From Vicinamibacterales bacterium (GTDB taxonomy: Bacteria; Acidobacteriota; Vicinamibacteria; Vicinamibacterales; G965249535), in contig OZ252241.1 of NCBI GenBank assembly GCA_965249535.1, positions 2,684,730 to 2,748,729 on the forward strand: DNA of 64,000 nucleotides, in the 5' to 3' direction. Every line of letters begins with the position of its first letter. Within the stretch, counting starts at the first letter, position 1. The translations under genes and the position numbers were made by a program. This document shows, piece by piece, positions 1 to 64,000 of the stretch. The notes beneath the pieces were generated by a model. The model was not told the origin of the DNA. It worked only from the letters and a program-made list of their open reading frames with translations, and ran no database searches.

Positions 1-91
1 AGAAGGTGTTCCACTCAGATTTTTAATTATCTAGTTTCAATTGTCCGTAGGACTGATTAATTAGACAAAAGGAACTGTTGGAGGGGCAGCA

Positions 92-1708
92 ATGACGAAG
101 GTTTCCTGGCTGAAAGGAAGGCAGATAACGCGAAAGACATCGGTGACGATGTGTCAAACATTGTCACGTCGTCAGTTGATCGGGTTGTTGACAGGGAGTG
201 CTCTCTTACCGTTTCAAGCGGCTGCGACATCTCGGTCGGCATACAATAGTGGTTCTGCCATCATTGAAGAGAATTCAATCGCACGAACCTCAACTGCCGC
301 ACCGATTCACTACGTTGGTCTGCTTGAAATGGCCCAACTTATCGAGTCGAAGCAGATATCGCCAGTGGAGCTCACTAAGTCGATACTCGATAGGATTGAC
401 CAGCTGGACGGACAACTTAAGAGTTTTGCTACTGTGATGGTTGATGACGCTTTAGAAGCGGCCCGTGCGGCGGAAAGCCAAATTATGGCTGGTGGTTACA
501 AAGGGCCACTACACGGCATCCCGATTGGAGTGAAGGACCTATGCTTCACGAGAGGTGTCCGCACCATGGGTGGTACACGCGTGCTCGTTGATCATGTGCC
601 GACCTATGACGCGACGGTGGTAAAACGCCTCAATGCTGCAGGGGCGGTGCTGCTAGGGAAACAGAATCTAACTGAAGGTGCGATGGGTGGGTATCATCCA
701 GATTTCGAGGTTCCAGTCAACCCATGGGATCCAGGGCGCTGGCCGGGTGCTTCCTCTAGTGGCTCTGCGGTTGCGACAGCGGCTGGACTTTCATATGTAT
801 CACTTGGGAGTGATACAGGGGGCTCAATCAGATTTCCTGCGGCCAGCTGCGGTGTGGTGGGACTCAAGCCAACGTATGGTCGAGTAAGCCGTTACGGCGT
901 GCTCGCATTGGCGGAATCATTGGATCACGTTGGTACTTTTGGACGCCGAAGCGCTGACGCTGGTGTGACTTTGGAGGCTATTGCTGGTTTTGATTTAAAT
1001 GACCCATCCTCGCTGCGAGTCTCTGTGTCGAACATCCTTGATGAGATTAGCCAAGGTATTAAGGGGATCCGTGTTGGTTTCGATGAGCGTTACGTCAGCG
1101 AAGGGGCGACGTCGGACGTTACCGAATCAGTGGTCGCTTCGTTACAGTTACTTAGTGAGCTCGGTGCCGAGGTTGTAGAAGTAAACGTACCCGATGTGGC
1201 TGAACTTGTTCCGGCATGGCGTACGCTTTGTGCAACGGAAGCGGTCGCTGCACATGAGTCAAACTACCCGTCTAGAGCTGACGAGTACGGACCTTATTTT
1301 CGTGAATGGCTCGATATCGGAGCAGCGGTCACTGGGGCCGACTATGCTAAGGCGAACAAGGTGCGACGGGAATTCAACGGAAGGTATGATGCGGTGTTTA
1401 GTAAGGTGGATGTTCTTGTCTGCCCTGCGATGCCCTCTGTTGCAAGACCGGTAACGCTTGCGCAACAGTACGGGACGATCGAAGGTCTTAGTAAGACTTG
1501 GCCGGAAGGATTACACAGTTCAACTTATACATTTCCTGCTGATTTCAGTGGCCGTCCCACGATTAACCTTCCGAGTGGATTCAACGAGGATCAATTGCCC
1601 TACAGTTTACAGTTTGTCGGGAAGCATTTAGATGAAGCACTTTTGTGCCGTATTGGCCATGCCTACGAAGAGGCAACGGATTGGCATAAGAGGCATCCAA
1701 ATCTGTAA
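92..1708 (+). CDS. Amidase-signature (AS) family amidase, probably Tat-exported
   Basis: 538-aa ORF. It carries the AS-family motifs HGIPIGVKDL (Lys), GASSSGSAVATAAG and GSDTGGSIRFPA (Ser-cisSer). The N-terminal SRRQLIGLLTGSALLPFQAAA resembles a twin-arginine signal. GGAGG lies 7 nt upstream of ATG 92. Confidence 0.85.
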   Translation: MTKVSWLKGRQITRKTSVTMCQTLSRRQLIGLLTGSALLPFQAAATSRSAYNSGSAIIEENSIARTSTAAPIHYVGLLEMAQLIESKQISPVELTKSILDRIDQLDGQLKSFATVMVDDALEAARAAESQIMAGGYKGPLHGIPIGVKDLCFTRGVRTMGGTRVLVDHVPTYDATVVKRLNAAGAVLLGKQNLTEGAMGGYHPDFEVPVNPWDPGRWPGASSSGSAVATAAGLSYVSLGSDTGGSIRFPAASCGVVGLKPTYGRVSRYGVLALAESLDHVGTFGRRSADAGVTLEAIAGFDLNDPSSLRVSVSNILDEISQGIKGIRVGFDERYVSEGATSDVTESVVASLQLLSELGAEVVEVNVPDVAELVPAWRTLCATEAVAAHESNYPSRADEYGPYFREWLDIGAAVTGADYAKANKVRREFNGRYDAVFSKVDVLVCPAMPSVARPVTLAQQYGTIEGLSKTWPEGLHSSTYTFPADFSGRPTINLPSGFNEDQLPYSLQFVGKHLDEALLCRIGHAYEEATDWHKRHPNL

Positions 1709-1799
1709 TCGTCAAAATCCTGCTATGACCGACGCTAATGTCAAATCCTGCGACAGTTGTAGTTAACGTTCTGGTTTTAAAGTGTCGGTGAGTATCGTA

Positions 1800-2441
1800 A
1801 TGCGGAGAAAATTCTGGTTAAAGATCGTGCTGGTGGGGCTGTTTGTTATTGGAGTGCCTTGGTTGTTTTTGAAAACGATACAGAACACCATTGCTGAACC
1901 ATATTCTGTTGATGCAGCTGCACTCACTGAGTGGACACTTCATATCCAAGAGACACATGTGCCGGGCCCAGCGTTGATTACGCTTGTACCGTCAAGTCGT
2001 TTAGTCCCACAGTTGTTTCAGCAGGTTTTTAATCGGACGATGGAATCGTTGACGACACCGGCACAGTCCGGCATGCCGGTTGTGCTGCGGAGCGAGTTTG
2101 CGACTAGTTTGCAGGACGTCTTCGTCCCGGCCAAGATTCTTGCGATTGCCCGAGCGGTTGGACTTGAAGACGCGCAATTTGAGCCGATCTGCATGGCCGT
2201 CAAGCGTGAGCCGTCTGGAGGGAGTACGCGGCAATTCTTTTTCGTCGTGTTTGAGGCATCTGTTTTTAAGGATTTTCGGCAGGAGTTGACAAGGCGATAC
2301 CGGGAGGCTGGGGGAGTCGGGCCGTTCGATCCGGCGGCGCTAGCGCTTGTGTTGCCAATCGCCTCCTCAGACACGAATTTTACGGGTTGGTGGCCACTGG
2401 CAGTCGATAGGGAAGTCGATTGTCGGGCACCCATTACCTGA
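1800..2441 (+). CDS. Hypothetical membrane-anchored protein
   Basis: The ORF is open from 1782 (GTG). ATG 1800 gives MRRKFWLKIVLVGLFVIGVPWLF, a single N-terminal TM helix. I recognise no family motif. Confidence 0.5.
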   Translation: MRRKFWLKIVLVGLFVIGVPWLFLKTIQNTIAEPYSVDAAALTEWTLHIQETHVPGPALITLVPSSRLVPQLFQQVFNRTMESLTTPAQSGMPVVLRSEFATSLQDVFVPAKILAIARAVGLEDAQFEPICMAVKREPSGGSTRQFFFVVFEASVFKDFRQELTRRYREAGGVGPFDPAALALVLPIASSDTNFTGWWPLAVDREVDCRAPIT

Positions 2442-2731
2442 GCCGGGAGCCGTCTGGACGACTGGCTCGACGCGATTAGCAGGATGCCTTACCGATGCAT
2501 ATCACGGGAACCTTTGGTAAAAGAGGCCCTACGGTAGAGGCCGACCGCATGGGATAAAGCGACGGCATTGGTTCAAGCGGTTCTATTAACTGGGTTCTAT
2601 AGCTCTACACGTGAAAGACACGCCGATACGGGTTTGGTTGACTACAACATAGCCGAAGTCGGGATAGCTAAGTCTCTAAGTCTGCTCGGATCTACGAAGA
2701 TCTCTCAAAGGTAGAAGATAAGGAGCGTGCA

Positions 2732-3034
2732 ATGGAGTTAACGGCACCGAAGTTGTCGGCGGTTGTGGTCTTTGTCTCGGTTCTATCCGTGGGAGTGACG
2801 CCTGGGTTCTCTCAATCCAATGACAGGGGCTTTCAAGGCGCGATTGATTATGGCTATCAAGCCTCCGGACTTTTTACTTCTTACTGCGAGGCATCGAGAC
2901 GAGGCGGCGGCTTCCTCGGACGCCTTGGCTCCGCTCTCATCGATACCTTCTCAGAGGAGTTATATGTGTCTTCCGGTGGGGCGGGGAGTATAGCGTCGTT
3001 GTCCAATCGCATTACGGCGTGGTTGCAGAGATAG
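2732..3034 (+). CDS. Hypothetical small secreted protein
   Basis: 100-aa ORF preceded by AAGGAG. The N-terminal hydrophobic segment LSAVVVFVSVLSVGVTPGFSQ looks like a signal peptide. No recognisable family. Confidence 0.4.
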   Translation: MELTAPKLSAVVVFVSVLSVGVTPGFSQSNDRGFQGAIDYGYQASGLFTSYCEASRRGGGFLGRLGSALIDTFSEELYVSSGGAGSIASLSNRITAWLQR

Positions 3035-3489
3035 CCCGTCGGGCTGCTAGACACTTTAAGCCTGCTCCCTTACTTCAAGATGTGCCATTGGATTTACGAA
3101 CTCCGCTGTTACACGTGAGCGTTGTGCCGAAGGGAGATAGTGACAAGCTCCTTGACTACAACATGCAAGCAAGTATCGAGTACATCGTTATTGGCCCGAA
3201 AGACAATGTGTTAGTTGAGACTGCGGTCCAACCCATCAGGCCCTTGGTGACAGATACTACCGTTTTCCAGAACCTCTTCGGTGCGACCTTCGCTGTTCCT
3301 GACAATACAGCCATGGTCAGTTTCCCGGTGGAAGGTGCGATGTCTGCAATAGAGAACGATGATTTGCGTATTTACATCATCAGCCCAGGCGGCAGTGGGA
3401 GCTGGGACTGCGACATCGCCGCTGACGATATTCGGAAAATGTTCAGGGCTCTGTCCCCGCGAGAAATGAGGCCGAATCGAGGGCGTTAG
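3019..3489 (+). CDS. Hypothetical protein
   Basis: 156-aa ORF with a GTG start that overlaps the preceding ORF by 16 nt. No recognisable motifs. The coding call rests on length and strand context only. Confidence 0.4.
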   Translation: MVAEIARRAARHFKPAPLLQDVPLDLRTPLLHVSVVPKGDSDKLLDYNMQASIEYIVIGPKDNVLVETAVQPIRPLVTDTTVFQNLFGATFAVPDNTAMVSFPVEGAMSAIENDDLRIYIISPGGSGSWDCDIAADDIRKMFRALSPREMRPNRGR

Positions 3490-3553
3490 TGTGTCAATTC
3501 CAAGAATTATAGGACGGCAACCTGAATGATCTACCGTGTTTACAAAGGGAAAG

Positions 3554-3629
3554 TGGTGCCGAGGGGCAGAATTGAACTGCCGACACCATGATTTTCAGTC
3601 ATGTGCTCTACCGACTGAGCTACCTCGGC
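3554..3629 (-). tRNA. tRNA-Phe (anticodon GAA), CCA encoded
   Basis: The reverse complement reads GCCGAGGTAGCTCAGTCGGTAGAGCACATGACTGAAAATCATGGTGTCGGCAGTTCAATTCTGCCCCTCGGCACCA. The 7-bp acceptor stem is GCCGAGG/CCTCGGC. The anticodon stem is CATGA/TCATG with loop CTGAAAA, giving GAA. A T-arm GGTTCAATTC-like sequence and a terminal CCA are present. Confidence 0.95.
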
Positions 3630-3695
3630 ACGTCTGGCGCGTCAACAGTACTGTCATAGCAAATTCGTGACTTAGTACCGAGCCGCAGGGCGTGT

Positions 3696-3708
3696 CACGA
3701 TACCGCAC
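3696..3708. repeat. 13-nt direct repeat CACGATACCGCAC, copy 1 (downstream flank of the triple-Rid gene)
   Basis: This 13-mer also occurs exactly at 5250..5262. The two copies bracket the single gene 3911..5152. Confidence 0.5.
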
Positions 3709-3910
3709 ATAATCGAATCGTTGCAACTGGTAGAGCGATGAAGTGGTCAGATTCAATCAGTGACTCAATGCTGATGGCCTCTAATCGGAAAGTTGATCCG
3801 TCGGCATCTCTCACTGAAAGAGGTCGGGGACTTGCTTCGCGTGAGCCGTGGGGCCGTGTTCTCTAAGCAATCTACAAGCTTAGGACTCTGACTATTTGGG
3901 CAGACAAACG

Positions 3911-5152
3911 TTACTCTTCGGCAACAGCGATTCCCTCGACTTCGATTAGAGCTGTCTCAGAAAATAGTGAGGGGACACCGATTAAAGTCACGGCTGAGGA
4001 TTTGTCTTGGGGGAACCCATATCGAGTCATTGCAGTCCCAAGGCCGTTCGCGTCGCCTGGGGTATAGTTCGCCATGTAGATGATGATTTTTAATAGATCG
4101 TTCGGACTTGCTCCAGCGGCTTCCAACCGCTTTCTTAAATTTGCGAATACTTGATCAACTTGCATTTCAAGTTCATCGCCTGGACGACCGACCTGACCTG
4201 AGAGATAAATTGTTTTGGCCCTATTCTCCTTAGAAGTTACCACCTGAGTGAATCCTTGAGAGGGTTCGATAAACTGTTTCTTAGGAGGTTGATATCCTTT
4301 CTCGGCTACAACAGCAATAGCATCGATCTCGATCTTGAAGTTGTCAGCTGCGAGTGACTGAACACCGATTAAAGTGCTCGCTGGTAGATTAGCAGTGTCG
4401 AAGACTTTGCTTCGGGATTGTCGAAGTGCCGTGAGGTCTCGTTGTGGATTAAAATCGGTGATATAGGTGTTCAGTTTTACAATGTCCGTTAAGTTCGCGC
4501 CAGCTGCTTCTAACCTCTGAGCGAGGTTCTTATATATCGATTCAACCTGTTCGGCTAGATCGTCGCCTTGTGCGACCTGGCCAGAAACATAGATCGTTTT
4601 CAGCCCGTTGCCCTTTACAGAAACAGTTTGGTGAAATCCGTTTGATGGCTCAGCATATTCCCTTTTGAGTGAATCGTTTGGAGCGAGAGAATCAGGAATA
4701 ATAGCGATTGCTTCAATCTCAACCGTCATTGGTTCGAGATATAGCGATTGGACTCCTAGTAGGGTGCTGGCTGGCCAATGTGCCTCATTAAGGACTTGAA
4801 GTCTCGTATCGCGCACGATGGCATAATCCTCGGGTTTGAAATTTTTCACATAGATGCGAATTTTAACGACATCATCTACCGTTGCACCCACGCTTTCGAG
4901 TCGGGTTACAACACCTTGGAATGCACTCTCTGCGTGTTCACGAAGGTTTTTTCCCTGACCCACTTGGCCAGACAGATAGATAGTTTTAACTCCTTGGTTG
5001 GTGATAGTGCTAACTTGCGTAAAGCCATCATCCTCTATAAATTCTCTCTGTAGTTTCGTATCCTGCGAGTGTCCAGCGATTGGATAGTTAAACGGTTCGC
5101 TGGAGAGGATAATAATGGCTAAAACACTGAGTCTGAAGACTATACTGAGCAT
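3911..5152 (-). CDS. Secreted protein with three tandem YjgF/YER057c/UK114 (Rid/endoribonuclease L-PSP) domains
   Basis: The ORF is open to 5167 (TTG), but ATG 5152 gives the signal-like MLSIVFRLSVLAIIILSS. Three roughly 120-aa repeats each contain KTIY(L/V)SGQV(G/A), L(E)xxGA and (I/L)E(I/V)(E/D)(A/G)IA(I/V). Confidence 0.85.
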   Translation of the reverse strand: MLSIVFRLSVLAIIILSSEPFNYPIAGHSQDTKLQREFIEDDGFTQVSTITNQGVKTIYLSGQVGQGKNLREHAESAFQGVVTRLESVGATVDDVVKIRIYVKNFKPEDYAIVRDTRLQVLNEAHWPASTLLGVQSLYLEPMTVEIEAIAIIPDSLAPNDSLKREYAEPSNGFHQTVSVKGNGLKTIYVSGQVAQGDDLAEQVESIYKNLAQRLEAAGANLTDIVKLNTYITDFNPQRDLTALRQSRSKVFDTANLPASTLIGVQSLAADNFKIEIDAIAVVAEKGYQPPKKQFIEPSQGFTQVVTSKENRAKTIYLSGQVGRPGDELEMQVDQVFANLRKRLEAAGASPNDLLKIIIYMANYTPGDANGLGTAMTRYGFPQDKSSAVTLIGVPSLFSETALIEVEGIAVAEE

Positions 5153-5249
5153 CGAGGGTTCTCCCAATACGCAACCATGAACGACGAGATCACAACAAGT
5201 GACATTGTAACTGGTTGTCGCTATAACTTTATTACGACGAACGATTGAC

Positions 5250-5262
5250 CACGATACCGCAC
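5250..5262. repeat. 13-nt direct repeat CACGATACCGCAC, copy 2 (upstream flank of the triple-Rid gene)
   Basis: Exact match to 3696..3708. It lies in the divergent intergenic region between the Rid gene and the M16 peptidase gene. Confidence 0.5.
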
Positions 5263-5356
5263 CTGAGAGAACATCGTAAACAGCATATAGCTAACACTGG
5301 TGTCTAATCACTTAGTTTCTTGATTTCGGGATCTAACATCGCTGGAGTTCCGAGTT

Positions 5357-7093
5357 ATGAAGAGGCGTACAGGAGTATTAGTCTTACTATTATGTTTCTT
5401 GCTTGTTTTACCTGTCACGGCTCAGGACGTCGCCGTGCAAGAGTACTCTTTAGAGAACGGTATGACGTTACTTATGGTGCCTCGTCGTGGCGACCCGAAT
5501 ATTGCTGCTGGTTGGATAGCAAAAGTTGGCTCTATATACGAACGGCCTGGCATCACGGGTGTGGCTCACCTCTTTGAACATATGATGTTTAAGGGGACTC
5601 ATACCATTGGTACCAGAGATATCAATGAGGACTTGCAAATTATTCTGGAGTTAGACGCAGTGAAGGAACAGCTGCGCGAAGAACAACAAAAACTACTCGA
5701 TTTGTACCGTTTGGGTCAGATTGATAATCCAGACGATCCGGCGACTCGTTCCATCAAACATACAGAGCTCCTGGATAAGTTTGATGAACTCCTGACACGA
5801 CAGAGTGAGCTAGTGATCAGTACCGAGATCGACAGAATTTATACAAGCGAAGGAGCTTCGGCACTGAATGCTAGTACCAGTTACGACTGGACACGTTATC
5901 AGATTAACATCCCAGCGAACAAACTGGAGCTTTGGTTCTGGCTTGAGTCTGATCGACTTGCTAATCCTGTTTTTCGTGAATTCTATTCTGAGCGTGACGT
6001 GGTCCATGAAGAGCGGCGGCGGTCGACTGATAGTACGCCGACGGGAAAGTTTGATGAACAATTCAATGCGATGTTCTGGGAATCCTCACCCTATAGCTGG
6101 CCGATCGTTGGATGGCCGAGCGACCTAGATGGTATAACACGCGAAGAAGCAATGGCGTTCTTTGAGGTTTACTATGCTCCCAACAACTTGTCTGCTGCGT
6201 TGGTGGGAGACTTCGTCCCTAGTGAAGCGATCGCGCTGGCAAAGAAGTACTTCGGCCGCCTGGAACGCGGTAAGAAACCGCCTTTGCGACCGCGGACACG
6301 TGAAATGCCCCAGGTCGCTGAAAAGCGGATGATTGCGCACGCAGAGACAACTCCCCAAGTGGTGATCCGCTACCACTCTGTCCCGGACGGACATGTAGAT
6401 GAGCCTGCACTTGTCGTTTTAGCTCAGATTCTGAGTGGACGGACAGGTCGATTTTACCGATCCTTGGTAGAAGAGAAGCAGATCGCCAACACGGCCTCTG
6501 CTGCGCAAGTAGGATTCGGTTTTGAAGGGTTTTTTGAGGTGCGTGGTACTGCGAAAACTGGAAAGACTCCGGAAGTAGTCGAGCAGGCTTTTTACCGGGA
6601 ACTGGAGAAAATTCAGACTGAACCGGTTAGTGAGCGCGAATTGCAGAAGGTCAAGAACCAGAATTCGGCAAGAGACTTTCGCAGCTTGCGTTCCAACTTT
6701 GGTCTAATGCTCCAGTTGCTCGTTCGTGAAGCCAGGCGCGGCTGGGAAACCATTAACAGCGATCCATTGTTGTACGAAACCGTTACACCGCTAGACGTTA
6801 TTAGTGCAGCTAACAAGTACCTCAGATCTGAGAATCGGGCAGTAGGAATCTATTATCGCAAGGAGATATTGCCTGAGGGCACCTCTTCACTAGCGGGACT
6901 TAGTGAAGATGAACAGCAGCAGGTCCAGCGTCTTCAAAAAATGATCGTGCAAATGGACGCGGCCCAGCTCAGGCAGTCTATCATCCAATTTGAGCAGATG
7001 TCTGAGCAATTACCGTCTGGGAGTCAAGACATGGCTAAAGCTGTCCTTCGGATCCTCAGGAGGCGTGCATCTGAATTAGGAGCTGATCGGTGA
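5357..7093 (+). CDS. M16 (pitrilysin/insulinase) family zinc peptidase, catalytic subunit, secreted
   Basis: 578 aa with an N-terminal signal peptide LVLLLCFLLVLPVTAQ. The inverted zinc motif HxxEH is present as GVAHLFEHMMFKGT. Confidence 0.9.
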   Translation: MKRRTGVLVLLLCFLLVLPVTAQDVAVQEYSLENGMTLLMVPRRGDPNIAAGWIAKVGSIYERPGITGVAHLFEHMMFKGTHTIGTRDINEDLQIILELDAVKEQLREEQQKLLDLYRLGQIDNPDDPATRSIKHTELLDKFDELLTRQSELVISTEIDRIYTSEGASALNASTSYDWTRYQINIPANKLELWFWLESDRLANPVFREFYSERDVVHEERRRSTDSTPTGKFDEQFNAMFWESSPYSWPIVGWPSDLDGITREEAMAFFEVYYAPNNLSAALVGDFVPSEAIALAKKYFGRLERGKKPPLRPRTREMPQVAEKRMIAHAETTPQVVIRYHSVPDGHVDEPALVVLAQILSGRTGRFYRSLVEEKQIANTASAAQVGFGFEGFFEVRGTAKTGKTPEVVEQAFYRELEKIQTEPVSERELQKVKNQNSARDFRSLRSNFGLMLQLLVREARRGWETINSDPLLYETVTPLDVISAANKYLRSENRAVGIYYRKEILPEGTSSLAGLSEDEQQQVQRLQKMIVQMDAAQLRQSIIQFEQMSEQLPSGSQDMAKAVLRILRRRASELGADR

Positions 7094-8631
7094 ACTCATC
7101 GGACTACCTTGTAAAAGGGTTTCTTTGTATTTGGCTAACTGGAATCACTTTTCCTTATGTAGGGTCAACCTTCCTGGCTCAGACCGATCAACTCGCATCT
7201 CATCCCAGAGAGTTGACGTTTCCAACCCTAGAATTCTCTGTGCCGAATGTTGCCAGTCATCGGCACGTGCTTTCGAACGGCGTTGTTGTTTTCGTAGTCG
7301 AAGACCATACGCTACCACTTGTAGATATTTCTGTTATCGTCCGTACTGGAACGTATCTTGATCCGGTCGACAAGATTGGACTTGGTAGGCTGACCGGAGG
7401 TCAAATGCGTGCGGGTGGTACCATTGGTAAGACAGCAACGGAGTTTGATGAACAGGTGGCGTTTTTGGCATTACAGGTCGGGAGCTCGATTAGCCAAACC
7501 AGGGGTAGTGTTAGCCTCAACTGTCTTACGAAAGATTTAGAGGACGCACTAGATCTTTTCTTTGAGATGCTTCGTTATCCTGGATTCGATCAAGCGAGGC
7601 TTGATCTTGCCAAGAACCGAATGAAACAGGAAATGGAACGACGAAACGACCGGACGGCCAGTGTCGAACGACGAGAATGGGGTCGTTTAATACGTGGTGA
7701 TTCTCACTTTACGACTACACCAAGAACGGATGAGTCAATTGATGCGATCAAGCGCGAGGATTTATTGGCGTTTCACAAAAGATTCTACCATCCGGATGGT
7801 TTTGTTTTTGCAGTTTCTGGTGACGTTATTACTAGAGAAATCCTGAACAAATTGGAAAGTTACCTAGTCGGATGGGAGTCAAATTTAGAGGCCGTTCCTC
7901 CGGTACCAGTGCCGAAACATGTGGTTCAACCAGGTCTCTACCTGGTCGATAAACCAGATGTGAATCAGGGGCGCATCTCACTGGGGCACATTGGAACGAC
8001 TCGTGACAATCCAGACCGCTATGCCCTACAAGTCATGAATGATCTTCTAGGGGGTGGAGGATTTACGGCCCGTCTGATGAAACGCGTCCGCTCGGATGAA
8101 GGACTTGCTTACAGTATATGGTCTAGCTTTGGGCTTGGCACGTACTATGATGGGGTGTTTAGGACGAGATTTGAGTCGAAGAGTGAGACAGTGGGTCGTG
8201 CCACTGCTATTGTACTTGAAGAGATCCAACGGATTCGGACTGAGCGCGTCTTAGAGGAAGAGTTGGGAACGTCAATTGCGTCCTTTGTAGAAACATTTTC
8301 TCGAAGATTCTCGAGCGCTGCGTCAACGGCGAGTCTTTTTGCAGACAATGAATATACAGGGCGTAACCCTTCGTACATTGAGACATATCGAGATCGTATA
8401 AGTGCTGTTACCTCAAACGACGTTTTGAGAGTTGCTCAGGAATACTTGTTTCCTGATCGATTGGTGTTTCTTGCGGTCGGAAATATCGGTGACATCCTGA
8501 AAGGTGATCCGGATAATCCAGGGTACTCATTGGCAGAGGTGGTCCCCTTTGAGGTCACATACATTCCTCTCCCGGACCCAATGACCATGAAGTATCCACG
8601 CACAACCAAAGTTGGAAGTTCTGATTTTTAG
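7090..8631 (+). CDS. M16 family peptidase-like protein, non-catalytic partner (no HxxEH)
   Basis: 513 aa, with its GTG start overlapping the upstream stop by 4 nt. It has M16 fold-type conservation (GLGRLTGGQMRAGGT, PDRYALQVMNDLLGGGGFTARLMKRVRSDEGLAYS) but lacks the HxxEH zinc site. Confidence 0.8.
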   Translation: MNSSDYLVKGFLCIWLTGITFPYVGSTFLAQTDQLASHPRELTFPTLEFSVPNVASHRHVLSNGVVVFVVEDHTLPLVDISVIVRTGTYLDPVDKIGLGRLTGGQMRAGGTIGKTATEFDEQVAFLALQVGSSISQTRGSVSLNCLTKDLEDALDLFFEMLRYPGFDQARLDLAKNRMKQEMERRNDRTASVERREWGRLIRGDSHFTTTPRTDESIDAIKREDLLAFHKRFYHPDGFVFAVSGDVITREILNKLESYLVGWESNLEAVPPVPVPKHVVQPGLYLVDKPDVNQGRISLGHIGTTRDNPDRYALQVMNDLLGGGGFTARLMKRVRSDEGLAYSIWSSFGLGTYYDGVFRTRFESKSETVGRATAIVLEEIQRIRTERVLEEELGTSIASFVETFSRRFSSAASTASLFADNEYTGRNPSYIETYRDRISAVTSNDVLRVAQEYLFPDRLVFLAVGNIGDILKGDPDNPGYSLAEVVPFEVTYIPLPDPMTMKYPRTTKVGSSDF

Positions 8632-8679
8632 AGATAGAAGTCGGGCGCAGACAGTAGGCGATCTTATGGAGGGTGTTAA

Positions 8680-9586
8680 GTGGACGATCGTGACGGAAGG
8701 AGCCCGGCCCAAGATAGTGGGAGTGATTCGGTACTGCCGAGACCGCACCTAATTTTCGATCAGCCATCCCTTCGCATTTACTCGGTGGACTGTGTTGAAG
8801 GTATGAAAAATATTTTGGGTAGAGGGTCAGTCAGTGTGGTTGTTACGTCTCCGCCTTATAACATTGGGATCCGGTACCGGTCGTACGACGATGGCAAATC
8901 TGCTGGGGATTACTTAAACTGGATGGAATGTGTTGTGGAAGAGGTGAGACGAGTACTTGAACCACAGGGCTCATTTTTTTCTCAATATGGGAACCAGGCC
9001 TGGTGCTCCACGGTTCGCGTGGGACGTTGCTAATCGCCTCAGAAAACAGTTGGTTCTACAGAACGTTATCCACTGGATCAAATCTATCTCAATCGAAAAG
9101 AAAGATGTTGGACGCTATCCTGGATTAGTTGACGATATTGCCGTTGGTCATTACAAACCGATCACGAGTCAGAGGTTTCTTCACGATTGTCAGGAGTAGG
9201 TATTTCATTTTACTCAGAGTGGCAATGTCCTCTTGGATCGACTTGCCATCGGCGTCCCGTATCAAGATAAGAGTAATATCGGACGGTGGAAATCGGCTAA
9301 ACGGGACGTGAGATGTCGGGGTAACACTTGGTTTATTACCTACAAGACGATTCGCGATCGTGTTACACAACGACCCCACCCGGCCGTGTTTCCCAGTGAG
9401 TTACCAGAGATGTGCATTAAGTTGCACGGAGTCTCGAGGACGAAGCGTGTGCTTGACCCATTCATGGGTCTTGGTAGCACGGGTCGTGCTGCTCAGCGAC
9501 TCGGGGTTGACTGTGTAGGCTTTGAGATCGACAGCTACTATATCGATGTTGCTGGATTGCGGCTTAAGGAGAATAGACTTCAGTGA
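8680..9586 (+). pseudogene. Disrupted beta-class (motif IV before motif I) N4-cytosine/N6-adenine DNA methyltransferase
   Basis: Three ORF fragments read as one MTase: 8680..9033 (frame 1), 8957..9199 (frame 2) and 9233..9586 (frame 2). Motif IV is VVTSPPYN. LEPQGSFF|LNMG is split by a frameshift in a T7 run (8974..8980). An in-frame TAG sits at 9197..9199 inside [13 protein letters not shown]. Motif I is [15 protein letters not shown]. Confidence 0.85.
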
Positions 9587-9668
9587 CGATGCAACTATGA
9601 GCATTCTATTACAAGATGTTTGATGTTTAAGACTATTTCGAGTTAAGCTGAGGAGAACTGTTAGTCTG

Positions 9669-9677
9669 TAAGGAAGG
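9669..9677 (+). promoter_or_regulatory. Shine-Dalgarno-like TAAGGAAGG upstream of a candidate CTG start for ftsB
   Basis: TAAGGAAGG is followed by 4 nt (including an in-frame TAG) and then CTG 9682. The in-frame region 9682..9819 encodes the expected TM helix but contains no ATG, GTG or TTG. Confidence 0.35.
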
Positions 9678-9681
9678 TTAG

Positions 9682-10044
9682 CTGGAAGAACAGCCATCGG
9701 TTTCTAGTCGTTTCACTTCTTCTCATCGCTTCACTTCGAAGCGGCGAGCTGCTCGGTATCTTTTACTATTTATAGCCTGCGTACTTGTCGCGAATGCACT
9801 GGTCGGTGACCGGGGACTAGTGGCGCTCCTCCGTGCCAATCGGCAGTATGGCGAATTATCTTCGGCGATCGCTGATCTTAAGAGGGAAAACGCGGATTTG
9901 AGAGAACAGGCGCGTCAGCTTCTCGAGGATGGGGAAACGATAGAGGAACTTGCACGTCGTGAACTCGGTCTCATAGGTCAAGGCGAGAAGCTTTTTGTCA
10001 TCGTTCCAGGACCTACTCCATCGACCTCTCTTTCAAAACGCTAG
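9682..10044 (+). CDS. ftsB: Septum formation initiator FtsB/DivIC-like protein (start uncertain)
   Basis: The track ORF 9820..10044 encodes the coiled coil plus the ELARRELGLIGQGEKLFVIV tail typical of FtsB/DivIC. The in-frame upstream sequence encodes RRAARYLLLFIACVLVANALVG, the required TM anchor, which is reachable only from CTG 9682. Confidence 0.65.
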   Translation: MEEQPSVSSRFTSSHRFTSKRRAARYLLLFIACVLVANALVGDRGLVALLRANRQYGELSSAIADLKRENADLREQARQLLEDGETIEELARRELGLIGQGEKLFVIVPGPTPSTSLSKR

Positions 10045-10256
10045 GAGTAATGTCTTAATCGATGAGTGGTTGGTCGAGAGGGATCTATAACTACCAGGAT
10101 AGTATAATGGAGTGTGGTTGGCTTAGGTGTGTCCTGCTTAGCTGATGTTGTGCCGTTCGGAGTGGATGCTGTCAACTTTTACGAAACCCCATGTCTGAGA
10201 TAGTAGCGGAGCAGATAGTGGTCCTTCCTTTAGACTAGTTAATTAAAAGCCGATAA

Positions 10257-10817
10257 TTAGTCACGATCGGTGCATTGAACTTGCACGGGTCCACGGTATG
10301 TAAGTCCGCCCGTTACGAAATAAGAACACGATAGTCCTACCAATAGACCAGCGACGATGTCGAGAGGGTAATGTACACCAAGATACAAACGAGAAGCAGA
10401 AATCAGAACGGCGAGCGCCCAGAGCGCAGCATGAGCATTTGGCCAAATACGAGTGAGAGCAAAAGCCCCGGCAGTAGCTGACGCGGCATGGCCCGAAGGG
10501 AAAGAGTAATTTGAAGGATATTCACCGATCGCTCGGGTCTCTCCATTCGTCGTAAATGGTCTGTCTCTTGCAATAACCGGTTTTAGGATGGCCACCACGA
10601 TGAATGTGGTTAATCCTAAGGCGAGACCCATTCTCCATACACCAGGGAGATAAGAACGGCACCGACTCACGGCAAACAGACCTAACGCAAGCCAAATCGC
10701 GGACCTGGTACCAGCGGTAGTTATAAACGCCATTAGGGTGTCGAGCCAATGAGGATAAGAATGAGAAGCCAGCCAAGTCAGCAGGGCTGCGTCGATGGCG
10801 AGCAGATTGTCGAGCAC
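10257..10817 (-). CDS. PAP2-family membrane phosphatase (undecaprenyl-diphosphate/phosphatidate phosphatase-like)
   Basis: 186 aa and polytopic. All three PAP2 motifs are present: KPVIARDRP, PSGH and SRLYLGVHYPLD. Confidence 0.85.
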   Translation of the reverse strand: MLDNLLAIDAALLTWLASHSYPHWLDTLMAFITTAGTRSAIWLALGLFAVSRCRSYLPGVWRMGLALGLTTFIVVAILKPVIARDRPFTTNGETRAIGEYPSNYSFPSGHAASATAGAFALTRIWPNAHAALWALAVLISASRLYLGVHYPLDIVAGLLVGLSCSYFVTGGLTYRGPVQVQCTDRD

Positions 10818-10949
10818 CGGACGTCCTCGTTACTTTTGAGACGAATCTGTTAAGTTCTGATAGAGGTTTCGAAGCTCAGGTCCGGTACAACTAGGTATTT
10901 TTCGTTCATACGATGTTCTCGTTTTTGGCCGGGTTCTGCAGTATTGATA

Positions 10950-11981
10950 TCAGGCCGGCACCACTTCGACTTCAGTGGTAAGGCCTAGTTCTTTCCGTAG
11001 CCGATCTTCGATCGCGTGAAACAAGTCAGGATGAGACTTGAAGAATTGCTTGACGTTTTCCCTTCCTTGACCCAGTCGTTCGCCGCCGTAGGAAAACCAA
11101 GTTCCGCTCTTCTCAACGATCTTTTTTTCAACTGCCAGATCAAGGAGGTCTCCTTCTCGAGAGATCCCTTCCCCATAAATTATATCGAATTCAGCCTCAC
11201 GAAACGGTGACGCAACCTTGTTCTTAACCACCTTAACCCGTGTGCGACCACCGATGATGAGATCACCGTTCTTGATAGCACCGATTCGTCGGATATCCAA
11301 TCTAACTGATGAGTAGAATTTTAAAGCCCGTCCCCCAGTTGTGGTTTCTGGGTTTCCGAACATTACTCCAATTTTTTCTCGTAACTGATTAATGAAAACG
11401 AGCGAGGTCCGAGACTTAGAGACGACGCCAGTAAGTTTCCGCAAAGCCTGTGACATCAGGCGGGCCTGTAGTCCCATCTGAGCATCGCCCATCTCACCAT
11501 CGATTTCCGCACGAGGCACAAGAGCTGCCACCGAATCGACTACTATGACATCGACACCACCTGATCTTACTAGTACTTCAACGATTTCTAGGGCTTGTTC
11601 ACCATTGTCCGGTTGTGAGACGAGCAGGTTATCGAGCTGTACCCCAAGCTTATTAGCGTATGTAGGGTCCAGTGCATGCTCGGCGTCGACAAATGCGGCA
11701 ATTCCACCGCGTTTTTGCGCCTCAGCGATTACCTGAAGAGCCAGTGTGGTTTTGCCGGATGCCTCAGGTCCGAAAATTTCTATAACACGACCTCTAGGTA
11801 CGCCACCGACACCTAGCGCGTAGTCAAGACTAATTGAACCGGTTGAAATACTTTGGATCGAGGACAACGCATTTCGTCGGCCGAGCCGCATGATCGAACC
11901 TTTGCCGAACTGCTTCTCAATTTGTCCAACGGCTATTTCGACGGCTTTGTTACGTTCTCGATCCCGTCGTTCGTCGGCCAT
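10950..11981 (-). CDS. recA: Recombinase RecA
   Basis: 343 aa with Walker [33 protein letters not shown], and [37 protein letters not shown]. Confidence 0.98.
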
Positions 11982-12362
11982 CGCGACCCTCCCAACCCGT
12001 TATCATTATCTCTCGACCCTTGTGGGATTGTAGAGTGCACTGATCTGGTTGTCAAGCGAAAATTAGATCTAGAATCGACGTATATTATTTATTATCAGAT
12101 AGTTAAAACAATCACTACTTTCGCCTACTGCCTGCAATTTACCGCTTTGCTCGGATGTGGATGTAATGCGTTTATTGAAAATTCGGCAAGAATTCTAGTG
12201 TTTTAATCGAGAAGCACAGGGTTTAGATCAACTATTTTTGCTAGGGCTCATATTGAGATTCATATGCGGCTTGTGTGCGGCAAACGCGCTCTTCTGTTAG
12301 GCTTGCATGACAGGTAGTTCGACGTGGCAATTTCTTGTGGAAGTTGGGGAATTAGCTAAGCC

Positions 12363-13145
12363 ATGGTGGACAGAGGTCGACTTAACTATCAAGTTGTCGT
12401 AACAGTTTGTGTTTTGCTGGGGTTGATTGGAACCTCCTTGGCACAGATCAAGTTACCAGCACCTGAGGATCGATCCGTTCATGATTTTGCCGGGGTTCTA
12501 TCCGTTGAAGCTGTTCAAACGATGGAAAGATTCCATAGAGAATTATTCGAGCAGACGCAGGTTGCGGTTGTCATCGTTACCGTGCCCGGCCTCGATGGTG
12601 AATCGATAGCCGACTTTGCGATCAGGGTGGGCGAAGAATGGGGCGTTGGTGGTGAGGGTCAAGACCGTGGAATTGTTGTCGCGATAGCTATCGAGGAGCG
12701 TGCAATATTTATCGCGACTGGTTACGGAGTTGAAGGATTTCTACCGGATGGACGGGTTGGTGGGATTAGGGACAACGCTACGTCGTATTTCCAGCAACGA
12801 GACTTTTCGTCAGGTCTACTGCAAATTAGCGGTGCATTAGTCTCGGCGGCAGCGGCTGAGTACGATGTAACGATCGAAGGAGCGACCAGTCTACCACCAG
12901 GGGCTCGACGATCGTTACCTGAACCTGAATCTGTGCCAGTAAATTCTGTGCTTAGTCTGCTCGCGTTGCTTGGAATGGGGTACCTATTTTTTCGTCACCC
13001 CACGTTGTTTTTTATCTTGATGTTCTCTGGTATGGGACGTGGTATGGGAGGAGGATTCCGCGGAGGTGGCTTCGGCGGAGGTGGTGGCTTCGGTGGATTT
13101 GGCGGCGGTGGGTTTGGTGGTGGTGGTGCCGGAGGAAGATTTTAA
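12363..13145 (+). CDS. TPM-domain protein (YgcG-like) with TM helix and Gly-rich tail
   Basis: It has a signal/TM segment, the TPM motifs VHDFAGVLS and GIVVAIAIEERAIFIATGYGVEG, a C-terminal TM helix, and a GGGFRGGGFGGGGGFGGFGGGGFGGGG tail. Confidence 0.8.
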   Translation: MVDRGRLNYQVVVTVCVLLGLIGTSLAQIKLPAPEDRSVHDFAGVLSVEAVQTMERFHRELFEQTQVAVVIVTVPGLDGESIADFAIRVGEEWGVGGEGQDRGIVVAIAIEERAIFIATGYGVEGFLPDGRVGGIRDNATSYFQQRDFSSGLLQISGALVSAAAAEYDVTIEGATSLPPGARRSLPEPESVPVNSVLSLLALLGMGYLFFRHPTLFFILMFSGMGRGMGGGFRGGGFGGGGGFGGFGGGGFGGGGAGGRF

Positions 13146-13167
13146 TCCCACCGAGACGGGAGGAAGA

Positions 13168-13905
13168 ATGCAGACATCGGAAGTCTTGAAGAAATCCGTT
13201 CTGAGAAGAATGATTCAAAATTTGACAGATGACCTTGGCGCTCAACTTCGTAGTATTGTGCTTTACGGTTCGGCAGCGCGTGGTGATTTTCAAAAAAAAT
13301 CGAGCGATTTCAATTTATTTATTGTTCTTGAGAGTTTAGGTCCTAACTCGCTTGAGAGTTTAGCGCCATCATTGAAACGGTGGCGCCGACAAGGGCAACC
13401 TACACCACGGCTGTTTTCACTTTCACTAATTGCTGAGTCAGCCGATGTTTTTCCGATCGAATTCCTTGACTTACAGTCAAATCGGATTGTGCTTTATGGA
13501 GAGGATCCGTTTGCTGCTTTGGAGATTCACAATCGGTACCTTCGGCTTCAGTGTGAGCGCGAGCTTCGGGAAAAGATGATGCGCCTGAGGGAAGGCTATA
13601 TTGAGGCTCATTCGAGTATCCGGAGCCTCCGTCACCTATTTGCTGACTCGTACTCCACGTTCGTCGCGCTGTTCCGAGGATGTCTGTACCTCCATGGAGA
13701 TCAAGTGCCGTTGCACAGTGAAGACGTAGTGACTAAATTTTGCGCGCGGGCGGAACTTAATCCCATTGTTTTTAGAGAGGTTCAGCGGCTGAAAAACGGC
13801 GAATCTGTGTCTAGCGATCTTAGGAGTTTGTTCTCTGATTATTACACTGAGTTGACGAAAGCTGTTCTTCGGGTCGACCATTTCGAGATGAAATCTGGAG
13901 GTTAA
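13168..13905 (+). CDS. Nucleotidyltransferase-domain protein (Pol-beta superfamily) with helical C-terminal domain
   Basis: ATG 13168 is preceded by GGGAGGAAG. The minimal NTase motif is VLYGSAARGDF followed by DFNLFIVL. The upstream part of track ORF 13039.. overlaps the Gly-rich tail of the TPM gene in another frame and is discounted. Confidence 0.7.
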   Translation: MQTSEVLKKSVLRRMIQNLTDDLGAQLRSIVLYGSAARGDFQKKSSDFNLFIVLESLGPNSLESLAPSLKRWRRQGQPTPRLFSLSLIAESADVFPIEFLDLQSNRIVLYGEDPFAALEIHNRYLRLQCERELREKMMRLREGYIEAHSSIRSLRHLFADSYSTFVALFRGCLYLHGDQVPLHSEDVVTKFCARAELNPIVFREVQRLKNGESVSSDLRSLFSDYYTELTKAVLRVDHFEMKSGG

Positions 13906-13910
13906 GTAGC

Positions 13911-14474
13911 ATGAAGAAGGGGTGGATTGCGGTCGGCGTCGTTCTCTTGGTTGTCTTGCTGATGGGGGGGTCATGCATAGGGCGATACAACAGATTTGTG
14001 ACGACTAATGAGCAGATCGATGCGAGTTGGGCTCAAGTCGAGAACGTGTTACAGCGCCGGGCAGATTTAATTCCAAACCTGGTGACTACGGTACAAGGAT
14101 TCGCAGCTCAAGAAAAAGAAATCTTTGTGGAGGTGGCTAACGCAAGAGCGAGATTAGCGGGAGCCGCGACACCGCCGGCAATGGCGGCGGCCAACGCAGG
14201 ACTCACGGCAGGGCTCGGTAGACTTCTCGCAATAGCAGAAGCTTATCCGCAGCTAAAGTCGAATGAAAACTTCATCAGATTACAGGATGAGTTGGCAGGC
14301 TCAGAGAATCGTATTGCCGTGGAGCGTCGTCGCTACAATGACGCAATTCGTGTTTATAATAGTGATATTCGACAATTTCCAAGCAACATGCTGGCCGGCA
14401 TGTTCGACTTTGGTGGGCGTGAGTACTTTGAGGCCGTAGAGGGAGCAGCTGAAGTTCCGGTTGTGGAGTTCTAG
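13911..14474 (+). CDS. lemA: LemA family protein
   Basis: 187 aa with an N-terminal TM helix. It carries RYNRFVTTNEQIDASWAQVENVLQRRADLIPNLV and the EAYPQLKSNENF motifs typical of LemA. Confidence 0.85.
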   Translation: MKKGWIAVGVVLLVVLLMGGSCIGRYNRFVTTNEQIDASWAQVENVLQRRADLIPNLVTTVQGFAAQEKEIFVEVANARARLAGAATPPAMAAANAGLTAGLGRLLAIAEAYPQLKSNENFIRLQDELAGSENRIAVERRRYNDAIRVYNSDIRQFPSNMLAGMFDFGGREYFEAVEGAAEVPVVEF

Positions 14475-14713
14475 TAAATTGAGCAGCCAACGTTGGCATT
14501 ATTTGTCGTTTCCCAGTTTCTTTATGACAGGGTAAGTTGGTGGGATTGTTAGTTGGAGTTCAGGTTATGGGTTCTGAAGCTTGCAGGTTCAACTATAAAG
14601 TTACGCTGTCAGAGTTCAGAGTCTAATTCCTTAGTATCGCTTGGTCACGGGTTGGACTAAGAAACGAGTGACCTACCTCTAGGAACCCTGAAAGGAGCTA
14701 CCCATAAATTTTT

Positions 14714-15895
14714 TCAATTTCTTTCTATCGCGAGTGCAACGCCGTTACCTCCTCCTAGACAGAGTGTTGCAATACCTTTAGTGAGGTTTTTCCGTCGTAG
14801 CGCGTAAAGCAATGTTGTAAGGATTCGAGCTCCAGTAGCACCGATAGGGTGCCCCAAGGCGACGGAACCACCGGTTACATTAACTTTCTCAGGATCAATG
14901 TTTAGTTCTCGGATCACTGCGACTGCTTGAGCTGAGAACGCCTCATTCAACTCGATAAGATCTACTTCATCAAGTTTCCATCCAACTTTTTGTAGTAGCT
15001 TTTGCACGGCCTTGATTGGGGTCATCAAGATCCACCTAGGGTGGGAACCGCTTGTGGCTTGGCCAACGATTCGTGCCATCGGTGTGAGGCCAAGCGATCT
15101 TGCTCTCTCGGCGGCCATCACAACAAGTGCGGCTGCCGAGTCGTTTACTCCAGGAGCGTTCCCAGCTGTGACGGTACCGTCCTTCTTGAAGGCAGGTTTA
15201 AGCTTGAGGAGCGCTTCGACCGTCGTGTCTTCGCGGACCGATTCATCGTTGCTGATTATAATTCGGGAACCTTTATTTGGTTGGGTCTCGACCGGTAGAA
15301 TCTCGTCCTTTAGCCATGATGCTTTACTAGCCAGGGTTGCCTTCTGGTGGCTGTTGGCGGCAAATTCGTCCTGCTCCCTTCTATTGACATTGTATTCTTC
15401 GGCTACAGCTTCTGCAGCCATTCCCATATGCCACTGCTCAAATGAACACCAGAGGCCGTCATGAATCATTGAATCGAGCATCTGTGTGTTTCCCATACGA
15501 AGCCCTTCCCTTACGCGAGGGAGGAAGTAAGGGCAGTTACTCATAGATTCCATTCCACCGGCAACAGCGATGTCGATGTCGTTCATGCCGATGGCCTGAG
15601 TTGCGAGCATGACGGCCTTAAGACCAGATCCGCACACCTTGTTAATTGTCATTGCGGCAACACTTTCTGGCAGGCCGCCTCTTAAAGCGGCTTGACGAGC
15701 AGGCGCCTGCCCTTCACCAGCCGACACAACATTGCCCATAATGCATTCGTCGACCTCGGCTGGATCAATTCCGGCTCGGAGAACGGCTTCGCGTACGGCC
15801 AGTGCACCTAATTGTGGTGCTTGGAGGTCCTTCAGTCCGCCCAGAAATTTACCAGTAGGCAATCGAACGGCACTAACAATAACTGACTCTCGCAT
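14714..15895 (-). CDS. Acetyl-CoA C-acetyltransferase (thiolase II)
   Basis: The start is taken at MRESVIVSAVRLPTGKF. The active-site Cys lies in NKVCGSGLKAV, and GHPIGATGARIL and CLGGGNGVALAIE are also present. Confidence 0.92.
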   Translation of the reverse strand: MRESVIVSAVRLPTGKFLGGLKDLQAPQLGALAVREAVLRAGIDPAEVDECIMGNVVSAGEGQAPARQAALRGGLPESVAAMTINKVCGSGLKAVMLATQAIGMNDIDIAVAGGMESMSNCPYFLPRVREGLRMGNTQMLDSMIHDGLWCSFEQWHMGMAAEAVAEEYNVNRREQDEFAANSHQKATLASKASWLKDEILPVETQPNKGSRIIISNDESVREDTTVEALLKLKPAFKKDGTVTAGNAPGVNDSAAALVVMAAERARSLGLTPMARIVGQATSGSHPRWILMTPIKAVQKLLQKVGWKLDEVDLIELNEAFSAQAVAVIRELNIDPEKVNVTGGSVALGHPIGATGARILTTLLYALRRKNLTKGIATLCLGGGNGVALAIERN

Positions 15896-16071
15896 AGGAA
15901 ACACTCCTAAGTTTACGACATAGAGATTCTGGACCACTGGAAGAAGTGTGGTTGTACTAAGTTCCAACCGTCATTAGGAAAATATTTTTCGGCGCCTAGA
16001 CGTGCCGCGAACCGCTTAGACTATTTCATTGAATCCTAGAGTTAAGCAAGTAGAACCTTCAAAGTACACGA

Positions 16072-16413
16072 TTATTCCAGACGATCAGAGGTTGGAAGTA
16101 GAGGTTTTGAAATAACGGATATGCGTCGAACGAGATTTCGTCCGAGCAAAGTGGAAAGTCGTTCCACGATCAGATCCGCCGCACGAACGATTTCTAGCCG
16201 CCAGTGTTCACCGTTGGCCCGAACCTCGAGTGTGCCACCCTTGAGCGTCGCTTGTGTGGCTCTGGCGGTTGCTTGGCCAACGGCCGTTCGCCAAGCAAAT
16301 GAAACCTTGGCATGGGAGAGTGGCTGTCCTTGGAGTAAGTTCGCCACGACCGCTGGTACGCACTGCTGAGCGGGAACCATTTTCACGTAGGTTTGTAGGT
16401 TTGTCCGCATCAA
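16072..16413 (-). CDS. DUF721-family (DciA-like) protein
   Basis: 113 aa. The pattern FAWRTAVGQATARATQATLKGGTLEVRANGEHWRLEI...IVERL matches my recollection of DUF721 proteins. Confidence 0.55.
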   Translation of the reverse strand: MMRTNLQTYVKMVPAQQCVPAVVANLLQGQPLSHAKVSFAWRTAVGQATARATQATLKGGTLEVRANGEHWRLEIVRAADLIVERLSTLLGRNLVRRISVISKPLLPTSDRLE

Positions 16414-16444
16414 CTACTACTTAGGGTAAGTCAGACACTGCCAT

Positions 16445-17062
16445 TTGCAGTGGGAGATACAATCCTTAGCTAGCTCAGTGTATCATCAGGCGGTGCGTCT
16501 TGTGCTAGCGTCACGGTCTCCGCGGCGGGCTCAACTTCTGGCAGCGGCTGGATTTGACTTTGAAATTTCACCGGCCGATGTCAACGAAGCACGGTTGAAG
16601 GATGAATCACCCGAAACTTATGTGACGCGACTGGCCAATGCTAAGGCGACTTCTGTTACGGGGCGGTATCCTAACTGTGTTGTGGTTGGGGCGGACACAC
16701 TGGTGGTCGCCAAGAATCAGATATTGGGAAAGCCGACGGATAATCAAGACGCGGTTAAAATGTTACGCCAGCTTTCTGGGAGGACCCACGAGGTGTTGAC
16801 GGCTGTGACGGTTCTGAGAGATGCTCAGAGAGCGTCTGTTATTGGTAGTACGCGTGTTACTTTTATTGAGCTGAGCGATCAAGGGGTTGCTGCGTACGTA
16901 GCGTCTGGTGAACCCATAGATATGGCCGGTGCGTACGCGATCCAAGGGCTGGCTTCACGGTTTGTCGAGAGTATAGAGGGTTCTTATACAAATGTGGTAG
17001 GACTGCCAATCGTTTTACTTATACGGCTACTGAGCCAGGTGGGGATATCCCAGGATCTCTAG
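16445..17062 (+). CDS. maf: Maf-like nucleoside-triphosphate pyrophosphatase
   Basis: Contains LVLASRSPRRAQLL, VVGADTLV and AGAYAIQG. The exact start is uncertain: the track uses TTG and in-frame GTGs follow. Confidence 0.88.
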   Translation: MQWEIQSLASSVYHQAVRLVLASRSPRRAQLLAAAGFDFEISPADVNEARLKDESPETYVTRLANAKATSVTGRYPNCVVVGADTLVVAKNQILGKPTDNQDAVKMLRQLSGRTHEVLTAVTVLRDAQRASVIGSTRVTFIELSDQGVAAYVASGEPIDMAGAYAIQGLASRFVESIEGSYTNVVGLPIVLLIRLLSQVGISQDL

Positions 17063-17183
17063 GCTACGACCTTGCTCCATGACTATGCTGATGGGACTTT
17101 GGTCTCTAGGGAAGAGTTGTCGTTGACGGGGGGGACTGGCGCGGCTATTCTTACGGTGTTGGGTGTTTGGAAGATTGGATATT

Positions 17184-17603
17184 ATGGTAAAAAAACTCTT
17201 AAGGATTGGGTTGACGGCCCTTGTGCTCTCTAGTGCCCTTGGCGGTTTACTTTGGACGACAATGAGTGAAGCTACCCAGTACTACAAGCATGTAGATGAG
17301 ATAATGGCTGATCCTGTTGTTTGGTATGGCAAACCTCTGCAGGTGCACGGTTACGTAGTGAATGCCAAACGGGCTCGAAATAGTCTGGACTACCGTTTTG
17401 ATGTTGAAAACAATGGCGCGGTGGTAAGGGCAGAGTACACTGGGCTTGTGCCTGACACCTTTAAGGATGGAGCAGAGGTGGTAATTCAGGGGCGTTTAAG
17501 TCCAGAAGTCTTTACGGTTCAGGAAAACGGGATCATGGCTAAATGTCCATCTAAGTACGAACCGAAACCAGGTTCTTTGAGTGAGGGTAGAACGGCTTAT
17601 TAA
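17184..17603 (+). CDS. ccmE: Cytochrome c maturation heme chaperone CcmE, CxxxY variant
   Basis: It has an N-terminal TM anchor and an OB-fold-type body (LQVHGYVV, VVRAEYTGLVPDTFKDGAEVVIQGRL). The heme-binding position reads AKCPSKYEP (Cys codon 17544..17546) where canonical CcmE has AKHDENYxP. The start may be GTG 17163. Confidence 0.85.
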   Translation: MVKKLLRIGLTALVLSSALGGLLWTTMSEATQYYKHVDEIMADPVVWYGKPLQVHGYVVNAKRARNSLDYRFDVENNGAVVRAEYTGLVPDTFKDGAEVVIQGRLSPEVFTVQENGIMAKCPSKYEPKPGSLSEGRTAY

Positions 17604-17662
17604 TCACTTATTGAGGGTTGTAGCACACAGGTAGTACTTCTAGATATTGCTCTGGCTAATCG

Positions 17663-20134
17663 ATGGCTTCCCTAGGTTCCTTTATTCTTCTCCTGGCGTT
17701 TGTTGTTTGTACTTACGCGGCCGTGATATCTGTTGTCGGGGCGCGGCGAGGGTCGACTAGCTTAACTGAAAGTGGAGTAGGTGCATTCTACCTCGTTACG
17801 GCACTGATGACTCTAGCCTCGACCATCATTGTCCACGCCTTTGTTACAGAAGACTATTCGATAAGGTACGTCGATAACTACTCAGATTCTGCGCAACCCC
17901 TGTTTTACAAGCTGACGTCATATTGGGGTGGCCTGGACGGGTCAATCATGTTCTGGGTATTTCTGCTCTCGGTGTTTGGCGCTATTTCAGTACGCTCGAA
18001 TCGTGAGCGTCAACGGGAGCTAATTCCGTATGTTGTGGCCGTTATCTCAGTCGTCATGATGTTCTTTCTTTTCTTGATGATTGTTCACAAGAATCCCTTT
18101 GCGACTTATCTCACTCAGACGCCAATGGATGGTCGGGGATTAAACCCGCTCCTACAGAATTTTTACATGGCCATTCATCCGCCATCGCTCTATACGGGAT
18201 TCGTTGGCATGACGATACCGTTCGCCTTTGGTATGGCAGCTCTCATTACTGGTTACGTGGACGACTCATGGCTACGCGCGGTTCGCCGTTGGACCATGAT
18301 ATCCTGGCTGTTCTTGTCACTTGGCTTAACGCTAGGTATGGTCTGGGCCTATGAAGAACTTGGTTGGGGTGGTTGGTGGGGGTGGGATCCGGTAGAAAAT
18401 GCGGGTCTCCTTCCTTGGTTCACAAGTACAGCCTTTCTACACTCGGTTATGGTGCAGGAGAGACGGAGTATGCTTCGCGTCTGGAACCTCTCCCTCGTCA
18501 TCCTTACATTTTTCCTAACGATTTTTGGGACATTCATGACACGCTCTGGAGTTGTGCAGTCTGTTCACGCTTTTGGAGAAGATACCCAACTCGCGTGGAT
18601 GTTCATCGGATTCATGGTGATTCTGCTTTCGGTAAGTTTTGGGTTGCTGATTTACCGCCTACCTTTGTTGCGTGCGCGTAATGATCTGGAGTCTTGGGCC
18701 TCTCGAGAGGCCGCGTTCCTGGTGAATAATTGGATTTTATTATTTTCTGCCTTTTTCGTTCTGTTCGCCACCATGTTTCCAACGTTGAGTGAAGCTGTTA
18801 CTGGAGAGCGATTGACAGTGGGGCCACCATTCTTCAACAAGTGGATGCTACCAATTGGCTTGGCTCTGTTACTTCTGACAGGCGTTGCGCCACTACTTGC
18901 ATGGAAGAAGTCGACATTGTCAAACCTCCGATATCAATTTGCATGGCCAACTCTGTTGGGAATGATTACTGCAGTAGCAATTTACGCGCTCGGGTTCCGT
19001 GTATGGGTGTCTGGTATTTGTTTTGCTTTCTGTGCGTTCGTACTTGGAACACTTGGGCAAGAGTTCGTGCGTGGGGCGAGGGTGAGGCAAGGAGCCACTG
19101 GAACCGACATCATGACTGCGCTCGTGGGTTTGGTTTCAAATTCTCGCCGCCGTTACGGCGGTTATATCGTTCATGCAGGAGTTGTATTGATGTTTCTTGG
19201 GTTTGCTGGTGCGGGTTATAAGCTCGAGGAACAGGTACTTCTAAGGCCAGGACAGGAGTTGGAAATTGGGCGCTTCGTGGTACGCTACGATGCTCTGAGG
19301 CAAAGTACCGACGATCAGAAACAAATGTTAACTGCGTACATGACGGTGTCCGAAGAGGGAGAGTTTGCAGGGGAGATGTATCCGGCTCGGTGGTTTTTCC
19401 ACAAACACGAAACGGAGCCAACGACAGAGGTAGCCATACGTAGAAGTCTATCTGAAGATCTTTACATAACGCTTGCTGGTTATGAGCTGAGTGACCAGAC
19501 TGCTAGTTTCCAGATTACGGTAAATCCCTTGGTCAATTGGATCTGGGTTGGATTCGCTGTAGTTGCTCTTGGTACTGGGATTGCTTTATTGCCAGAGAGT
19601 ACCTTCGCCTTTGCGGCAGCAAAGATTCCTGCAGGTGCAGTAACTACAAGGATGTTGGTCATTGCAATGATGGTGACAGGTCTTTGTGTGACATTCACGA
19701 GAGCTGAACAAGCGGCTGAGCCACAACGTGTGATTGTTGTACGTAGTCCGCTAGAACGTGAACTACAACGTTCTATTATTTGCATGTGCGGCACGTGTGG
19801 CAGGAAGCTGTTGAATGAATGCATCTGTGCAACCGCTTCTAGCATGCGTGGTGAGATAGGCGAGCTTCTCGATCAAGGTAAAACAAAAGACGATGTGATC
19901 CAGTATTTCGTTGCAAAACATGGTAGTCAAGAGCCACTGGCCATGCCGATTGACGAAGGCTTTAATCGCTTGGCCTGGTTCTTTCCCTATTTTGTGGGTA
20001 TATCGGGTGCGCTAGGTGTTGGAATGGTTACGTTTCGCTGGTCTCGGAAGGCTGGCGAATCAGTACCGCCTCCTGAAGAAACCGACCCGCAATTTGAAAC
20101 CCGGTTAGATGATGAGCTCCGGAACCTCGACTGA
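17663..20134 (+). CDS. ccmF: CcmF heme lyase fused to a C-terminal CcmH-like thiol-redox module
   Basis: 823 aa. The WWD motif WGGWWGWDPVENA and many TM helices mark the CcmF body. After the CcmF-type end (NPLVNWIWVGFAVVALG) come an extra TM helix, then SIICMCGTCGRKLLNECICATASSMRGEIGELLDQGKTKDDVIQYFVAKHG (CcmH-like) and a final TM helix. Confidence 0.88.
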   Translation: MASLGSFILLLAFVVCTYAAVISVVGARRGSTSLTESGVGAFYLVTALMTLASTIIVHAFVTEDYSIRYVDNYSDSAQPLFYKLTSYWGGLDGSIMFWVFLLSVFGAISVRSNRERQRELIPYVVAVISVVMMFFLFLMIVHKNPFATYLTQTPMDGRGLNPLLQNFYMAIHPPSLYTGFVGMTIPFAFGMAALITGYVDDSWLRAVRRWTMISWLFLSLGLTLGMVWAYEELGWGGWWGWDPVENAGLLPWFTSTAFLHSVMVQERRSMLRVWNLSLVILTFFLTIFGTFMTRSGVVQSVHAFGEDTQLAWMFIGFMVILLSVSFGLLIYRLPLLRARNDLESWASREAAFLVNNWILLFSAFFVLFATMFPTLSEAVTGERLTVGPPFFNKWMLPIGLALLLLTGVAPLLAWKKSTLSNLRYQFAWPTLLGMITAVAIYALGFRVWVSGICFAFCAFVLGTLGQEFVRGARVRQGATGTDIMTALVGLVSNSRRRYGGYIVHAGVVLMFLGFAGAGYKLEEQVLLRPGQELEIGRFVVRYDALRQSTDDQKQMLTAYMTVSEEGEFAGEMYPARWFFHKHETEPTTEVAIRRSLSEDLYITLAGYELSDQTASFQITVNPLVNWIWVGFAVVALGTGIALLPESTFAFAAAKIPAGAVTTRMLVIAMMVTGLCVTFTRAEQAAEPQRVIVVRSPLERELQRSIICMCGTCGRKLLNECICATASSMRGEIGELLDQGKTKDDVIQYFVAKHGSQEPLAMPIDEGFNRLAWFFPYFVGISGALGVGMVTFRWSRKAGESVPPPEETDPQFETRLDDELRNLD

Positions 20135-20756
20135 AACTTCTACGTTTAGCCCCTGGCATTTTTTCACTTTGGCCGCCTTAGTTGGTGCCACTATAGGTGT
20201 GTTGTTTATTGAACAGACCAGCCTGGCAGGGCTGATTCTACTAAGTCTGACAATCGGTGCAGGCGCTCTGGTTGGGCTAGGGTTGTATCGCACTCTGCGC
20301 CCTTTAACGGACAGCGTCTTGATCGAGGTTACGGAAATGGTAGGTGATCGAACACGAGCGGCTGTTGAGAGAGAAAAGACCCTGGTACTTCGTTCAATTA
20401 AGGAACTTGAATTCGATCGTGCCATGGGGAAGGTGTCCGAGAGTGATTTTAGTGAGATGTCTAGTCGACTACGAGCCCGTGCTATAAATCTGATGAAGCA
20501 ACTCGATATTCCAACGCCAAGCCATCGAGATTTAATAGAAAAAGAGCTTGATTTTAGATTAAGTGATTTGAAGGCTGCTAGTTCGTCTGAAGAGAGGAAT
20601 GAACAGGTGTTAGGGATTGATGTAGATGCGCCAGGAGATGACACATTTAGTAAGGGTGTCTGTGCGGAATGTGGAACTTCAAATGGTCCAGATGCACACT
20701 TTTGCAAGCGTTGCGGAGAAAAAATAATAGCGTCAGTAGTAACCGGGAAGCAATGA
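20109..20756 (+). CDS. Membrane protein with CcmI-N-like coiled segment and C-terminal zinc ribbon
   Basis: Two TM helices are followed by LRSIKELEFDRAMGKVSESDFSEMSSRLRARAINL and then the zinc ribbon CAECGTSNGPDAHFCKRCG. It overlaps the ccmF end by 26 nt. Confidence 0.6.
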   Translation: MMSSGTSTETSTFSPWHFFTLAALVGATIGVLFIEQTSLAGLILLSLTIGAGALVGLGLYRTLRPLTDSVLIEVTEMVGDRTRAAVEREKTLVLRSIKELEFDRAMGKVSESDFSEMSSRLRARAINLMKQLDIPTPSHRDLIEKELDFRLSDLKAASSSEERNEQVLGIDVDAPGDDTFSKGVCAECGTSNGPDAHFCKRCGEKIIASVVTGKQ

Positions 20757-20805
20757 TTAGAAACAGATGTGCACGTGGTACCGATGACTAGGAATTCATA
20801 GTGCG

Positions 20806-22035
20806 ATGGATAGAAGACAAATCCAGGATCTCATGTGCGTTGTCGGTATGGTCGGTCTATTTGTCTCGTTAGGGCAAGCTCAACCAGATCCGCGCGAGAT
20901 GTCTGGTATTCCTCTTCCTGTCGGTAGTTTGGAAAGTGGAACTATCACGGTTAGGGTGGTTCGAGGTCAGTTGTCGAACAATATTCTCGGTCAAACCGTT
21001 AATCTCTACCAAGGCGATACTATCTTACTGACGTCCTTAACAAACGACAGTGGGCGAGCTCATTTTTCTGGTCTCAGTCCTGGCACACAAGTGTATGTTG
21101 AAACGACAGTTGGTGAAGAGCGTGTCAAGTCACGACGATTCTCCGTGCCACGTGAAGGTGGTATCAGACTTATGTTGGTGGCGAGTGACGAAGAAGAGTC
21201 GTCTAGCGAAGTGATAACTGCGGAACCTGGAACTGTGACGCTAGGTGGTGAATCCCGATTTCTAATAGAGCTTGGGGAGGAGAACGTAGACGTCTATTAT
21301 TTGTTTGACGTTGTGAACAGTTCGACCGTGCCTGTTGTGTTACGAACACCACTGGTTTTTGAAATACCGAGCGGTGCTCAAGCCGCGACAATATTGCCCG
21401 ACTCGACTCCACTAGCCAGCGTGGATGGGTCGCGTATAAGGGTTACAGGGCCGTTCGGGCCTGGCCGTACGCCTGTAAAGGCCGGCTATGCCCTTCCGTA
21501 TTCTGGTGACAGTATTGAAATTTCTCAACCTTTGCCAATCGACCTTGAAGAAGTTCTCATAATCGCTGAGAAAGCTGGAGAGATGGAGATTGTGTCATCG
21601 CAAATCATCAGAAGAGGAGAGATGGAACCGACCGATGATCGAACTTACCTGCTCGCCGTCGGTTCTGGGATTCCGGCCGGTGGAGCGTTGACCTTTAGCC
21701 TCGTTGGACTTCCTTATCACGGTACGTTACCCCTTGTGATTGCCTTAATAATTTCCCTATGGATTGTAGGTTGGGGTATTTGGGCAACAGCAAAGGCTGA
21801 CAGTGTTGGTTCCGATAAGCGACAGGAGCTTGAAGTTCAACGTGAACGACTGTTTAGAGAACTAGTAAGAGTTGAACTGCAGCAACGTTCGGGAAGAATT
21901 GGTCCAACGCGTTATGAAAAACGACGGTCAGATCTTCTCGTTCTTCTCGAACAGATTTATCAGAGGCTTTCTGAAGAACTAGCACCGGCGATTTTGGGGT
22001 TTCATGAAACAGCTAAGCGGAAGTTATCTGTTTAA
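20806..22035 (+). CDS. Hypothetical exported protein with C-terminal TM anchor and cytoplasmic coiled tail
   Basis: 409 aa with a signal-like N-terminus. It has a beta-rich ectodomain (GTITVRVVRGQLSNNILGQTVNLYQGDT), the TM helix LPLVIALIISLWIVGWGIWA, and then RERLFRELVRVELQQRSGRIGPTRYEKRRSDLLVLL. Confidence 0.6.
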   Translation: MDRRQIQDLMCVVGMVGLFVSLGQAQPDPREMSGIPLPVGSLESGTITVRVVRGQLSNNILGQTVNLYQGDTILLTSLTNDSGRAHFSGLSPGTQVYVETTVGEERVKSRRFSVPREGGIRLMLVASDEEESSSEVITAEPGTVTLGGESRFLIELGEENVDVYYLFDVVNSSTVPVVLRTPLVFEIPSGAQAATILPDSTPLASVDGSRIRVTGPFGPGRTPVKAGYALPYSGDSIEISQPLPIDLEEVLIIAEKAGEMEIVSSQIIRRGEMEPTDDRTYLLAVGSGIPAGGALTFSLVGLPYHGTLPLVIALIISLWIVGWGIWATAKADSVGSDKRQELEVQRERLFRELVRVELQQRSGRIGPTRYEKRRSDLLVLLEQIYQRLSEELAPAILGFHETAKRKLSV

Positions 22036-22070
22036 CGATTCAAGACGTCCGGTTATATTGTTGGACTCGC

Positions 22071-22751
22071 ATGCCGGGAACCTCTATAGATATTTTTGAT
22101 TTCGATCGCCTAATCCTGTCCGATGTATCTCGATTTTTTGGTCGGAGGCGTGCGCTTTCTCATGTGTCTCTAGTTTGCAGGGCTGGAGAAATTATACGTC
22201 TCCTTGGTCCAAACGCAGCTGGAAAATCTACGTTGTTAGCGGTTGCTGCGACAGTTATTCAACCGTCGTCGGGAGAGGTCCGCTACGGTGAGTACAGTGC
22301 AAACGAGGGAGGTTCAGCTCTGCGTGGTCGTCTGGGCTTCCTTTCGCATGATCTCCAACTGTATCCGGAATTGACGGCGCGTGAGAACCTAGAGTTTTTT
22401 GCAAGATTATATGGATTGAGTGATTCGCGCAGATGTGCTCATGCGGCGCTTGAAAGAGCTGCTTTAGTGGCACGTGGTGATGATCTCGTGCTAAGTTTTT
22501 CTCGGGGCATGCGGCAGCGTGTAGCACTCGAACGAGCGCTACTGCATGAGCCTCGGTTGGTGTTACTTGATGAGCCTTTCACAGGACTCGATCAGTCGTC
22601 GAGTCGGGCGCTGAGAGACCGTCTTTGCCGGCTTCGTGTTGATGGGCGGATCGTGCTGTTAGCAACGCACGACCTTGATGTGACCAAGGGTTTCGTTGAT
22701 CGAACTGTTAATCTCATGGACGGACGAGTTATGTCGATAGCTGATTACTAA
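22071..22751 (+). CDS. ccmA: Heme exporter ATP-binding protein CcmA
   Basis: Walker A GPNAAGKSTLL, signature-like FSRGMRQRVAL and Walker B LVLLDEPFTGLD. It sits immediately upstream of ccmB/ccmC. Confidence 0.85.
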   Translation: MPGTSIDIFDFDRLILSDVSRFFGRRRALSHVSLVCRAGEIIRLLGPNAAGKSTLLAVAATVIQPSSGEVRYGEYSANEGGSALRGRLGFLSHDLQLYPELTARENLEFFARLYGLSDSRRCAHAALERAALVARGDDLVLSFSRGMRQRVALERALLHEPRLVLLDEPFTGLDQSSSRALRDRLCRLRVDGRIVLLATHDLDVTKGFVDRTVNLMDGRVMSIADY

Positions 22752-22754
22752 AAT

Positions 22755-23462
22755 GTGTTAGTGGAAGAACTTAAGGAGACTATGTTTTTTAAGGTAGCCT
22801 GGCTGGTAATGCGCAAAGATATGATGGTGGAGTTACGTACTAGGGAACTACTGTATACAACGTTGTTTTTTGCAGCCTCGTGTGTTCTTGTTTTTGTCTT
22901 TGGCTTTGTTCACGATGGAAGAGTAGTCTCAGATGCCGTGGCTGGTATTTTGTGGATTGCAATTGCATTTACAGGTACTCTTGCACTCGGCCGAACGTTT
23001 GAACGTGAAAGGTACAACGATGTTATTGGTGCGCTACTGATAGCGCCAGTTGATCGTCCGGCTATATATCTCGGTAAACTACTTGGAATCATTGGATTGA
23101 TGGGGTTAGTGGAGATCGTAATTGTTCCACTCGTCGCGCTGCTTTTTCAGGCGCCGTTGCTAAGTTCGCATTTTGTGTTGAATGTCATGCTACTCGCGAG
23201 TGGGACGATCGGATTTGCTGCGGTCGGAACTTTGTTCGCAGCAATGCTCGTTAACACACGAAATCGGAACGTTCTGTTGCCGGTGTTGCTGTACCCGATC
23301 ACGATTCCAGTGATCATTGGAGGAGTACAGGGCACAGCCGCCTTGCTTCAACCGGAATCAGATCCTCTGATGGCGCAGGCATGGATTGGCATGTTAGTTT
23401 TTTTCGACGCAGTTTTTATCACACTTGCATTATGGACATTTGAGCCAGTCATGACCGAATGA
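22755..23462 (+). CDS. ccmB: Heme exporter membrane protein CcmB
   Basis: 235 aa with about six TM helices, between ccmA and ccmC. The GTG 22755 start is uncertain; ATG 22782 is an alternative. Confidence 0.8.
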   Translation: MLVEELKETMFFKVAWLVMRKDMMVELRTRELLYTTLFFAASCVLVFVFGFVHDGRVVSDAVAGILWIAIAFTGTLALGRTFERERYNDVIGALLIAPVDRPAIYLGKLLGIIGLMGLVEIVIVPLVALLFQAPLLSSHFVLNVMLLASGTIGFAAVGTLFAAMLVNTRNRNVLLPVLLYPITIPVIIGGVQGTAALLQPESDPLMAQAWIGMLVFFDAVFITLALWTFEPVMTE

Positions 23463-23570
23463 GTTCTAAGTCATAGGGATTAACGTATGATTTTTGATTC
23501 GACGGTTGAGAGTGTTGATTCTGAAACCTGGGATTGCAGTTAGCCAGATACGAGAAAGTTGATAATACTC

Positions 23571-24230
23571 ATGGGTGAACGGCTGTTTAGGACGTCCGTT
23601 GGTCTACTTGTGGTTTTGTTTACGATGGCTCCGATTGTGATTGCTTTGGCACCTTACGAGTCGACGATGGGACTAGTGCAGAAGATTTTTTACTTTCACG
23701 TTCCTTCATGGTTCGTGATGTTTTCTTCAGCATTCGTTTGCGGCATATGTAGCGCTATATACCTATTTAGTAGGAAGGGGTGGACTGGTCGTGTTGCACT
23801 GGCGGCATGTGAGTTAACCGTCCTATTCGGTCTAATCGGGCTCGTGACGGGACCATTGTGGGCCCGAAGAGCATGGGGAGTATGGTGGCAGTGGGACGCA
23901 AGATTGACCACCGCTCTGATTCTCTGGATGGTGTTTGTTGCGTATCTGTTGGTACGAAGATATGGTGGACCTGGTTCGGATAAGTTAGCTGCCGTGATGG
24001 GGATGTTCGGTATGGCTATCGTACCTTTTGTTTACTGGTCAGTGAACGTTTGGAGGACTGTACATCCTACGACAAATGTAGTGCCAACACTGGGCCCAGG
24101 TATGAGAGGAGCGTTTTGGTTGTGCTCGGCAGCCTTTTTACTGCTCTATGTGGTGGTACTTGTGGTTCGCACGCAACTCGAAACTCAGCGGGCAAGACTC
24201 GAGCACCTCTACTTGATGTTTGAGGAATAA
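23571..24230 (+). CDS. ccmC: Heme exporter/heme-handling protein CcmC
   Basis: Polytopic, with the WWD motif WGVWWQWDARL. ATG 23571 is preferred over TTG 23559. Confidence 0.88.
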   Translation: MGERLFRTSVGLLVVLFTMAPIVIALAPYESTMGLVQKIFYFHVPSWFVMFSSAFVCGICSAIYLFSRKGWTGRVALAACELTVLFGLIGLVTGPLWARRAWGVWWQWDARLTTALILWMVFVAYLLVRRYGGPGSDKLAAVMGMFGMAIVPFVYWSVNVWRTVHPTTNVVPTLGPGMRGAFWLCSAAFLLLYVVVLVVRTQLETQRARLEHLYLMFEE

Positions 24231-24320
24231 TGAATTAAGTAATAGGGACTCGAGGCTTTTGTGAGAATTGGAATCAAGAGTTAGAGGTCGATTGTACTGA
24301 TACGTGATCTTAGACTGTTA

Positions 24321-24692
24321 ATGTTCGGTAGATGGGCGGCGGGTAGAAACGACATGATAAGACGTCCAAACCTGAAGAGATCAGCAAGAAGGTTAGTATC
24401 CAGACGAGTTTTGTTTGTACAACTGACACTTCTTTGCGTTGTTCTACCGAGTTCTTTGACTATCACGGCATATCTACAACAACCGGAGACGGCATTGGAC
24501 GAGTTCGTTCCAATCGATCAGTTACCACCAGAAGATCAAATTCCTGCGGCCCCATTACTCATCATTGCATATGCGTTCGCCTGGATTGCCCTATTAGGAT
24601 ACTTTTGGTCAATCAGGCTGCGCCTGAATAAGATAGAAAATGAGTTGACAGAGGTAACACGTCTTGCGAATGAACGAGGTCGAAATAGGTAA
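24321..24692 (+). CDS. ccmD: CcmD-like small membrane protein with N-terminal extension
   Basis: The C-terminal segment PLLIIAYAFAWIALLGYFWSIRLRLNKIENEL resembles the single CcmD helix, and the gene lies directly after ccmC. The extra N-terminal TM helix is unusual. Confidence 0.5.
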   Translation: MFGRWAAGRNDMIRRPNLKRSARRLVSRRVLFVQLTLLCVVLPSSLTITAYLQQPETALDEFVPIDQLPPEDQIPAAPLLIIAYAFAWIALLGYFWSIRLRLNKIENELTEVTRLANERGRNR

Positions 24693-24874
24693 TGTTGGAA
24701 GGGATGACGTCTGGCCATTTCATCTTTATTCCATCCGTATTGTTATTTGGTGTTGTGATCGGTTGGATTTTAGGTGCCCGTGCGGCGAGTGATGCTTACG
24801 CGATGGAGCTACAACGTCGAGCCAAACGGACCGATAAAACGACAGTGGATCCGACGACAGGTTCACCTCCTTGA
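24692..24874 (+). CDS. Hypothetical small single-TM protein
   Basis: 60 aa. Its ATG overlaps the preceding TAA (TAATG). One TM helix, FIFIPSVLLFGVVIGWILG. No family recognised. Confidence 0.4.
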   Translation: MLEGMTSGHFIFIPSVLLFGVVIGWILGARAASDAYAMELQRRAKRTDKTTVDPTTGSPP

Positions 24875-24902
24875 TGCCGCTGATTTTGGGATGCGCTCGA
24901 AT

Positions 24903-25652
24903 TTAGCGGCCCAGTGCCAGGCGGTATGCTAGGTACTCCGGTAGTTCAGACTCGAAGATTTTCTGTTGTGCCAGATTCACAGGGTAATCAATCCGATACA
25001 GTGTTACTTGGCTCTCTTTTGAATCAAAGATCGCATATGCAGCTCTCGGATCACCGTCTCTCGGTTGCCCTACAGATCCAGGATTTATCAGGTACTTACA
25101 ATCCCTGTGTATAGCTACGGTGGTTATTCCTTCTGGATTGGAGTCTGGGATTAAGGCCTGAAGGCTGCCTTCTGTTGACTCGAAAACTACCGGCACGTGT
25201 GTGTGGCCAAAGAAGCAAATTTGGTGTTGTGAGGCCTCTAATGCGCGTTTCGCGTCCAGCTCATTGAATACATAGACATCTTCATCGAATGGCGTACCGT
25301 GACAGATTTCAATTTGTCTATCTATTATGCATGGGCCAGACGGTAAATTGGCTATGCGCTCCAGATTTTCTACTGTTAAAGTTTTGAGTGTCCACATCGC
25401 CGCTTGGGCAGCAAGACGATTGAAGTGTCTAGCGGTACCGATGCCAGATGCGACCTTGTCATGGTTACCACGAATCAGTGAATTTGGTTCCAGTTCGTAC
25501 AAGCGATCCACGACTTCGTTTGGGCTTGCACCGTAACCTACCAGGTCACCAAGCACAAGGAGTCGGTCGTAAGTTCCTAACGGTACGGCCACTAATATAG
25601 CGTCAAGCGCTTCAATGTTACCGTGTATGTCTGTTAGGACGAGCCAGCGCAT
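24903..25652 (-). CDS. Metallophosphoesterase (calcineurin-like superfamily)
   Basis: Contains the motifs LTDIHGN, LGDLVGYG, RGNHD and GHTHVP. Confidence 0.85.
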   Translation of the reverse strand: MRWLVLTDIHGNIEALDAILVAVPLGTYDRLLVLGDLVGYGASPNEVVDRLYELEPNSLIRGNHDKVASGIGTARHFNRLAAQAAMWTLKTLTVENLERIANLPSGPCIIDRQIEICHGTPFDEDVYVFNELDAKRALEASQHQICFFGHTHVPVVFESTEGSLQALIPDSNPEGITTVAIHRDCKYLINPGSVGQPRDGDPRAAYAIFDSKESQVTLYRIDYPVNLAQQKIFESELPEYLAYRLALGR

Positions 25653-25742
25653 ATGTGAGCTATCACCGTCAGAAAGTCAACGATTGTTGGCCAAGAATCT
25701 TCTGGTTTTACTGGTGGGTTTGATTTTTAGACTTCTATTCAT

Positions 25743-26243
25743 TTAATAACCTAGCCATTCCAATGTTCGTTCAACTAGCTCATCCACCGGGGCACGTGTT
25801 GAGTCCAGCCGAAGGTGTGCGTGCCGATAAGTTTCGCTACGTAGTGCGTAGACATGTTCTAGCGTTGATCGGTCAATCGCAACTGGTCGGCGACCATCGA
25901 CAGGTAATCTGCTGATGATTTGTTCGAATTCAACGTCCAGCCAGATCGAGACGCCATCCTGATTGATCAGGGCTCGGTTATCGGAGTCTACGAAAGTACC
26001 ACCCCCAGTGGCGACAACAATATTTCGGAGTGGCAGCAGACGAACGAGAGCTTCGCGTTCCGCGGAGCGGAAATAGGGCTCACCTTGCTGGGCGAAGATA
26101 TCAGCAATTGAACGGCGCTCCCGCGTTTCCACGAGATCATCAATGTCCTCAACTCGCCATTGTAGACGGTTGCCGAGTGCACGGGCCACTGTCGTTTTTC
26201 CAGCTGCCATGAATCCAACCAGGTAAAGTTTATCGGTTTTCAT
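25743..26243 (-). CDS. aroK: Shikimate kinase
   Basis: 166 aa with Walker A GFMAAGKTTVARAL and RERRSIADIFAQQGEPYFRSAERE. It lies downstream of aroA. Confidence 0.9.
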   Translation of the reverse strand: MKTDKLYLVGFMAAGKTTVARALGNRLQWRVEDIDDLVETRERRSIADIFAQQGEPYFRSAEREALVRLLPLRNIVVATGGGTFVDSDNRALINQDGVSIWLDVEFEQIISRLPVDGRRPVAIDRSTLEHVYALRSETYRHAHLRLDSTRAPVDELVERTLEWLGY

Positions 26244-26483
26244 TTACAGAAACCGCTCCTGGAAATATTTCATACAGATGTTTTGCTTTGACATGGCTGT
26301 TGCACTGTATTCGTCATGTCGCTCCATCTTACTTTTTAAATTCGTAGTTGAGTGTGAGCGAGGTGCTTCTTTCTGACGGTGTTTGTTTAAGGTAAGGATC
26401 TTGAAAGTGATCATCATGAGTTGAGTGCCATAGTTCACATTTTGAAATTTAGTCAAACTCAAAAATTAATTTCAGTTTTATTG

Positions 26484-27818
26484 CTACATTGTTTCGCAGA
26501 GTGTTTCTAGCGTTTCAAAAAAATCTGGATATGAAACAGCGACGGAGTCAGCTCCCTTAATTAAACATGGATTCGAAGCACCGAGCGCGACGATTGCAAA
26601 GGTCATAGCCAATCGGTGATCTCCAGCCGCGTCAGCAACACCACCGACCGGACGTGTTGTACCTTTCACATGGAACCCATCGCTTAGCTCAGAAGCATCG
26701 GCGCCTAGATTACGTAACCCGGACACCAACATTCCAATTCTGTCACTTTCTTTTGTTCTTAGTTCTTCGGCACCCGTCACTCGAATATCGCCTCCATGAG
26801 TTGCCAAGGCAGCAAGTACTGGTAGCTCATCGATAAGAGCTGGCACCTCAGCGGCTGTGATATTGATGGGGCAAATTTGGTGGTGCCGAATGCGAAGGCG
26901 GCCAGTCGGTTCTCCAGCAGTCTCGTGATCGACAGATATATCGACACGAGCACCGACTCGACGCAAAACATCGAGTAGAGCAATACGAGTTGGATTTAGG
27001 CCAACGTCGACGAGTTCGATGTCTGAACCTGGTAGAGCGGCCGCAGCTACGGTCCAAAAGGCAGCGGAAGAGAAGTCGCCAGGTACGCGTTGTGATGTTG
27101 CATGCAATCGTTGTCCACCGCGAATCAAAATACCCTTACCATTGCGCTCGATTGTGATGCCGAATGCACTGAGCGCACGTTCGGTGTGATCTCTAGTGGG
27201 AATTGATTCAGACACTATCGTGGGTCCACGTGCTTGAAGGCCGGCGAGCAGGATTGCGGTTTTAACCTGTGCGCTCGGCACCAGTGGAACATAGTCAATA
27301 CCCCTGAGGTCTGTTCCCATGATAGTGAGAGGCAGCTTGTTATTGATTAACGAGACTTTTGCACCCATTCGTTCAAGCGGGTCGACGAGACGCTTCATAG
27401 GACGTCGTTGCAGTGAGGAGTCACCAGTCAATGTTGTTTCAAACGAATGTGCTGCGAGAACACCCGTTAATAAGCGGAGTGTTGTGCCGGAATTGTGTGC
27501 ATCTAGGATTACATTGGAACGCTTCAGTCCTCGAAGTCCACATCCCACGATTTCAACAACGTCTAAGGAATTTACTTTATGGGTGCCATTAAGTTCAGTG
27601 TTGTGGCGGTTAACCGTAGCACCCAGTTTTTTGAGACAATCTAGAGTAGCCGCGCAATCGTTTCCCGGAGCATATCCGTTGATCCAAGAAGTGCCGTCGG
27701 CGATGGCCGCAAGGATCGCATAGCGATGAGAAATAGACTTGTCTCCTGGACAACGTAGTTGGCCACGAACCCATCGAGTTGGCCGCACTGTAACCACAGG
27801 AGGCGTTTGAACACTCAC
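26484..27818 (-). CDS. aroA: 3-phosphoshikimate 1-carboxyvinyltransferase (EPSP synthase)
   Basis: 444 aa with LRCPGDKSISHRYAILAA, NSGTTLRLLTG and ELRTKESDRI. Confidence 0.93.
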   Translation of the reverse strand: MSVQTPPVVTVRPTRWVRGQLRCPGDKSISHRYAILAAIADGTSWINGYAPGNDCAATLDCLKKLGATVNRHNTELNGTHKVNSLDVVEIVGCGLRGLKRSNVILDAHNSGTTLRLLTGVLAAHSFETTLTGDSSLQRRPMKRLVDPLERMGAKVSLINNKLPLTIMGTDLRGIDYVPLVPSAQVKTAILLAGLQARGPTIVSESIPTRDHTERALSAFGITIERNGKGILIRGGQRLHATSQRVPGDFSSAAFWTVAAAALPGSDIELVDVGLNPTRIALLDVLRRVGARVDISVDHETAGEPTGRLRIRHHQICPINITAAEVPALIDELPVLAALATHGGDIRVTGAEELRTKESDRIGMLVSGLRNLGADASELSDGFHVKGTTRPVGGVADAAGDHRLAMTFAIVALGASNPCLIKGADSVAVSYPDFFETLETLCETM

Positions 27819-28134
27819 CGTGGCACTATACCATTAACGGGCACGAGTAATTAAAGAAGCACTGAGGATTGAGGATGAGGAATACTTTTGAGTCTCAGTC
27901 TGGGCTTTCATCATTACTCAAGGTGACATGTCTAACCATGCTATTAATGTTACACTCTGTGGACACTATTACTATCTGAAGGGTTAATCATGAGATTGCT
28001 GAAAACAAGTTTGTAGTGTAGGCCTGAAGATCGATCTGATCCAGGCGACTACGGAATCATTCTAATTCTAGTTCGATCTTTGGTGATTTGTTTATTGCAC
28101 ACTCGTTATCGACTAAATATCTAATTTGAATCAG

Positions 28135-28965
28135 ATGAGTAACCAATCTGGGTATATGGAGACAGCCATTGAGGCTGTGCTCAGAGCAGGCCAGATTCAG
28201 ATGAGCCGGCTAGGCACCGAATTGAAGATCGAAAAAAAGGGAACTATTGACCTAGTCACGGAAGTTGATCGTGAAATCGAAACAATTTTTCGACAGATGA
28301 TTGCGTACCGCTTTCCAACTCATGACGTATTAGCTGAGGAATTCCGCACGAGCGATGACATAAGAGGTACGACGGTCAAACATCGATGGGTTTTCGATCC
28401 GATTGACGGTACGGTTAACTATGCTCATGGATTACCGACGTTTTGTTCTGCCGTTTCGCTTGAGATCGACGGACAACCAGAGATTGGAGCTATATACGAT
28501 CCGAGCAGGCGAGAGCTTTTTACGGCGAAAAAGGCTGATGGGGCACGACTAAATGGAGCACCGTTGCACGTGTCTACGACGTCGACTGTTCTCGACTCAG
28601 TACTTTGTACCGGGTTTCCCTATGACGTACATGAAACTGTTGAAGAAGTTGTTGGTCTATTTGCAGAATTCGTCGGCCGCGCACAAGCAGTACGTCGATT
28701 AGGATCGGCTGCGCTCGATCTTTGTTACGTCGCAGCTGGACGTCTTGATGGTTTCTGGGAAGAACGTCTTGAATCCTGGGATGTGTCGGCTGGAAGTTTG
28801 ATCGTCAGAGAAGCAGGTGGAATGGTCACTGGTCTTGACGGCTCAATGTTTAGTTCCCTAAGCGGTCAGGTTCTTGCCTCGAATGGTCGTATTCATGACG
28901 AAATGATTTCGACTATCAATCAATTCAGGACAAATCATTCAGAGAAGCCTACCGAACCAGAATAG
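28135..28965 (+). CDS. Inositol monophosphatase family protein (SuhB/CysQ-like)
   Basis: Contains LAEE, WVFDPIDGTVNYAHG and WDVSAGSLIVREAGG. ATG 28135 is preferred over TTG 28126. Confidence 0.88.
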   Translation: MSNQSGYMETAIEAVLRAGQIQMSRLGTELKIEKKGTIDLVTEVDREIETIFRQMIAYRFPTHDVLAEEFRTSDDIRGTTVKHRWVFDPIDGTVNYAHGLPTFCSAVSLEIDGQPEIGAIYDPSRRELFTAKKADGARLNGAPLHVSTTSTVLDSVLCTGFPYDVHETVEEVVGLFAEFVGRAQAVRRLGSAALDLCYVAAGRLDGFWEERLESWDVSAGSLIVREAGGMVTGLDGSMFSSLSGQVLASNGRIHDEMISTINQFRTNHSEKPTEPE

Positions 28966-29214
28966 GGGCGGTCTTACTTAAGACTAGAGTCTACCCGCCG
29001 AATTACGCTGGTACCATTCTGGAAGTAATTCTGTTCAAAACAAAGGTGTTAATGTCTGGTTAGGTCCTTCGAAGTAGTACGGGCGTTAAGCTGTGATATT
29101 TGACGCAAGGACTTTTCCGTAGACTTATTGCGAATCAATGTGACCAGAATGGAAACAAACACCTCGTGAAGTGTGAAGTTATAATTAGGTGATTGTTTAC
29201 CACTTATTAAATCA

Positions 29215-29814
29215 ATGAATCGTATCTCCAACTGGGTAACGGCGTTTACATCATCGATTGGCGGACCAGGTCTATTTTTGGTTGCATTTTTGGATTCATC
29301 ATTTCTTTCACTTCCAGAGATCAACGATGTCCTCGTAATATGGATGGTGATTCAACATAGGGACAGGATGATTTACTATGCCTTGATGGCAACGTTTGGC
29401 TCCGTTAGTGGCTGTCTTGTTCTCTATTACATGGGTCGGAAGAGCGGTGAAGCTTTTATTCGGAAGCGATTTCGTGAGCACCGTATCGAACGTGCGATGT
29501 CCTTGTTTAATCGTTATGGCGTTCTAGCGATTGCTGTTCCGGCGGTACTACCGCCTCCTATGCCTTTCAAGATTTTTGTCTTGCTAGCTGGGGTGATGAA
29601 AGTATCGGTGTTGCACTTCGTCTCAGCTCTGACGCTTTGTCGAGGTATTCGTTACTTCACTGCGGGATTCCTTGCGTTAAAATATGGCGACCAAGCAATT
29701 GAATTTCTGGATCAGAATGGCCTGACAGTCGCACTGATTGTCTGCGCACTAGGTCTAATAGCAGTTCTCGTGTACCTAATCTTGAAGTGGAAGGTTAGGG
29801 TTAAGAAAACTTAA
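29215..29814 (+). CDS. DedA/YqaA-like (VTT-domain) membrane protein
   Basis: 199 aa and polytopic. It has GGPGLFLVAFLDSSFLSLPEINDVL and a PPPMPFKIFVLLAG pattern typical of the SNARE-associated/DedA superfamily. Confidence 0.65.
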   Translation: MNRISNWVTAFTSSIGGPGLFLVAFLDSSFLSLPEINDVLVIWMVIQHRDRMIYYALMATFGSVSGCLVLYYMGRKSGEAFIRKRFREHRIERAMSLFNRYGVLAIAVPAVLPPPMPFKIFVLLAGVMKVSVLHFVSALTLCRGIRYFTAGFLALKYGDQAIEFLDQNGLTVALIVCALGLIAVLVYLILKWKVRVKKT

Positions 29815-30004
29815 CCGGTAAACATTGAGTGATTATTTGATAAGGGTTTAAGGAATGCTTGCGACCGCGTTAGGTCCCCGTCAGGCTAGTCGCTTAACAG
29901 TTCGTGAGCGAGTAGTTCGTGTACGGATGTTGAGCTAACTCCAATGATTCCAATAAGTTGTGTTGACCTATCACAGCCGACCACCTATAATCTGGATCAA
30001 ACCT

Positions 30005-30970
30005 ATGACGCCTGATATTTCAGTTGTTGTTCCGTTACGGAACGAAGTAGAAAACCTAGTCGAACTTCACCAGCAATTGAGTGAGACACTCAAGCAGGTT
30101 GGTCGGCCTTATGAACTTGTCTTCGTAGACGATGGAAGCACCGACAATAGCTTTGATGTGCTCAGGAAATTACAGGAGTCGGATTCTCAGTTACGATTGA
30201 TCCGCCTCCGTCGAAACTTTGGACAGACAGCAGCTTTTGCTGCAGGTATTGCTCATGCTCGTGGTCGCTTGGTTGTGACATCAGACGCTGATTTACAGAA
30301 TGATCCGCACGACATACCTTCTATGGTTGAGAAATTGGAACAAGGTTATGACATGGTGTGTGGTTGGCGACGCAATCGAAAAGATCCATTTCTGACGCGC
30401 CGTGTACCATCTATGATTGCGAACCGCTTAATTTCATCGACGACTGGTGTACGATTACATGATTACGGGTGTTCGTTAAAGGTATTTCGGGCCGAGGTGA
30501 TCAAATCCATGAAACTTTACGGTGAGATGCACCGGTTCATTCCAGCCATTGCGAGCGAGCAGGGTGTCAAGATTGCAGAAGTTGAGGTTAATCATAGACC
30601 TCGTCTACATGGTGAATCTAAATATGGTCTGTCGAGGACCCTACGGGTGACCCTTGATCTGGTGACTGTTAAGTTCCTATTGAGCTATTCGACACGACCA
30701 CTACAGATATTTGGACTCGTCGGTTTAGTAATGGGGTTAATAGGTTCCGTTATAACAGGATGGCTTGGTTATGTGAGGTTGTTTGGCGGACAGGCAATTT
30801 CCAATCGTCCGCTGTTGTTCTTAGGCATTCTACTAATTTTTACAGGTGTGCAGCTTATAACGCTCGGCTTATTAGCAGAGCTCCAGGCGCGGACGTACCA
30901 TGAGTCACAGGACAAGCCGACATATTTCATCAGGGATATCTTAGACGGTCCACATTCTGGGGGAAATTAG
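30005..30970 (+). CDS. GT2 polyprenyl-phosphate glycosyltransferase (ArnC/GtrB/DPM1-like)
   Basis: The start is at MTPDISVVVPLRNE. VFVDDGSTDNS and the DxD motif SDADLQNDP are present, with two C-terminal TM helices as in GtrB/ArnC. Confidence 0.85.
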   Translation: MTPDISVVVPLRNEVENLVELHQQLSETLKQVGRPYELVFVDDGSTDNSFDVLRKLQESDSQLRLIRLRRNFGQTAAFAAGIAHARGRLVVTSDADLQNDPHDIPSMVEKLEQGYDMVCGWRRNRKDPFLTRRVPSMIANRLISSTTGVRLHDYGCSLKVFRAEVIKSMKLYGEMHRFIPAIASEQGVKIAEVEVNHRPRLHGESKYGLSRTLRVTLDLVTVKFLLSYSTRPLQIFGLVGLVMGLIGSVITGWLGYVRLFGGQAISNRPLLFLGILLIFTGVQLITLGLLAELQARTYHESQDKPTYFIRDILDGPHSGGN

Positions 30971-30985
30971 AAAGTCCAGTCCGAT

Positions 30986-31008
30986 CGCTGACATACCTGG
31001 GGTCAGCG
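30986..31008. terminator. Candidate bidirectional hairpin between convergent genes
   Basis: CGCTGAC-(9 nt)-GTCAGCG forms a 7-bp perfect stem in the 51-nt gap between the GT2 stop and the AP-superfamily gene stop. There is no flanking U-tract, so the call is weak. Confidence 0.3.
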
Positions 31009-31021
31009 AAACCGTCCGATG

Positions 31022-32671
31022 TCAGCGGACATACCCGAGGGAGCGTAGTTGTCTTAATTGGTCTTCACTTATGGGGCGTTCGTCCGGCTTCCGAGCCTTC
31101 AAGTTGCTGAGATTCGAGCGTAACTCTTCACGAAGCTCGGCTAGGACCCTTGGCCTTCCTTTTTCGTTCTGCAATTCCTCTGGATCATCAATAAGGTCGT
31201 ATAGTTCAGTCCGATTTTGTGCCGGTGTAACGATAAGTTTGTAATCATCTGTTATAAGAGCTCGACGCTCTCTTGGAGCTGGAGGCGAAAATGTCTCAGC
31301 AATTATAGAAGGAGTCACATCATGAACTGCCGAACCGAGCATTAATGGAACCAAAGTGCGTCCACCTCGCTCAAAATCATCAGATAAATTAAATAGATCG
31401 GTTATGGTTGGCAGGAGATCGATGAGGGAGACAGGTGTCTTAACAACCTTATTGGCTGGTAAGCGCCCAGGCCAGCTGAGGATGAGAGGAACACGCAACT
31501 GCTCATCGTAAAGTTGACTAACGTGTCCCATGGTACCGTGATTGCCGAGGCCTTCTCCGTGATCAGCCGTGAGAATTATGAGTGTATCGTCCAGTTTTTC
31601 TGTTGAATGCAGTGAATCAAGTAGGAATCCGATCTGGCGGTCAGAATACTCGACTTCCTCTTGGTAGCGGCGTCTTAATTCTTGCAGGGTCAGGACCTCA
31701 TCTGCCCGTAAGATAAGATTCGTATTAGTTTTCTTGTCGTTGAGATTATTTATTACGACAGTTGCTGAGAAAGTCTCTGGATTCTTAATGTTCTTCGCAC
31801 TTTCACAGCCACTTACGCACTCAGCTTCGACTTGAGAATCTGTTGTCCGAATACCTTGTAGGCGAATAGGCCGATGCAAAGGTACTCCAACCGTAGAGAC
31901 TTTAATAACTGTCCTACCAGGAGGAACCACTAATGGGATAGATTTTGTATTAGCGTCGGCCTCGATTGTAGTAGTAAGATTTTCGACACCAGCTTGTTTT
32001 ATTAGTAACTGAGGATAAATTCGATCGACCGGGGCGTAAGGTTCATGTGGATCGGAGTAATGCACCCAGAGAAAAAACGGTTCTTTCTGACGGCTTATCC
32101 ACGGAAGGATCTCGTTGTTCAACTGGTCCGATGTCTTCCACCAGTCCAGTCCAAAGCTGTCGTGATATTCATTAAATCCTTGTGATAGGCCGACACTTGC
32201 CTTAAGAACACCAAGGCTTACGAATGCGGCCGTGTTCCAGTGATTGCGTTTAAGAATCTCTGCTAGTGTGACATGTTCATCATTGAGTACTTGAAAGTGG
32301 TTTCGGACACCATGTACCCGTGGAAGTAAGGATGTGAACATGGACGAGTGGCTAGGACCGGTGATGGGAGCGTGACTGTACGCTCGTTCGAATCGTACGC
32401 CAGAAGCTGCCAGTGTATCAATGTTTGGGGTAGCTGACTCACCGCCATAGATGCTCAGGTAGTCAGCCCGTAGCGTATCCACAACGATAAATAAAACGTT
32501 ACTCAAGGTGCCGTCGGAAACCATAAGTCGCTTATTATCGGTGTCCGTTGAGCACGCCATCAGAAAAAAGCACACAATCGTTATCGTCCAGCACCTGGGC
32601 TGGCCAAGGCAGTTGAACGACATCTTCATTCTTCGTTGTTGCCTATTGGCTACAGTTGGGGACATCCTCAT
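31022..32671 (-). CDS. Alkaline-phosphatase-superfamily 'sulfatase-like' hydrolase/transferase with Thr at the nucleophile position
   Basis: It has a signal/lipobox-like CFFLMACS, metal-site FIVVDTLRADYL and TPNIDTLAASGVRF. The nucleophile region reads HAPITGPSHSSMFTS where sulfatases have C/S-x-P-x-R. ADHGEGLGNHG is present and the protein ends LRSLGYVR. The start is uncertain. Confidence 0.8.
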   Translation of the reverse strand: MRMSPTVANRQQRRMKMSFNCLGQPRCWTITIVCFFLMACSTDTDNKRLMVSDGTLSNVLFIVVDTLRADYLSIYGGESATPNIDTLAASGVRFERAYSHAPITGPSHSSMFTSLLPRVHGVRNHFQVLNDEHVTLAEILKRNHWNTAAFVSLGVLKASVGLSQGFNEYHDSFGLDWWKTSDQLNNEILPWISRQKEPFFLWVHYSDPHEPYAPVDRIYPQLLIKQAGVENLTTTIEADANTKSIPLVVPPGRTVIKVSTVGVPLHRPIRLQGIRTTDSQVEAECVSGCESAKNIKNPETFSATVVINNLNDKKTNTNLILRADEVLTLQELRRRYQEEVEYSDRQIGFLLDSLHSTEKLDDTLIILTADHGEGLGNHGTMGHVSQLYDEQLRVPLILSWPGRLPANKVVKTPVSLIDLLPTITDLFNLSDDFERGGRTLVPLMLGSAVHDVTPSIIAETFSPPAPRERRALITDDYKLIVTPAQNRTELYDLIDDPEELQNEKGRPRVLAELREELRSNLSNLKARKPDERPISEDQLRQLRSLGYVR

Positions 32672-32900
32672 ATAGAGAAGTTTCTTCGGACAATTGCTAA
32701 CAGGAGCAACCTGTCAGGGCGATCGTACACTACTGGCTTCTGGCAGAAAAGCAATCTTGACTATGTCAAGCCTTGTTGTTCAATTTAGGGATTGACACAG
32801 TACCTTGACTGCTTATTGTTATGGCCCATAAAATCTGATATTCGACACTTTTAAAGAAAGTATCTTTGCTGTTGATAAACTTAGGAAGAAACGTTTTATT

Positions 32901-33662
32901 ATGACACGCAAACACGATCCACGGATAACGGTAATCCAGCACGAGTTGTTCGATGCACGGCGATCTAAGGTTCGCAAGTATCGTGATTTAACTGTAGGGA
33001 GTCGTGGCGTTTTGGCTTTTCTTATCTACGAGTTGGTCGTTACGAGTTGTTCGAATCTTCCTGGTGCTATAGGTCTGTTCCTGAGAGCAAAACTGTACCC
33101 TTTATTGTTGGGTCGCACTGGTCGTAATGTTACGTTTGGTGTCAATGTTACGTTACGGCACCCACACAAGATTGTCATTGGTGACAATGTGGTAATCGAT
33201 GACGGATGTTGTCTCGATGCGAAGGGAATAGATCGCGAAGGCATTAAGATCGGAAGCGGAGTATTTATTGGACGAAATACAATCTTAAGTTGTAAGAACG
33301 GTGACATTGTGATTGAGGATAACGCCAACATTGGATTTAATTGTGAGATATTTTCAGCTTCGAGAGTTCGGCTGGGAAAAAATTCATTGGTCGCAGCCTA
33401 TACATATCTGGTGGGTGGAGATCATTTGTATGATCGGGTTGATATCCCGGTTCTTGAACAAGGACGTACATCAGTTGGCATAGATGTGGGTGACAATGTT
33501 TGGCTTGGTGCACACGTGGTTGTGTCGGATGGGTCTCGAATCGGTCGTGACACTATTATTGGGGCTGGTGCCGTTGTGATGGGTGAGATTAAGGAATTCA
33601 AGATCGCGGTTGGCGTGCCTGCTAAGGTAATCCAAGATAGGCGTTCTCCTATCAATGATTGA
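32901..33662 (+). CDS. Left-handed beta-helix (hexapeptide-repeat) acyl/acetyltransferase
   Basis: Hexapeptide repeats IGDNVVIDDGCCLDA, IGSGVFIGRNTIL, IGFNCEIF and VGDNVWLGAHVVV. It has an N-terminal hydrophobic segment as in WcaF-type EPS acetyltransferases. Confidence 0.85.
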   Translation: MTRKHDPRITVIQHELFDARRSKVRKYRDLTVGSRGVLAFLIYELVVTSCSNLPGAIGLFLRAKLYPLLLGRTGRNVTFGVNVTLRHPHKIVIGDNVVIDDGCCLDAKGIDREGIKIGSGVFIGRNTILSCKNGDIVIEDNANIGFNCEIFSASRVRLGKNSLVAAYTYLVGGDHLYDRVDIPVLEQGRTSVGIDVGDNVWLGAHVVVSDGSRIGRDTIIGAGAVVMGEIKEFKIAVGVPAKVIQDRRSPIND

Positions 33663-33727
33663 ACGGACGAGATGGCTATTCTAGGGATTGGCGAGAACTC
33701 AACATTCATATAGGTAAATGTTGTCTG

Positions 33728-35623
33728 ATGTGTGGCATTGTTGCAATTATTCATCGAGATCGAGAAGAACCGGTAATTCTTGATGATCTGGTACGTATGG
33801 TGCGAATCTTACGACATCGCGGGCCTGATGAAGAAGGTAGTGTGGTGTTATCAGGTGTAGGACTCGCGATGCGGCGATTATCTATTGTTGATCTAGGAGG
33901 TGGACAGCAGCCGTTTTTAAGTGAGGACGCTAGTATTTATCTCGTAGCAAACGGTGAAATTTACAATTTCGAAGAGATGAAGGCTGAGCTCATTCAGCGA
34001 GGGCATGTATTTCGGAGTAGATCTGATATTGAAGTTTTGGTACATGCCTATGAGGAATACGGCGAGGCGTTTCTTAACAAGATTCGAGGAATGTTTGCGT
34101 TGGCGCTGTGGGATGAGAGAAAACAGATGTTTCTTGCTGCGAGAGATCGAGCTGGAGAGAAGCCACTCTACTATTCACTGACGGAACGCGGTCTACTGCT
34201 GGCCTCTGAGATAAAAGCTTTGTTGGTTAGGTCTGACGTGTCTCGTCAGCCAAATATCGAGGCTCTCGATCAATTCTTGACCTACGGATACTCGATTGCG
34301 CCGCAGACTCTATTCGCAGCTGTAAAAAAATTACCTGCCGCGCATTGTCTCATGTATCGGAATGGTCAGTTGACTGTTACGAAGTATTGGGATGCTGCGG
34401 AGACGGGTTTGCGTGTATGGAAAGAAACAGAGGCCGTTGAAGCGCTTCGTTCAGTGCTCTCAAGAGCCATTTCGAGTCAGCTTATGTCAGATGTGCCGCT
34501 GGGAGTATTTCTCTCCGGCGGTATTGATTCGAGTGCGATTGTTGCGTTGATGAGCGAAGTGCCGTCGTGTCGTAATAATGGTATTAATACCTTCAGTTTG
34601 GGTTTTAAAGATGGTAGTTACAATGAGTTACCTTACGCCAGGGAAGTGGCGCAGCGGTTCGGTACGTGTCACCGAGAGGGAACGCTTCAACCTGATCTTG
34701 TAGAACTTTTTGATGAACTTGTGGTGCACTTGGACGAACCGTTTGCGGATGTTTCATTGTTTCCGACCTATTTGTTGTCACAGATCACCCGTCAGCACGT
34801 GAAAGTAGCTCTTTCAGGTGACGGCGGTGATGAGTTGTTTGGAGGGTATGATACGTATGTGGCCGAGCGGCTTGCACGGCAACTTGCCCGGACAATTCCT
34901 CTGATAGCTATATCGGCACTTGCTAGTCTAGTCGAACTGTTTCCACCGAACGACAGAAAAAAGGGGTTTGTTAATAAGGTTCGACGTTTTGCTCAGGGAC
35001 TGAGGGATGCACCTTCAACCATTGAGCACTACAGGTGGATGACATTTCTAAGTGCAGAAGCAAAAAAACGATTATACACGCCCATGCTACAACAGGAACT
35101 AGTCAATTCGGACGTGTACCGACCTGTTCGAGAACACCTGCAATTGCCCAGTGGTGACGATCCATTGAACCGTCAGTTGTACGCGGACCTTTCGGTGTAC
35201 CTTTCTGACGACATTCTCGTAAAAGTGGACAGAATGAGTATGGCAACTTCACTAGAAACACGTGCACCATTTCTAGATGTCGATGTAATGGAGTTAGCAT
35301 TTTCAATGCCTGGTGACCTCAAGATTCGTGGAACAGAGCGAAAATATATCCTGAAGCGTGCTCTACGTGGGCTACTTCCGGAGTCTATCCTTACTCGGAG
35401 TAAGGAGGGATTTAGTATTCCAATGAAGAACTGGCTTCGAGGTAGTCTTTGTCCACTCATGGACGATCTGTTGGCTTCAGACCGCATTATTAAGCGTGGC
35501 TGGTTTAACCCTATCGATGTTCAGCGACGGATTACTGAACACAAGGCAGGTCGAGAGAATCATGCACATACATTGTTTAGTCTGATGGTTTTAGAGCGGT
35601 GGGCTCAGGAATTCTTGTCATAA
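33728..35623 (+). CDS. asnB: Asparagine synthase (glutamine-hydrolysing) family amidotransferase
   Basis: ATG 33728 gives MCGIVAI, with the Ntn Cys2 in place. The PP-loop is FLSGGIDSS. The upstream part of track ORF 33659.. is discounted. Confidence 0.9.
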   Translation: MCGIVAIIHRDREEPVILDDLVRMVRILRHRGPDEEGSVVLSGVGLAMRRLSIVDLGGGQQPFLSEDASIYLVANGEIYNFEEMKAELIQRGHVFRSRSDIEVLVHAYEEYGEAFLNKIRGMFALALWDERKQMFLAARDRAGEKPLYYSLTERGLLLASEIKALLVRSDVSRQPNIEALDQFLTYGYSIAPQTLFAAVKKLPAAHCLMYRNGQLTVTKYWDAAETGLRVWKETEAVEALRSVLSRAISSQLMSDVPLGVFLSGGIDSSAIVALMSEVPSCRNNGINTFSLGFKDGSYNELPYAREVAQRFGTCHREGTLQPDLVELFDELVVHLDEPFADVSLFPTYLLSQITRQHVKVALSGDGGDELFGGYDTYVAERLARQLARTIPLIAISALASLVELFPPNDRKKGFVNKVRRFAQGLRDAPSTIEHYRWMTFLSAEAKKRLYTPMLQQELVNSDVYRPVREHLQLPSGDDPLNRQLYADLSVYLSDDILVKVDRMSMATSLETRAPFLDVDVMELAFSMPGDLKIRGTERKYILKRALRGLLPESILTRSKEGFSIPMKNWLRGSLCPLMDDLLASDRIIKRGWFNPIDVQRRITEHKAGRENHAHTLFSLMVLERWAQEFLS

Positions 35624-35714
35624 TCTCTGAGGGTATAGTGGTTGTGAATGCCTTTGTGGGCCACGAATTCCGTTAGAAGTGAATTAAGATTTGATGAATC
35701 GTGTTCAAGATAAA

Positions 35715-36797
35715 TTAGATGATTGGAACATTTTGCCAGCCGTCAGTTTCAGTGAACTCCCGGGCCGAAAAACACCAAATGACGAGTCGTTTGCTATTCC
35801 AATATGAAGGATCCTTTTGAGCTCTTCGAAGTAAGTTGATTCGGGCAGCTGTTGCCCCGGAACCTCGAACCGCAACGAGATCTACCGCGAAACCGAGCTC
35901 TAATGCGAGTTGGTCGGGAAGTCCGGCTCCTCGAGCGTGCATGTCTTTACCTGCATGAAAAATTAGGTTGTGGCTATCACCAAGTAACACGATAGGACTT
36001 GATGGATCAGGATCCACAGGTGCGATGAGACCGTTTAATGTTGTTTCGACGAATCGCAGTGGAAGGCGTTCTTTGATAATGGATGGGTCATTTGCTGCGT
36101 TCCAGAGATCACCTAAGATTTCGGTCGTTTGCCAGCGGTGGGTAAAAGGGTTCCGTTGCGTGACCTGGAACAAAGATCGACGATTTAGTTCAGCGACGAT
36201 CTCTCCTGCTGTTAGGACTGTGGCGTTTCCTGACCAGTGCGTATCTTGTTTGCAGTAAAGGATGCCATTCGGATGTGAACGACTAGTTAAAAATAATGGT
36301 ACGAGATCTAAAACACGCACGCCGTTTGCTCTGAGCAGGTTGTAAAACGTCTGATGGTGAATATCGAACCTAGATGGTGTTGCAGATTGAACGAATTCTG
36401 CGACTGACGAAAGTTTGTCTGGGTAAGCAATAATTTTTGGTGGGACAGGCACGATCAATAAGTCGATCCCAATATTCTGGAGTTGTCTGTAAAAGTCCAG
36501 AATGGCTGGCAGTGGATCCACTGAGTTGCGATTTCTGGCAGTGCTGACATCAGCGGCTGCTTTACCCCAGAAAGGACCCACACCCACGTGGCGCAATTCA
36601 GGTCCGAAAAACAACCATCCCTCGCTACCAGTCACGACAATCGTATCTTTTTCGTTAGCTTTTTGAGCAAGGTTGCCCCAGCTAGTCAAGAGTTCTTCAA
36701 TTTCTTGGGTAGTAAGGAATGATTTACTGCAAGAGAGTAATATCGTAATCGCAAAAAGCGTCCATACGGAAATTCTTACTATTGTCATATTTCTCAA
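35715..36797 (-). CDS. AlgJ/AlgX-type SGNH-like polysaccharide O-acetyltransferase component
   Basis: N-terminal anchor followed by GSEGWLFFG and the signature CKQDTHWSGNAT (DxHW). It sits in a block with an MBOAT gene. Confidence 0.75.
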   Translation of the reverse strand: MRNMTIVRISVWTLFAITILLSCSKSFLTTQEIEELLTSWGNLAQKANEKDTIVVTGSEGWLFFGPELRHVGVGPFWGKAAADVSTARNRNSVDPLPAILDFYRQLQNIGIDLLIVPVPPKIIAYPDKLSSVAEFVQSATPSRFDIHHQTFYNLLRANGVRVLDLVPLFLTSRSHPNGILYCKQDTHWSGNATVLTAGEIVAELNRRSLFQVTQRNPFTHRWQTTEILGDLWNAANDPSIIKERLPLRFVETTLNGLIAPVDPDPSSPIVLLGDSHNLIFHAGKDMHARGAGLPDQLALELGFAVDLVAVRGSGATAARINLLRRAQKDPSYWNSKRLVIWCFSAREFTETDGWQNVPII

Positions 36798-37045
36798 CCG
36801 GTCTCACGCATAGTGTTCCATGCTCCTTCGAGACTGTTAGGGTAACCCAAGACCTTGAAATCCACAGATGCTTACCTTAAATCTTAATCGCTAGCTCAAT
36901 TATCTTCCCTCAACCAGAAGGATCACTAAATACCTTAACAACTAAACTATCAGAGTTGTTTATTAGGCCTGGGCACCGATACTAATCCTATTGCTTCGCT
37001 GGAGAATATTATCTTATTTTCTTGGGGAGAGAAATTCAAATTGTC

Positions 37046-38689
37046 TCACTCCTTAATTATCTCGCCCCACGCGGGGGGTTCGTATCGAGCATAATCAGCT
37101 TCTAACTCCGTGCGGTTAATGCCATCGTAATCGCTGGCAACATCTGCCCAGGCTTTTAACAGAACCGTAATGGTATCTCCGCTATCAAGGTATGCTGCCG
37201 GTTCCCAGTCATGATTTCGCATACCCCACATGTAAACCAGGACTTGTTGGTCAACAAGATTTTCTTTATCGACGGTAACGTTTGTAAGGTGTACAGCCAT
37301 TATGTGATCAGGGTAAGGAACAGTTCCTGGTTGAGGCACACTGGTTACCTCTTGAACAGTACCCCGCACTACAAGAGTGGTCGCTGGTTTGGGGACAAAG
37401 AAGTTAGTTGACCATACATCCGAGAGGTTTAAATCGATAAACTTCCAGTTGTCGTTTGCCAATTCACGGCTTGAAAACTGAAAAATAATCAAGCGTTTAC
37501 TTGAAAGGCGGTCGTGCCCTGTTGCGAGTTCGCGCGCAAGTAGTTCACGTGTTGCAAAGGCACCATCATTGTTTTGAACAATTCTGTCAACCGGTCGTTG
37601 GAGGACAAAACTTAATTGCTCGACGAAGCCAGACGACTCACCCCATCCCATTGTGGCAAGCGAATAGATATTACTAAAACTATCTCCAAGTACTAAGATG
37701 TCAGCAGAGGTATCGTGTTGCCAAGAGGCATCGTTGCGAGTTCGGATCTGTCTGAGCAGAACACGTTCTTTTGGGTAGAGGATTTGTTTGTCTGGTAGAT
37801 CAAGTAAGCGAGTGGTATCACCCGTGTTGGTTGCTTCGATGGTGTGACTTGTATATTTTTCTTTTGGGAGTATTGGTAAGAGGTGGCGGTTCTTGATGAA
37901 ATCGTGAAGATGTTCCGCAACTACCTGAACAGCATTGGGGCGCCAATGGGTATCTGTCATTAAGTATTGTGGGTGTCCAGTTTCTTGTTTCGCTTGAACT
38001 AGTAATTCCGTGGGATCGAAGACTAGAACTCCGTTCTGTTCGAGTTCGCCAATTAACGTTTTGTATTTAAGAGCTTGTAAGGGGGCTGACGAATATTCGA
38101 AGTAACGGGAGAATTTTTCGGGATGAATAGTTGGTTTAACCGGTGTTGGCATAACAATGAGTCGAATTCCAAGAGTTGTTAGTTGAGTGTTAAAGTGAAG
38201 AATTGGTTGTAGAGCTCTATCTAGAGCTTTTCTCTCCATTAAGTAGTCCAGATCCTCGTGGTAGAATAGCCACGATGATCGACCTGGGTACACTTGCTCA
38301 TTGCCAACACCCAGCCAGGATGTTAGAAGATGCTGGCTGGGTGGGCGAATGAATTGCGCGACCTGCGAGGTTTCCTTGAGGCCGTTCTCCAGTTGATCAA
38401 GATTACTTAGAAGCACGCGGTTCTTTTGGAGTAATTGAGAGAAAAGCATGTCTTCTGATTGGGTAGTTTGGAGTTGTAGGTTATCTGGTGATTCAAATAG
38501 GTTATTAAGAACTTTGGACTCCCCCTGTGATTGTTGACTATCGAATATTATCTGGATGATGGGCACCGCGAAGATTACTAGAAAGAACTGAGCAGTTAGG
38601 AGATACGCTATCCGCGATGAGAGTTTCGTGTGGTTAAGCTCATTCTTAGCTTGAGTTTCGCGTTGTTGTTGAGTTAATGAAGTTGACAT
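37046..38689 (-). CDS. AlgX/AlgJ-type SGNH-like protein with C-terminal extra domain
   Basis: N-terminal TM helix, SSWLFYHEDLDY and LMTDTHWRPNAV. An additional C-terminal region of about 130 aa may be a carbohydrate-binding module. It lies 15 nt downstream of the MBOAT gene. Confidence 0.7.
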   Translation of the reverse strand: MSTSLTQQQRETQAKNELNHTKLSSRIAYLLTAQFFLVIFAVPIIQIIFDSQQSQGESKVLNNLFESPDNLQLQTTQSEDMLFSQLLQKNRVLLSNLDQLENGLKETSQVAQFIRPPSQHLLTSWLGVGNEQVYPGRSSWLFYHEDLDYLMERKALDRALQPILHFNTQLTTLGIRLIVMPTPVKPTIHPEKFSRYFEYSSAPLQALKYKTLIGELEQNGVLVFDPTELLVQAKQETGHPQYLMTDTHWRPNAVQVVAEHLHDFIKNRHLLPILPKEKYTSHTIEATNTGDTTRLLDLPDKQILYPKERVLLRQIRTRNDASWQHDTSADILVLGDSFSNIYSLATMGWGESSGFVEQLSFVLQRPVDRIVQNNDGAFATRELLARELATGHDRLSSKRLIIFQFSSRELANDNWKFIDLNLSDVWSTNFFVPKPATTLVVRGTVQEVTSVPQPGTVPYPDHIMAVHLTNVTVDKENLVDQQVLVYMWGMRNHDWEPAAYLDSGDTITVLLKAWADVASDYDGINRTELEADYARYEPPAWGEIIKE

Positions 38690-38704
38690 TAGTTGAATTC
38701 AGAT

Positions 38705-40162
38705 CTAGAAGATGAAATAGATGAACGGATTGTATTCCTGAGTACAAAGAATCGCGAGTGCTAACAGCCACAGCATAATGATTAGAGCTGCCTTTCCTGT
38801 TGTAATTGTTTGTGTCCAATTCCAAGTCTGTGGACAGACCCAAGTTATGATGGCCGCGATGAAGAAACTTCCCAAATAGTAGGGTTTATATAAAACGCCT
38901 GAGAGTAAGTTTGCTGGCTCATGTATGACCTGAAAGCCAAGCATGCTGGAAACATACTGCAGCGCACTTGGGAGATCTTCAGCTCGGAAGAAGACCCAGG
39001 TGAATAACACAAGGACGAACGTTAGAGATGTACGAATCTGTTTAGGGAGAATATGGTAGAGTGAAACTTTGCTTCGAAGACGTTCGACGATGAGTAATAT
39101 GCTGTGTAGGCCTCCCCAAACGATGAAGTTCCAAGAGGCCCCGTGCCAGAGTCCACCGAGAAGCATGACAAGAGTGAGGTTCACGTAAGTTCGCAAAGAA
39201 CCTGTTCGATTACCTCCCAGAGGAATGTACAAGTAGTCCCGTAACCACGTAGAAAGAGAGATGTGCCATCGTTTCCAAAATTCTGTGATTGATTCGGAAA
39301 GGTAAGGTGAATCAAAATTCTTCGAAAACACGAAACCGAGCATTAATCCGAGGCCAATGGCTATGTCCGAATAGGCACTAAAGTCGAAATAGATTTGGAA
39401 AGCGTATGCCGTGACACCGTACCAGGCATCGATCATGCCAAGAGATATTGCCCCAAAGGCGACATCAGCAACCTTGCCGCAAGGATTTGCTATGAGAATT
39501 TTTTTGGCTAGACCGACACTGATAAAAGCGATTCCTCTCGAGAATTTTTTAAGAGAGTGAGTTCTTTGAGTAAGTTGGTCAGCGACTTCAGAAAATCGAA
39601 TGATCGGACCAGCAACGAGTTGAGGAAACATAGATACGTAACACGCAAAATCTATGAAGTTTCGTAGTGGGCGAGCCTTACTACGATATACATCGATTGT
39701 GTAACTCATCGACTGGAAGGTATAGAAGCTGATTCCGAGAGGCAAAATGACAGTAATTGTTCTTTCAAGTCTTAATTCAGGCATTCCAAGCCATGTGACG
39801 AATATGTCGAAGTTGTCCGATGCGAAGTTGAAGTATTTGAAGAAACTCAACAGTAAGAGATTAGATACGATAGATGTGATGAGTGCGAGACGTTGAGTGC
39901 GGGTACGCGATTGAGGAAATTCAGTTAACTTGGCTTGTTGGGCGGATGTACCGGGTTCATGTCTGGCAATAGCGAGTCCGCACAGGTAATCGACAGTGGT
40001 TGAACCGAGAAGGATGAGGACAAAGAGTGGATTAGCCCAACCGTAAAAGAAGTAACTTACGATGGTGAGCAATAGGTGCTTGATGCGTCGTGGTACCGCA
40101 TAGTAGAGAAGCAGAGTCGTCGGTAGAAAGTAGAAGAGGAAGAGATACGAGCTGAAAACCAT
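38705..40162 (-). CDS. MBOAT-family membrane O-acyltransferase (AlgI/DltB/PatA-like)
   Basis: 485 aa and polytopic. It has FWKRWHISLSTWLRDYLYIPLGGNR and the conserved His in GGLWHGASWNF. Confidence 0.9.
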   Translation of the reverse strand: MVFSSYLFLFYFLPTTLLLYYAVPRRIKHLLLTIVSYFFYGWANPLFVLILLGSTTVDYLCGLAIARHEPGTSAQQAKLTEFPQSRTRTQRLALITSIVSNLLLLSFFKYFNFASDNFDIFVTWLGMPELRLERTITVILPLGISFYTFQSMSYTIDVYRSKARPLRNFIDFACYVSMFPQLVAGPIIRFSEVADQLTQRTHSLKKFSRGIAFISVGLAKKILIANPCGKVADVAFGAISLGMIDAWYGVTAYAFQIYFDFSAYSDIAIGLGLMLGFVFSKNFDSPYLSESITEFWKRWHISLSTWLRDYLYIPLGGNRTGSLRTYVNLTLVMLLGGLWHGASWNFIVWGGLHSILLIVERLRSKVSLYHILPKQIRTSLTFVLVLFTWVFFRAEDLPSALQYVSSMLGFQVIHEPANLLSGVLYKPYYLGSFFIAAIITWVCPQTWNWTQTITTGKAALIIMLWLLALAILCTQEYNPFIYFIF

Positions 40163-40313
40163 CTAGTTTAGAAATATTTGTCCTAAGCAATCTTTAGTAG
40201 TGGATGCGGCCACAGAATTTCTCTTAGCAATGACGTTCGAGCAGTTAGAATACCAATTCTTGATTCATTGTGTTGGCCCGAGTAGTTAGCACATCTTGCA
40301 TGGAGCGATTATT

Positions 40314-41948
40314 TCATTCCTGATTGATCTTGTAATAATTATCTGTGGCATCAATTTCTGCTTGGACTTGTGAGGGTGTCCACCCTAGCTCAGACGCCAT
40401 CACGTTTGCTGCTCGACGTAATACATCTGACCCCGGGTGTCCTGCTGATCCAGCTTCCGTTCTTCGCAAAACAGAGTCTGATAATTTAACGGCCATTTCG
40501 TGTCGGACCGCGTGCTGAATTTCTGCGCATGTCACGCCGCAATTCATACTAAGCGAATTCGCTGCGGCTCGGTCGGGTTCGATCGTTCGCAATATCGTAC
40601 GATACTCAGATCCGTACGAGAGGACTAATCGTCTGAGAGTCTCAGTGGTGAGTCCAGCAATGGTTTGACTGGTTTCCTTGTTTAGGAAGTCACTGAAATT
40701 GGGTATCGCACCTCCAGTCAGAGGAATATCTGTTGTTCGGCATGGCGGGGAGTCACGGTCTAACATAGAGAAGGCCAAATCGATGGCCTGCTTGGCAGTT
40801 TGGCGAGCGGTGGTGTAACGGACGCCAAGCACGGTTAATAATCCACTGATTCCGCCGATTCGGTGATCGAGGATTTGGCTGCGTTTGAGTAGACGCAAAG
40901 AATGATGACTAGTTGAGGATGATGGTAAGAGTCCAAGATGCACGAATCGTACATCGGGTAATGTCAGATTCAGCGATGGAAATGCTGTGTTGATATCCTT
41001 TAGAAAACGCTCAATGTCTGTTTGAGTTACTTTAAGAGACTGGGTTCCACCTTCGTGGGTCTCATGGCTTGTGCCGATTATGGAACAGTCGCGCCAAGGT
41101 GCGATAAATAGGAATCTTGATTTTGTCCGGCCACCTACAGCGTGGTCTTTGGTAATTGGTCGTACGATAAGGTTCATCGCTTTCGAGAGCGATGGAACGA
41201 TTCTATTCCGTTTTCCGGGAAGTAAGGATTCGTTAAGTTGTCCAGCCCAGGGTCCAGCGGCATTGAGTACCAGGTGTGACCGAATCTCAAAGTCTTGTCC
41301 CCCAATAATGTCTCTGGCTGAGACGCCAACCACCCGTTTTCCCGATCGAAGAAACGCTCGAGCTTCGACATAGTTTGCCGCCACTGCACCAGCATCAGTA
41401 GCGGATAGAAGGAATGAAAGGTTTACACGATCCGTGTTGTACATCTGGCAGTCGTACCAAACCAGGGCACCCGTCAGATCTGGTGCGACTAACCAAGGGT
41501 ATAGTTCTAAGCATTCCTCTCTTGAAATTCTATGGCTAGCCGGTAGGTGTTTTGAGGAGTCAGACAAGTCATTGCGGTCGTATGCGAGGCAATCGTTAAT
41601 GGTAAAGTACATACTCATTAGCCAGCGATTACGGCTAAGGTTTTGGTAGGTTGGTATAAGAAAGGGTAGAGGATGGACGAGATGGGGGAGGATTCGACAT
41701 AGAGTTCGTCGTTCCCGAACGAACAGACGGAGCTCAGAAACATTTCCAGACTGTAAAGATCTAACACCCCCGTGAACCGTCTTTGCACTGTTAAATGAAG
41801 TCGCTCCACCGAAATCTCCACTGTCGATGATCGCAACTGAAAGGCCCCGCTGAGCGGCGTCCCAGGCGGCAGTGGTTCCATAAATACCGGCACCAACGAT
41901 CAGTAGGTCAAATGTGGTGTTGGCTAAGTCTTTAAGTTCGCGTTTCAC
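40314..41948 (-). CDS. FAD-dependent oxidoreductase, glycerol-3-phosphate dehydrogenase/oxidase (GlpD/GlpO)-like
   Basis: Dinucleotide fold DLLIVGAGIYGTTAAWDAAQRG, then GGATSFNSAKTVHGGVRSL. Length (544 aa) and the C-terminal helical domain fit GlpD-type enzymes. Confidence 0.75.
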   Translation of the reverse strand: MKRELKDLANTTFDLLIVGAGIYGTTAAWDAAQRGLSVAIIDSGDFGGATSFNSAKTVHGGVRSLQSGNVSELRLFVRERRTLCRILPHLVHPLPFLIPTYQNLSRNRWLMSMYFTINDCLAYDRNDLSDSSKHLPASHRISREECLELYPWLVAPDLTGALVWYDCQMYNTDRVNLSFLLSATDAGAVAANYVEARAFLRSGKRVVGVSARDIIGGQDFEIRSHLVLNAAGPWAGQLNESLLPGKRNRIVPSLSKAMNLIVRPITKDHAVGGRTKSRFLFIAPWRDCSIIGTSHETHEGGTQSLKVTQTDIERFLKDINTAFPSLNLTLPDVRFVHLGLLPSSSTSHHSLRLLKRSQILDHRIGGISGLLTVLGVRYTTARQTAKQAIDLAFSMLDRDSPPCRTTDIPLTGGAIPNFSDFLNKETSQTIAGLTTETLRRLVLSYGSEYRTILRTIEPDRAAANSLSMNCGVTCAEIQHAVRHEMAVKLSDSVLRRTEAGSAGHPGSDVLRRAANVMASELGWTPSQVQAEIDATDNYYKINQE

Positions 41949-42056
41949 AGTAGAGATATTCTACGATAGTGGAGCGTGATTATCCGGAAGTGTTAGTCAA
42001 TGGTGGTCATTACGCGCTGAGAGATTTACCGAATAAAACCTAGGGAGTTTTCGTAA

Positions 42057-42836
42057 ATGGACTATGTTCGTGTACCGACGGTCGCTGAGATTGAGAAATA
42101 TTGGAATGAACGGATACACGACTTGAAGATGACTAGCCATCCCATAGGGACTATAGAATTTTTTGATGACCTTGATCACTACAGATTCGAGAAGCTCCAT
42201 TACCTGCTGAGACTGGTTGATTTCGACAGCTTTCGCGGTCGTCATGTTTTGGAAATTGGGTGTGGAATAGGCACGGACCTGGTAAGATTCGCGTTTGGTG
42301 GTGCCAGAATCACAGGAGTCGATCTTTCTGAGACTGCTATAAAACTTGCACGTACCAACGTTAGGTTGCATACGGTGTCGACTGACGTAGATCTTCGCGT
42401 ATCGAATGGTGAGGACCTGCCTTTCGCGGACGAAAGTTTCGATGTTGTTTATGCGCATGGTGTTGTCCAGTACACAGCAGACGCCTCTAGGCTCGTGGCG
42501 GAGTGCCACCGTGTTTTGAGATCGGAAGGGCAGGCGATCTTCATGGTCTACAACCGGTTCTCCTGGTTGAATGCTTTATCAAAAGTGATGAAGGTTGAAC
42601 TCGAACATGAAGATGCGCCAGTCTTAAAGAAATACTCGAAGTCAGAATTTCGAGCACTATTGTCTGCATTCAACAAGGTAACGATTATTCCTGAACGTTT
42701 TCCAGTTAAGTCGAGACTTCACAGTGGTTGGAAGGCCTGGTTCTACAATACGCTTTTCGTTGGAGCTTTCAATTCTGTGCCTCGTTTGCTTATTCGACGA
42801 ATCGGCTGGCATCTTATGGCCTTCTGTATGAAGTGA
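42057..42836 (+). CDS. Class I SAM-dependent methyltransferase
   Basis: Motif I is VLEIGCGIGTDL, followed by the acidic loop ITGVDLS and FDVVYAHGVVQY. Confidence 0.85.
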   Translation: MDYVRVPTVAEIEKYWNERIHDLKMTSHPIGTIEFFDDLDHYRFEKLHYLLRLVDFDSFRGRHVLEIGCGIGTDLVRFAFGGARITGVDLSETAIKLARTNVRLHTVSTDVDLRVSNGEDLPFADESFDVVYAHGVVQYTADASRLVAECHRVLRSEGQAIFMVYNRFSWLNALSKVMKVELEHEDAPVLKKYSKSEFRALLSAFNKVTIIPERFPVKSRLHSGWKAWFYNTLFVGAFNSVPRLLIRRIGWHLMAFCMK

Positions 42837-42868
42837 TAGCATAGGAATTCAGCTGTGACTAATGCGTA

Positions 42869-43846
42869 CTATGTCCGCCTACTTCTGAGGTAGAGCCAAA
42901 GACCGGGCAGGCTTCCGATTAATCCCATCACGATAAAAAGAGTTGAAAGGGCAAAAGAGCGTTCATCTGGAACACCCACAGGCCGAAGAAGCCAGACGAT
43001 GGCTCCCTGAGGAAGACCCAACCCTGCGATCGAAAGGGGGAGCATGAAGACGAGAAGACCAATGGGCATAAAGAGTAAGTAGTAAGTGAATTTTACGCCG
43101 ATCCCCAATCCTTCTCCTAGACAATAAACTTCCAGTACACGAAATAGTTGAACCACGAGAGATAGAGTAAAGACAATTGCGATGGTTCCCATACGCCCAC
43201 GATAGCGACCGACGGCATCTCCAATCTCGAGGATTGAAGTGGCAAGTTGTGAACGCTGCCAGTGGTTGGGTAGCGTTAGTCGCAATAGGCGCTCTATCCA
43301 AAAAGCACTAATCAACGTAGCCATGAGTACGAATGTGAATACAAGTATGAGATTTAAGTAATCTAGATCAACTTCAGTCTGTTGGGTCCATATAAAGATC
43401 CCGGTCATTCCCAAACCGAGGAGAGCTAATACTCCAAGTAGTCTGTCAATAGCCACCGATGCGATTGAGTCTTGGGGATTGGCTGTGTGCTGTGCTAACC
43501 CATATGCACGTGCTGCGTCTGCCCCACCTGTAGGTAGGGCGCTTCCAATGAAAGCACTCGTGAGAAAAAGTCTGGTTGCCGATGAAATTGTAATTGGAAC
43601 ATGGCTGGCTCGTAAAAGTAAGAACCAGCGGAGAATCATAACTATCCGGGCGGATATATCCAGGGCAAGTGCCGGGATCAAATAAAGATTATCTGCATCA
43701 AGGAACGCACTACCGGCCTTCTGGAGGTCGATCTGTCTTGTAAGTACCAGTAGAATTGTTGAGCTCAACAATGCCCGAAACCAGACTGAACCTACAAATT
43801 TTATTTTCATGTGGTCGAAGTTGGACGATAGTTTGCTATGCGCCAA
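42869..43846 (-). CDS. Polytopic membrane protein, lysyl-PG-synthase-TM/'flippase-like' (UPF0104) family candidate
   Basis: 325 aa with about 8 TM helices, and a pattern (PTGGADAARAY, LFMPIGLLVFMLPLSIAGLG) reminiscent of the MprF N-terminal flippase-like domain family. No soluble domain. Confidence 0.55.
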   Translation of the reverse strand: MAHSKLSSNFDHMKIKFVGSVWFRALLSSTILLVLTRQIDLQKAGSAFLDADNLYLIPALALDISARIVMILRWFLLLRASHVPITISSATRLFLTSAFIGSALPTGGADAARAYGLAQHTANPQDSIASVAIDRLLGVLALLGLGMTGIFIWTQQTEVDLDYLNLILVFTFVLMATLISAFWIERLLRLTLPNHWQRSQLATSILEIGDAVGRYRGRMGTIAIVFTLSLVVQLFRVLEVYCLGEGLGIGVKFTYYLLFMPIGLLVFMLPLSIAGLGLPQGAIVWLLRPVGVPDERSFALSTLFIVMGLIGSLPGLWLYLRSRRT

Positions 43847-44085
43847 GCATTGTGGGACCGTTTATCCATCCTTCCACGTGAGAAGGATTAAGAGAACGAT
43901 CTGGTCCAAATAGCCGAGGATATCTTCTTCTCATAGTGTGCATTCTACCGCTGTCCTTAGTGTGTTCGGTAGCTTCCTGAAAATCAACTGGGCCGTGTGC
44001 TACGATGGAGGTGACTATAGTTTGTTCTAATACGCCGCTGCTACCATTGTTACTGCTGAGTTGGGTTGGATTCATGGTTTGAAAC

Positions 44086-44862
44086 TTGTATGGAGGCAAC
44101 TATTCGGTGTACGGATTTCTGAGAGTGGTGCCCCTAACGGGTAGCGTGATAATGGTTTTGTCGGTTGGCGCGAAGACTCAGCCGAGAGATTCCTGGGGAC
44201 GGATTTCTATCCACGTCAACGGAGGTTACGGAGTTCCCATAAAGGAGACCAAGAATCGCCATGAGTTCATAGGTTACGGTGAAGAAGGTAGTTTCGAAAG
44301 TATCCATGCCAGCGTTGGCACGGAATTGTTTGAGGGCGGAGGGAGCGTCCGCTTATGGCGTAATCTTACCATCGGTGCAACCTATTCAGAATTTAATAGG
44401 AGAGTTGAGACAGCCGTAACTGTCAACTTACCGCACCCATTCTTGTTGAATCAGTATCGTGAAGCGGGTCCTCAAACACTTGACTTACGACAGAGGCAAC
44501 GGACTACTCACATCCAATTTGTTATACCGATACCTGTGCCACTCTGGGAACGACTCGAATTCACTATGGCTGGTGGTCCATCTTTTATTAACATAACGCA
44601 AGGCGCTGTTACTAACATAGATGTGAGTGAGGTCGGTCCTCCTTATAACAGTGCAAAAGTTAACCTGATGGACTCTGAGGAGTATGTGGCTAATGGTTTT
44701 GGAGTGAACATTGGTTTTGATGTGACATGTATGTTGACAAACCACTTTGGCGCTGGCGTTTTTGTTCGTTTTATCATCGGATCGATTGACATGCCGGTGC
44801 CAGGCAGCAAGGTTTCCTTAGATGCGGTCCAAGCCGGTGCTGGTATCCGAGTTAGGTTCTAG
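44086..44862 (+). CDS. Putative outer-membrane beta-barrel protein
   Basis: It shows an alternating hydrophobic pattern and ends GAGIRVRF with a terminal aromatic residue, as in OMP beta-signals. The TTG start is uncertain and there is no clean signal peptide from this start. Confidence 0.45.
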   Translation: MYGGNYSVYGFLRVVPLTGSVIMVLSVGAKTQPRDSWGRISIHVNGGYGVPIKETKNRHEFIGYGEEGSFESIHASVGTELFEGGGSVRLWRNLTIGATYSEFNRRVETAVTVNLPHPFLLNQYREAGPQTLDLRQRQRTTHIQFVIPIPVPLWERLEFTMAGGPSFINITQGAVTNIDVSEVGPPYNSAKVNLMDSEEYVANGFGVNIGFDVTCMLTNHFGAGVFVRFIIGSIDMPVPGSKVSLDAVQAGAGIRVRF

Positions 44863-45050
44863 AAGAAACTTAGGCACATTTTACTTGACGATTCCCTAAA
44901 GGAGAATTAGTTCGAAGGCCATGCCTACCGAGATCTGGAACAGGATTAAGGTGCTTCGTTTGAGCAAGAAGGGAGCTGATACGCGTTGACCGCTCTTCGG
45001 TAAGACCGCTATAATTTTGTGGGTAGCGTGCACCCTCCTTCCTAACTATT

Positions 45051-46298
45051 GTGGCAATCAGTCCAGCGCGAATCCTGATGCTGGCTCCAGAGCCGTTTTT
45101 TGAGCCCCGCGGTACACCTTTCAGTGAGTACCATCGTATTAAAGTCTTGGGAGAACTCGGCTACCACATTGATCTTGTTACATATCCGTTCGGTGTCGAT
45201 GTTCAACTGCCAAATCTTCGGATCTTCCGCTCGTGGAGACCTCCTCTTATCCGTAGAGTTCCAATTGGACCGTCTGTCGTTAAAGTGTTACTGGATATGT
45301 TGCTAGCGGGAGTAGCGATTCGACTTATTCTCAGAGAGAAATACACAGCAATTCACTCGCATGAAGAAGCCGGCCTTTTGGGTATTTGGCTAGCCCGTTG
45401 GCTTGGAATTCCACATTTATACGACATGCATTCAAGTCTACCCGAGCAACTGAGTAATTTCAGATATACACGAATGGGCATCCTCCACCGGTTGTTTTTA
45501 TATAGTGAGCGCCAGATGATCCTGGGATCACGAGTGGTGATTGCGATCTGCCGAGAGCTACTAGATTTACTGACAGCGATGGGAGAAGGAGATCGTGTCA
45601 TTTTGATTGAGAACGTTATGGGTGGTGATTTTGACGAAGGAGTGTACAAAAGCAAAGTTGAAGTCCGCACAGAGTTGGGTATTTCCGCTTCTCAACCGTT
45701 GGTGCTTTATTCAGGGACGTTAGAAGCATATCAGGGACTGGATCTACTGATCTCGGCGGCGTCATTCCTCAGAAAAAGTCATCCCGATGCTAGAGTACTT
45801 GTAGTTGGAGGCGACCCGTCCCAAGTCGCGGCTGCTAAAAAGCAAGCAGACCAACAAGAGGTGAACATTGTTTTCACTGGGCAACGGCCGCCGTATGAGA
45901 TACCTCGCTTTATTGGAGCCTCTGACATCCTTGTGTCTCCTCGTGTTTCTGGTATGAATACTCCGTTAAAGATCTACTCATATTTACGTTCCGGCAAGCC
46001 AATCGTGGCAACTGATTTGGTCACGCACAGTCAGGTGCTTGATGAAAGCACAGCGATGCTTGTACCAGCTGAACCCAAGGCCTTCGCTCTCGGTATTGGA
46101 CAACTCATCGATCATCCCGAAGAACGGGAGCGCATTGCCTCTTCTGCTTTGGAGATGGCTGCTAGAAAGTATAGCCGGGAGAATTATGTAGCCAAGACTC
46201 GTAAAGCCTACGAGCGTTTATTGAGTGACGAGAATTCTTTAGAAGCCGAAACAACTGAGTCGGTCGAAATATCTCCAGGAGGCTGGAAGACTTCATGA
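45051..46298 (+). CDS. GT4-family (GT-B) glycosyltransferase
   Basis: 415 aa. The C-terminal half has LEAYQGLDLL and ILVSPRVSGMNTPLKIYSYLRSGKPIVATD, a GT1/GT4 E/x7/E-region equivalent. Confidence 0.8.
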   Translation: MAISPARILMLAPEPFFEPRGTPFSEYHRIKVLGELGYHIDLVTYPFGVDVQLPNLRIFRSWRPPLIRRVPIGPSVVKVLLDMLLAGVAIRLILREKYTAIHSHEEAGLLGIWLARWLGIPHLYDMHSSLPEQLSNFRYTRMGILHRLFLYSERQMILGSRVVIAICRELLDLLTAMGEGDRVILIENVMGGDFDEGVYKSKVEVRTELGISASQPLVLYSGTLEAYQGLDLLISAASFLRKSHPDARVLVVGGDPSQVAAAKKQADQQEVNIVFTGQRPPYEIPRFIGASDILVSPRVSGMNTPLKIYSYLRSGKPIVATDLVTHSQVLDESTAMLVPAEPKAFALGIGQLIDHPEERERIASSALEMAARKYSRENYVAKTRKAYERLLSDENSLEAETTESVEISPGGWKTS

Positions 46299-47287
46299 AA
46301 CTTCTCATCACAGGAGTGACGGGTTTTACTGGTGGTCACTTAGCTAAGCTGCTTGTAACGGCCGGACATGATGTCAGGGGTCTGGTTCGTCAGAGAAGTC
46401 TTAATAGTGTAGCGACTCGAAATCTTGAGGATAATCATGTGGAGGTGGTTGTCGGCGACCTCGTTGATCCCATCTCTTTGGATCGAGCGTGTGAAAGTGT
46501 TGAGCTCATTTATCACATTGCAGCAACATACAGACAAGCAGGTCAGCCGAATTCAGCTTACTGGGCAATCAACGTTCAAGGGACTGACAATCTTCTTGAG
46601 TCGGCTCGCAAAACTGGAGTGCGACGATTTGTCCATTGCAGTACTGGTGGAGTGCACGGGCACATAGATCGTCCACCTGCAAATGAAGATGCGCCACTTG
46701 CACCCGGAGATATTTATCAAAGAACGAAACTAGAGGCAGAGGTTCTTGCTCGACAGTTTGGTCAAGTTAATAGTCTTGACGTAGTAATAGCACGTCCAAT
46801 CGGCATTTATGGCCCTGGTGATACCAGATTTCTAAAAATGTTCCTAGGGATCGCTAAAGGGTGTTTTCCCATTCTTGGGTCAGGTGAAGTTTTTTATCAT
46901 TTGACTTACATTGAAGACCTAGTGGAAGGGCTTAAATTATGCGGAGAAAAAACCGGTGCAAGCGGGCGGACCTACATTTTGGCTGGTCCAGAGTATACGA
47001 CACTTAATAAGTTGGTTCAGTTGATTTCGGCCGAACTCGATGTACCAACTCCTAGGTGGCGATTCCCAGTGTGGCCGTTTTGGCTCGGTGGGGCACTATG
47101 CGAGCTATTGTGTGTACCGCTCAAACTCGAACCTCCGCTCTATCGGCGACGGGTTGATTTCTATACGAAGAGCCGAGCTTTTGATAGTTCGCGTGCAAAG
47201 CGTGAGCTGGGCTATGCTCCGAATGTGGATCTGAGAACAGGAATTAAGTTAACGAGTGATTGGTACCGTCAAAATGGTTGGTTGTGA
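46295..47287 (+). CDS. NAD-dependent sugar epimerase/dehydratase (extended SDR)
   Basis: Rossmann motif ITGVTGFTGGHL and catalytic YQRTK (YxxxK). Its start overlaps the upstream stop by 4 nt. Confidence 0.88.
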   Translation: MKLLITGVTGFTGGHLAKLLVTAGHDVRGLVRQRSLNSVATRNLEDNHVEVVVGDLVDPISLDRACESVELIYHIAATYRQAGQPNSAYWAINVQGTDNLLESARKTGVRRFVHCSTGGVHGHIDRPPANEDAPLAPGDIYQRTKLEAEVLARQFGQVNSLDVVIARPIGIYGPGDTRFLKMFLGIAKGCFPILGSGEVFYHLTYIEDLVEGLKLCGEKTGASGRTYILAGPEYTTLNKLVQLISAELDVPTPRWRFPVWPFWLGGALCELLCVPLKLEPPLYRRRVDFYTKSRAFDSSRAKRELGYAPNVDLRTGIKLTSDWYRQNGWL

Positions 47288-47290
47288 TTG

Positions 47291-48523
47291 ATGAGTAAGA
47301 TGAATCGCCTCAACATTGTTCATATCTGCGACCATCTCGGTTGGGCTGGTTCACGAATGCACGGTGTGAAACGCCTTTTTTCTTGGATGATTCCGAGGTT
47401 TGACACCAATCGATTCAATGTGACACTTATTAGTTTAAGGAAGAAAGATCTGTCTGAAGAGACACTCGAACAGTTCGGAATAGAAGTTACCTATTTAGGT
47501 AAATCGAAGTTTGATCCTATGACGCTACCGGCTCTGCTCGCAATGCTAGATCGTAAACGAGCAGACGTCTTGCACCTGCATGGATTTGGTGCGACCACGT
47601 TTGGCAGACTCGCGGCAGCTTGGCGAAGGTGGCCGGTTGTCTTACATGAACATTCAAACAGTGGAACACATGGATCGCGATCAGGTGTTACTAAAACACC
47701 GTGGTTTCAGAAGCTCGCTGATGCACTATTAGCACCTTATACCGATCTAGCGATCGCCGCATCAAAATCAACAGCTCGGTTCGTTGTGCAAGAGCGACGA
47801 ATACCAACTGTGAGAACCAAGGTTGTCTATCTCGGAGCACCACTTGAGGAATTCGGACAACCTTTGGAACCCGAGAGCGTTAAAAGAGCTCGTGATTTTC
47901 TCGGTATTACTCCAAAGACAACGGCCGTTGGTACCGTGACACGCTTGATGCCTCCAAAAGGGAATCGGTATTTGGTGGCGGCAGCTAGGTATGTTTTAGA
48001 GATAGAACCGAGTGCTAGGTTTTACATAGTGGGTGAGGGTGAGCTTCGATCCGTACTTGAGGCCCAAGCGCATGATCTTGGTGTGGCAGATCGAGTTACA
48101 TTCACTGGTTATACGCGCGAAGTGGCAGCAGCTTTTGCAGCACTGGACGTGGTAGTCTTTCCTTCGCTTTGGGAAGGGACGCCTCTAACGGCATTCGAGG
48201 CACTAGCGATGGGAAAACCAATCGTCGCATCTGCTACTGACGGGCTAACGGATATTCTCACTCACAATCATGACGCATTGCTTGTACCAAAGGCAGATAG
48301 TCGAGCGTTGGCGAAAGCGATATTGGAATTGTTACACGATTCTCAGTTACGGGAACGATTAGGTCGGCAGGCCCAAGTGACGAGCACCGTCTATGATGTC
48401 AGAGATTTTGTAAGGAAGATGGAGCGACTCTATACGATCTTGCATGAAACATCTCGTCGCACAAGTCGGGCTGGAGTACTTGAAGCCGATCTTGATTTCT
48501 TATCTAAGGGCATCCGGTTGTGA
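47291..48523 (+). CDS. GT4-family glycosyltransferase
   Basis: Contains VGTVTRLMPPKGNRYL, GEGELRS and VVFPSLWEGTPLTAFEALAMGKPIVAS. Confidence 0.85.
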   Translation: MSKMNRLNIVHICDHLGWAGSRMHGVKRLFSWMIPRFDTNRFNVTLISLRKKDLSEETLEQFGIEVTYLGKSKFDPMTLPALLAMLDRKRADVLHLHGFGATTFGRLAAAWRRWPVVLHEHSNSGTHGSRSGVTKTPWFQKLADALLAPYTDLAIAASKSTARFVVQERRIPTVRTKVVYLGAPLEEFGQPLEPESVKRARDFLGITPKTTAVGTVTRLMPPKGNRYLVAAARYVLEIEPSARFYIVGEGELRSVLEAQAHDLGVADRVTFTGYTREVAAAFAALDVVVFPSLWEGTPLTAFEALAMGKPIVASATDGLTDILTHNHDALLVPKADSRALAKAILELLHDSQLRERLGRQAQVTSTVYDVRDFVRKMERLYTILHETSRRTSRAGVLEADLDFLSKGIRL

Positions 48524-50487
48524 AGACATTGAGTTGGCAACATTCTGAGGCCACACGTGTTGGTTTCATTCTTTGTCTGATTCTCCTGGCTATACTCCTC
48601 GGCTTTGCCTTGTCTGTCGACTTACCAAAGTCTACCAGGGGATTTAGGAGTGACTCTGCAACCTACTATAGCCTCGCTCATAGTTTGGCCACTGATTATG
48701 ATTTTTATTTTGATCATTCGGACTTGGTACGGGTATGGGAAGAGTATCCGACGGGTCCTGAAGGAATCTTTCTTAAGCGTGGAAAAACTGTAAATTTTGA
48801 CTTCGATAGTACCTTTCCGTTCGTCCACTGGATCACTAGAGACGATCCACAAACAGATCGCTTGTATTACGGAAAAGCTTACATTTACCCGCTGGTCGCG
48901 GCCCCATTCGTTTGGCTATTTGGTACAAATGGGTTTCTCGTGCTTCACGTTATTATGTTAGTGTTGGGTGTAGCAGCGGCATATGCTTTTCTTGTTGCTC
49001 GCGCTCCACCAGCTGCTGCAGCTAGCTATGCCCTTGTATTTTTCTTTGCCTCGATGGTACCAGTTTATATAGTCTCGCTGACTCCAGATCTTTTTAACCT
49101 GTCTATCGCACTCTACGGACTCTTTCTGTGGAGTTACAAAAAGGTAGCACCATCCGTCTCGCATACTGGCACGTTAGCTGGACATTTCAACCGCTTCCTG
49201 AGGTCCAGGGGTTCTGATTATCTCGCCGTGATTCTTCTTGGAGTAGTTACGTTCTCAAAGCCAATATACATAACGCTGATCTTGCCGATACTTTTACATT
49301 CAGCCAGACAACGTCACTGGTTCCAAGGATTGTTTTTAGGTGCCATATTCGTGGCTACAGTAGGAGGATTGTTTGTCGTTAACGGAGTCGTTACTGGTGA
49401 ACTCAATTACCAGGGGGGTGATCGCAAGACATTCTATTCAGGGACCGGTGGGTATCCCTTCCAGACGTACGAAGCTACGTTTGATACTACAGGCCGGAGG
49501 CGTGCAACCGACACGGTACCTCTAGGGATTCTCGTCAATCGCGATGCGTTGCTAGAGGTATTTCCTCGTAATCTGGTGTATTTCTCCTTGGGGCGTCATA
49601 GTGGGCTTGTGCCTTACTTTTTCCCTGGGGTACTGAGCTTGTTGATGTTCTTGGGGGCAGGCAGTCGTCGGCAATCGTGGCAATGGCTGATTGGTGCAAC
49701 ACTCACGGTGTCGGTGATTGCTCTCCTACTTTACATGCCATTTACGTACTCGGGTGGTGGTGGGCCCGTTGGAAACCGCTACTTCATGGGGTACTACCCG
49801 TTATTATTGTTTCTTACGCCGCAACTCGGTTCATCGATTTCTTCGTTAGTTGCCGCGACCGTTGGAGGTCTGTTCACGGCTCAATTGGTGTTGAATCCGT
49901 TTTCTGCCACAGCCCAACCAGAGGACCATCCAAAGAGTGGTCCCTATCGCTTGTTACCGGTTGAGTTGTCGCTGGTCAACGATTTACCGGTGAATCTGAC
50001 GCGGTGGCGTACCAGACAACCTCTACTCGGCAACCCGCCTCTACTGGCCTATTTTCTCGATGACAATTCTTATAGTGTAGAGCAGGGTGGGTTTTGGCTT
50101 AGAGGTCGGTCACGTTCAGAGATCATCGTGCGCGCACGAACTCGACAACGGGCCGAGGGGTCTCAGGAATCTCTACGTATAAGGCAACTGAATGTAGAGA
50201 TTAGCACAGGCGAGATTGGAAATCGTGTAACCGTTGAAACTGGAGCTGAGAAATTGGAGGTCCAACTGGGCCGATATAGGAGTCAAGTGATAAGCGTGAA
50301 GGTACCGAAGGGTTTTCCGTATCGACCAGGAGTTGCTCCAACCAACTACGTTTACTTGGTGTCGGTTTCTTGTATAAGCGGCTTTCCTGAAAAAGGATCG
50401 TTTCCGATGCCGTCCTTTAATTCTAATGGGCGGGGTAACCGATTCCTCGGTGCTTTGATAAAGATAACCCCGATCTATGAGTCGTAG
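48520..50487 (+). CDS. Large polytopic membrane protein, GT-C-fold (ArnT/PMT-like) glycosyltransferase candidate
   Basis: 655 aa with more than 10 TM helices. The first extracytoplasmic loop reads FRSDSATYYSLAHSLATDYDF (acidic/aromatic, like GT-C loop 1). A C-terminal soluble domain of about 170 aa follows. The start overlaps the upstream stop by 4 nt. Confidence 0.55.
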   Translation: MKTLSWQHSEATRVGFILCLILLAILLGFALSVDLPKSTRGFRSDSATYYSLAHSLATDYDFYFDHSDLVRVWEEYPTGPEGIFLKRGKTVNFDFDSTFPFVHWITRDDPQTDRLYYGKAYIYPLVAAPFVWLFGTNGFLVLHVIMLVLGVAAAYAFLVARAPPAAAASYALVFFFASMVPVYIVSLTPDLFNLSIALYGLFLWSYKKVAPSVSHTGTLAGHFNRFLRSRGSDYLAVILLGVVTFSKPIYITLILPILLHSARQRHWFQGLFLGAIFVATVGGLFVVNGVVTGELNYQGGDRKTFYSGTGGYPFQTYEATFDTTGRRRATDTVPLGILVNRDALLEVFPRNLVYFSLGRHSGLVPYFFPGVLSLLMFLGAGSRRQSWQWLIGATLTVSVIALLLYMPFTYSGGGGPVGNRYFMGYYPLLLFLTPQLGSSISSLVAATVGGLFTAQLVLNPFSATAQPEDHPKSGPYRLLPVELSLVNDLPVNLTRWRTRQPLLGNPPLLAYFLDDNSYSVEQGGFWLRGRSRSEIIVRARTRQRAEGSQESLRIRQLNVEISTGEIGNRVTVETGAEKLEVQLGRYRSQVISVKVPKGFPYRPGVAPTNYVYLVSVSCISGFPEKGSFPMPSFNSNGRGNRFLGALIKITPIYES

Positions 50488-50615
50488 GTACTTGGTATGT
50501 TTTATGCGTTTGAATTGGTTGACTGAGAATTTAGGACTGAGGATGTCCCTGTTTTCTCTTGTTATGAGAGAAAATTTGTTAAAACGATCGCAGATGTTGG
50601 TAGTAATCTTTTATC

Positions 50616-51659
50616 TTGGCTCGCATAGCTGTCTTGACATCGCATCCGCCGTTTGCTGAAGGTGGACATCTAGTTATCGCTCATGGTTTGGTGGAAGCAC
50701 TTCGTTCAGCTGGACACCATGCTATGGTCGTGCTGACACCACAGAATCGCTTTGGCCGACGGGCTTCAGCCTACCTTGCGACGTGGTTAACAGATATAGG
50801 AATAAGTTATGATGGAAAGCCAATAGATCAGGTGATTAGTCTTCGCTATCCCAGTTACGCAATTCGACATCCAAACCATGTTTGCTGGCTCAACCATCGG
50901 ATGAGAGAGTACTACGATCAGTGGGAATCATTTCGTGAACGGCTTTCATGGAAGGGATTATTAAAGGAACGAGTCAGACGCTCTCTGGTTCATGCCGTTG
51001 ACCGGCAATTATTAACGCGCAATGTTCACCGTCTTTTTGCCCAATCCAAAACCATCCAGGCACGTCTCGTGCGATGGGGCAAGATTCCCTCTGAGGTGTT
51101 ATATCCACCTCCACCTTCACGTCGTTACCATTGTGATTCATTTGGCGACTACCTTTTTGTTGTCTCACGCTTGACACCCCTCAAACGCGTTGACCTCGTT
51201 ATTGAAGCGCTTAGGCGACCTGAGGCTGCTGGAATTCATTGTGTAATTGCTGGTGATGGTGAGTTCCGATCAGTTCTAGCGGAAAGAGTTCTTACGTACG
51301 GGCTCAGTGACCGAGTGAAACTTGTTGGCCTGATTAATGATGATGAACTGGTTAATCACTTAGGTCGTTGTCGAGCGGTTTGTTTTCCACCATATTCAGA
51401 AGATTATGGTTTGGTTACGGTTGAAGCCTTCGCCTCACAAAAGCCGGTCATTACCTGCGTGGATAGCGGTGGACCTGCTGAATTGGTCATCGATCACGAG
51501 AACGGCCTAGTTTGTGAGCCTGCAGCCGAATCTTTAGCACTTGCTATGCGAACGCTGATGGATGACCGTGACATGGCTGAACAGATGGGAGAAGTTGGTC
51601 ATCGACAGGTGTCAGAAATGACTTGGCAACGGACTCTAGAGAAGTTGGTCCTCGTGTAA
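50616..51659 (+). CDS. GT4-family glycosyltransferase
   Basis: Contains VSRLTPLKRVDL, AGDGEFRS and SEDYGLVTVEAFASQKPVITCVDSGGPAELV. TTG start. Confidence 0.8.
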   Translation: MARIAVLTSHPPFAEGGHLVIAHGLVEALRSAGHHAMVVLTPQNRFGRRASAYLATWLTDIGISYDGKPIDQVISLRYPSYAIRHPNHVCWLNHRMREYYDQWESFRERLSWKGLLKERVRRSLVHAVDRQLLTRNVHRLFAQSKTIQARLVRWGKIPSEVLYPPPPSRRYHCDSFGDYLFVVSRLTPLKRVDLVIEALRRPEAAGIHCVIAGDGEFRSVLAERVLTYGLSDRVKLVGLINDDELVNHLGRCRAVCFPPYSEDYGLVTVEAFASQKPVITCVDSGGPAELVIDHENGLVCEPAAESLALAMRTLMDDRDMAEQMGEVGHRQVSEMTWQRTLEKLVLV

Positions 51660-51787
51660 GATAGACATTCTAAGTCTGAAGAAAGTTTATGGTAAGACAC
51701 TCTGCCAAAAGCGAATTTCAGAATCCCAGTTATAAGTAGCCTTATATTCCATAGTCCTAACTTGAGACTAGTACAAACGGTGATGTT

Positions 51788-52395
51788 ATGCCTTATCGAA
51801 ACGATTTAGAGGCCCGCCTAGCGAAGAAGACTACCAAGGCTATTGTGGACTTTAATTTGATTGAAGACGGCGATCGCATCATGGTTGACTTGTTCGGCGG
51901 TAAGGATAGTTGGGCACTTATGCAGTTGCTTGATGTGTTGAGGAGACGGTCACCGGTCAAGTTCAGTTTAGTTGAGGTTAATGTAGATTCAGGATACAAA
52001 GGTTGCAAACACGAAACGATTGCCAGTACTTGTCAGGAACGAGGCTGGGATTACCGAATAGAGCACACATCCATTGGAGAAGTTAGGTGCGACGAAAATT
52101 ACTCTTGGACACCATGCTGATGACTTTATTGAGACGCTTCTACTTAATCTTTTTTTCAGGCAGTCTAAAGGCTATGCCAGCCATTGGGCGCTGTTGTCAT
52201 GTTTGCGGAGATCTAAGTCTTCAACGTCAACGCATCAAACGGCTGCTTTTAAGTCTTGAGAGAGAACATTCTGGGGTGAAAAGTTCGATGCTAAGGGCAT
52301 TGGCAAATGTTGCACCTCGTCATTGTATTAGACACACGTCTTCATCCTGTGAAAGAGCTACGCGCACAGTCGCTGACACAGCTGAAGTTTCATGA
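51788..52395 (+). pseudogene. ttcA: Degraded tRNA 2-thiocytidine biosynthesis gene (ttcA relic)
   Basis: Fragments lie in three frames. 51788..52120 carries the PP-loop region IMVDLFGGKDS, where family members have SGGKDS. 52074..52259 encodes [26 protein letters not shown]. 52087..52395 encodes [24 protein letters not shown]. The CxxC Fe-S segment and the VIRPL segment known from TtcA are absent. Confidence 0.8.
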
Positions 52396-52443
52396 AGATA
52401 GATCTGAAACCGTGTTAACGGAATAGTGCTCACCTGATCTAGC

Positions 52444-52893
52444 ATGAGAGCTGTTCTCCAAAGAGTTACTTTTGCGCGCGTCACCATAGGGGCAAAAGTG
52501 GTCGGCAGAATTGACCGTGGACTCGTAGTGCTTGTCGGGATTAGCAAGATTGATGGACCAAGCGATGTCTTATATTTAGTGAAGAAGGTGTGCGGTCTGC
52601 GTATATTTCAGGACAGAGAGGGAAGGATTAACAGATCCTTAAAGGAGTCTGGAGGAAGTATTCTCGTTGTTTCTCAATCCACCGTGTACGGTGACTGCCG
52701 TAAAGGTCGCCGTCTTTCATATGCTGCTGCTGCCGCGCCAGAAGTTGCACGTAAGATTTACGAGGATTTCGTTCGGTCATTGCGGCGTACCGGCGTGCCA
52801 GTTCAGACTGGTGAATTTCAAGAAATGATGCAGGTTGAAATTATTAACGACGGGCCCGTTACATTACTGCTCGAAAGTTCACGGACTTTTTGA
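52444..52893 (+). CDS. dtd: D-aminoacyl-tRNA deacylase
   Basis: 149 aa with MRAVLQRV, GLVVLVGI, ILVVSQSTVYGD (family: SQFTL) and IINDGPVTLLLES. Confidence 0.88.
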   Translation: MRAVLQRVTFARVTIGAKVVGRIDRGLVVLVGISKIDGPSDVLYLVKKVCGLRIFQDREGRINRSLKESGGSILVVSQSTVYGDCRKGRRLSYAAAAAPEVARKIYEDFVRSLRRTGVPVQTGEFQEMMQVEIINDGPVTLLLESSRTF

Positions 52894-52906
52894 TCACTTC
52901 ACCTGG

Positions 52907-53533
52907 ATGTTTTCAAACCGCTTACTTCTGATCGTTCTTGGTGGAGAAGCCGTATTGGCACTCCTGGGCTTCTTGTGGATCAGGATAAGAAACCTACCCT
53001 TCGAAACAGGTTCTCCCGTATTCGGATTGATATTAGGCATGGTAGCTGCTGGTGCGTTTGGTCTCGTTAATTTATACCTACTACGTGGTGCACCAGCGGT
53101 AGCTGGTGTTCGGTCGATTCGACGATTGTACTATGACGTGCTGAGGCCTTTATTTGTGGGGCTCGGTCCTTTTGAGGTTATTCCGGTCGGCTTGGCTGCT
53201 GGTTTAGGTGAGGAGGTACTATTTCGTGGAGCGATTCAACCGGAGCTTGGTATTGTACCGGCGAGTTTACTTTTTGGGGCGGCACATGTAGACCGAAGTG
53301 AGAATCTCATGTTCGGTTGTTGGGCCGCCATTTTTGGCTTGATATTAGGATGGCTTGCGATCGTGACTGGAGGTCTTCTTGCTCCAGTGGTCGCTCATGC
53401 TGTTTATGACACGGCTGCGCTCACTTACATTCGCCTGACGGCAGGCGAGCGAATTATTCCTTTAGCATTAATTTACGGACAGAGAGAGACAAAACCAAAG
53501 ATCGCTTCCAGAAGGAAGGTTCTGAATTCATGA
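52907..53533 (+). CDS. CPBP-family intramembrane glutamic endopeptidase (CAAX protease/Abi-like)
   Basis: All three CPBP motifs are present: GLGEEVLFRGAIQ, LLFGAAH and VVAHAVYD. ATG 52907 is chosen because the upstream part of the track ORF overlaps dtd. Confidence 0.85.
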   Translation: MFSNRLLLIVLGGEAVLALLGFLWIRIRNLPFETGSPVFGLILGMVAAGAFGLVNLYLLRGAPAVAGVRSIRRLYYDVLRPLFVGLGPFEVIPVGLAAGLGEEVLFRGAIQPELGIVPASLLFGAAHVDRSENLMFGCWAAIFGLILGWLAIVTGGLLAPVVAHAVYDTAALTYIRLTAGERIIPLALIYGQRETKPKIASRRKVLNS

Positions 53534-54384
53534 TGAAAAAATTGCTTAGACGACGCATGGTTGTGGTTTTTGTTTTTGGAGTCGCGGGTACGGTATCAGC
53601 CCAGCAGCGTCCTCTCGTAACAGAAGATCCAGAGACGATTGGTTCTGGTCTTGTGTTAATCGAAGGAGGAGTTGATTATGCACGTGATCAACGTTTTCCT
53701 GTTTCTGGACTGAAAGGAAATCTACTAAGGCTACCACTACTTGGATTCAGTATTGGCGTAAGCTCGATTGCTGAGATCCAGATTGATGGGTTGTCGTTTA
53801 GTCGGCTCAGTATTGCCGAGAGGCAGCAGGCACCGCACTCAGAGAGACTGAATTTTACAGGTGATATGACCGGAAGTATGGAGGATCTGGTTGTTGGTAC
53901 GAAGGTCCGCCTGGTTTCTGAGTTAGCTCGACGTCCTGCGTTTGGACTCCAGTTTGCTACTCGTCTACCGAGCACAGGCAGTCAAACTGGACTGGGGTTG
54001 GGTACTACTGATTTTTCTGCAAAACTCTTGGGCGGTAAGACAGTTCAGTCGGTGAGAGTTGTTGGCAATGTTGGTGTTGGTATCCTCGGAGATCCGACCC
54101 GCGGAGACCGTAAGAATGAAGTAGTGTTGTATGGTGTGTCATTTGCACGTGCGGTTGCACAAGGTTTTGAGCTAGTTGGTGAACTTAACGGGAGAATTGA
54201 TACTCGGAAAGGAGATCCTCCTCCTGGCACTGAAAATCGGTCAGGGATGCGCTTTGGTGCACGATACACACGAGGCACAATTCGGATCGATGCTGCAGTC
54301 CTGGCTGGTCTCACTTCACGTGATCCAAGCTTAGGAGTAACAGCAGGATTCACGTGGGTGTTTCAGGGATTCCAAATTCCTTGA
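53530..54384 (+). CDS. Outer-membrane beta-barrel protein (uncharacterised family)
   Basis: Signal peptide MMKKLLRRRMVVVFVFGVAGTVSAQQ, an alternating beta-strand pattern, and a C-terminus GFTWVFQGFQIP. Confidence 0.6.
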   Translation: MMKKLLRRRMVVVFVFGVAGTVSAQQRPLVTEDPETIGSGLVLIEGGVDYARDQRFPVSGLKGNLLRLPLLGFSIGVSSIAEIQIDGLSFSRLSIAERQQAPHSERLNFTGDMTGSMEDLVVGTKVRLVSELARRPAFGLQFATRLPSTGSQTGLGLGTTDFSAKLLGGKTVQSVRVVGNVGVGILGDPTRGDRKNEVVLYGVSFARAVAQGFELVGELNGRIDTRKGDPPPGTENRSGMRFGARYTRGTIRIDAAVLAGLTSRDPSLGVTAGFTWVFQGFQIP

Positions 54385-54422
54385 GTTTGGTTTGAGGATG
54401 AATACTTGATGACCGAAAAACA

Positions 54423-55247
54423 ATGAACATCATTAAGGCACACGCCTACGGGAATGATTTCCTCTTTGTACGCGAGGACCAAACTGGTGATAGAGATTCT
54501 GCTGAACTCGCACGAATTACGTGCGCTCGTAATACAGGCGTAGGTGCCGACGGGTTGATTTTTTATCGTCGTACGGAGTCTGGTGCGAGGATGAAATTGG
54601 TTAATGCAGATGGAAGTCAGGCAGAGATTTCTGGGAATGCAGTTCGGTGTTTGGCGGCGATCGTTTTGAGATATGAAGTCAAAGCTCCAGATTATTCGGC
54701 TAGTCTAAACTTGGAGGAGAGACCTGAACCACAGGTGGTAATCGAAACTCAGTCTGGAAATGTGCCTCTCGTATTATTGGGAGTAGCGGACAACCGCTAT
54801 ACATTTCGTGCAATGATGGGAAGTCCTCGTGACATTAGAATGTTCAAGCTTGACATTGCTGGAGAGGGTGTACAGGTGGTGACATTATCGGTAGGCAATC
54901 CACACTGCGTAATCCTTGGACCACCATTAGACGAGGCGAGGTTACGACGACTTGGCCCAGCACTTTCTTGCCATTCTTTATTCCCGGATGGTACGAATGT
55001 TGAGTTAGTTGAAGTCGAGACTACAGAAAGGATTAGGATCCTTATTTGGGAACGCGGTGTAGGTGAGACCAGTGCCTCTGGGACTGGTGCGTGTGCGGCA
55101 GCAGTCGCGGCAATGACTTACAGTGAAGTTGGAGGTGAAGTCGAAGTGATTTCAAAAGGAGGTTCGCAGCGCGTGGCGTGGCACAACGATGGATTATATT
55201 TGACTGGCTGGGCTGAGGTAAGTATGGAAGGACAGATGTTTCTTTGA
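54423..55247 (+). CDS. dapF: Diaminopimelate epimerase
   Basis: Contains AYGNDFLFV, GADGLIF, the first catalytic Cys in SGNAVRC, VGNPHCV, and the second catalytic Cys in ETSASGTGACAAA. Confidence 0.92.
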   Translation: MNIIKAHAYGNDFLFVREDQTGDRDSAELARITCARNTGVGADGLIFYRRTESGARMKLVNADGSQAEISGNAVRCLAAIVLRYEVKAPDYSASLNLEERPEPQVVIETQSGNVPLVLLGVADNRYTFRAMMGSPRDIRMFKLDIAGEGVQVVTLSVGNPHCVILGPPLDEARLRRLGPALSCHSLFPDGTNVELVEVETTERIRILIWERGVGETSASGTGACAAAVAAMTYSEVGGEVEVISKGGSQRVAWHNDGLYLTGWAEVSMEGQMFL

Positions 55248-55432
55248 ATTGAGATCCTCGTAATTTTCAAGATAGGTGTATGACCTTATGATTACTTTGA
55301 TTGATGCTGTCCGACTGATCGACGAGTAATGAGAAGCCATAGCAGGGGTGGTTTCAAAAATATTTTTGTGAATCTTTGAAAGTTCTTGCTGACTTGAAAT
55401 TACCAATATATTTTGGCATGTGGTTTTATCGG

Positions 55433-56461
55433 ATGAAGATGTTTCTTGGTAGGTACGTACTACTGGAGTTTTGTATCCTTTTGATTAGTTTAACTATTGC
55501 GGGCTGCGATAAGTCTTCTCCGACGGCTCCGTCACCGGTTGTTCGGGTGGAAGGACCTGGCTTCTTAACCCAACTAAGTTGTCCAGCTGATGTCACACTG
55601 ACGTCCGACAACGGCCCGATGGTTGTGACGTTCTCTCAGCCGACACTTAGTGACGAAACCGAGGTGACGAAGAGTTCTTGTGATCCGGCTTCAGGATCGG
55701 TATTTCCTTTCGGTGTTTCGCAGGTGATCTGTTCTGTAACTGACGCGGAAACCGTGGCAACTAGCTGCGCGTTCTCAGTAATGGTTTTACCACCAGGTAT
55801 GCTAGGTGAGACCAAATTTGTGGCATTTGGCGACAGCATCACAAAAGGAGTTCTCGGTTTAACGTTTATGGATTTAGTGAATCCAGAAAACTCGTATCCC
55901 ACACAGCTTGAATACATGCTTAGGGATATGTACCCCGACCAGACTATTACGATGGTCAACGCAGGGAGAGGTGGAGAGACCTCATCTGAGGGGAGATCAA
56001 GAATCTCGCAAGTGTTGAGCAAGCATAATCCAGGCGTTTTGATGGTTCTTGAAGGCATCAATAATCTGTTAGTGATTGGCGCTCCGCAGGCGGCACAGGA
56101 TCTTAGGTCCATTGCTCAAAGAGGAAAGGCCAGGGGAGCGGAAGTGTTACTTGCAACCTTGACGCCAATTGGTGATAAGAAAGAAAAGAAGCGCCCAGGG
56201 TTAAGAGATACGGTCAGAGACTTAAATCGTGAGATTCGTCAAATTGCACGGCAATTGGGCATTGGTCCAGCTGTGGATCTTTTTCAAGCTTTCGAAGGTA
56301 ATCCGTCGCTACTTGGCGATGACGGGGTGCACCCAACGGTCGAAGGGTACTATGTGATGGCTGAGGAGTTTTTCCACGCCATCGTATCAAGGGTTGAGAT
56401 TAGCCGAGGGCAATCGTCTCCGTTTGGGTTGTTTTCACCGCCTGTGTTCGCTCCTGAGTAA
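55433..56461 (+). CDS. Lipoprotein with N-terminal HYR-like Ig domain fused to an SGNH/GDSL hydrolase
   Basis: ATG 55433 gives a lipobox LTIAGC. The HYR-like pattern is CPADVTLTSDNGPMVVTFSQPTLSD...CDPASGSVFPFGVSQVICSVTD...CAFSV. SGNH block I is FVAFGDSITKG and block V is DGVHPT. Confidence 0.75.
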   Translation: MKMFLGRYVLLEFCILLISLTIAGCDKSSPTAPSPVVRVEGPGFLTQLSCPADVTLTSDNGPMVVTFSQPTLSDETEVTKSSCDPASGSVFPFGVSQVICSVTDAETVATSCAFSVMVLPPGMLGETKFVAFGDSITKGVLGLTFMDLVNPENSYPTQLEYMLRDMYPDQTITMVNAGRGGETSSEGRSRISQVLSKHNPGVLMVLEGINNLLVIGAPQAAQDLRSIAQRGKARGAEVLLATLTPIGDKKEKKRPGLRDTVRDLNREIRQIARQLGIGPAVDLFQAFEGNPSLLGDDGVHPTVEGYYVMAEEFFHAIVSRVEISRGQSSPFGLFSPPVFAPE

Positions 56462-56464
56462 TTT

Positions 56465-57886
56465 TTATTGAATGTAACCGAGTGTACGGAGATTGTCCAA
56501 CGCTTCTTTACTGAGTGCATCGTAACGTTCAGAAGAGTCTCGAGTGGCCGTACGCTGAATAGAACGCCTACTCCTCAGTAGTTGTAAGAGTTCGTTAGCC
56601 CGTGCTGGTTCGTCGGCGTAAAGATTAAAGGATTCCTCCGGATCACTCGCTAGATTGTACAACTGGAAGCGACTCTCGCGACTCTTGTTTGAGTCTCCGG
56701 TTCTTGAGATCAGCTTCCAATCACCAGACCTTATGCCCCAGTACCGGCGACTAGCAAAGAAGATATAAGGTCTATGGTTTGGTATTTCACCACGGTGCGT
56801 TGATTCGAGTGACTGACCTGCCAAAGGGTAAGCAGCACGGTCGCTATCAAAGCGTGGATCCTGAATGCCCACCATTTCGAGGATGGTCGGTGTTATATCA
56901 ATCAGTCCAACTGGTGTCGTGATTCTCTTTGGGGTAGGTTCCTTGTTTGCCGCAGTCACTATTAAAGGTACCCGAACGTGGGGTTCAGAGATAGTGGGAC
57001 CGTGTTTGAAATAAACATCACCTTCTCCAAGACCTTCTCCATGGTCAGACGTAATGATGATCAAAGTGTTATCCAAGGCTACTCTATTTTTCAACACGCT
57101 TAGTACTTTTCCGATCTCATTATCGGTGAATGCGACCTCACCATCGTACTGGGCGATGTAGTAGGCAAGGCGATGCTCTCCCTTGATGTATACACCTGGT
57201 CGAATTCCACCAATGTATCCAGATGTTTGTGGTAGTCGAACAGTGTCATCGAAGTATGCGTCGTTCATGAATTCCGCAGCAAATGTCTCTGGTGGACTGT
57301 AAGGTCCATGCGGGTTGACGTAGTGGAGCCACATGAAGAAACGTTCATTGGTCTCAGCAAAATTTTCAAGGTGTTCAACGGCGGTTTCAGTGATTAGGTG
57401 AGTTCGATCTATTTCATTGTCTTTCTCTTCCCAGGTTTCACGATAGACTTGAAATCCTTGCCCGTAGCCAAGCTCTTCTGAAAGGTTTGCGTTATCAACA
57501 GCGGCCACAGTTGTCCAACCCTGTTCGGCCAAGAGTTCCGCGACTGTATCCATCTCGTCTGGGACTGACCATCTCCTAATCCGCTGAGTGAACATCCCTG
57601 TGAGCATTGATGCAACACTAGGACCTGTTCTAGGGATTGGTGCGTAGGCTGCTTCGAAAACCCAGCTTGTTTTAGCAAGTTTGTCTATGTTTGGTGATGT
57701 TTCACGCAAATAGCCATAAGTACCAAGATGATCTGGACGCAGTGCGTCAATTGAAATTAATACCACGTTCTTGATCAGGGGCTGGGCATTGTCTAGCTCG
57801 AGTTCTCGTGATTCGTCTGAAACAGTACAATCAGTCTGAAGAACTAGGGAAAGTGTCAATATCAAAAGGGGATGTAGATATTTCAT
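56465..57886 (-). CDS. Alkaline-phosphatase-superfamily 'sulfatase-like' enzyme with Thr at the nucleophile position (paralog of 31022..32671)
   Basis: Signal peptide present. It has VVLISIDALRPDHLG and TSPNIDKLAKTSWVF. The nucleophile region reads YAPIPRTGPSVASMLTG. SDHGEGLGE is present and the protein ends LRTLGYIQ. Its start overlaps the CotH stop by 4 nt. Confidence 0.8.
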   Translation of the reverse strand: MKYLHPLLILTLSLVLQTDCTVSDESRELELDNAQPLIKNVVLISIDALRPDHLGTYGYLRETSPNIDKLAKTSWVFEAAYAPIPRTGPSVASMLTGMFTQRIRRWSVPDEMDTVAELLAEQGWTTVAAVDNANLSEELGYGQGFQVYRETWEEKDNEIDRTHLITETAVEHLENFAETNERFFMWLHYVNPHGPYSPPETFAAEFMNDAYFDDTVRLPQTSGYIGGIRPGVYIKGEHRLAYYIAQYDGEVAFTDNEIGKVLSVLKNRVALDNTLIIITSDHGEGLGEGDVYFKHGPTISEPHVRVPLIVTAANKEPTPKRITTPVGLIDITPTILEMVGIQDPRFDSDRAAYPLAGQSLESTHRGEIPNHRPYIFFASRRYWGIRSGDWKLISRTGDSNKSRESRFQLYNLASDPEESFNLYADEPARANELLQLLRSRRSIQRTATRDSSERYDALSKEALDNLRTLGYIQ

Positions 57887-59451
57887 GACGATGCTTCTCT
57901 TATAGAGAGACTGACACGATTGTTCTTGGGTGAATCAGCGATAGATGGTTCGAGTTGAACAGCAGGTGCTGTTTTATCAGATAGAAATACCGCTTTGATC
58001 ACTGTTTTCGATCTTATTCGATGATGTAGGCGTGAAGCCGTGACAACGTGGTCATTAACTACCCAGTGCGAGAAATCATGCCTTTCTTTTGTAAGTTCAA
58101 CAGTGATTCCCATGCCACTGAAGTAAGACCCTGAAAAACCTGCCGGCTCTGAGTAGCCGTCGATAGAAAAGACGACACCAGGGGGACCTTCTACCTGACA
58201 TAGATAACTAGGTCCAGCCTTGACGTAGCGTGCAAGGAGTGTCCGCACTCTGTCTGGTCTCATTTTGAGAAACTGTTCAAGGTTCTTGAGATAGTCAACT
58301 TGTTGAACGCCGTATCGTTCTGCTACTCGTTGGTAGTAATCGAATCGAGCTTTGAGAAACGACGACGTGACCTTGTGATTTAATGCGTCCACAAACATTC
58401 GCATCAAGTAACGGCCAAAGTCAGGATCTTCTGAGAGCAGACGAGTTATGATTTGTGACTCTATTGGGCGTCGACCTAGAGTGGTCCTAAAGGTATTGTG
58501 CTGCCAGGGTTCTCTGGATTGCCGGTAAACGTCCATAAAGCTATGGTCCATATCCCAGTTGACTAAGAACCAACGGGCATCTGAACGAGTGTTGTCAAGA
58601 AACATCAACGCTTGGAAGGGATCAGTTGTTGCGCAGAAGACAATCGAAATAAACCAACGTGTCAGATTCTCAAGATCAAAAATCTTGTCCACATCAGCCA
58701 TCGTAAGGGGAGAGATGTTTCTTACGGTACGGTGCAACTGTCTTCTTATTTTTCGATCTTGTAAAAGGAAATCATCATGTCCATATCTAGTCTTTAGAAA
58801 CTCTTTGCGGACGTGTTCGGTGAGAACATAGACACCCTGATACTGTCCGTTCAAGAAAAATCTGACCGGTTGTGTGTATGGTGTAATACCACCGAATTGC
58901 CGAGCGATCTCGTATGCCAAGGGATTTACAAGATGCCACCATTGTTTTGTTCCATCCTGACGAAGATCATTGTGCACGACCAGTCGGGTGATGGGATCGC
59001 TTTTGCCCTCAAACAGTACGCCTGGCATGAACTGACGCGGACTATAGTCTTTTCTGAAATATAGTCGGAAGCTTTGCACAGGAGAACCAATTCGGCTCTT
59101 ACCTCCATGAATTCGTAGACCCGCACTGCCAGCGAAGATTAACCGACCACGATCGAAATAAGACACTGTGGTCGGATTTTCCCACTGACGTCCCTTGTTC
59201 ATTGGATTGGCAAGGATTCCAGTTTCTGGATTGTTGAGTTGTTCCACCGGAGTGTACACGGAAAGTAACGACCCATCTTTCAAGATTTCTTCTTCTGGAA
59301 TTACCAGACTACTTGGCAAGCGAGCCGGAGTACGTTGCACAGCGATTTGCAGACCGGCCAAAGGGCTCACTCGTTCGAAGACGAGCCCAACAGCGAGCAA
59401 CAGGGTAGGAACACCGATTAGAAGGAAGATTCTCAGTCGATTTCTCGACAT
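57883..59451 (-). CDS. CotH-family atypical kinase-like protein, N-terminally membrane-anchored
   Basis: 522 aa. MSRNRLRIFLLIGVPTLLLAVGLVF forms a signal anchor. CotH-like blocks include LRIHGGKSRIGSPVQSFRLYF, NPLAYEIARQFGGITPYTQPVRFFLNGQYQGVYVLTEHV and FLVNWDMDHSF. Confidence 0.75.
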   Translation of the reverse strand: MSRNRLRIFLLIGVPTLLLAVGLVFERVSPLAGLQIAVQRTPARLPSSLVIPEEEILKDGSLLSVYTPVEQLNNPETGILANPMNKGRQWENPTTVSYFDRGRLIFAGSAGLRIHGGKSRIGSPVQSFRLYFRKDYSPRQFMPGVLFEGKSDPITRLVVHNDLRQDGTKQWWHLVNPLAYEIARQFGGITPYTQPVRFFLNGQYQGVYVLTEHVRKEFLKTRYGHDDFLLQDRKIRRQLHRTVRNISPLTMADVDKIFDLENLTRWFISIVFCATTDPFQALMFLDNTRSDARWFLVNWDMDHSFMDVYRQSREPWQHNTFRTTLGRRPIESQIITRLLSEDPDFGRYLMRMFVDALNHKVTSSFLKARFDYYQRVAERYGVQQVDYLKNLEQFLKMRPDRVRTLLARYVKAGPSYLCQVEGPPGVVFSIDGYSEPAGFSGSYFSGMGITVELTKERHDFSHWVVNDHVVTASRLHHRIRSKTVIKAVFLSDKTAPAVQLEPSIADSPKNNRVSLSIREASS

Positions 59452-59458
59452 AGCAGGT

Positions 59459-60166
59459 TTAAATTGGTACCGACCGGTTAAAGAAAATGTTAGTGGTAGA
59501 GCCTTCGTATTTCTTGTCCAGCTCTGCTTGTAGACTCAGCAAGACATCAGGAGAAGATGAGCGAAATGCGTATGAAATCACACTGGAGTCTTCATTTCTT
59601 GAGAGGCTCTCAAGGCGCCCTTTTTTGATTCGAACATTTAGGAGTTCGGTTATCTCTCGGCTGAGCAGGTCGTTTTTACGATGTGGAAACGACACAATCA
59701 CCAGTCCCCCATCTCTGGGTCCAGCCAGAACACTCGTAGCGAGCTGTTGAGCGAATAACGCGACAACAGCAATCATCAGCAGGAGCGCGAGGAACGCTAG
59801 TTTGAATGTGGCACAGGCAAGAGCTGAGGCGATCACGAGCATGATGAAACCGATTTCCTCTGGTTCTTTGATCGGTGTCCTAAAGCGCACGATAGATAAT
59901 GCGCCTAGCAACCCAAGTGATAAAGGGAGAGAGAATTGAATGGCGATAAAAATTGCAGTAATGGAAATTCCAAGGAGAGGAAAGGCCCGATGTGCTTCGC
60001 TACCAGTCGAGTGGCTTGAATAAAAGTAGCGATATAGCCAGGCAATAAACAGTGAACTCGCCAGGGACAACAGTAGGAGTAAAAAAAGTCCACCCAGTCC
60101 GACCTCGCTCATACCCTGAAGACCACGACCGGATAAGATTCTAAAAACGTTGTCTAGTTCTTGCAT
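59459..60166 (-). CDS. DUF4956-family polytopic membrane protein
   Basis: 235 aa with four to five TM helices and the hallmark LGALSIVRFRTPIKEPEEIGFI. A C-terminal soluble domain of about 90 aa follows. Confidence 0.75.
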   Translation of the reverse strand: MQELDNVFRILSGRGLQGMSEVGLGGLFLLLLLSLASSLFIAWLYRYFYSSHSTGSEAHRAFPLLGISITAIFIAIQFSLPLSLGLLGALSIVRFRTPIKEPEEIGFIMLVIASALACATFKLAFLALLLMIAVVALFAQQLATSVLAGPRDGGLVIVSFPHRKNDLLSREITELLNVRIKKGRLESLSRNEDSSVISYAFRSSSPDVLLSLQAELDKKYEGSTTNIFFNRSVPI

Positions 60167-60195
60167 TTCTGGTTATCCTGGACAAGGGTGCGTTT

Positions 60196-60915
60196 CTAGT
60201 TAGCAATTGTAACCGTGTGATCATAGCAGGCGAAGTACTTGGAAAACGACGTTTTCCGTCCGCCCAAATCAATTAGGTTTCGTAACATCTGTGGCAATCC
60301 GACAACATTACCCTTCACCTCAACTACCGCGGTACTTAATTGAAGAGGATTTGGTGCAAGGAGAACCTCTCGGTTAACGATCGGGGCTGAGATATTGGAA
60401 TCGAGGCACACTCTCAGGTTTGTAAGAGTTTCAATAAATCGATTCCGCCGATAACGAACGAGAAGTACCGGGCGGATGAGACTCGGTACCGATATTCCCT
60501 CCTCGCGTAGGCGTAAAGGAATTTGTCGAAGCGTGGAGTGATGGAGTGGAGTTCTCGTTAACCAGTCACCGGAGTACGGAGTTTCGATACGCACTTTGTG
60601 ACGACGCTGACCGATCCGAAACTTTGCCTCAAGAAAGGAGCTGTTTACTGAGTTATTCTGACCTTCGTACCATCTGAGCCGGATCTTAATTTTCAAGTAG
60701 TCACTGTCTATCTTTTCTCGCAAGCAGTCTAACGCCGGTGTATCGTAGTAGATGCTATAAACGAGACCAGTAGGGAAGCCGGGATCAGGGATACAGATGG
60801 TCTGAAGCCATTTGTGGGCAGCTGTAACGTCACGACCATCGAGCGTAAACTTGATTTCGCGGTCGAATTCCTGTCTTGAGGAAAAACCCAGAGTTTTTTC
60901 TGACAGTGCGCTCAT
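60196..60915 (-). CDS. VTC-domain (triphosphate-tunnel / polyphosphate-polymerase-like) protein
   Basis: Start taken at MSALSEK. The alternating basic/acidic beta-strand pattern of tunnel enzymes is present: EIKFTL, SIYYDT, KIKIRLRWY, FLEAKFR, VRYRRNRF, RVCLDSNI, VVEVKG and SFSKYF. No TM helix or signal peptide. Confidence 0.75.
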   Translation of the reverse strand: MSALSEKTLGFSSRQEFDREIKFTLDGRDVTAAHKWLQTICIPDPGFPTGLVYSIYYDTPALDCLREKIDSDYLKIKIRLRWYEGQNNSVNSSFLEAKFRIGQRRHKVRIETPYSGDWLTRTPLHHSTLRQIPLRLREEGISVPSLIRPVLLVRYRRNRFIETLTNLRVCLDSNISAPIVNREVLLAPNPLQLSTAVVEVKGNVVGLPQMLRNLIDLGGRKTSFSKYFACYDHTVTIAN

Positions 60916-61063
60916 TGTTGCTATCACAATAACACTATAATACCCTCTGATACACGCAACTATCACAAGAGAATTCTTCTGGACACTGGGTTCACTAGGT
61001 AAGTTCTTGCCATCGATGAGCCATTTCGTTCTTCTCTCATCGACATCGCAGTCGCGGCATCAG

Positions 61064-62623
61064 CTAACTGTTTACGTCGTAATAAAGGTTAAGATTGAAC
61101 GCGTCACTGTTCATTACAAGTCGTTGCCCCTCGAGTTCTTGGTGTTCATCATAGGCTTCAAGAGCGAGGCGAAGGAGAGAACCCTTTTCTCTGTCGGCCG
61201 TGGTCAGCACTTGTCCATTACGAATAACCCAGTGCGCAACTAGAATTTTCTTTTCCTGGTAAACACCTTCGAGAACATTTACAACTTCATACTCGTTTAC
61301 AAGAAGAGCTTGTCGGTATGGTGCGATTGATCGCGGTGTAGGAATTTGAGTGTTTTCAAGTAGTCGTGCCTCCATGACGATCCGTTTGACTGGCTGGCTG
61401 TTTTTTTGTGTCGCATTTAATCCAAGAGATTGTGGACCAAATCGCCTTGCCATCACTGTTGGTGGGCGGGCACTTGGATCAATCCAGGCGTCAGGGAAAA
61501 AATCAGCATGTTCATTGCGTGTGACCTGTACCCATTCTTCGACGGCGGTAAAGTCTGAAGTGAATCGTCCCAGATAGATCTCCACTTGACGTCCCCCGCC
61601 ACGGATTTTATTGGCTTTCCGTCCAACGGTGTACGGTCCTGTCATTACGAGGAATCGCGGGTCATTAGTCCACTTTGGGTGATAAACTTCGTAGCCGTTG
61701 ATCCCGGGAGCTGAATTGATGTTAACTTTCCATCGGGTGTTACGGGCGACGTCAACTATGGTGAGATGGCGGTGCGAACCATCAAAGTACCAAAAGAGAT
61801 TACTATCGTCACCAGCAAGGGCAGTCCAACATCCACGACCTAATCGCTTCCATGGGCCGTTTGGTAGTTCGGCAATGCCTGCTCGCGGCCATGGGAACAG
61901 GCCGCCTGCTAGGTGTCCATCCGCCGAAAGTTGAAAGCTGTTGGCATCCACAGGCCTTTTGTCCCAAACTATTTGTCTGTCCTCCTGTGGTCGATCGATT
62001 TGGTACCTTGCTATGACTTGGTAGGCTGGTGGCTTGTTCTTAGCTTTAGGTCTGGGATCTGAGCCGACATAAACCCATTCGATTTTTGTATTGGGATCAA
62101 TCCAAACGGCGAGTGCGAATCCATTGGTCAATCGTCGTAAACCAGTCCCATCCCAGTTTACGATGGACACAGTGTTATGAGTTCGATCTGTGAATACTAC
62201 GCGATTTCCCGTAGGAGTGATTAACGGTTTTGCATAGTTCGCCGGTTTCGGTAGGATAGCACGCTCAGTCTGGCCATCGTACGAATCGTACCCCATCACG
62301 ATAAGTTTATTGCCCTTGCTAGTGATATCTCTTCCATCACCGACGTCCTGAGTCCAGACCACGCGAGTACGGACTCCAGTAAGGGTTCCCACTGGTTCAT
62401 GATCACCTGATGGTGTCGTGTTAAGAGGCAGTGTTTGGTTTGGCTTCCCGTGTTCGTGCGTAAGGTGGCGCGCTTCAGAATTTTCCTGCTGCTGTGTTTC
62501 AATTTTAGTAGATGAGCTGACCGTTTTATTTTCTTGAGGGGTTTCAAAGGATCCGCATGCGTAAGTTATCAGGCATAATGCAGTAGGGAATAGCCGCAAC
62601 GTGTGAAGTAGAGGGCGTGTCAT
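61064..62623 (-). CDS. Hypothetical lipoprotein, beta-propeller-like
   Basis: 519 aa. The lipobox-like LITYACG is followed by a low-complexity linker. Repeated beta-rich segments (LITPTGNRVVFTD, QLSADGHLAGG, VYHPKWTNDPRFLVMTG) are reminiscent of TolB/PD40-type blades. The family assignment is not secure. Confidence 0.55.
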   Translation of the reverse strand: MTRPLLHTLRLFPTALCLITYACGSFETPQENKTVSSSTKIETQQQENSEARHLTHEHGKPNQTLPLNTTPSGDHEPVGTLTGVRTRVVWTQDVGDGRDITSKGNKLIVMGYDSYDGQTERAILPKPANYAKPLITPTGNRVVFTDRTHNTVSIVNWDGTGLRRLTNGFALAVWIDPNTKIEWVYVGSDPRPKAKNKPPAYQVIARYQIDRPQEDRQIVWDKRPVDANSFQLSADGHLAGGLFPWPRAGIAELPNGPWKRLGRGCWTALAGDDSNLFWYFDGSHRHLTIVDVARNTRWKVNINSAPGINGYEVYHPKWTNDPRFLVMTGPYTVGRKANKIRGGGRQVEIYLGRFTSDFTAVEEWVQVTRNEHADFFPDAWIDPSARPPTVMARRFGPQSLGLNATQKNSQPVKRIVMEARLLENTQIPTPRSIAPYRQALLVNEYEVVNVLEGVYQEKKILVAHWVIRNGQVLTTADREKGSLLRLALEAYDEHQELEGQRLVMNSDAFNLNLYYDVNS

Positions 62624-62642
62624 GTTGGGATGTCTGGTGAAG

Positions 62643-63194
62643 CTATGGATCTCTGAGTACTATGTCAATTTCTCTAATGACTTTGCGCACCATCTCAGAT
62701 AGTCCCTTCGCCAAGTTTCGTGCTGAGATGTAGTCGCTCTGACTGAGTGCAGTGTGAGCTTCATGCATTGCAGCTTCTACGGCACTACGGGTCATTCGAC
62801 TTTGCGCCATTTGGCGTACAGGGATCCTGGCAGCCTGAGCCGCCACGAGTCTCCGGTCGAGTTCTTCAAGCTCAAGAGCGGCAGCGTCGAGAATTTGTTC
62901 CACTTCACGTCGAACCAGTACCTTTTGCTTGGCAGCCTGCTCAACGGACTTCTGTGCCTCTTCACGTGCTTGCAGTGCGTAGTTCAAGCCTAGCCGGTAG
63001 TCTGTGTTTTCAACTGCCTTTTTAGCGTTCTCAAGAATTGCAATGGCCGCAGCATACTCGTCTGGTGCGTATTGGTCGGCACCGGCTCTCCCGGCGGCAT
63101 CGATAGCGTCCTGGGCCTGGTTCATCTCTTTCGTTGGAGGTGTAGCACATCCGATGAAACAGAGCACGAATGTGAAGGTCAAAAAGCCATACAT
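62643..63194 (-). CDS. DUF4398-like helical lipoprotein
   Basis: ATG 63194 gives MYGFLTFTFVLCFIGC (lipobox). It continues MNQAQDAIDAAGRAGADQYAPDEYAAAIAILENAKKAV, typical of DUF4398 helical repeats. Confidence 0.65.
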   Translation of the reverse strand: MYGFLTFTFVLCFIGCATPPTKEMNQAQDAIDAAGRAGADQYAPDEYAAAIAILENAKKAVENTDYRLGLNYALQAREEAQKSVEQAAKQKVLVRREVEQILDAAALELEELDRRLVAAQAARIPVRQMAQSRMTRSAVEAAMHEAHTALSQSDYISARNLAKGLSEMVRKVIREIDIVLRDP

Positions 63195-63734
63195 GGTGCG
63201 TGAACTAAAGTGCGTGGGAGAGAGTATACGCGAGTTCTGCGCTTCTGAGCAGACGATAGCTTGTAGTGTCACTAGAGCAGGAATCATAGAGCTAAACAAA
63301 AGTATTTAGGCACCGTATTACAACAGAGTATATGTGTATTCTATATTTCTCATGCAGGATGACACAAAGTTAAACTCAAGAGAATATGCAGTTCAGATCT
63401 AAACATGGCTTAGGAAGGAATTTGTGGGGCGACCGACGGAGCAAGTAACCAAAGGGAATACTAGGTGCTGGACAATTGATGTGCAATATATTTCGAAAAA
63501 TCTGAAGTTGTAATTCCATTAAGAGCCCATGAAATCTGGCTAAGTGTCAGATGATGAGCGGGAAGAGCAACTCTCTGCAGCGAGTCTGTTGCTTATGGTA
63601 CGATTAAACGTTGCGTCACAAACGACTGGCCATACGAAACATTAAATAGTTTGGATACTGTTCGTGTGTCATGAAGCGCGGGTGAAGTCTAGCCGAATAT
63701 AGGGTGTTGATCACCGAACAAGGTTTTATCAACT

Positions 63735-64000
63735 ATGTCCAGAATTCTTTACTTCGACTGTTTCTCAGGTGCATCCGGTGACATGATTCTTGGCGCTCTA
63801 CTTGATGCGGGCCTGCCGATTGATGCTCTTCGTCAAACACTTGATAGTTTGACGTTAGGTGATTACACAGTGACGGCTGATCGAGTAGATAGGGCTGGTA
63901 TAGCAGCGACAAAATTTGGAATACGGGAAGTAGGAAAGGATACTGATGTAACTAGGGTAGATCACGTACATGAACATAGAGGTTTGAAAGCGATCACAAG
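63735..64000 (+). CDS. larC: LarC-family (DUF111) nickel-insertion protein, 5' partial
   Basis: The ORF is open from ATG 63735 to the window edge. It encodes MSRILYFDCFSGASGDMILGALLDAGLPIDAL, the conserved N-terminus of LarC/DUF111. It is missing from the ORF track because no stop lies within the window. Confidence 0.8.
   Translation, partial: MSRILYFDCFSGASGDMILGALLDAGLPIDALRQTLDSLTLGDYTVTADRVDRAGIAATKFGIREVGKDTDVTRVDHVHEHRGLKAIT

Follow-up and report, generated by a model that had tools for sequence, protein, structure and literature searches.

A VTC–DUF4956–CotH gene module with an adjoining threonine-type alkaline phosphatase-superfamily enzyme in a Vicinamibacterales bacterium, and its possible role in phosphorylation outside the cytoplasm

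The DNA analysed, referred to here as the window, is a 64,000-nt stretch of contig OZ252241.1 (positions 2,684,730 to 2,748,729) from a Vicinamibacterales bacterium. Reading frames and the window sequence place four packed genes on its minus strand, in the order VTC, DUF4956, CotH and Sulfatase (Table 1). The VTC stop and the DUF4956 ATG are separated by 29 nt, 7 nt lie between the DUF4956 stop and the CotH ATG, and ATGA is common to the CotH stop and the start of the alkaline phosphatase-superfamily (AP) enzyme gene, giving a 4-nt overlap. Coordinates and sequence both confirm the packing described in the original prediction, and the domain identities given there were right, as all four proteins score above the Pfam curated cut-offs. 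Gene callers start VTC at the ATG, and the calls are identical in a near-identical contig. In a survey of 80 other species, the median DUF4956-to-CotH spacing is 0 nt, and 52 of 56 cases have at most 10 nt; the two genes are usually translationally coupled, and the gene arrangement is far beyond chance.

Table 1. Features at and around the operon, in window coordinates
Feature	Coordinates	Strand	Description
Surface-glycan biosynthesis/modification region	28126..51659	.	outside the operon; Pfam scans
GDSL/SGNH esterase lipoprotein with HYR domain	55376..56461	plus	Pfam Lipase_GDSL_2 1.9e-24, HYR 1.4e-4; lipobox TIAGC
AP-enzyme gene	56465..57886	minus	Sulfatase fold, alkaline-phosphatase superfamily, 473 aa
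CotH gene	57883..59451	minus	kinase-like protein, 522 aa
DUF4956 gene	59459..60166	minus	membrane protein, 235 aa
VTC gene	60196..60915	minus	ATG start, 239 aa; reaches 60966 from an upstream GTG
Lipoprotein-like protein	61064..62623	minus	519 aa; 148 nt upstream of VTC
DUF4398 lipoprotein	62643..63299	minus	Pfam DUF4398 3.5e-7; lipobox FIGC; 19 nt upstream of the 519-aa gene

The VTC protein matches the Pfam VTC model (70.1 bits, cut-off 23; E = 2.7e-19) and not CYTH, and hydropathy analysis found no TM-like segment in it. Foldseek searches with its AF2 model (pLDDT 88) returned Vtc4 structures on top (E = 2.8e-12), with Vtc4, Vtc2 and Vtc3 ahead of any hydrolase or cyclase by at least four orders of magnitude in E-value. 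A profile of 37 VTC homologues matched Vtc4 in the PDB at 1.5e-5, and the alignment pairs R79/R81/K98/K107/R157/R168/E199 with Vtc4 R264/R266/K281/K294/R361/R373/E426. Across the 37 homologues R168 is nearly invariant (at least 90%) and the other six are invariant, so that the tunnel-enzyme fold and basic tunnel residues expected by the original prediction are both present. The protein is best described as a soluble Vtc4-type triphosphate-tunnel enzyme and putative polyphosphate polymerase; its identity to Vtc4 is just 16–19%. No bacterial VTC protein is known from experiment to make polyphosphate.

The bacterial protein and the yeast VTC complex have the Pfam family and the tunnel fold in common, with Vtc4 the best structural match, and the counterparts of Vtc4 R264, R266, K281, R361, R373 and E426 are conserved. 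R264, R266 and E426 are residues whose mutation inactivates yeast VTC, and in both systems a cytoplasmic catalytic domain is obliged to work at a membrane (PMC9911596). For the bacterial protein, the need for a membrane partner is supported by its lack of a TM segment and by the adjoining position of DUF4956 in 71 of 74 loci. Unlike its yeast counterpart, it lacks both an SPX domain and intrinsic TM helices, and the cassette contains no Vtc1-like three-TM subunit; its obligate neighbour is instead DUF4956, with five TM helices and an ACT-like domain, and the compartment it serves would be the periplasm or the cell surface rather than the vacuole.

The DUF4956 protein (Pfam DUF4956, 57.3 bits, cut-off 30.6; E = 2.1e-15) contains several TM-like segments by hydropathy. 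Its AF2 model (pLDDT 74) has helices at residues 24–49, 58–76, 80–95, 102–119 and 123–147 and a ferredoxin-like domain at 154–229, and the predicted architecture is five TM helices followed by a C-terminal beta-alpha-beta-beta-alpha-beta (ACT/PII-like) domain. The stretch QFSLPLSLGLLGALSIVRFRTPIKEPEE is invariant almost throughout, and residues from about 60 to 120 are near-invariant, including the basic residues R60, R94, R96 and K100, which a positive-inside count predicts to lie on the cytoplasmic side. As the same motif served to find the 80 loci, its conservation among them is partly circular. In comparison with the PDB only the C-terminal domain gave matches, all weak, and these were ACT domains, PII-like domains and the C-terminal domain of MgtC. 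With the model, which is of moderate confidence (pLDDT 74), neither the Vtc1/3/4 channel nor any transporter was matched, so the comparison with Vtc1-type subunits suggested in the original prediction showed no detectable similarity. The protein is comparable in size to the MgtC/YhiD family and has a similar layout, with about five TM helices and an ACT-like domain on the cytoplasmic side; its fold weakly matches that of the MgtC C-terminal domain (2lqj). However, profile similarity to E. coli YhiD is not significant (hhalign probability 3%), and Pfam MgtC is unmatched even at E ≤ 10.

The CotH protein scores 93.5 bits against Pfam CotH (cut-off 23.8; E = 2.3e-26), and its PDB match is B. cereus CotH (5jd9). 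D277 and D300 correspond to the two catalytic aspartates, D228 and D251 in B. subtilis, with a 23-residue spacing in both proteins, and both are kept in at least 93% of 75 cassette CotH proteins. A single N-terminal hydrophobic segment (residues 6–24, after MSRNRLR) was detected by hydropathy, as in 67 of the 75 cassette proteins, and this signal or anchor segment places the catalytic body outside the cytoplasm. Family, catalytic aspartates and their spacing are thus shared with Bacillus CotH (PDB 5jd9, 5jda; PMC7821199), whereas the sequences themselves have very little in common (phmmer E = 1.6e-4) and the window protein differs in its export/anchor segment, in a C-terminal extension of roughly 100 aa and in its placement in an ATP-free compartment. 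Extracellular CotH is already a recognised puzzle (PMC12774918).

The fourth protein matches Pfam Sulfatase with 160.1 bits (cut-off 25; E = 1e-46). In PDB alignments T-G-P-S-V occupies the sulfatase C/S-x-P-x-R position, which puts Thr87 at the nucleophile site, as originally predicted; since Thr87 replaces Cys/Ser, the enzyme is incapable of forming formylglycine. Thr87, D47 and D281/H282 are conserved in all of the 120 best homologues. A short N-terminal hydrophobic stretch ends in Cys20, and most orthologues have a clear lipobox, degenerate (LQTDC) in the window protein. Hydropathy and orthologue N-termini together uphold the complementary topology proposed for the operon, with VTC cytoplasmic, DUF4956 polytopic, and CotH and the AP enzyme exported. 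The AP enzyme resembles LtaS, EptA/MCR, OpgB and BcsG in its Sulfatase-fold domain, Thr nucleophile position, Asp and Asp-His metal ligands and extracytoplasmic location. Unlike these, it lacks a polytopic N-terminal membrane domain; overall, its nearest affinity is by far with the formylglycine S1 sulfatases (E = 1e-26) and not with EptA/LtaS, for which its NCBIfam scores lie far below cut-off. LtaS-like architecture is found instead in a Thr-type enzyme with five TM helices (type B), whose gene directly precedes VTC in nine Vicinamibacterales species. The soluble lipoprotein form occurs in the window and in loci L004, L012 and L019, and other Thr-type enzymes occur in L048 and L072; such enzymes have been recruited more than once, in different architectures.

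Only DUF4956 was used to find the 80 species-level genomes of the survey. DUF4956 is directly preceded by VTC in the 71 of 74 species loci given above, CotH lies within 10 kb of DUF4956 in 70 of 75, and the trio is complete in 47 of 52. The co-conservation expected by the original prediction therefore holds for these three genes but not for the AP enzyme: a sulfatase-family gene is present at 15 of the 52 cassette loci and absent from most. A 58%-identical AP-enzyme orthologue has a GDSL gene alongside and no cassette nearby, and 40%-identical Thr-type relatives are unlinked to the cassette. VTC–DUF4956–CotH is a widespread, conserved bacterial three-gene module, of which the window holds an acidobacterial copy, and the AP enzyme, to which the module is translationally coupled in this lineage, is an accessory of particular lineages and no part of the core. 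The GDSL/SGNH gene runs convergently towards the operon, with 3 nt separating it from the AP-gene stop; the same convergent pair is seen in L004, L005, L010, L012 and L092, and a GDSL gene lies within 10 kb at 22 of 52 cassette loci, so that the esterase repeatedly accompanies the AP enzyme and cassette. Recurrence near the cassette of Thr-type AP enzymes (in at least two architectures) and SGNH esterases is limited to some lineages.

A cotH/polyphosphate-polymerase/DUF4956 trio has been described beside Gram-positive pel loci (bioRxiv 10.1101/768473 = PMC7112168). In S. intermedius, deletion of the DUF4956 and CotH genes lowers Pel levels and Pel-dependent aggregation, and synteny outside Pel loci was reported as not found (PMC12345266), in contrast to the trio at 47 of 52 species loci here. 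The same three families stand side by side in the pel-locus accessory genes of Streptococcus, Clostridium and Bifidobacterium (S. intermedius SIR_1592-1594) and in C. perfringens NELoc-2 (PMC2879425), and an association with exopolysaccharide genes and a predicted secreted CotH are shared features (10.1101/768473, PMC7112168; PMC12345266; PMC2879425). The window copy differs in that its host is a diderm acidobacterium, no pel genes lie within 10 kb, and the place of DUF4832 is taken by a Thr-type AP lipoprotein, to which it is coupled, and an SGNH lipoprotein; no pel genes were found among the annotated genes inspected at 4 of the 52 loci. With the trio and deletion phenotypes already published, the novelty originally claimed was overstated; what is new here is the diderm variant coupled to a Thr-type AP enzyme. 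The trio is not known to have been characterised biochemically.

Upstream of VTC, the 519-aa protein has no Pfam, NCBIfam or PDB sequence match and is conserved in near-identical contigs only. A weak BLASTP similarity (E = 0.009, a single pair) to a PD40/Tricorn_N protein directly upstream of VTC in L003 suggests that it is possibly a divergent beta-propeller. The glycan region encodes an IMPase family protein, DedA/VTT, GT2, Hexapep, Asn synthase, MBOAT and DAO/DAO_C proteins, two AlgX-like SGNH proteins, a methyltransferase, LPG_synthase_TM, three GT4s, an epimerase and a second Thr-type sulfatase-like lipoprotein (motif PITGPSH). Many of these families directly flank the cassette in relatives. 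Among 81 loci, GT2 recurs in 31, VTT in 20, epimerase in 17 and IMPase in 12, and GT2, DedA, epimerase, GT4, SGNH and MBOAT genes surround it in both window and relatives.

The original prediction, of a machine that makes polyphosphate at the inner face of the membrane and hands it to exported enzymes, is partly supported. We consider such an export and extracellular-donor mechanism for the VTC–DUF4956–CotH–AP module plausible, and favour it tentatively, at somewhat under even chances. VTC would dock on the cytoplasmic face of DUF4956 and make polyphosphate from ATP; the chain, or phosphoryl groups, would reach the periplasmic side through DUF4956 or with its help. CotH, for which ATP is to our knowledge the only donor shown, would take polyphosphate as phosphoryl donor in an ATP-free compartment, and the AP enzyme would transfer, trim or remove phospho groups via a phospho-Thr intermediate. 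We infer the polyphosphate product, any transport role of DUF4956, as a pore or otherwise, the CotH donor and the substrate. The Vtc4-like fold with its conserved catalytic residues, the adjacency of VTC and DUF4956, the near-invariant core of DUF4956 with its basic residues, the intact aspartates and export segment of CotH, the repeated recruitment of Thr-type enzymes, the glycan-gene context and the S. intermedius deletion genetics were counted for this mechanism. Counted against it were the absence of the AP enzyme from most cassettes and its occurrence apart from them, the lack of a channel match for DUF4956, the variety of tunnel-enzyme chemistries, the use of ATP by CotH and the partly circular conservation of the DUF4956 motif.

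The AP enzyme and the convergent esterase could form a separate two-gene unit, acting for example on phospho- or acyl-decorated glycan and merely adjoining the cassette, the 4-nt overlap being local compaction. The pair occurs in L092 with no cassette within 8 kb and lies 2.5–3 kb from CotH, with other genes between, in L004, L005 and L012; most cassettes have no sulfatase-family neighbour, and the second Thr-type paralogue sits inside the window's glycan locus. We nevertheless hold this somewhat unlikely, given that Thr-type enzymes of different architecture adjoin VTC in the nine Vicinamibacterales species (L048 and L072 have further ones), true sulfatases of the Cys type seldom occur close to a cassette (3 loci), a CotH gene lies next to an orthologue of 49% identity, and the ATGA overlap is retained in the near-identical contig.

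Polyphosphate might also never cross the membrane. VTC and DUF4956 could be an MgtC-like, cytoplasm-facing sensor of polyphosphate, energy or phosphate that tunes surface-polysaccharide production, in which case the ACT-like domain would bind a small ligand and CotH would be a regulatory or structural kinase on exported proteins. This would suit the DUF4956 architecture (five TM helices and an ACT/PII/MgtC-C-like domain), the position of cassettes in or near EPS loci, and the view of the S. intermedius authors, who described an MgtC-like TM domain plus ACT and suggested that it functions in regulation or phosphate metabolism (PMC12345266). It appears quite unlikely, as the YhiD profile comparison is negative, the near-invariant TM core resembles a catalytic or transport core more than a sensor anchor, and the donor source for an exported kinase with intact catalytic residues is left unexplained. 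Tunnel enzymes carry out many chemistries, including those of triphosphatases, cyclases and RNA triphosphatases, and YgiF, archaeal triphosphatases, CyaB-type cyclases and thiamine triphosphatase also appear in the Foldseek list. VTC could accordingly be a hydrolase or cyclase (a triphosphatase or polyphosphatase, say) providing the membrane with phosphate or a nucleotide signal, its Vtc4 likeness reflecting common triphosphate binding, as the low identity would allow. The lead of the Vtc structures in Foldseek, the Pfam assignment and the conserved counterparts of polymerase residues make this improbable.

Returning to the polyphosphate-export mechanism, the module would act outside the cytoplasmic membrane, most likely on a surface polysaccharide or glycoconjugate and possibly on envelope proteins. 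If the mechanism is true, the cassette may account for the phosphorylation of bacterial surface material outside the cell, where ATP is absent.

The VTC, DUF4956 and CotH genes of the window (the cassette, or trio) are adjacent and co-directional, and together with the fourth gene, encoding the AP enzyme, they make up the four minus-strand ORFs of the original prediction, all present as described. The spacing it claimed was read in the sequence: the VTC stop and the DUF4956 ATG are 29 nt apart, the DUF4956 stop and the CotH ATG 7 nt, and an ATGA is common to the CotH stop and the start of the fourth gene. Its four domain assignments were likewise recovered above the curated Pfam thresholds: VTC (70.1 bits, cut-off 23, E = 2.7e-19), DUF4956 (57.3 bits, cut-off 30.6, E = 2.1e-15), CotH (93.5 bits, cut-off 23.8, E = 2.3e-26) and Sulfatase (E = 1e-46). 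For VTC the most likely start codon is the ATG at 60915, giving 239 aa, since this start fits the family alignment and is also called on a 99%-identical metagenome contig, which has the same seven-gene arrangement as the window. Promoter and terminator scans were uninformative, with four promoter-like sites versus nine expected.

Positions of the cassette, its neighbours and other features in the window and in relatives' loci (L handles)
Sequence	Positions	Strand	Length (aa)	Feature
Window	28126-51659			Glycan locus
Window	31022-32671	minus	549	Second sulfatase-fold lipoprotein, lipobox FLMAC
Window	51788-52395	plus	110 + 102	Two overlapping short ORFs
Window	55376-56461	plus		GDSL neighbour (SGNH esterase lipoprotein)
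Window	56465-57886	minus	473	AP enzyme (fourth gene)
Window	57883-59451	minus		CotH
Window	59459-60166	minus		DUF4956
Window	60196-60915	minus		VTC
Window	61064-62623	minus	519	Lipoprotein-like protein directly upstream of VTC
L001	6415-14215			Several CotH ORFs around a single VTC + DUF4956, transposase inserted between
L006-L008	9828-11077			IS elements at the DUF4956-CotH position
L009	11130-14349			IS elements at the DUF4956-CotH position
L030	9266-10696			One ORF with both VTC and DUF4956 domains
L043	9182-10621			Long overlapping VTC/DUF4956 ORF

A PDB search with the single VTC sequence gave zero matches; a profile of 37 VTC sequences matched yeast Vtc4 at E = 1.5e-5 (PDB search, with HMMER alignment to 3g3q and 8i6v). 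According to the profile alignment, in natural Vtc4 numbering, window residues R79, R81, K98, R157 and E199 correspond to Vtc4 R264, R266, K281, R361 and E426 and are invariant in the 37 homologues, K107, Y155 and K201 correspond to K294, Y359 and K428 and are invariant in the alignment, and R168, corresponding to R373, is at least 90% conserved. The catalytic and tunnel residues R264, R266, K281, R361, R373 and E426 of Vtc4 thus all have counterparts in the window protein; mutation of R264, R266 and E426 inactivates the yeast VTC complex (PMC9911596). Outside the alignment, we infer that K22 is equivalent to K200, and S225/K226 to S457/K458. The AF2 model (pLDDT 88) has the eight-stranded triphosphate-tunnel fold with Vtc4 as its nearest relative, and the top 13 PDB matches by Foldseek are Vtc4, Vtc3 and Vtc2 (E = 2.8e-12 to 1.2e-9). 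Both the fold and the basic tunnel residues on which the original prediction hinged are therefore retained. Yeast VTC differs in drawing its channel from its own TM domain or from Vtc1-type three-TM subunits and in being regulated by SPX, whereas the window VTC protein has no TM segment, and neither an SPX domain nor a Vtc1-like protein was found among the Pfam matches.

The CotH protein aligned weakly with B. cereus CotH 5jd9 (E = 1.6e-4) across the catalytic core, where D277 and D300 fall on the Asp residues of the NFDG and WDYD motifs with an identical spacing of 23 residues. These are the counterparts of B. subtilis CotH D228 and D251, where the substitutions D228Q and D251A inactivate the protein (PMC7821199). 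Of 75 CotH proteins from cassettes, at least 93% keep both Asp residues, and 67 have an N-terminal hydrophobic segment. In the window protein this segment follows MSRNRLR, which should put the catalytic body on the outer side of the cytoplasmic membrane, in agreement with the predicted topology. An exact look-up of the window CotH sequence returned no record.

In the AF2 model of the DUF4956 protein (pLDDT 74), five TM-length helices (24-49, 58-76, 80-95, 102-119 and 123-147) are followed by a beta-alpha-beta-beta-alpha-beta domain. Residues ~60-120, which include VRFRTPIKEPEE, are nearly invariant across homologues that are 51-71% identical overall, in a family of 3,881 representatives at 50% identity (E ≤ 1e-3). 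From its Lys and Arg distribution the protein is predicted to be N-out, C-in, with R60, the charged loop and the ACT-like domain on the cytoplasmic side. The comparison with a Vtc1-type channel made in the original prediction was not borne out: the TM part had no PDB match by Foldseek, and the Vtc1/3/4 chains were absent from the matches. Kinship with MgtC was considered and rejected, as hhalign against the E. coli MgtC-family protein YhiD gave a non-significant probability of 3% and Pfam MgtC did not match even at E ≤ 10; the resemblance to the MgtC/YhiD family is one of architecture alone. On these results DUF4956 is a conserved membrane protein of MgtC-like layout, and nothing found here marks it as a channel.

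Apparent VTC-DUF4956 fusions occur in two Vicinamibacterales MAGs (L030 and L043). They were rejected as evidence of physical coupling, being frameshift artefacts of long-read assemblies, since the C-terminal half of VTC reads out of frame in both. Two DUF4956 database representatives, P0491 (663 aa) and P0515 (283 aa), join the N-terminal TM core to a C-terminal ABC-permease half (BPD_transp_1), P0491 carrying a PMT_2 domain as well; these are probably assembly chimeras, though their junction points are similar.

To assess the conservation of the cassette, the DUF4956 alignment was run against a genome set in which each species is represented once, and at least 568 genomes were found; the ORFs of the best 80 loci were annotated with custom profiles. 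These 80 loci come from Acidobacteriota, Desulfobacterota, Spirochaetota, Planctomycetota, Kiritimatiellia, Verrucomicrobiota, Flavobacteriaceae, Oligoflexia, Bdellovibrionales and Polyangiaceae, and the nearest Acidobacteriota DUF4956 among them is that of Acidobacteria bacterium UBA2161 (69% identity). VTC lies directly upstream of DUF4956 on the same strand in 71/74 loci; CotH lies directly downstream in 59/75 and within 10 kb in 70/75, with a median DUF4956-to-CotH gap of 0 nt (≤10 nt in 52/56). Of the 52 loci that have 5 kb or more of flanking sequence on both sides, 47 contain all three genes, in keeping with the co-conservation on which the original prediction depended; L012-L091 are known from cassette synteny only. 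In relatives the cassette is sometimes disrupted by IS elements: in L006-L008 and L009, elements of rve and HTH families stand between DUF4956 and CotH or in the place of CotH. The arrangement of L001 suggests kinase gene duplication and rearrangement.

The best PDB relatives of the AP enzyme are formylglycine sulfatases (E = 1e-26). It has T87-G-P-S-V where S1 sulfatases have C/S-x-P-x-R, and therefore no formylglycine can form. Thr87 is kept in all of the best 120 homologues, none of which has Cys or Ser there, and the metal ligands D47 and D281/H282 in 95% of them or more. Most orthologues have a clear lipobox, and that of the window protein is degenerate (LQTDC) at the same position. The label of an exported Thr-type AP-superfamily enzyme is therefore correct, given the conserved Thr87 and metal ligands and the signal- or lipoprotein-type N-terminus. 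Thr at the nucleophile position and the Asp and Asp-His metal ligands are shared with the LtaS/EptA/BcsG type, but its scores do not place the protein in the EptA or LtaS families (NCBIfam EptA, MCR, CptA and YejM all below cut-off, best 44.6 bits vs 500), and it has a signal or lipoprotein-type N-terminus alone in place of their polytopic N-terminal membrane domain. The type-B enzymes adjoining VTC in Vicinamibacterales, in contrast, do have such a domain.

Sulfatase-family genes lie within 10 kb in 15/52 loci and GDSL genes in 22/52. The sulfatase-family neighbours are mostly Thr-type and differ in build: the window type, a lipoprotein of ~475 aa, is found in L004, L005, L012 and L019; a ~690-aa Thr-type form with five N-terminal TM helices immediately precedes VTC in nine species of Vicinamibacterales; other Thr-type enzymes occur in one Flavobacteriaceae and one Polyangiaceae locus; and Cys-type true sulfatases occur in three loci only. 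Given these neighbour counts and the mixed result of reverse look-ups, the fourth gene is a recurrent, lineage-specific accessory, not a core member. The original prediction was right that it is Thr-type and coupled to the trio here.

In relatives the cassette is embedded among genes for GT4, GT2, GDSL, carbamoyltransferase, DAO/DAO_C, LPG_synthase_TM, Hexapep, Asn synthase, DedA and IMPase; by neighbour-ORF clusters, GT2 is present in 31/81 loci, DedA/VTT in 20/81, epimerase in 17/81 and IMPase in 12/81. The glycan locus of the window contains IMPase, DedA/VTT, GT2, Hexapep, Asn synthase, DAO/DAO_C, methyltransferase, LPG_synthase_TM, three GT4 and epimerase genes, together with an O-acetylation set of two AlgX-like SGNH proteins and an MBOAT; many of its families flank the cassette directly in L001, L003 and L006-L008. 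The GDSL, DUF4398 and 519-aa neighbours have lipobox-like N-termini. On the strength of these glycan genes, in relatives and window alike, and of the lipobox-like neighbours, the module belongs to envelope or surface-glycan biology.

Three further features of the region were observed. The second sulfatase-fold lipoprotein has Thr at the nucleophile position (PITGPSH) and is encoded between the GT2 and Hexapep acyltransferase genes of the glycan locus. The 519-aa protein had no Pfam, NCBIfam or PDB match; because of a weak BLASTP similarity (E = 0.009, a single pair) to the PD40/Tricorn_N protein that takes its place in L003, a role as a beta-propeller partner of the cassette, of divergent sequence, is conceivable. 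The two short plus-strand ORFs, with a PP-loop-like GGKDS in the first and a CxxC stretch in the second, resemble a split tRNA-thiolation (TtcA-like) gene; they had no Pfam match at E ≤ 0.001, and two small genes are likewise called in the corresponding stretch of L010, the near-identical contig.

The cotH/VTC/DUF4956 trio is already on record as a set of accessory genes adjoining the pel loci of Gram-positive bacteria (10.1101/768473 = PMC7112168). S. intermedius mutants that lack the gene for DUF4956 (SIR_1592) or for CotH (SIR_1594) have less Pel and aggregate less, and the synteny was reported not to be found outside Pel loci (PMC12345266). Against such a confinement speaks the absence of pel genes from the four loci of the 52-locus set whose annotated genes were examined (L010, L003, L004 and L006). 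The window cassette is not contiguous with pelDEA(DA)FG, no Pel families being found among the called genes within 10 kb of it or among the scanned window genes; its nearest glycan genes, at a distance of 5-28 kb, are those of another locus. In C. perfringens NELoc-2, VTC, a gene annotated "tubulin/FtsZ, GTPase" and CotH occur in the same order (PMC2879425); Pfam records that some DUF4956 proteins bear this label, and the NELoc-2 gene may encode another. The literature yielded no biochemistry on bacterial VTC, DUF4956 or the donor of exported CotH. The claim of novelty thus stands for the biochemistry, but the trio had already been described beside pel, with deletion phenotypes, and the finding is a new diderm version of a noticed but biochemically uncharacterised cassette.

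The finding is real and its interpretation partly supported: the module and its domain identities hold, but a channel role for DUF4956 found no support. As an overall explanation, we tentatively favour a conserved envelope phospho-modification module as the best-supported reading, while rating it at somewhat below even chances. We consider it possible, though rather unlikely, that the module is a bacterial VTC-type, PPK-independent polyphosphate synthase that with DUF4956 delivers polyphosphate across the cytoplasmic membrane as phosphoryl donor of the exported CotH, with Thr-type AP-superfamily enzymes processing it, in an ATP-independent extracytoplasmic phosphorylation of surface glycans or proteins. 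There is no ATP outside the cytoplasm, and a kinase that is exported and has its active site intact would there need another donor; an apparently competent polyphosphate polymerase without membrane anchor and a highly conserved membrane protein, both obligately linked to it, would make and deliver one. This logic is coherent, and we infer every functional step in it.

One rival holds that the module is a cytoplasm-facing regulatory device and does not export. The Foldseek matches of DUF4956, all weak (E ≥ 1.4e-3), were confined to its C-terminal domain and comprised EF-G domain IV, NikR, PII-like SbtB, ACT and the MgtC C-terminal domain; this rival does not account for the phosphoryl donor of an exported CotH. 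A second rival holds that the tunnel enzyme is not a polymerase. In the Foldseek order YgiF, other tunnel hydrolases and cyclases come after Vtc4, Vtc3 and Vtc2, and the conserved tunnel residues are those of Vtc4. The AP/SGNH pair may, as a third rival has it, be independent of the cassette: a 58%-identical AP-enzyme orthologue is paired with GDSL and has no cassette within 8 kb, and a 40%-identical relative is unlinked to the cassette, but a 49%-identical orthologue adjoins a CotH gene, and in the window the enzyme overlaps CotH.

The envelope phospho-modification module bears on two wider questions. In the prevailing picture eukaryotes make polyphosphate with VTC-type polymerases and bacteria with PPK (PMC12526157); a working bacterial VTC enzyme would change it. 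According to a 2026 preprint, the Bacillus cereus group has extracellular polyphosphate that is independent of PPK1/PPK2 and of unknown source (PMC13484657). The authors of the preprint found no VTC4 homologue in that group, so the cassette would not explain this case; if working, it would show non-PPK polyphosphate routes in bacteria. For the exported CotH "kinases" that are known from cellulosomes, biofilm loci and fungi, there is no account of how they would act where ATP is lacking (PMC12774918). The cassette offers a testable answer to both the polyphosphate-source and the extracellular-CotH questions. Its spread extends beyond one group, with motif-bearing DUF4956 in at least 568 species genomes, and its cultured carriers include Desulfopila sp. 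IMCC35008, Desulfobulbus alkaliphilus DSM 24258, S. intermedius and C. perfringens, with biofilm and aggregation phenotypes already tied to it (PMC12345266).
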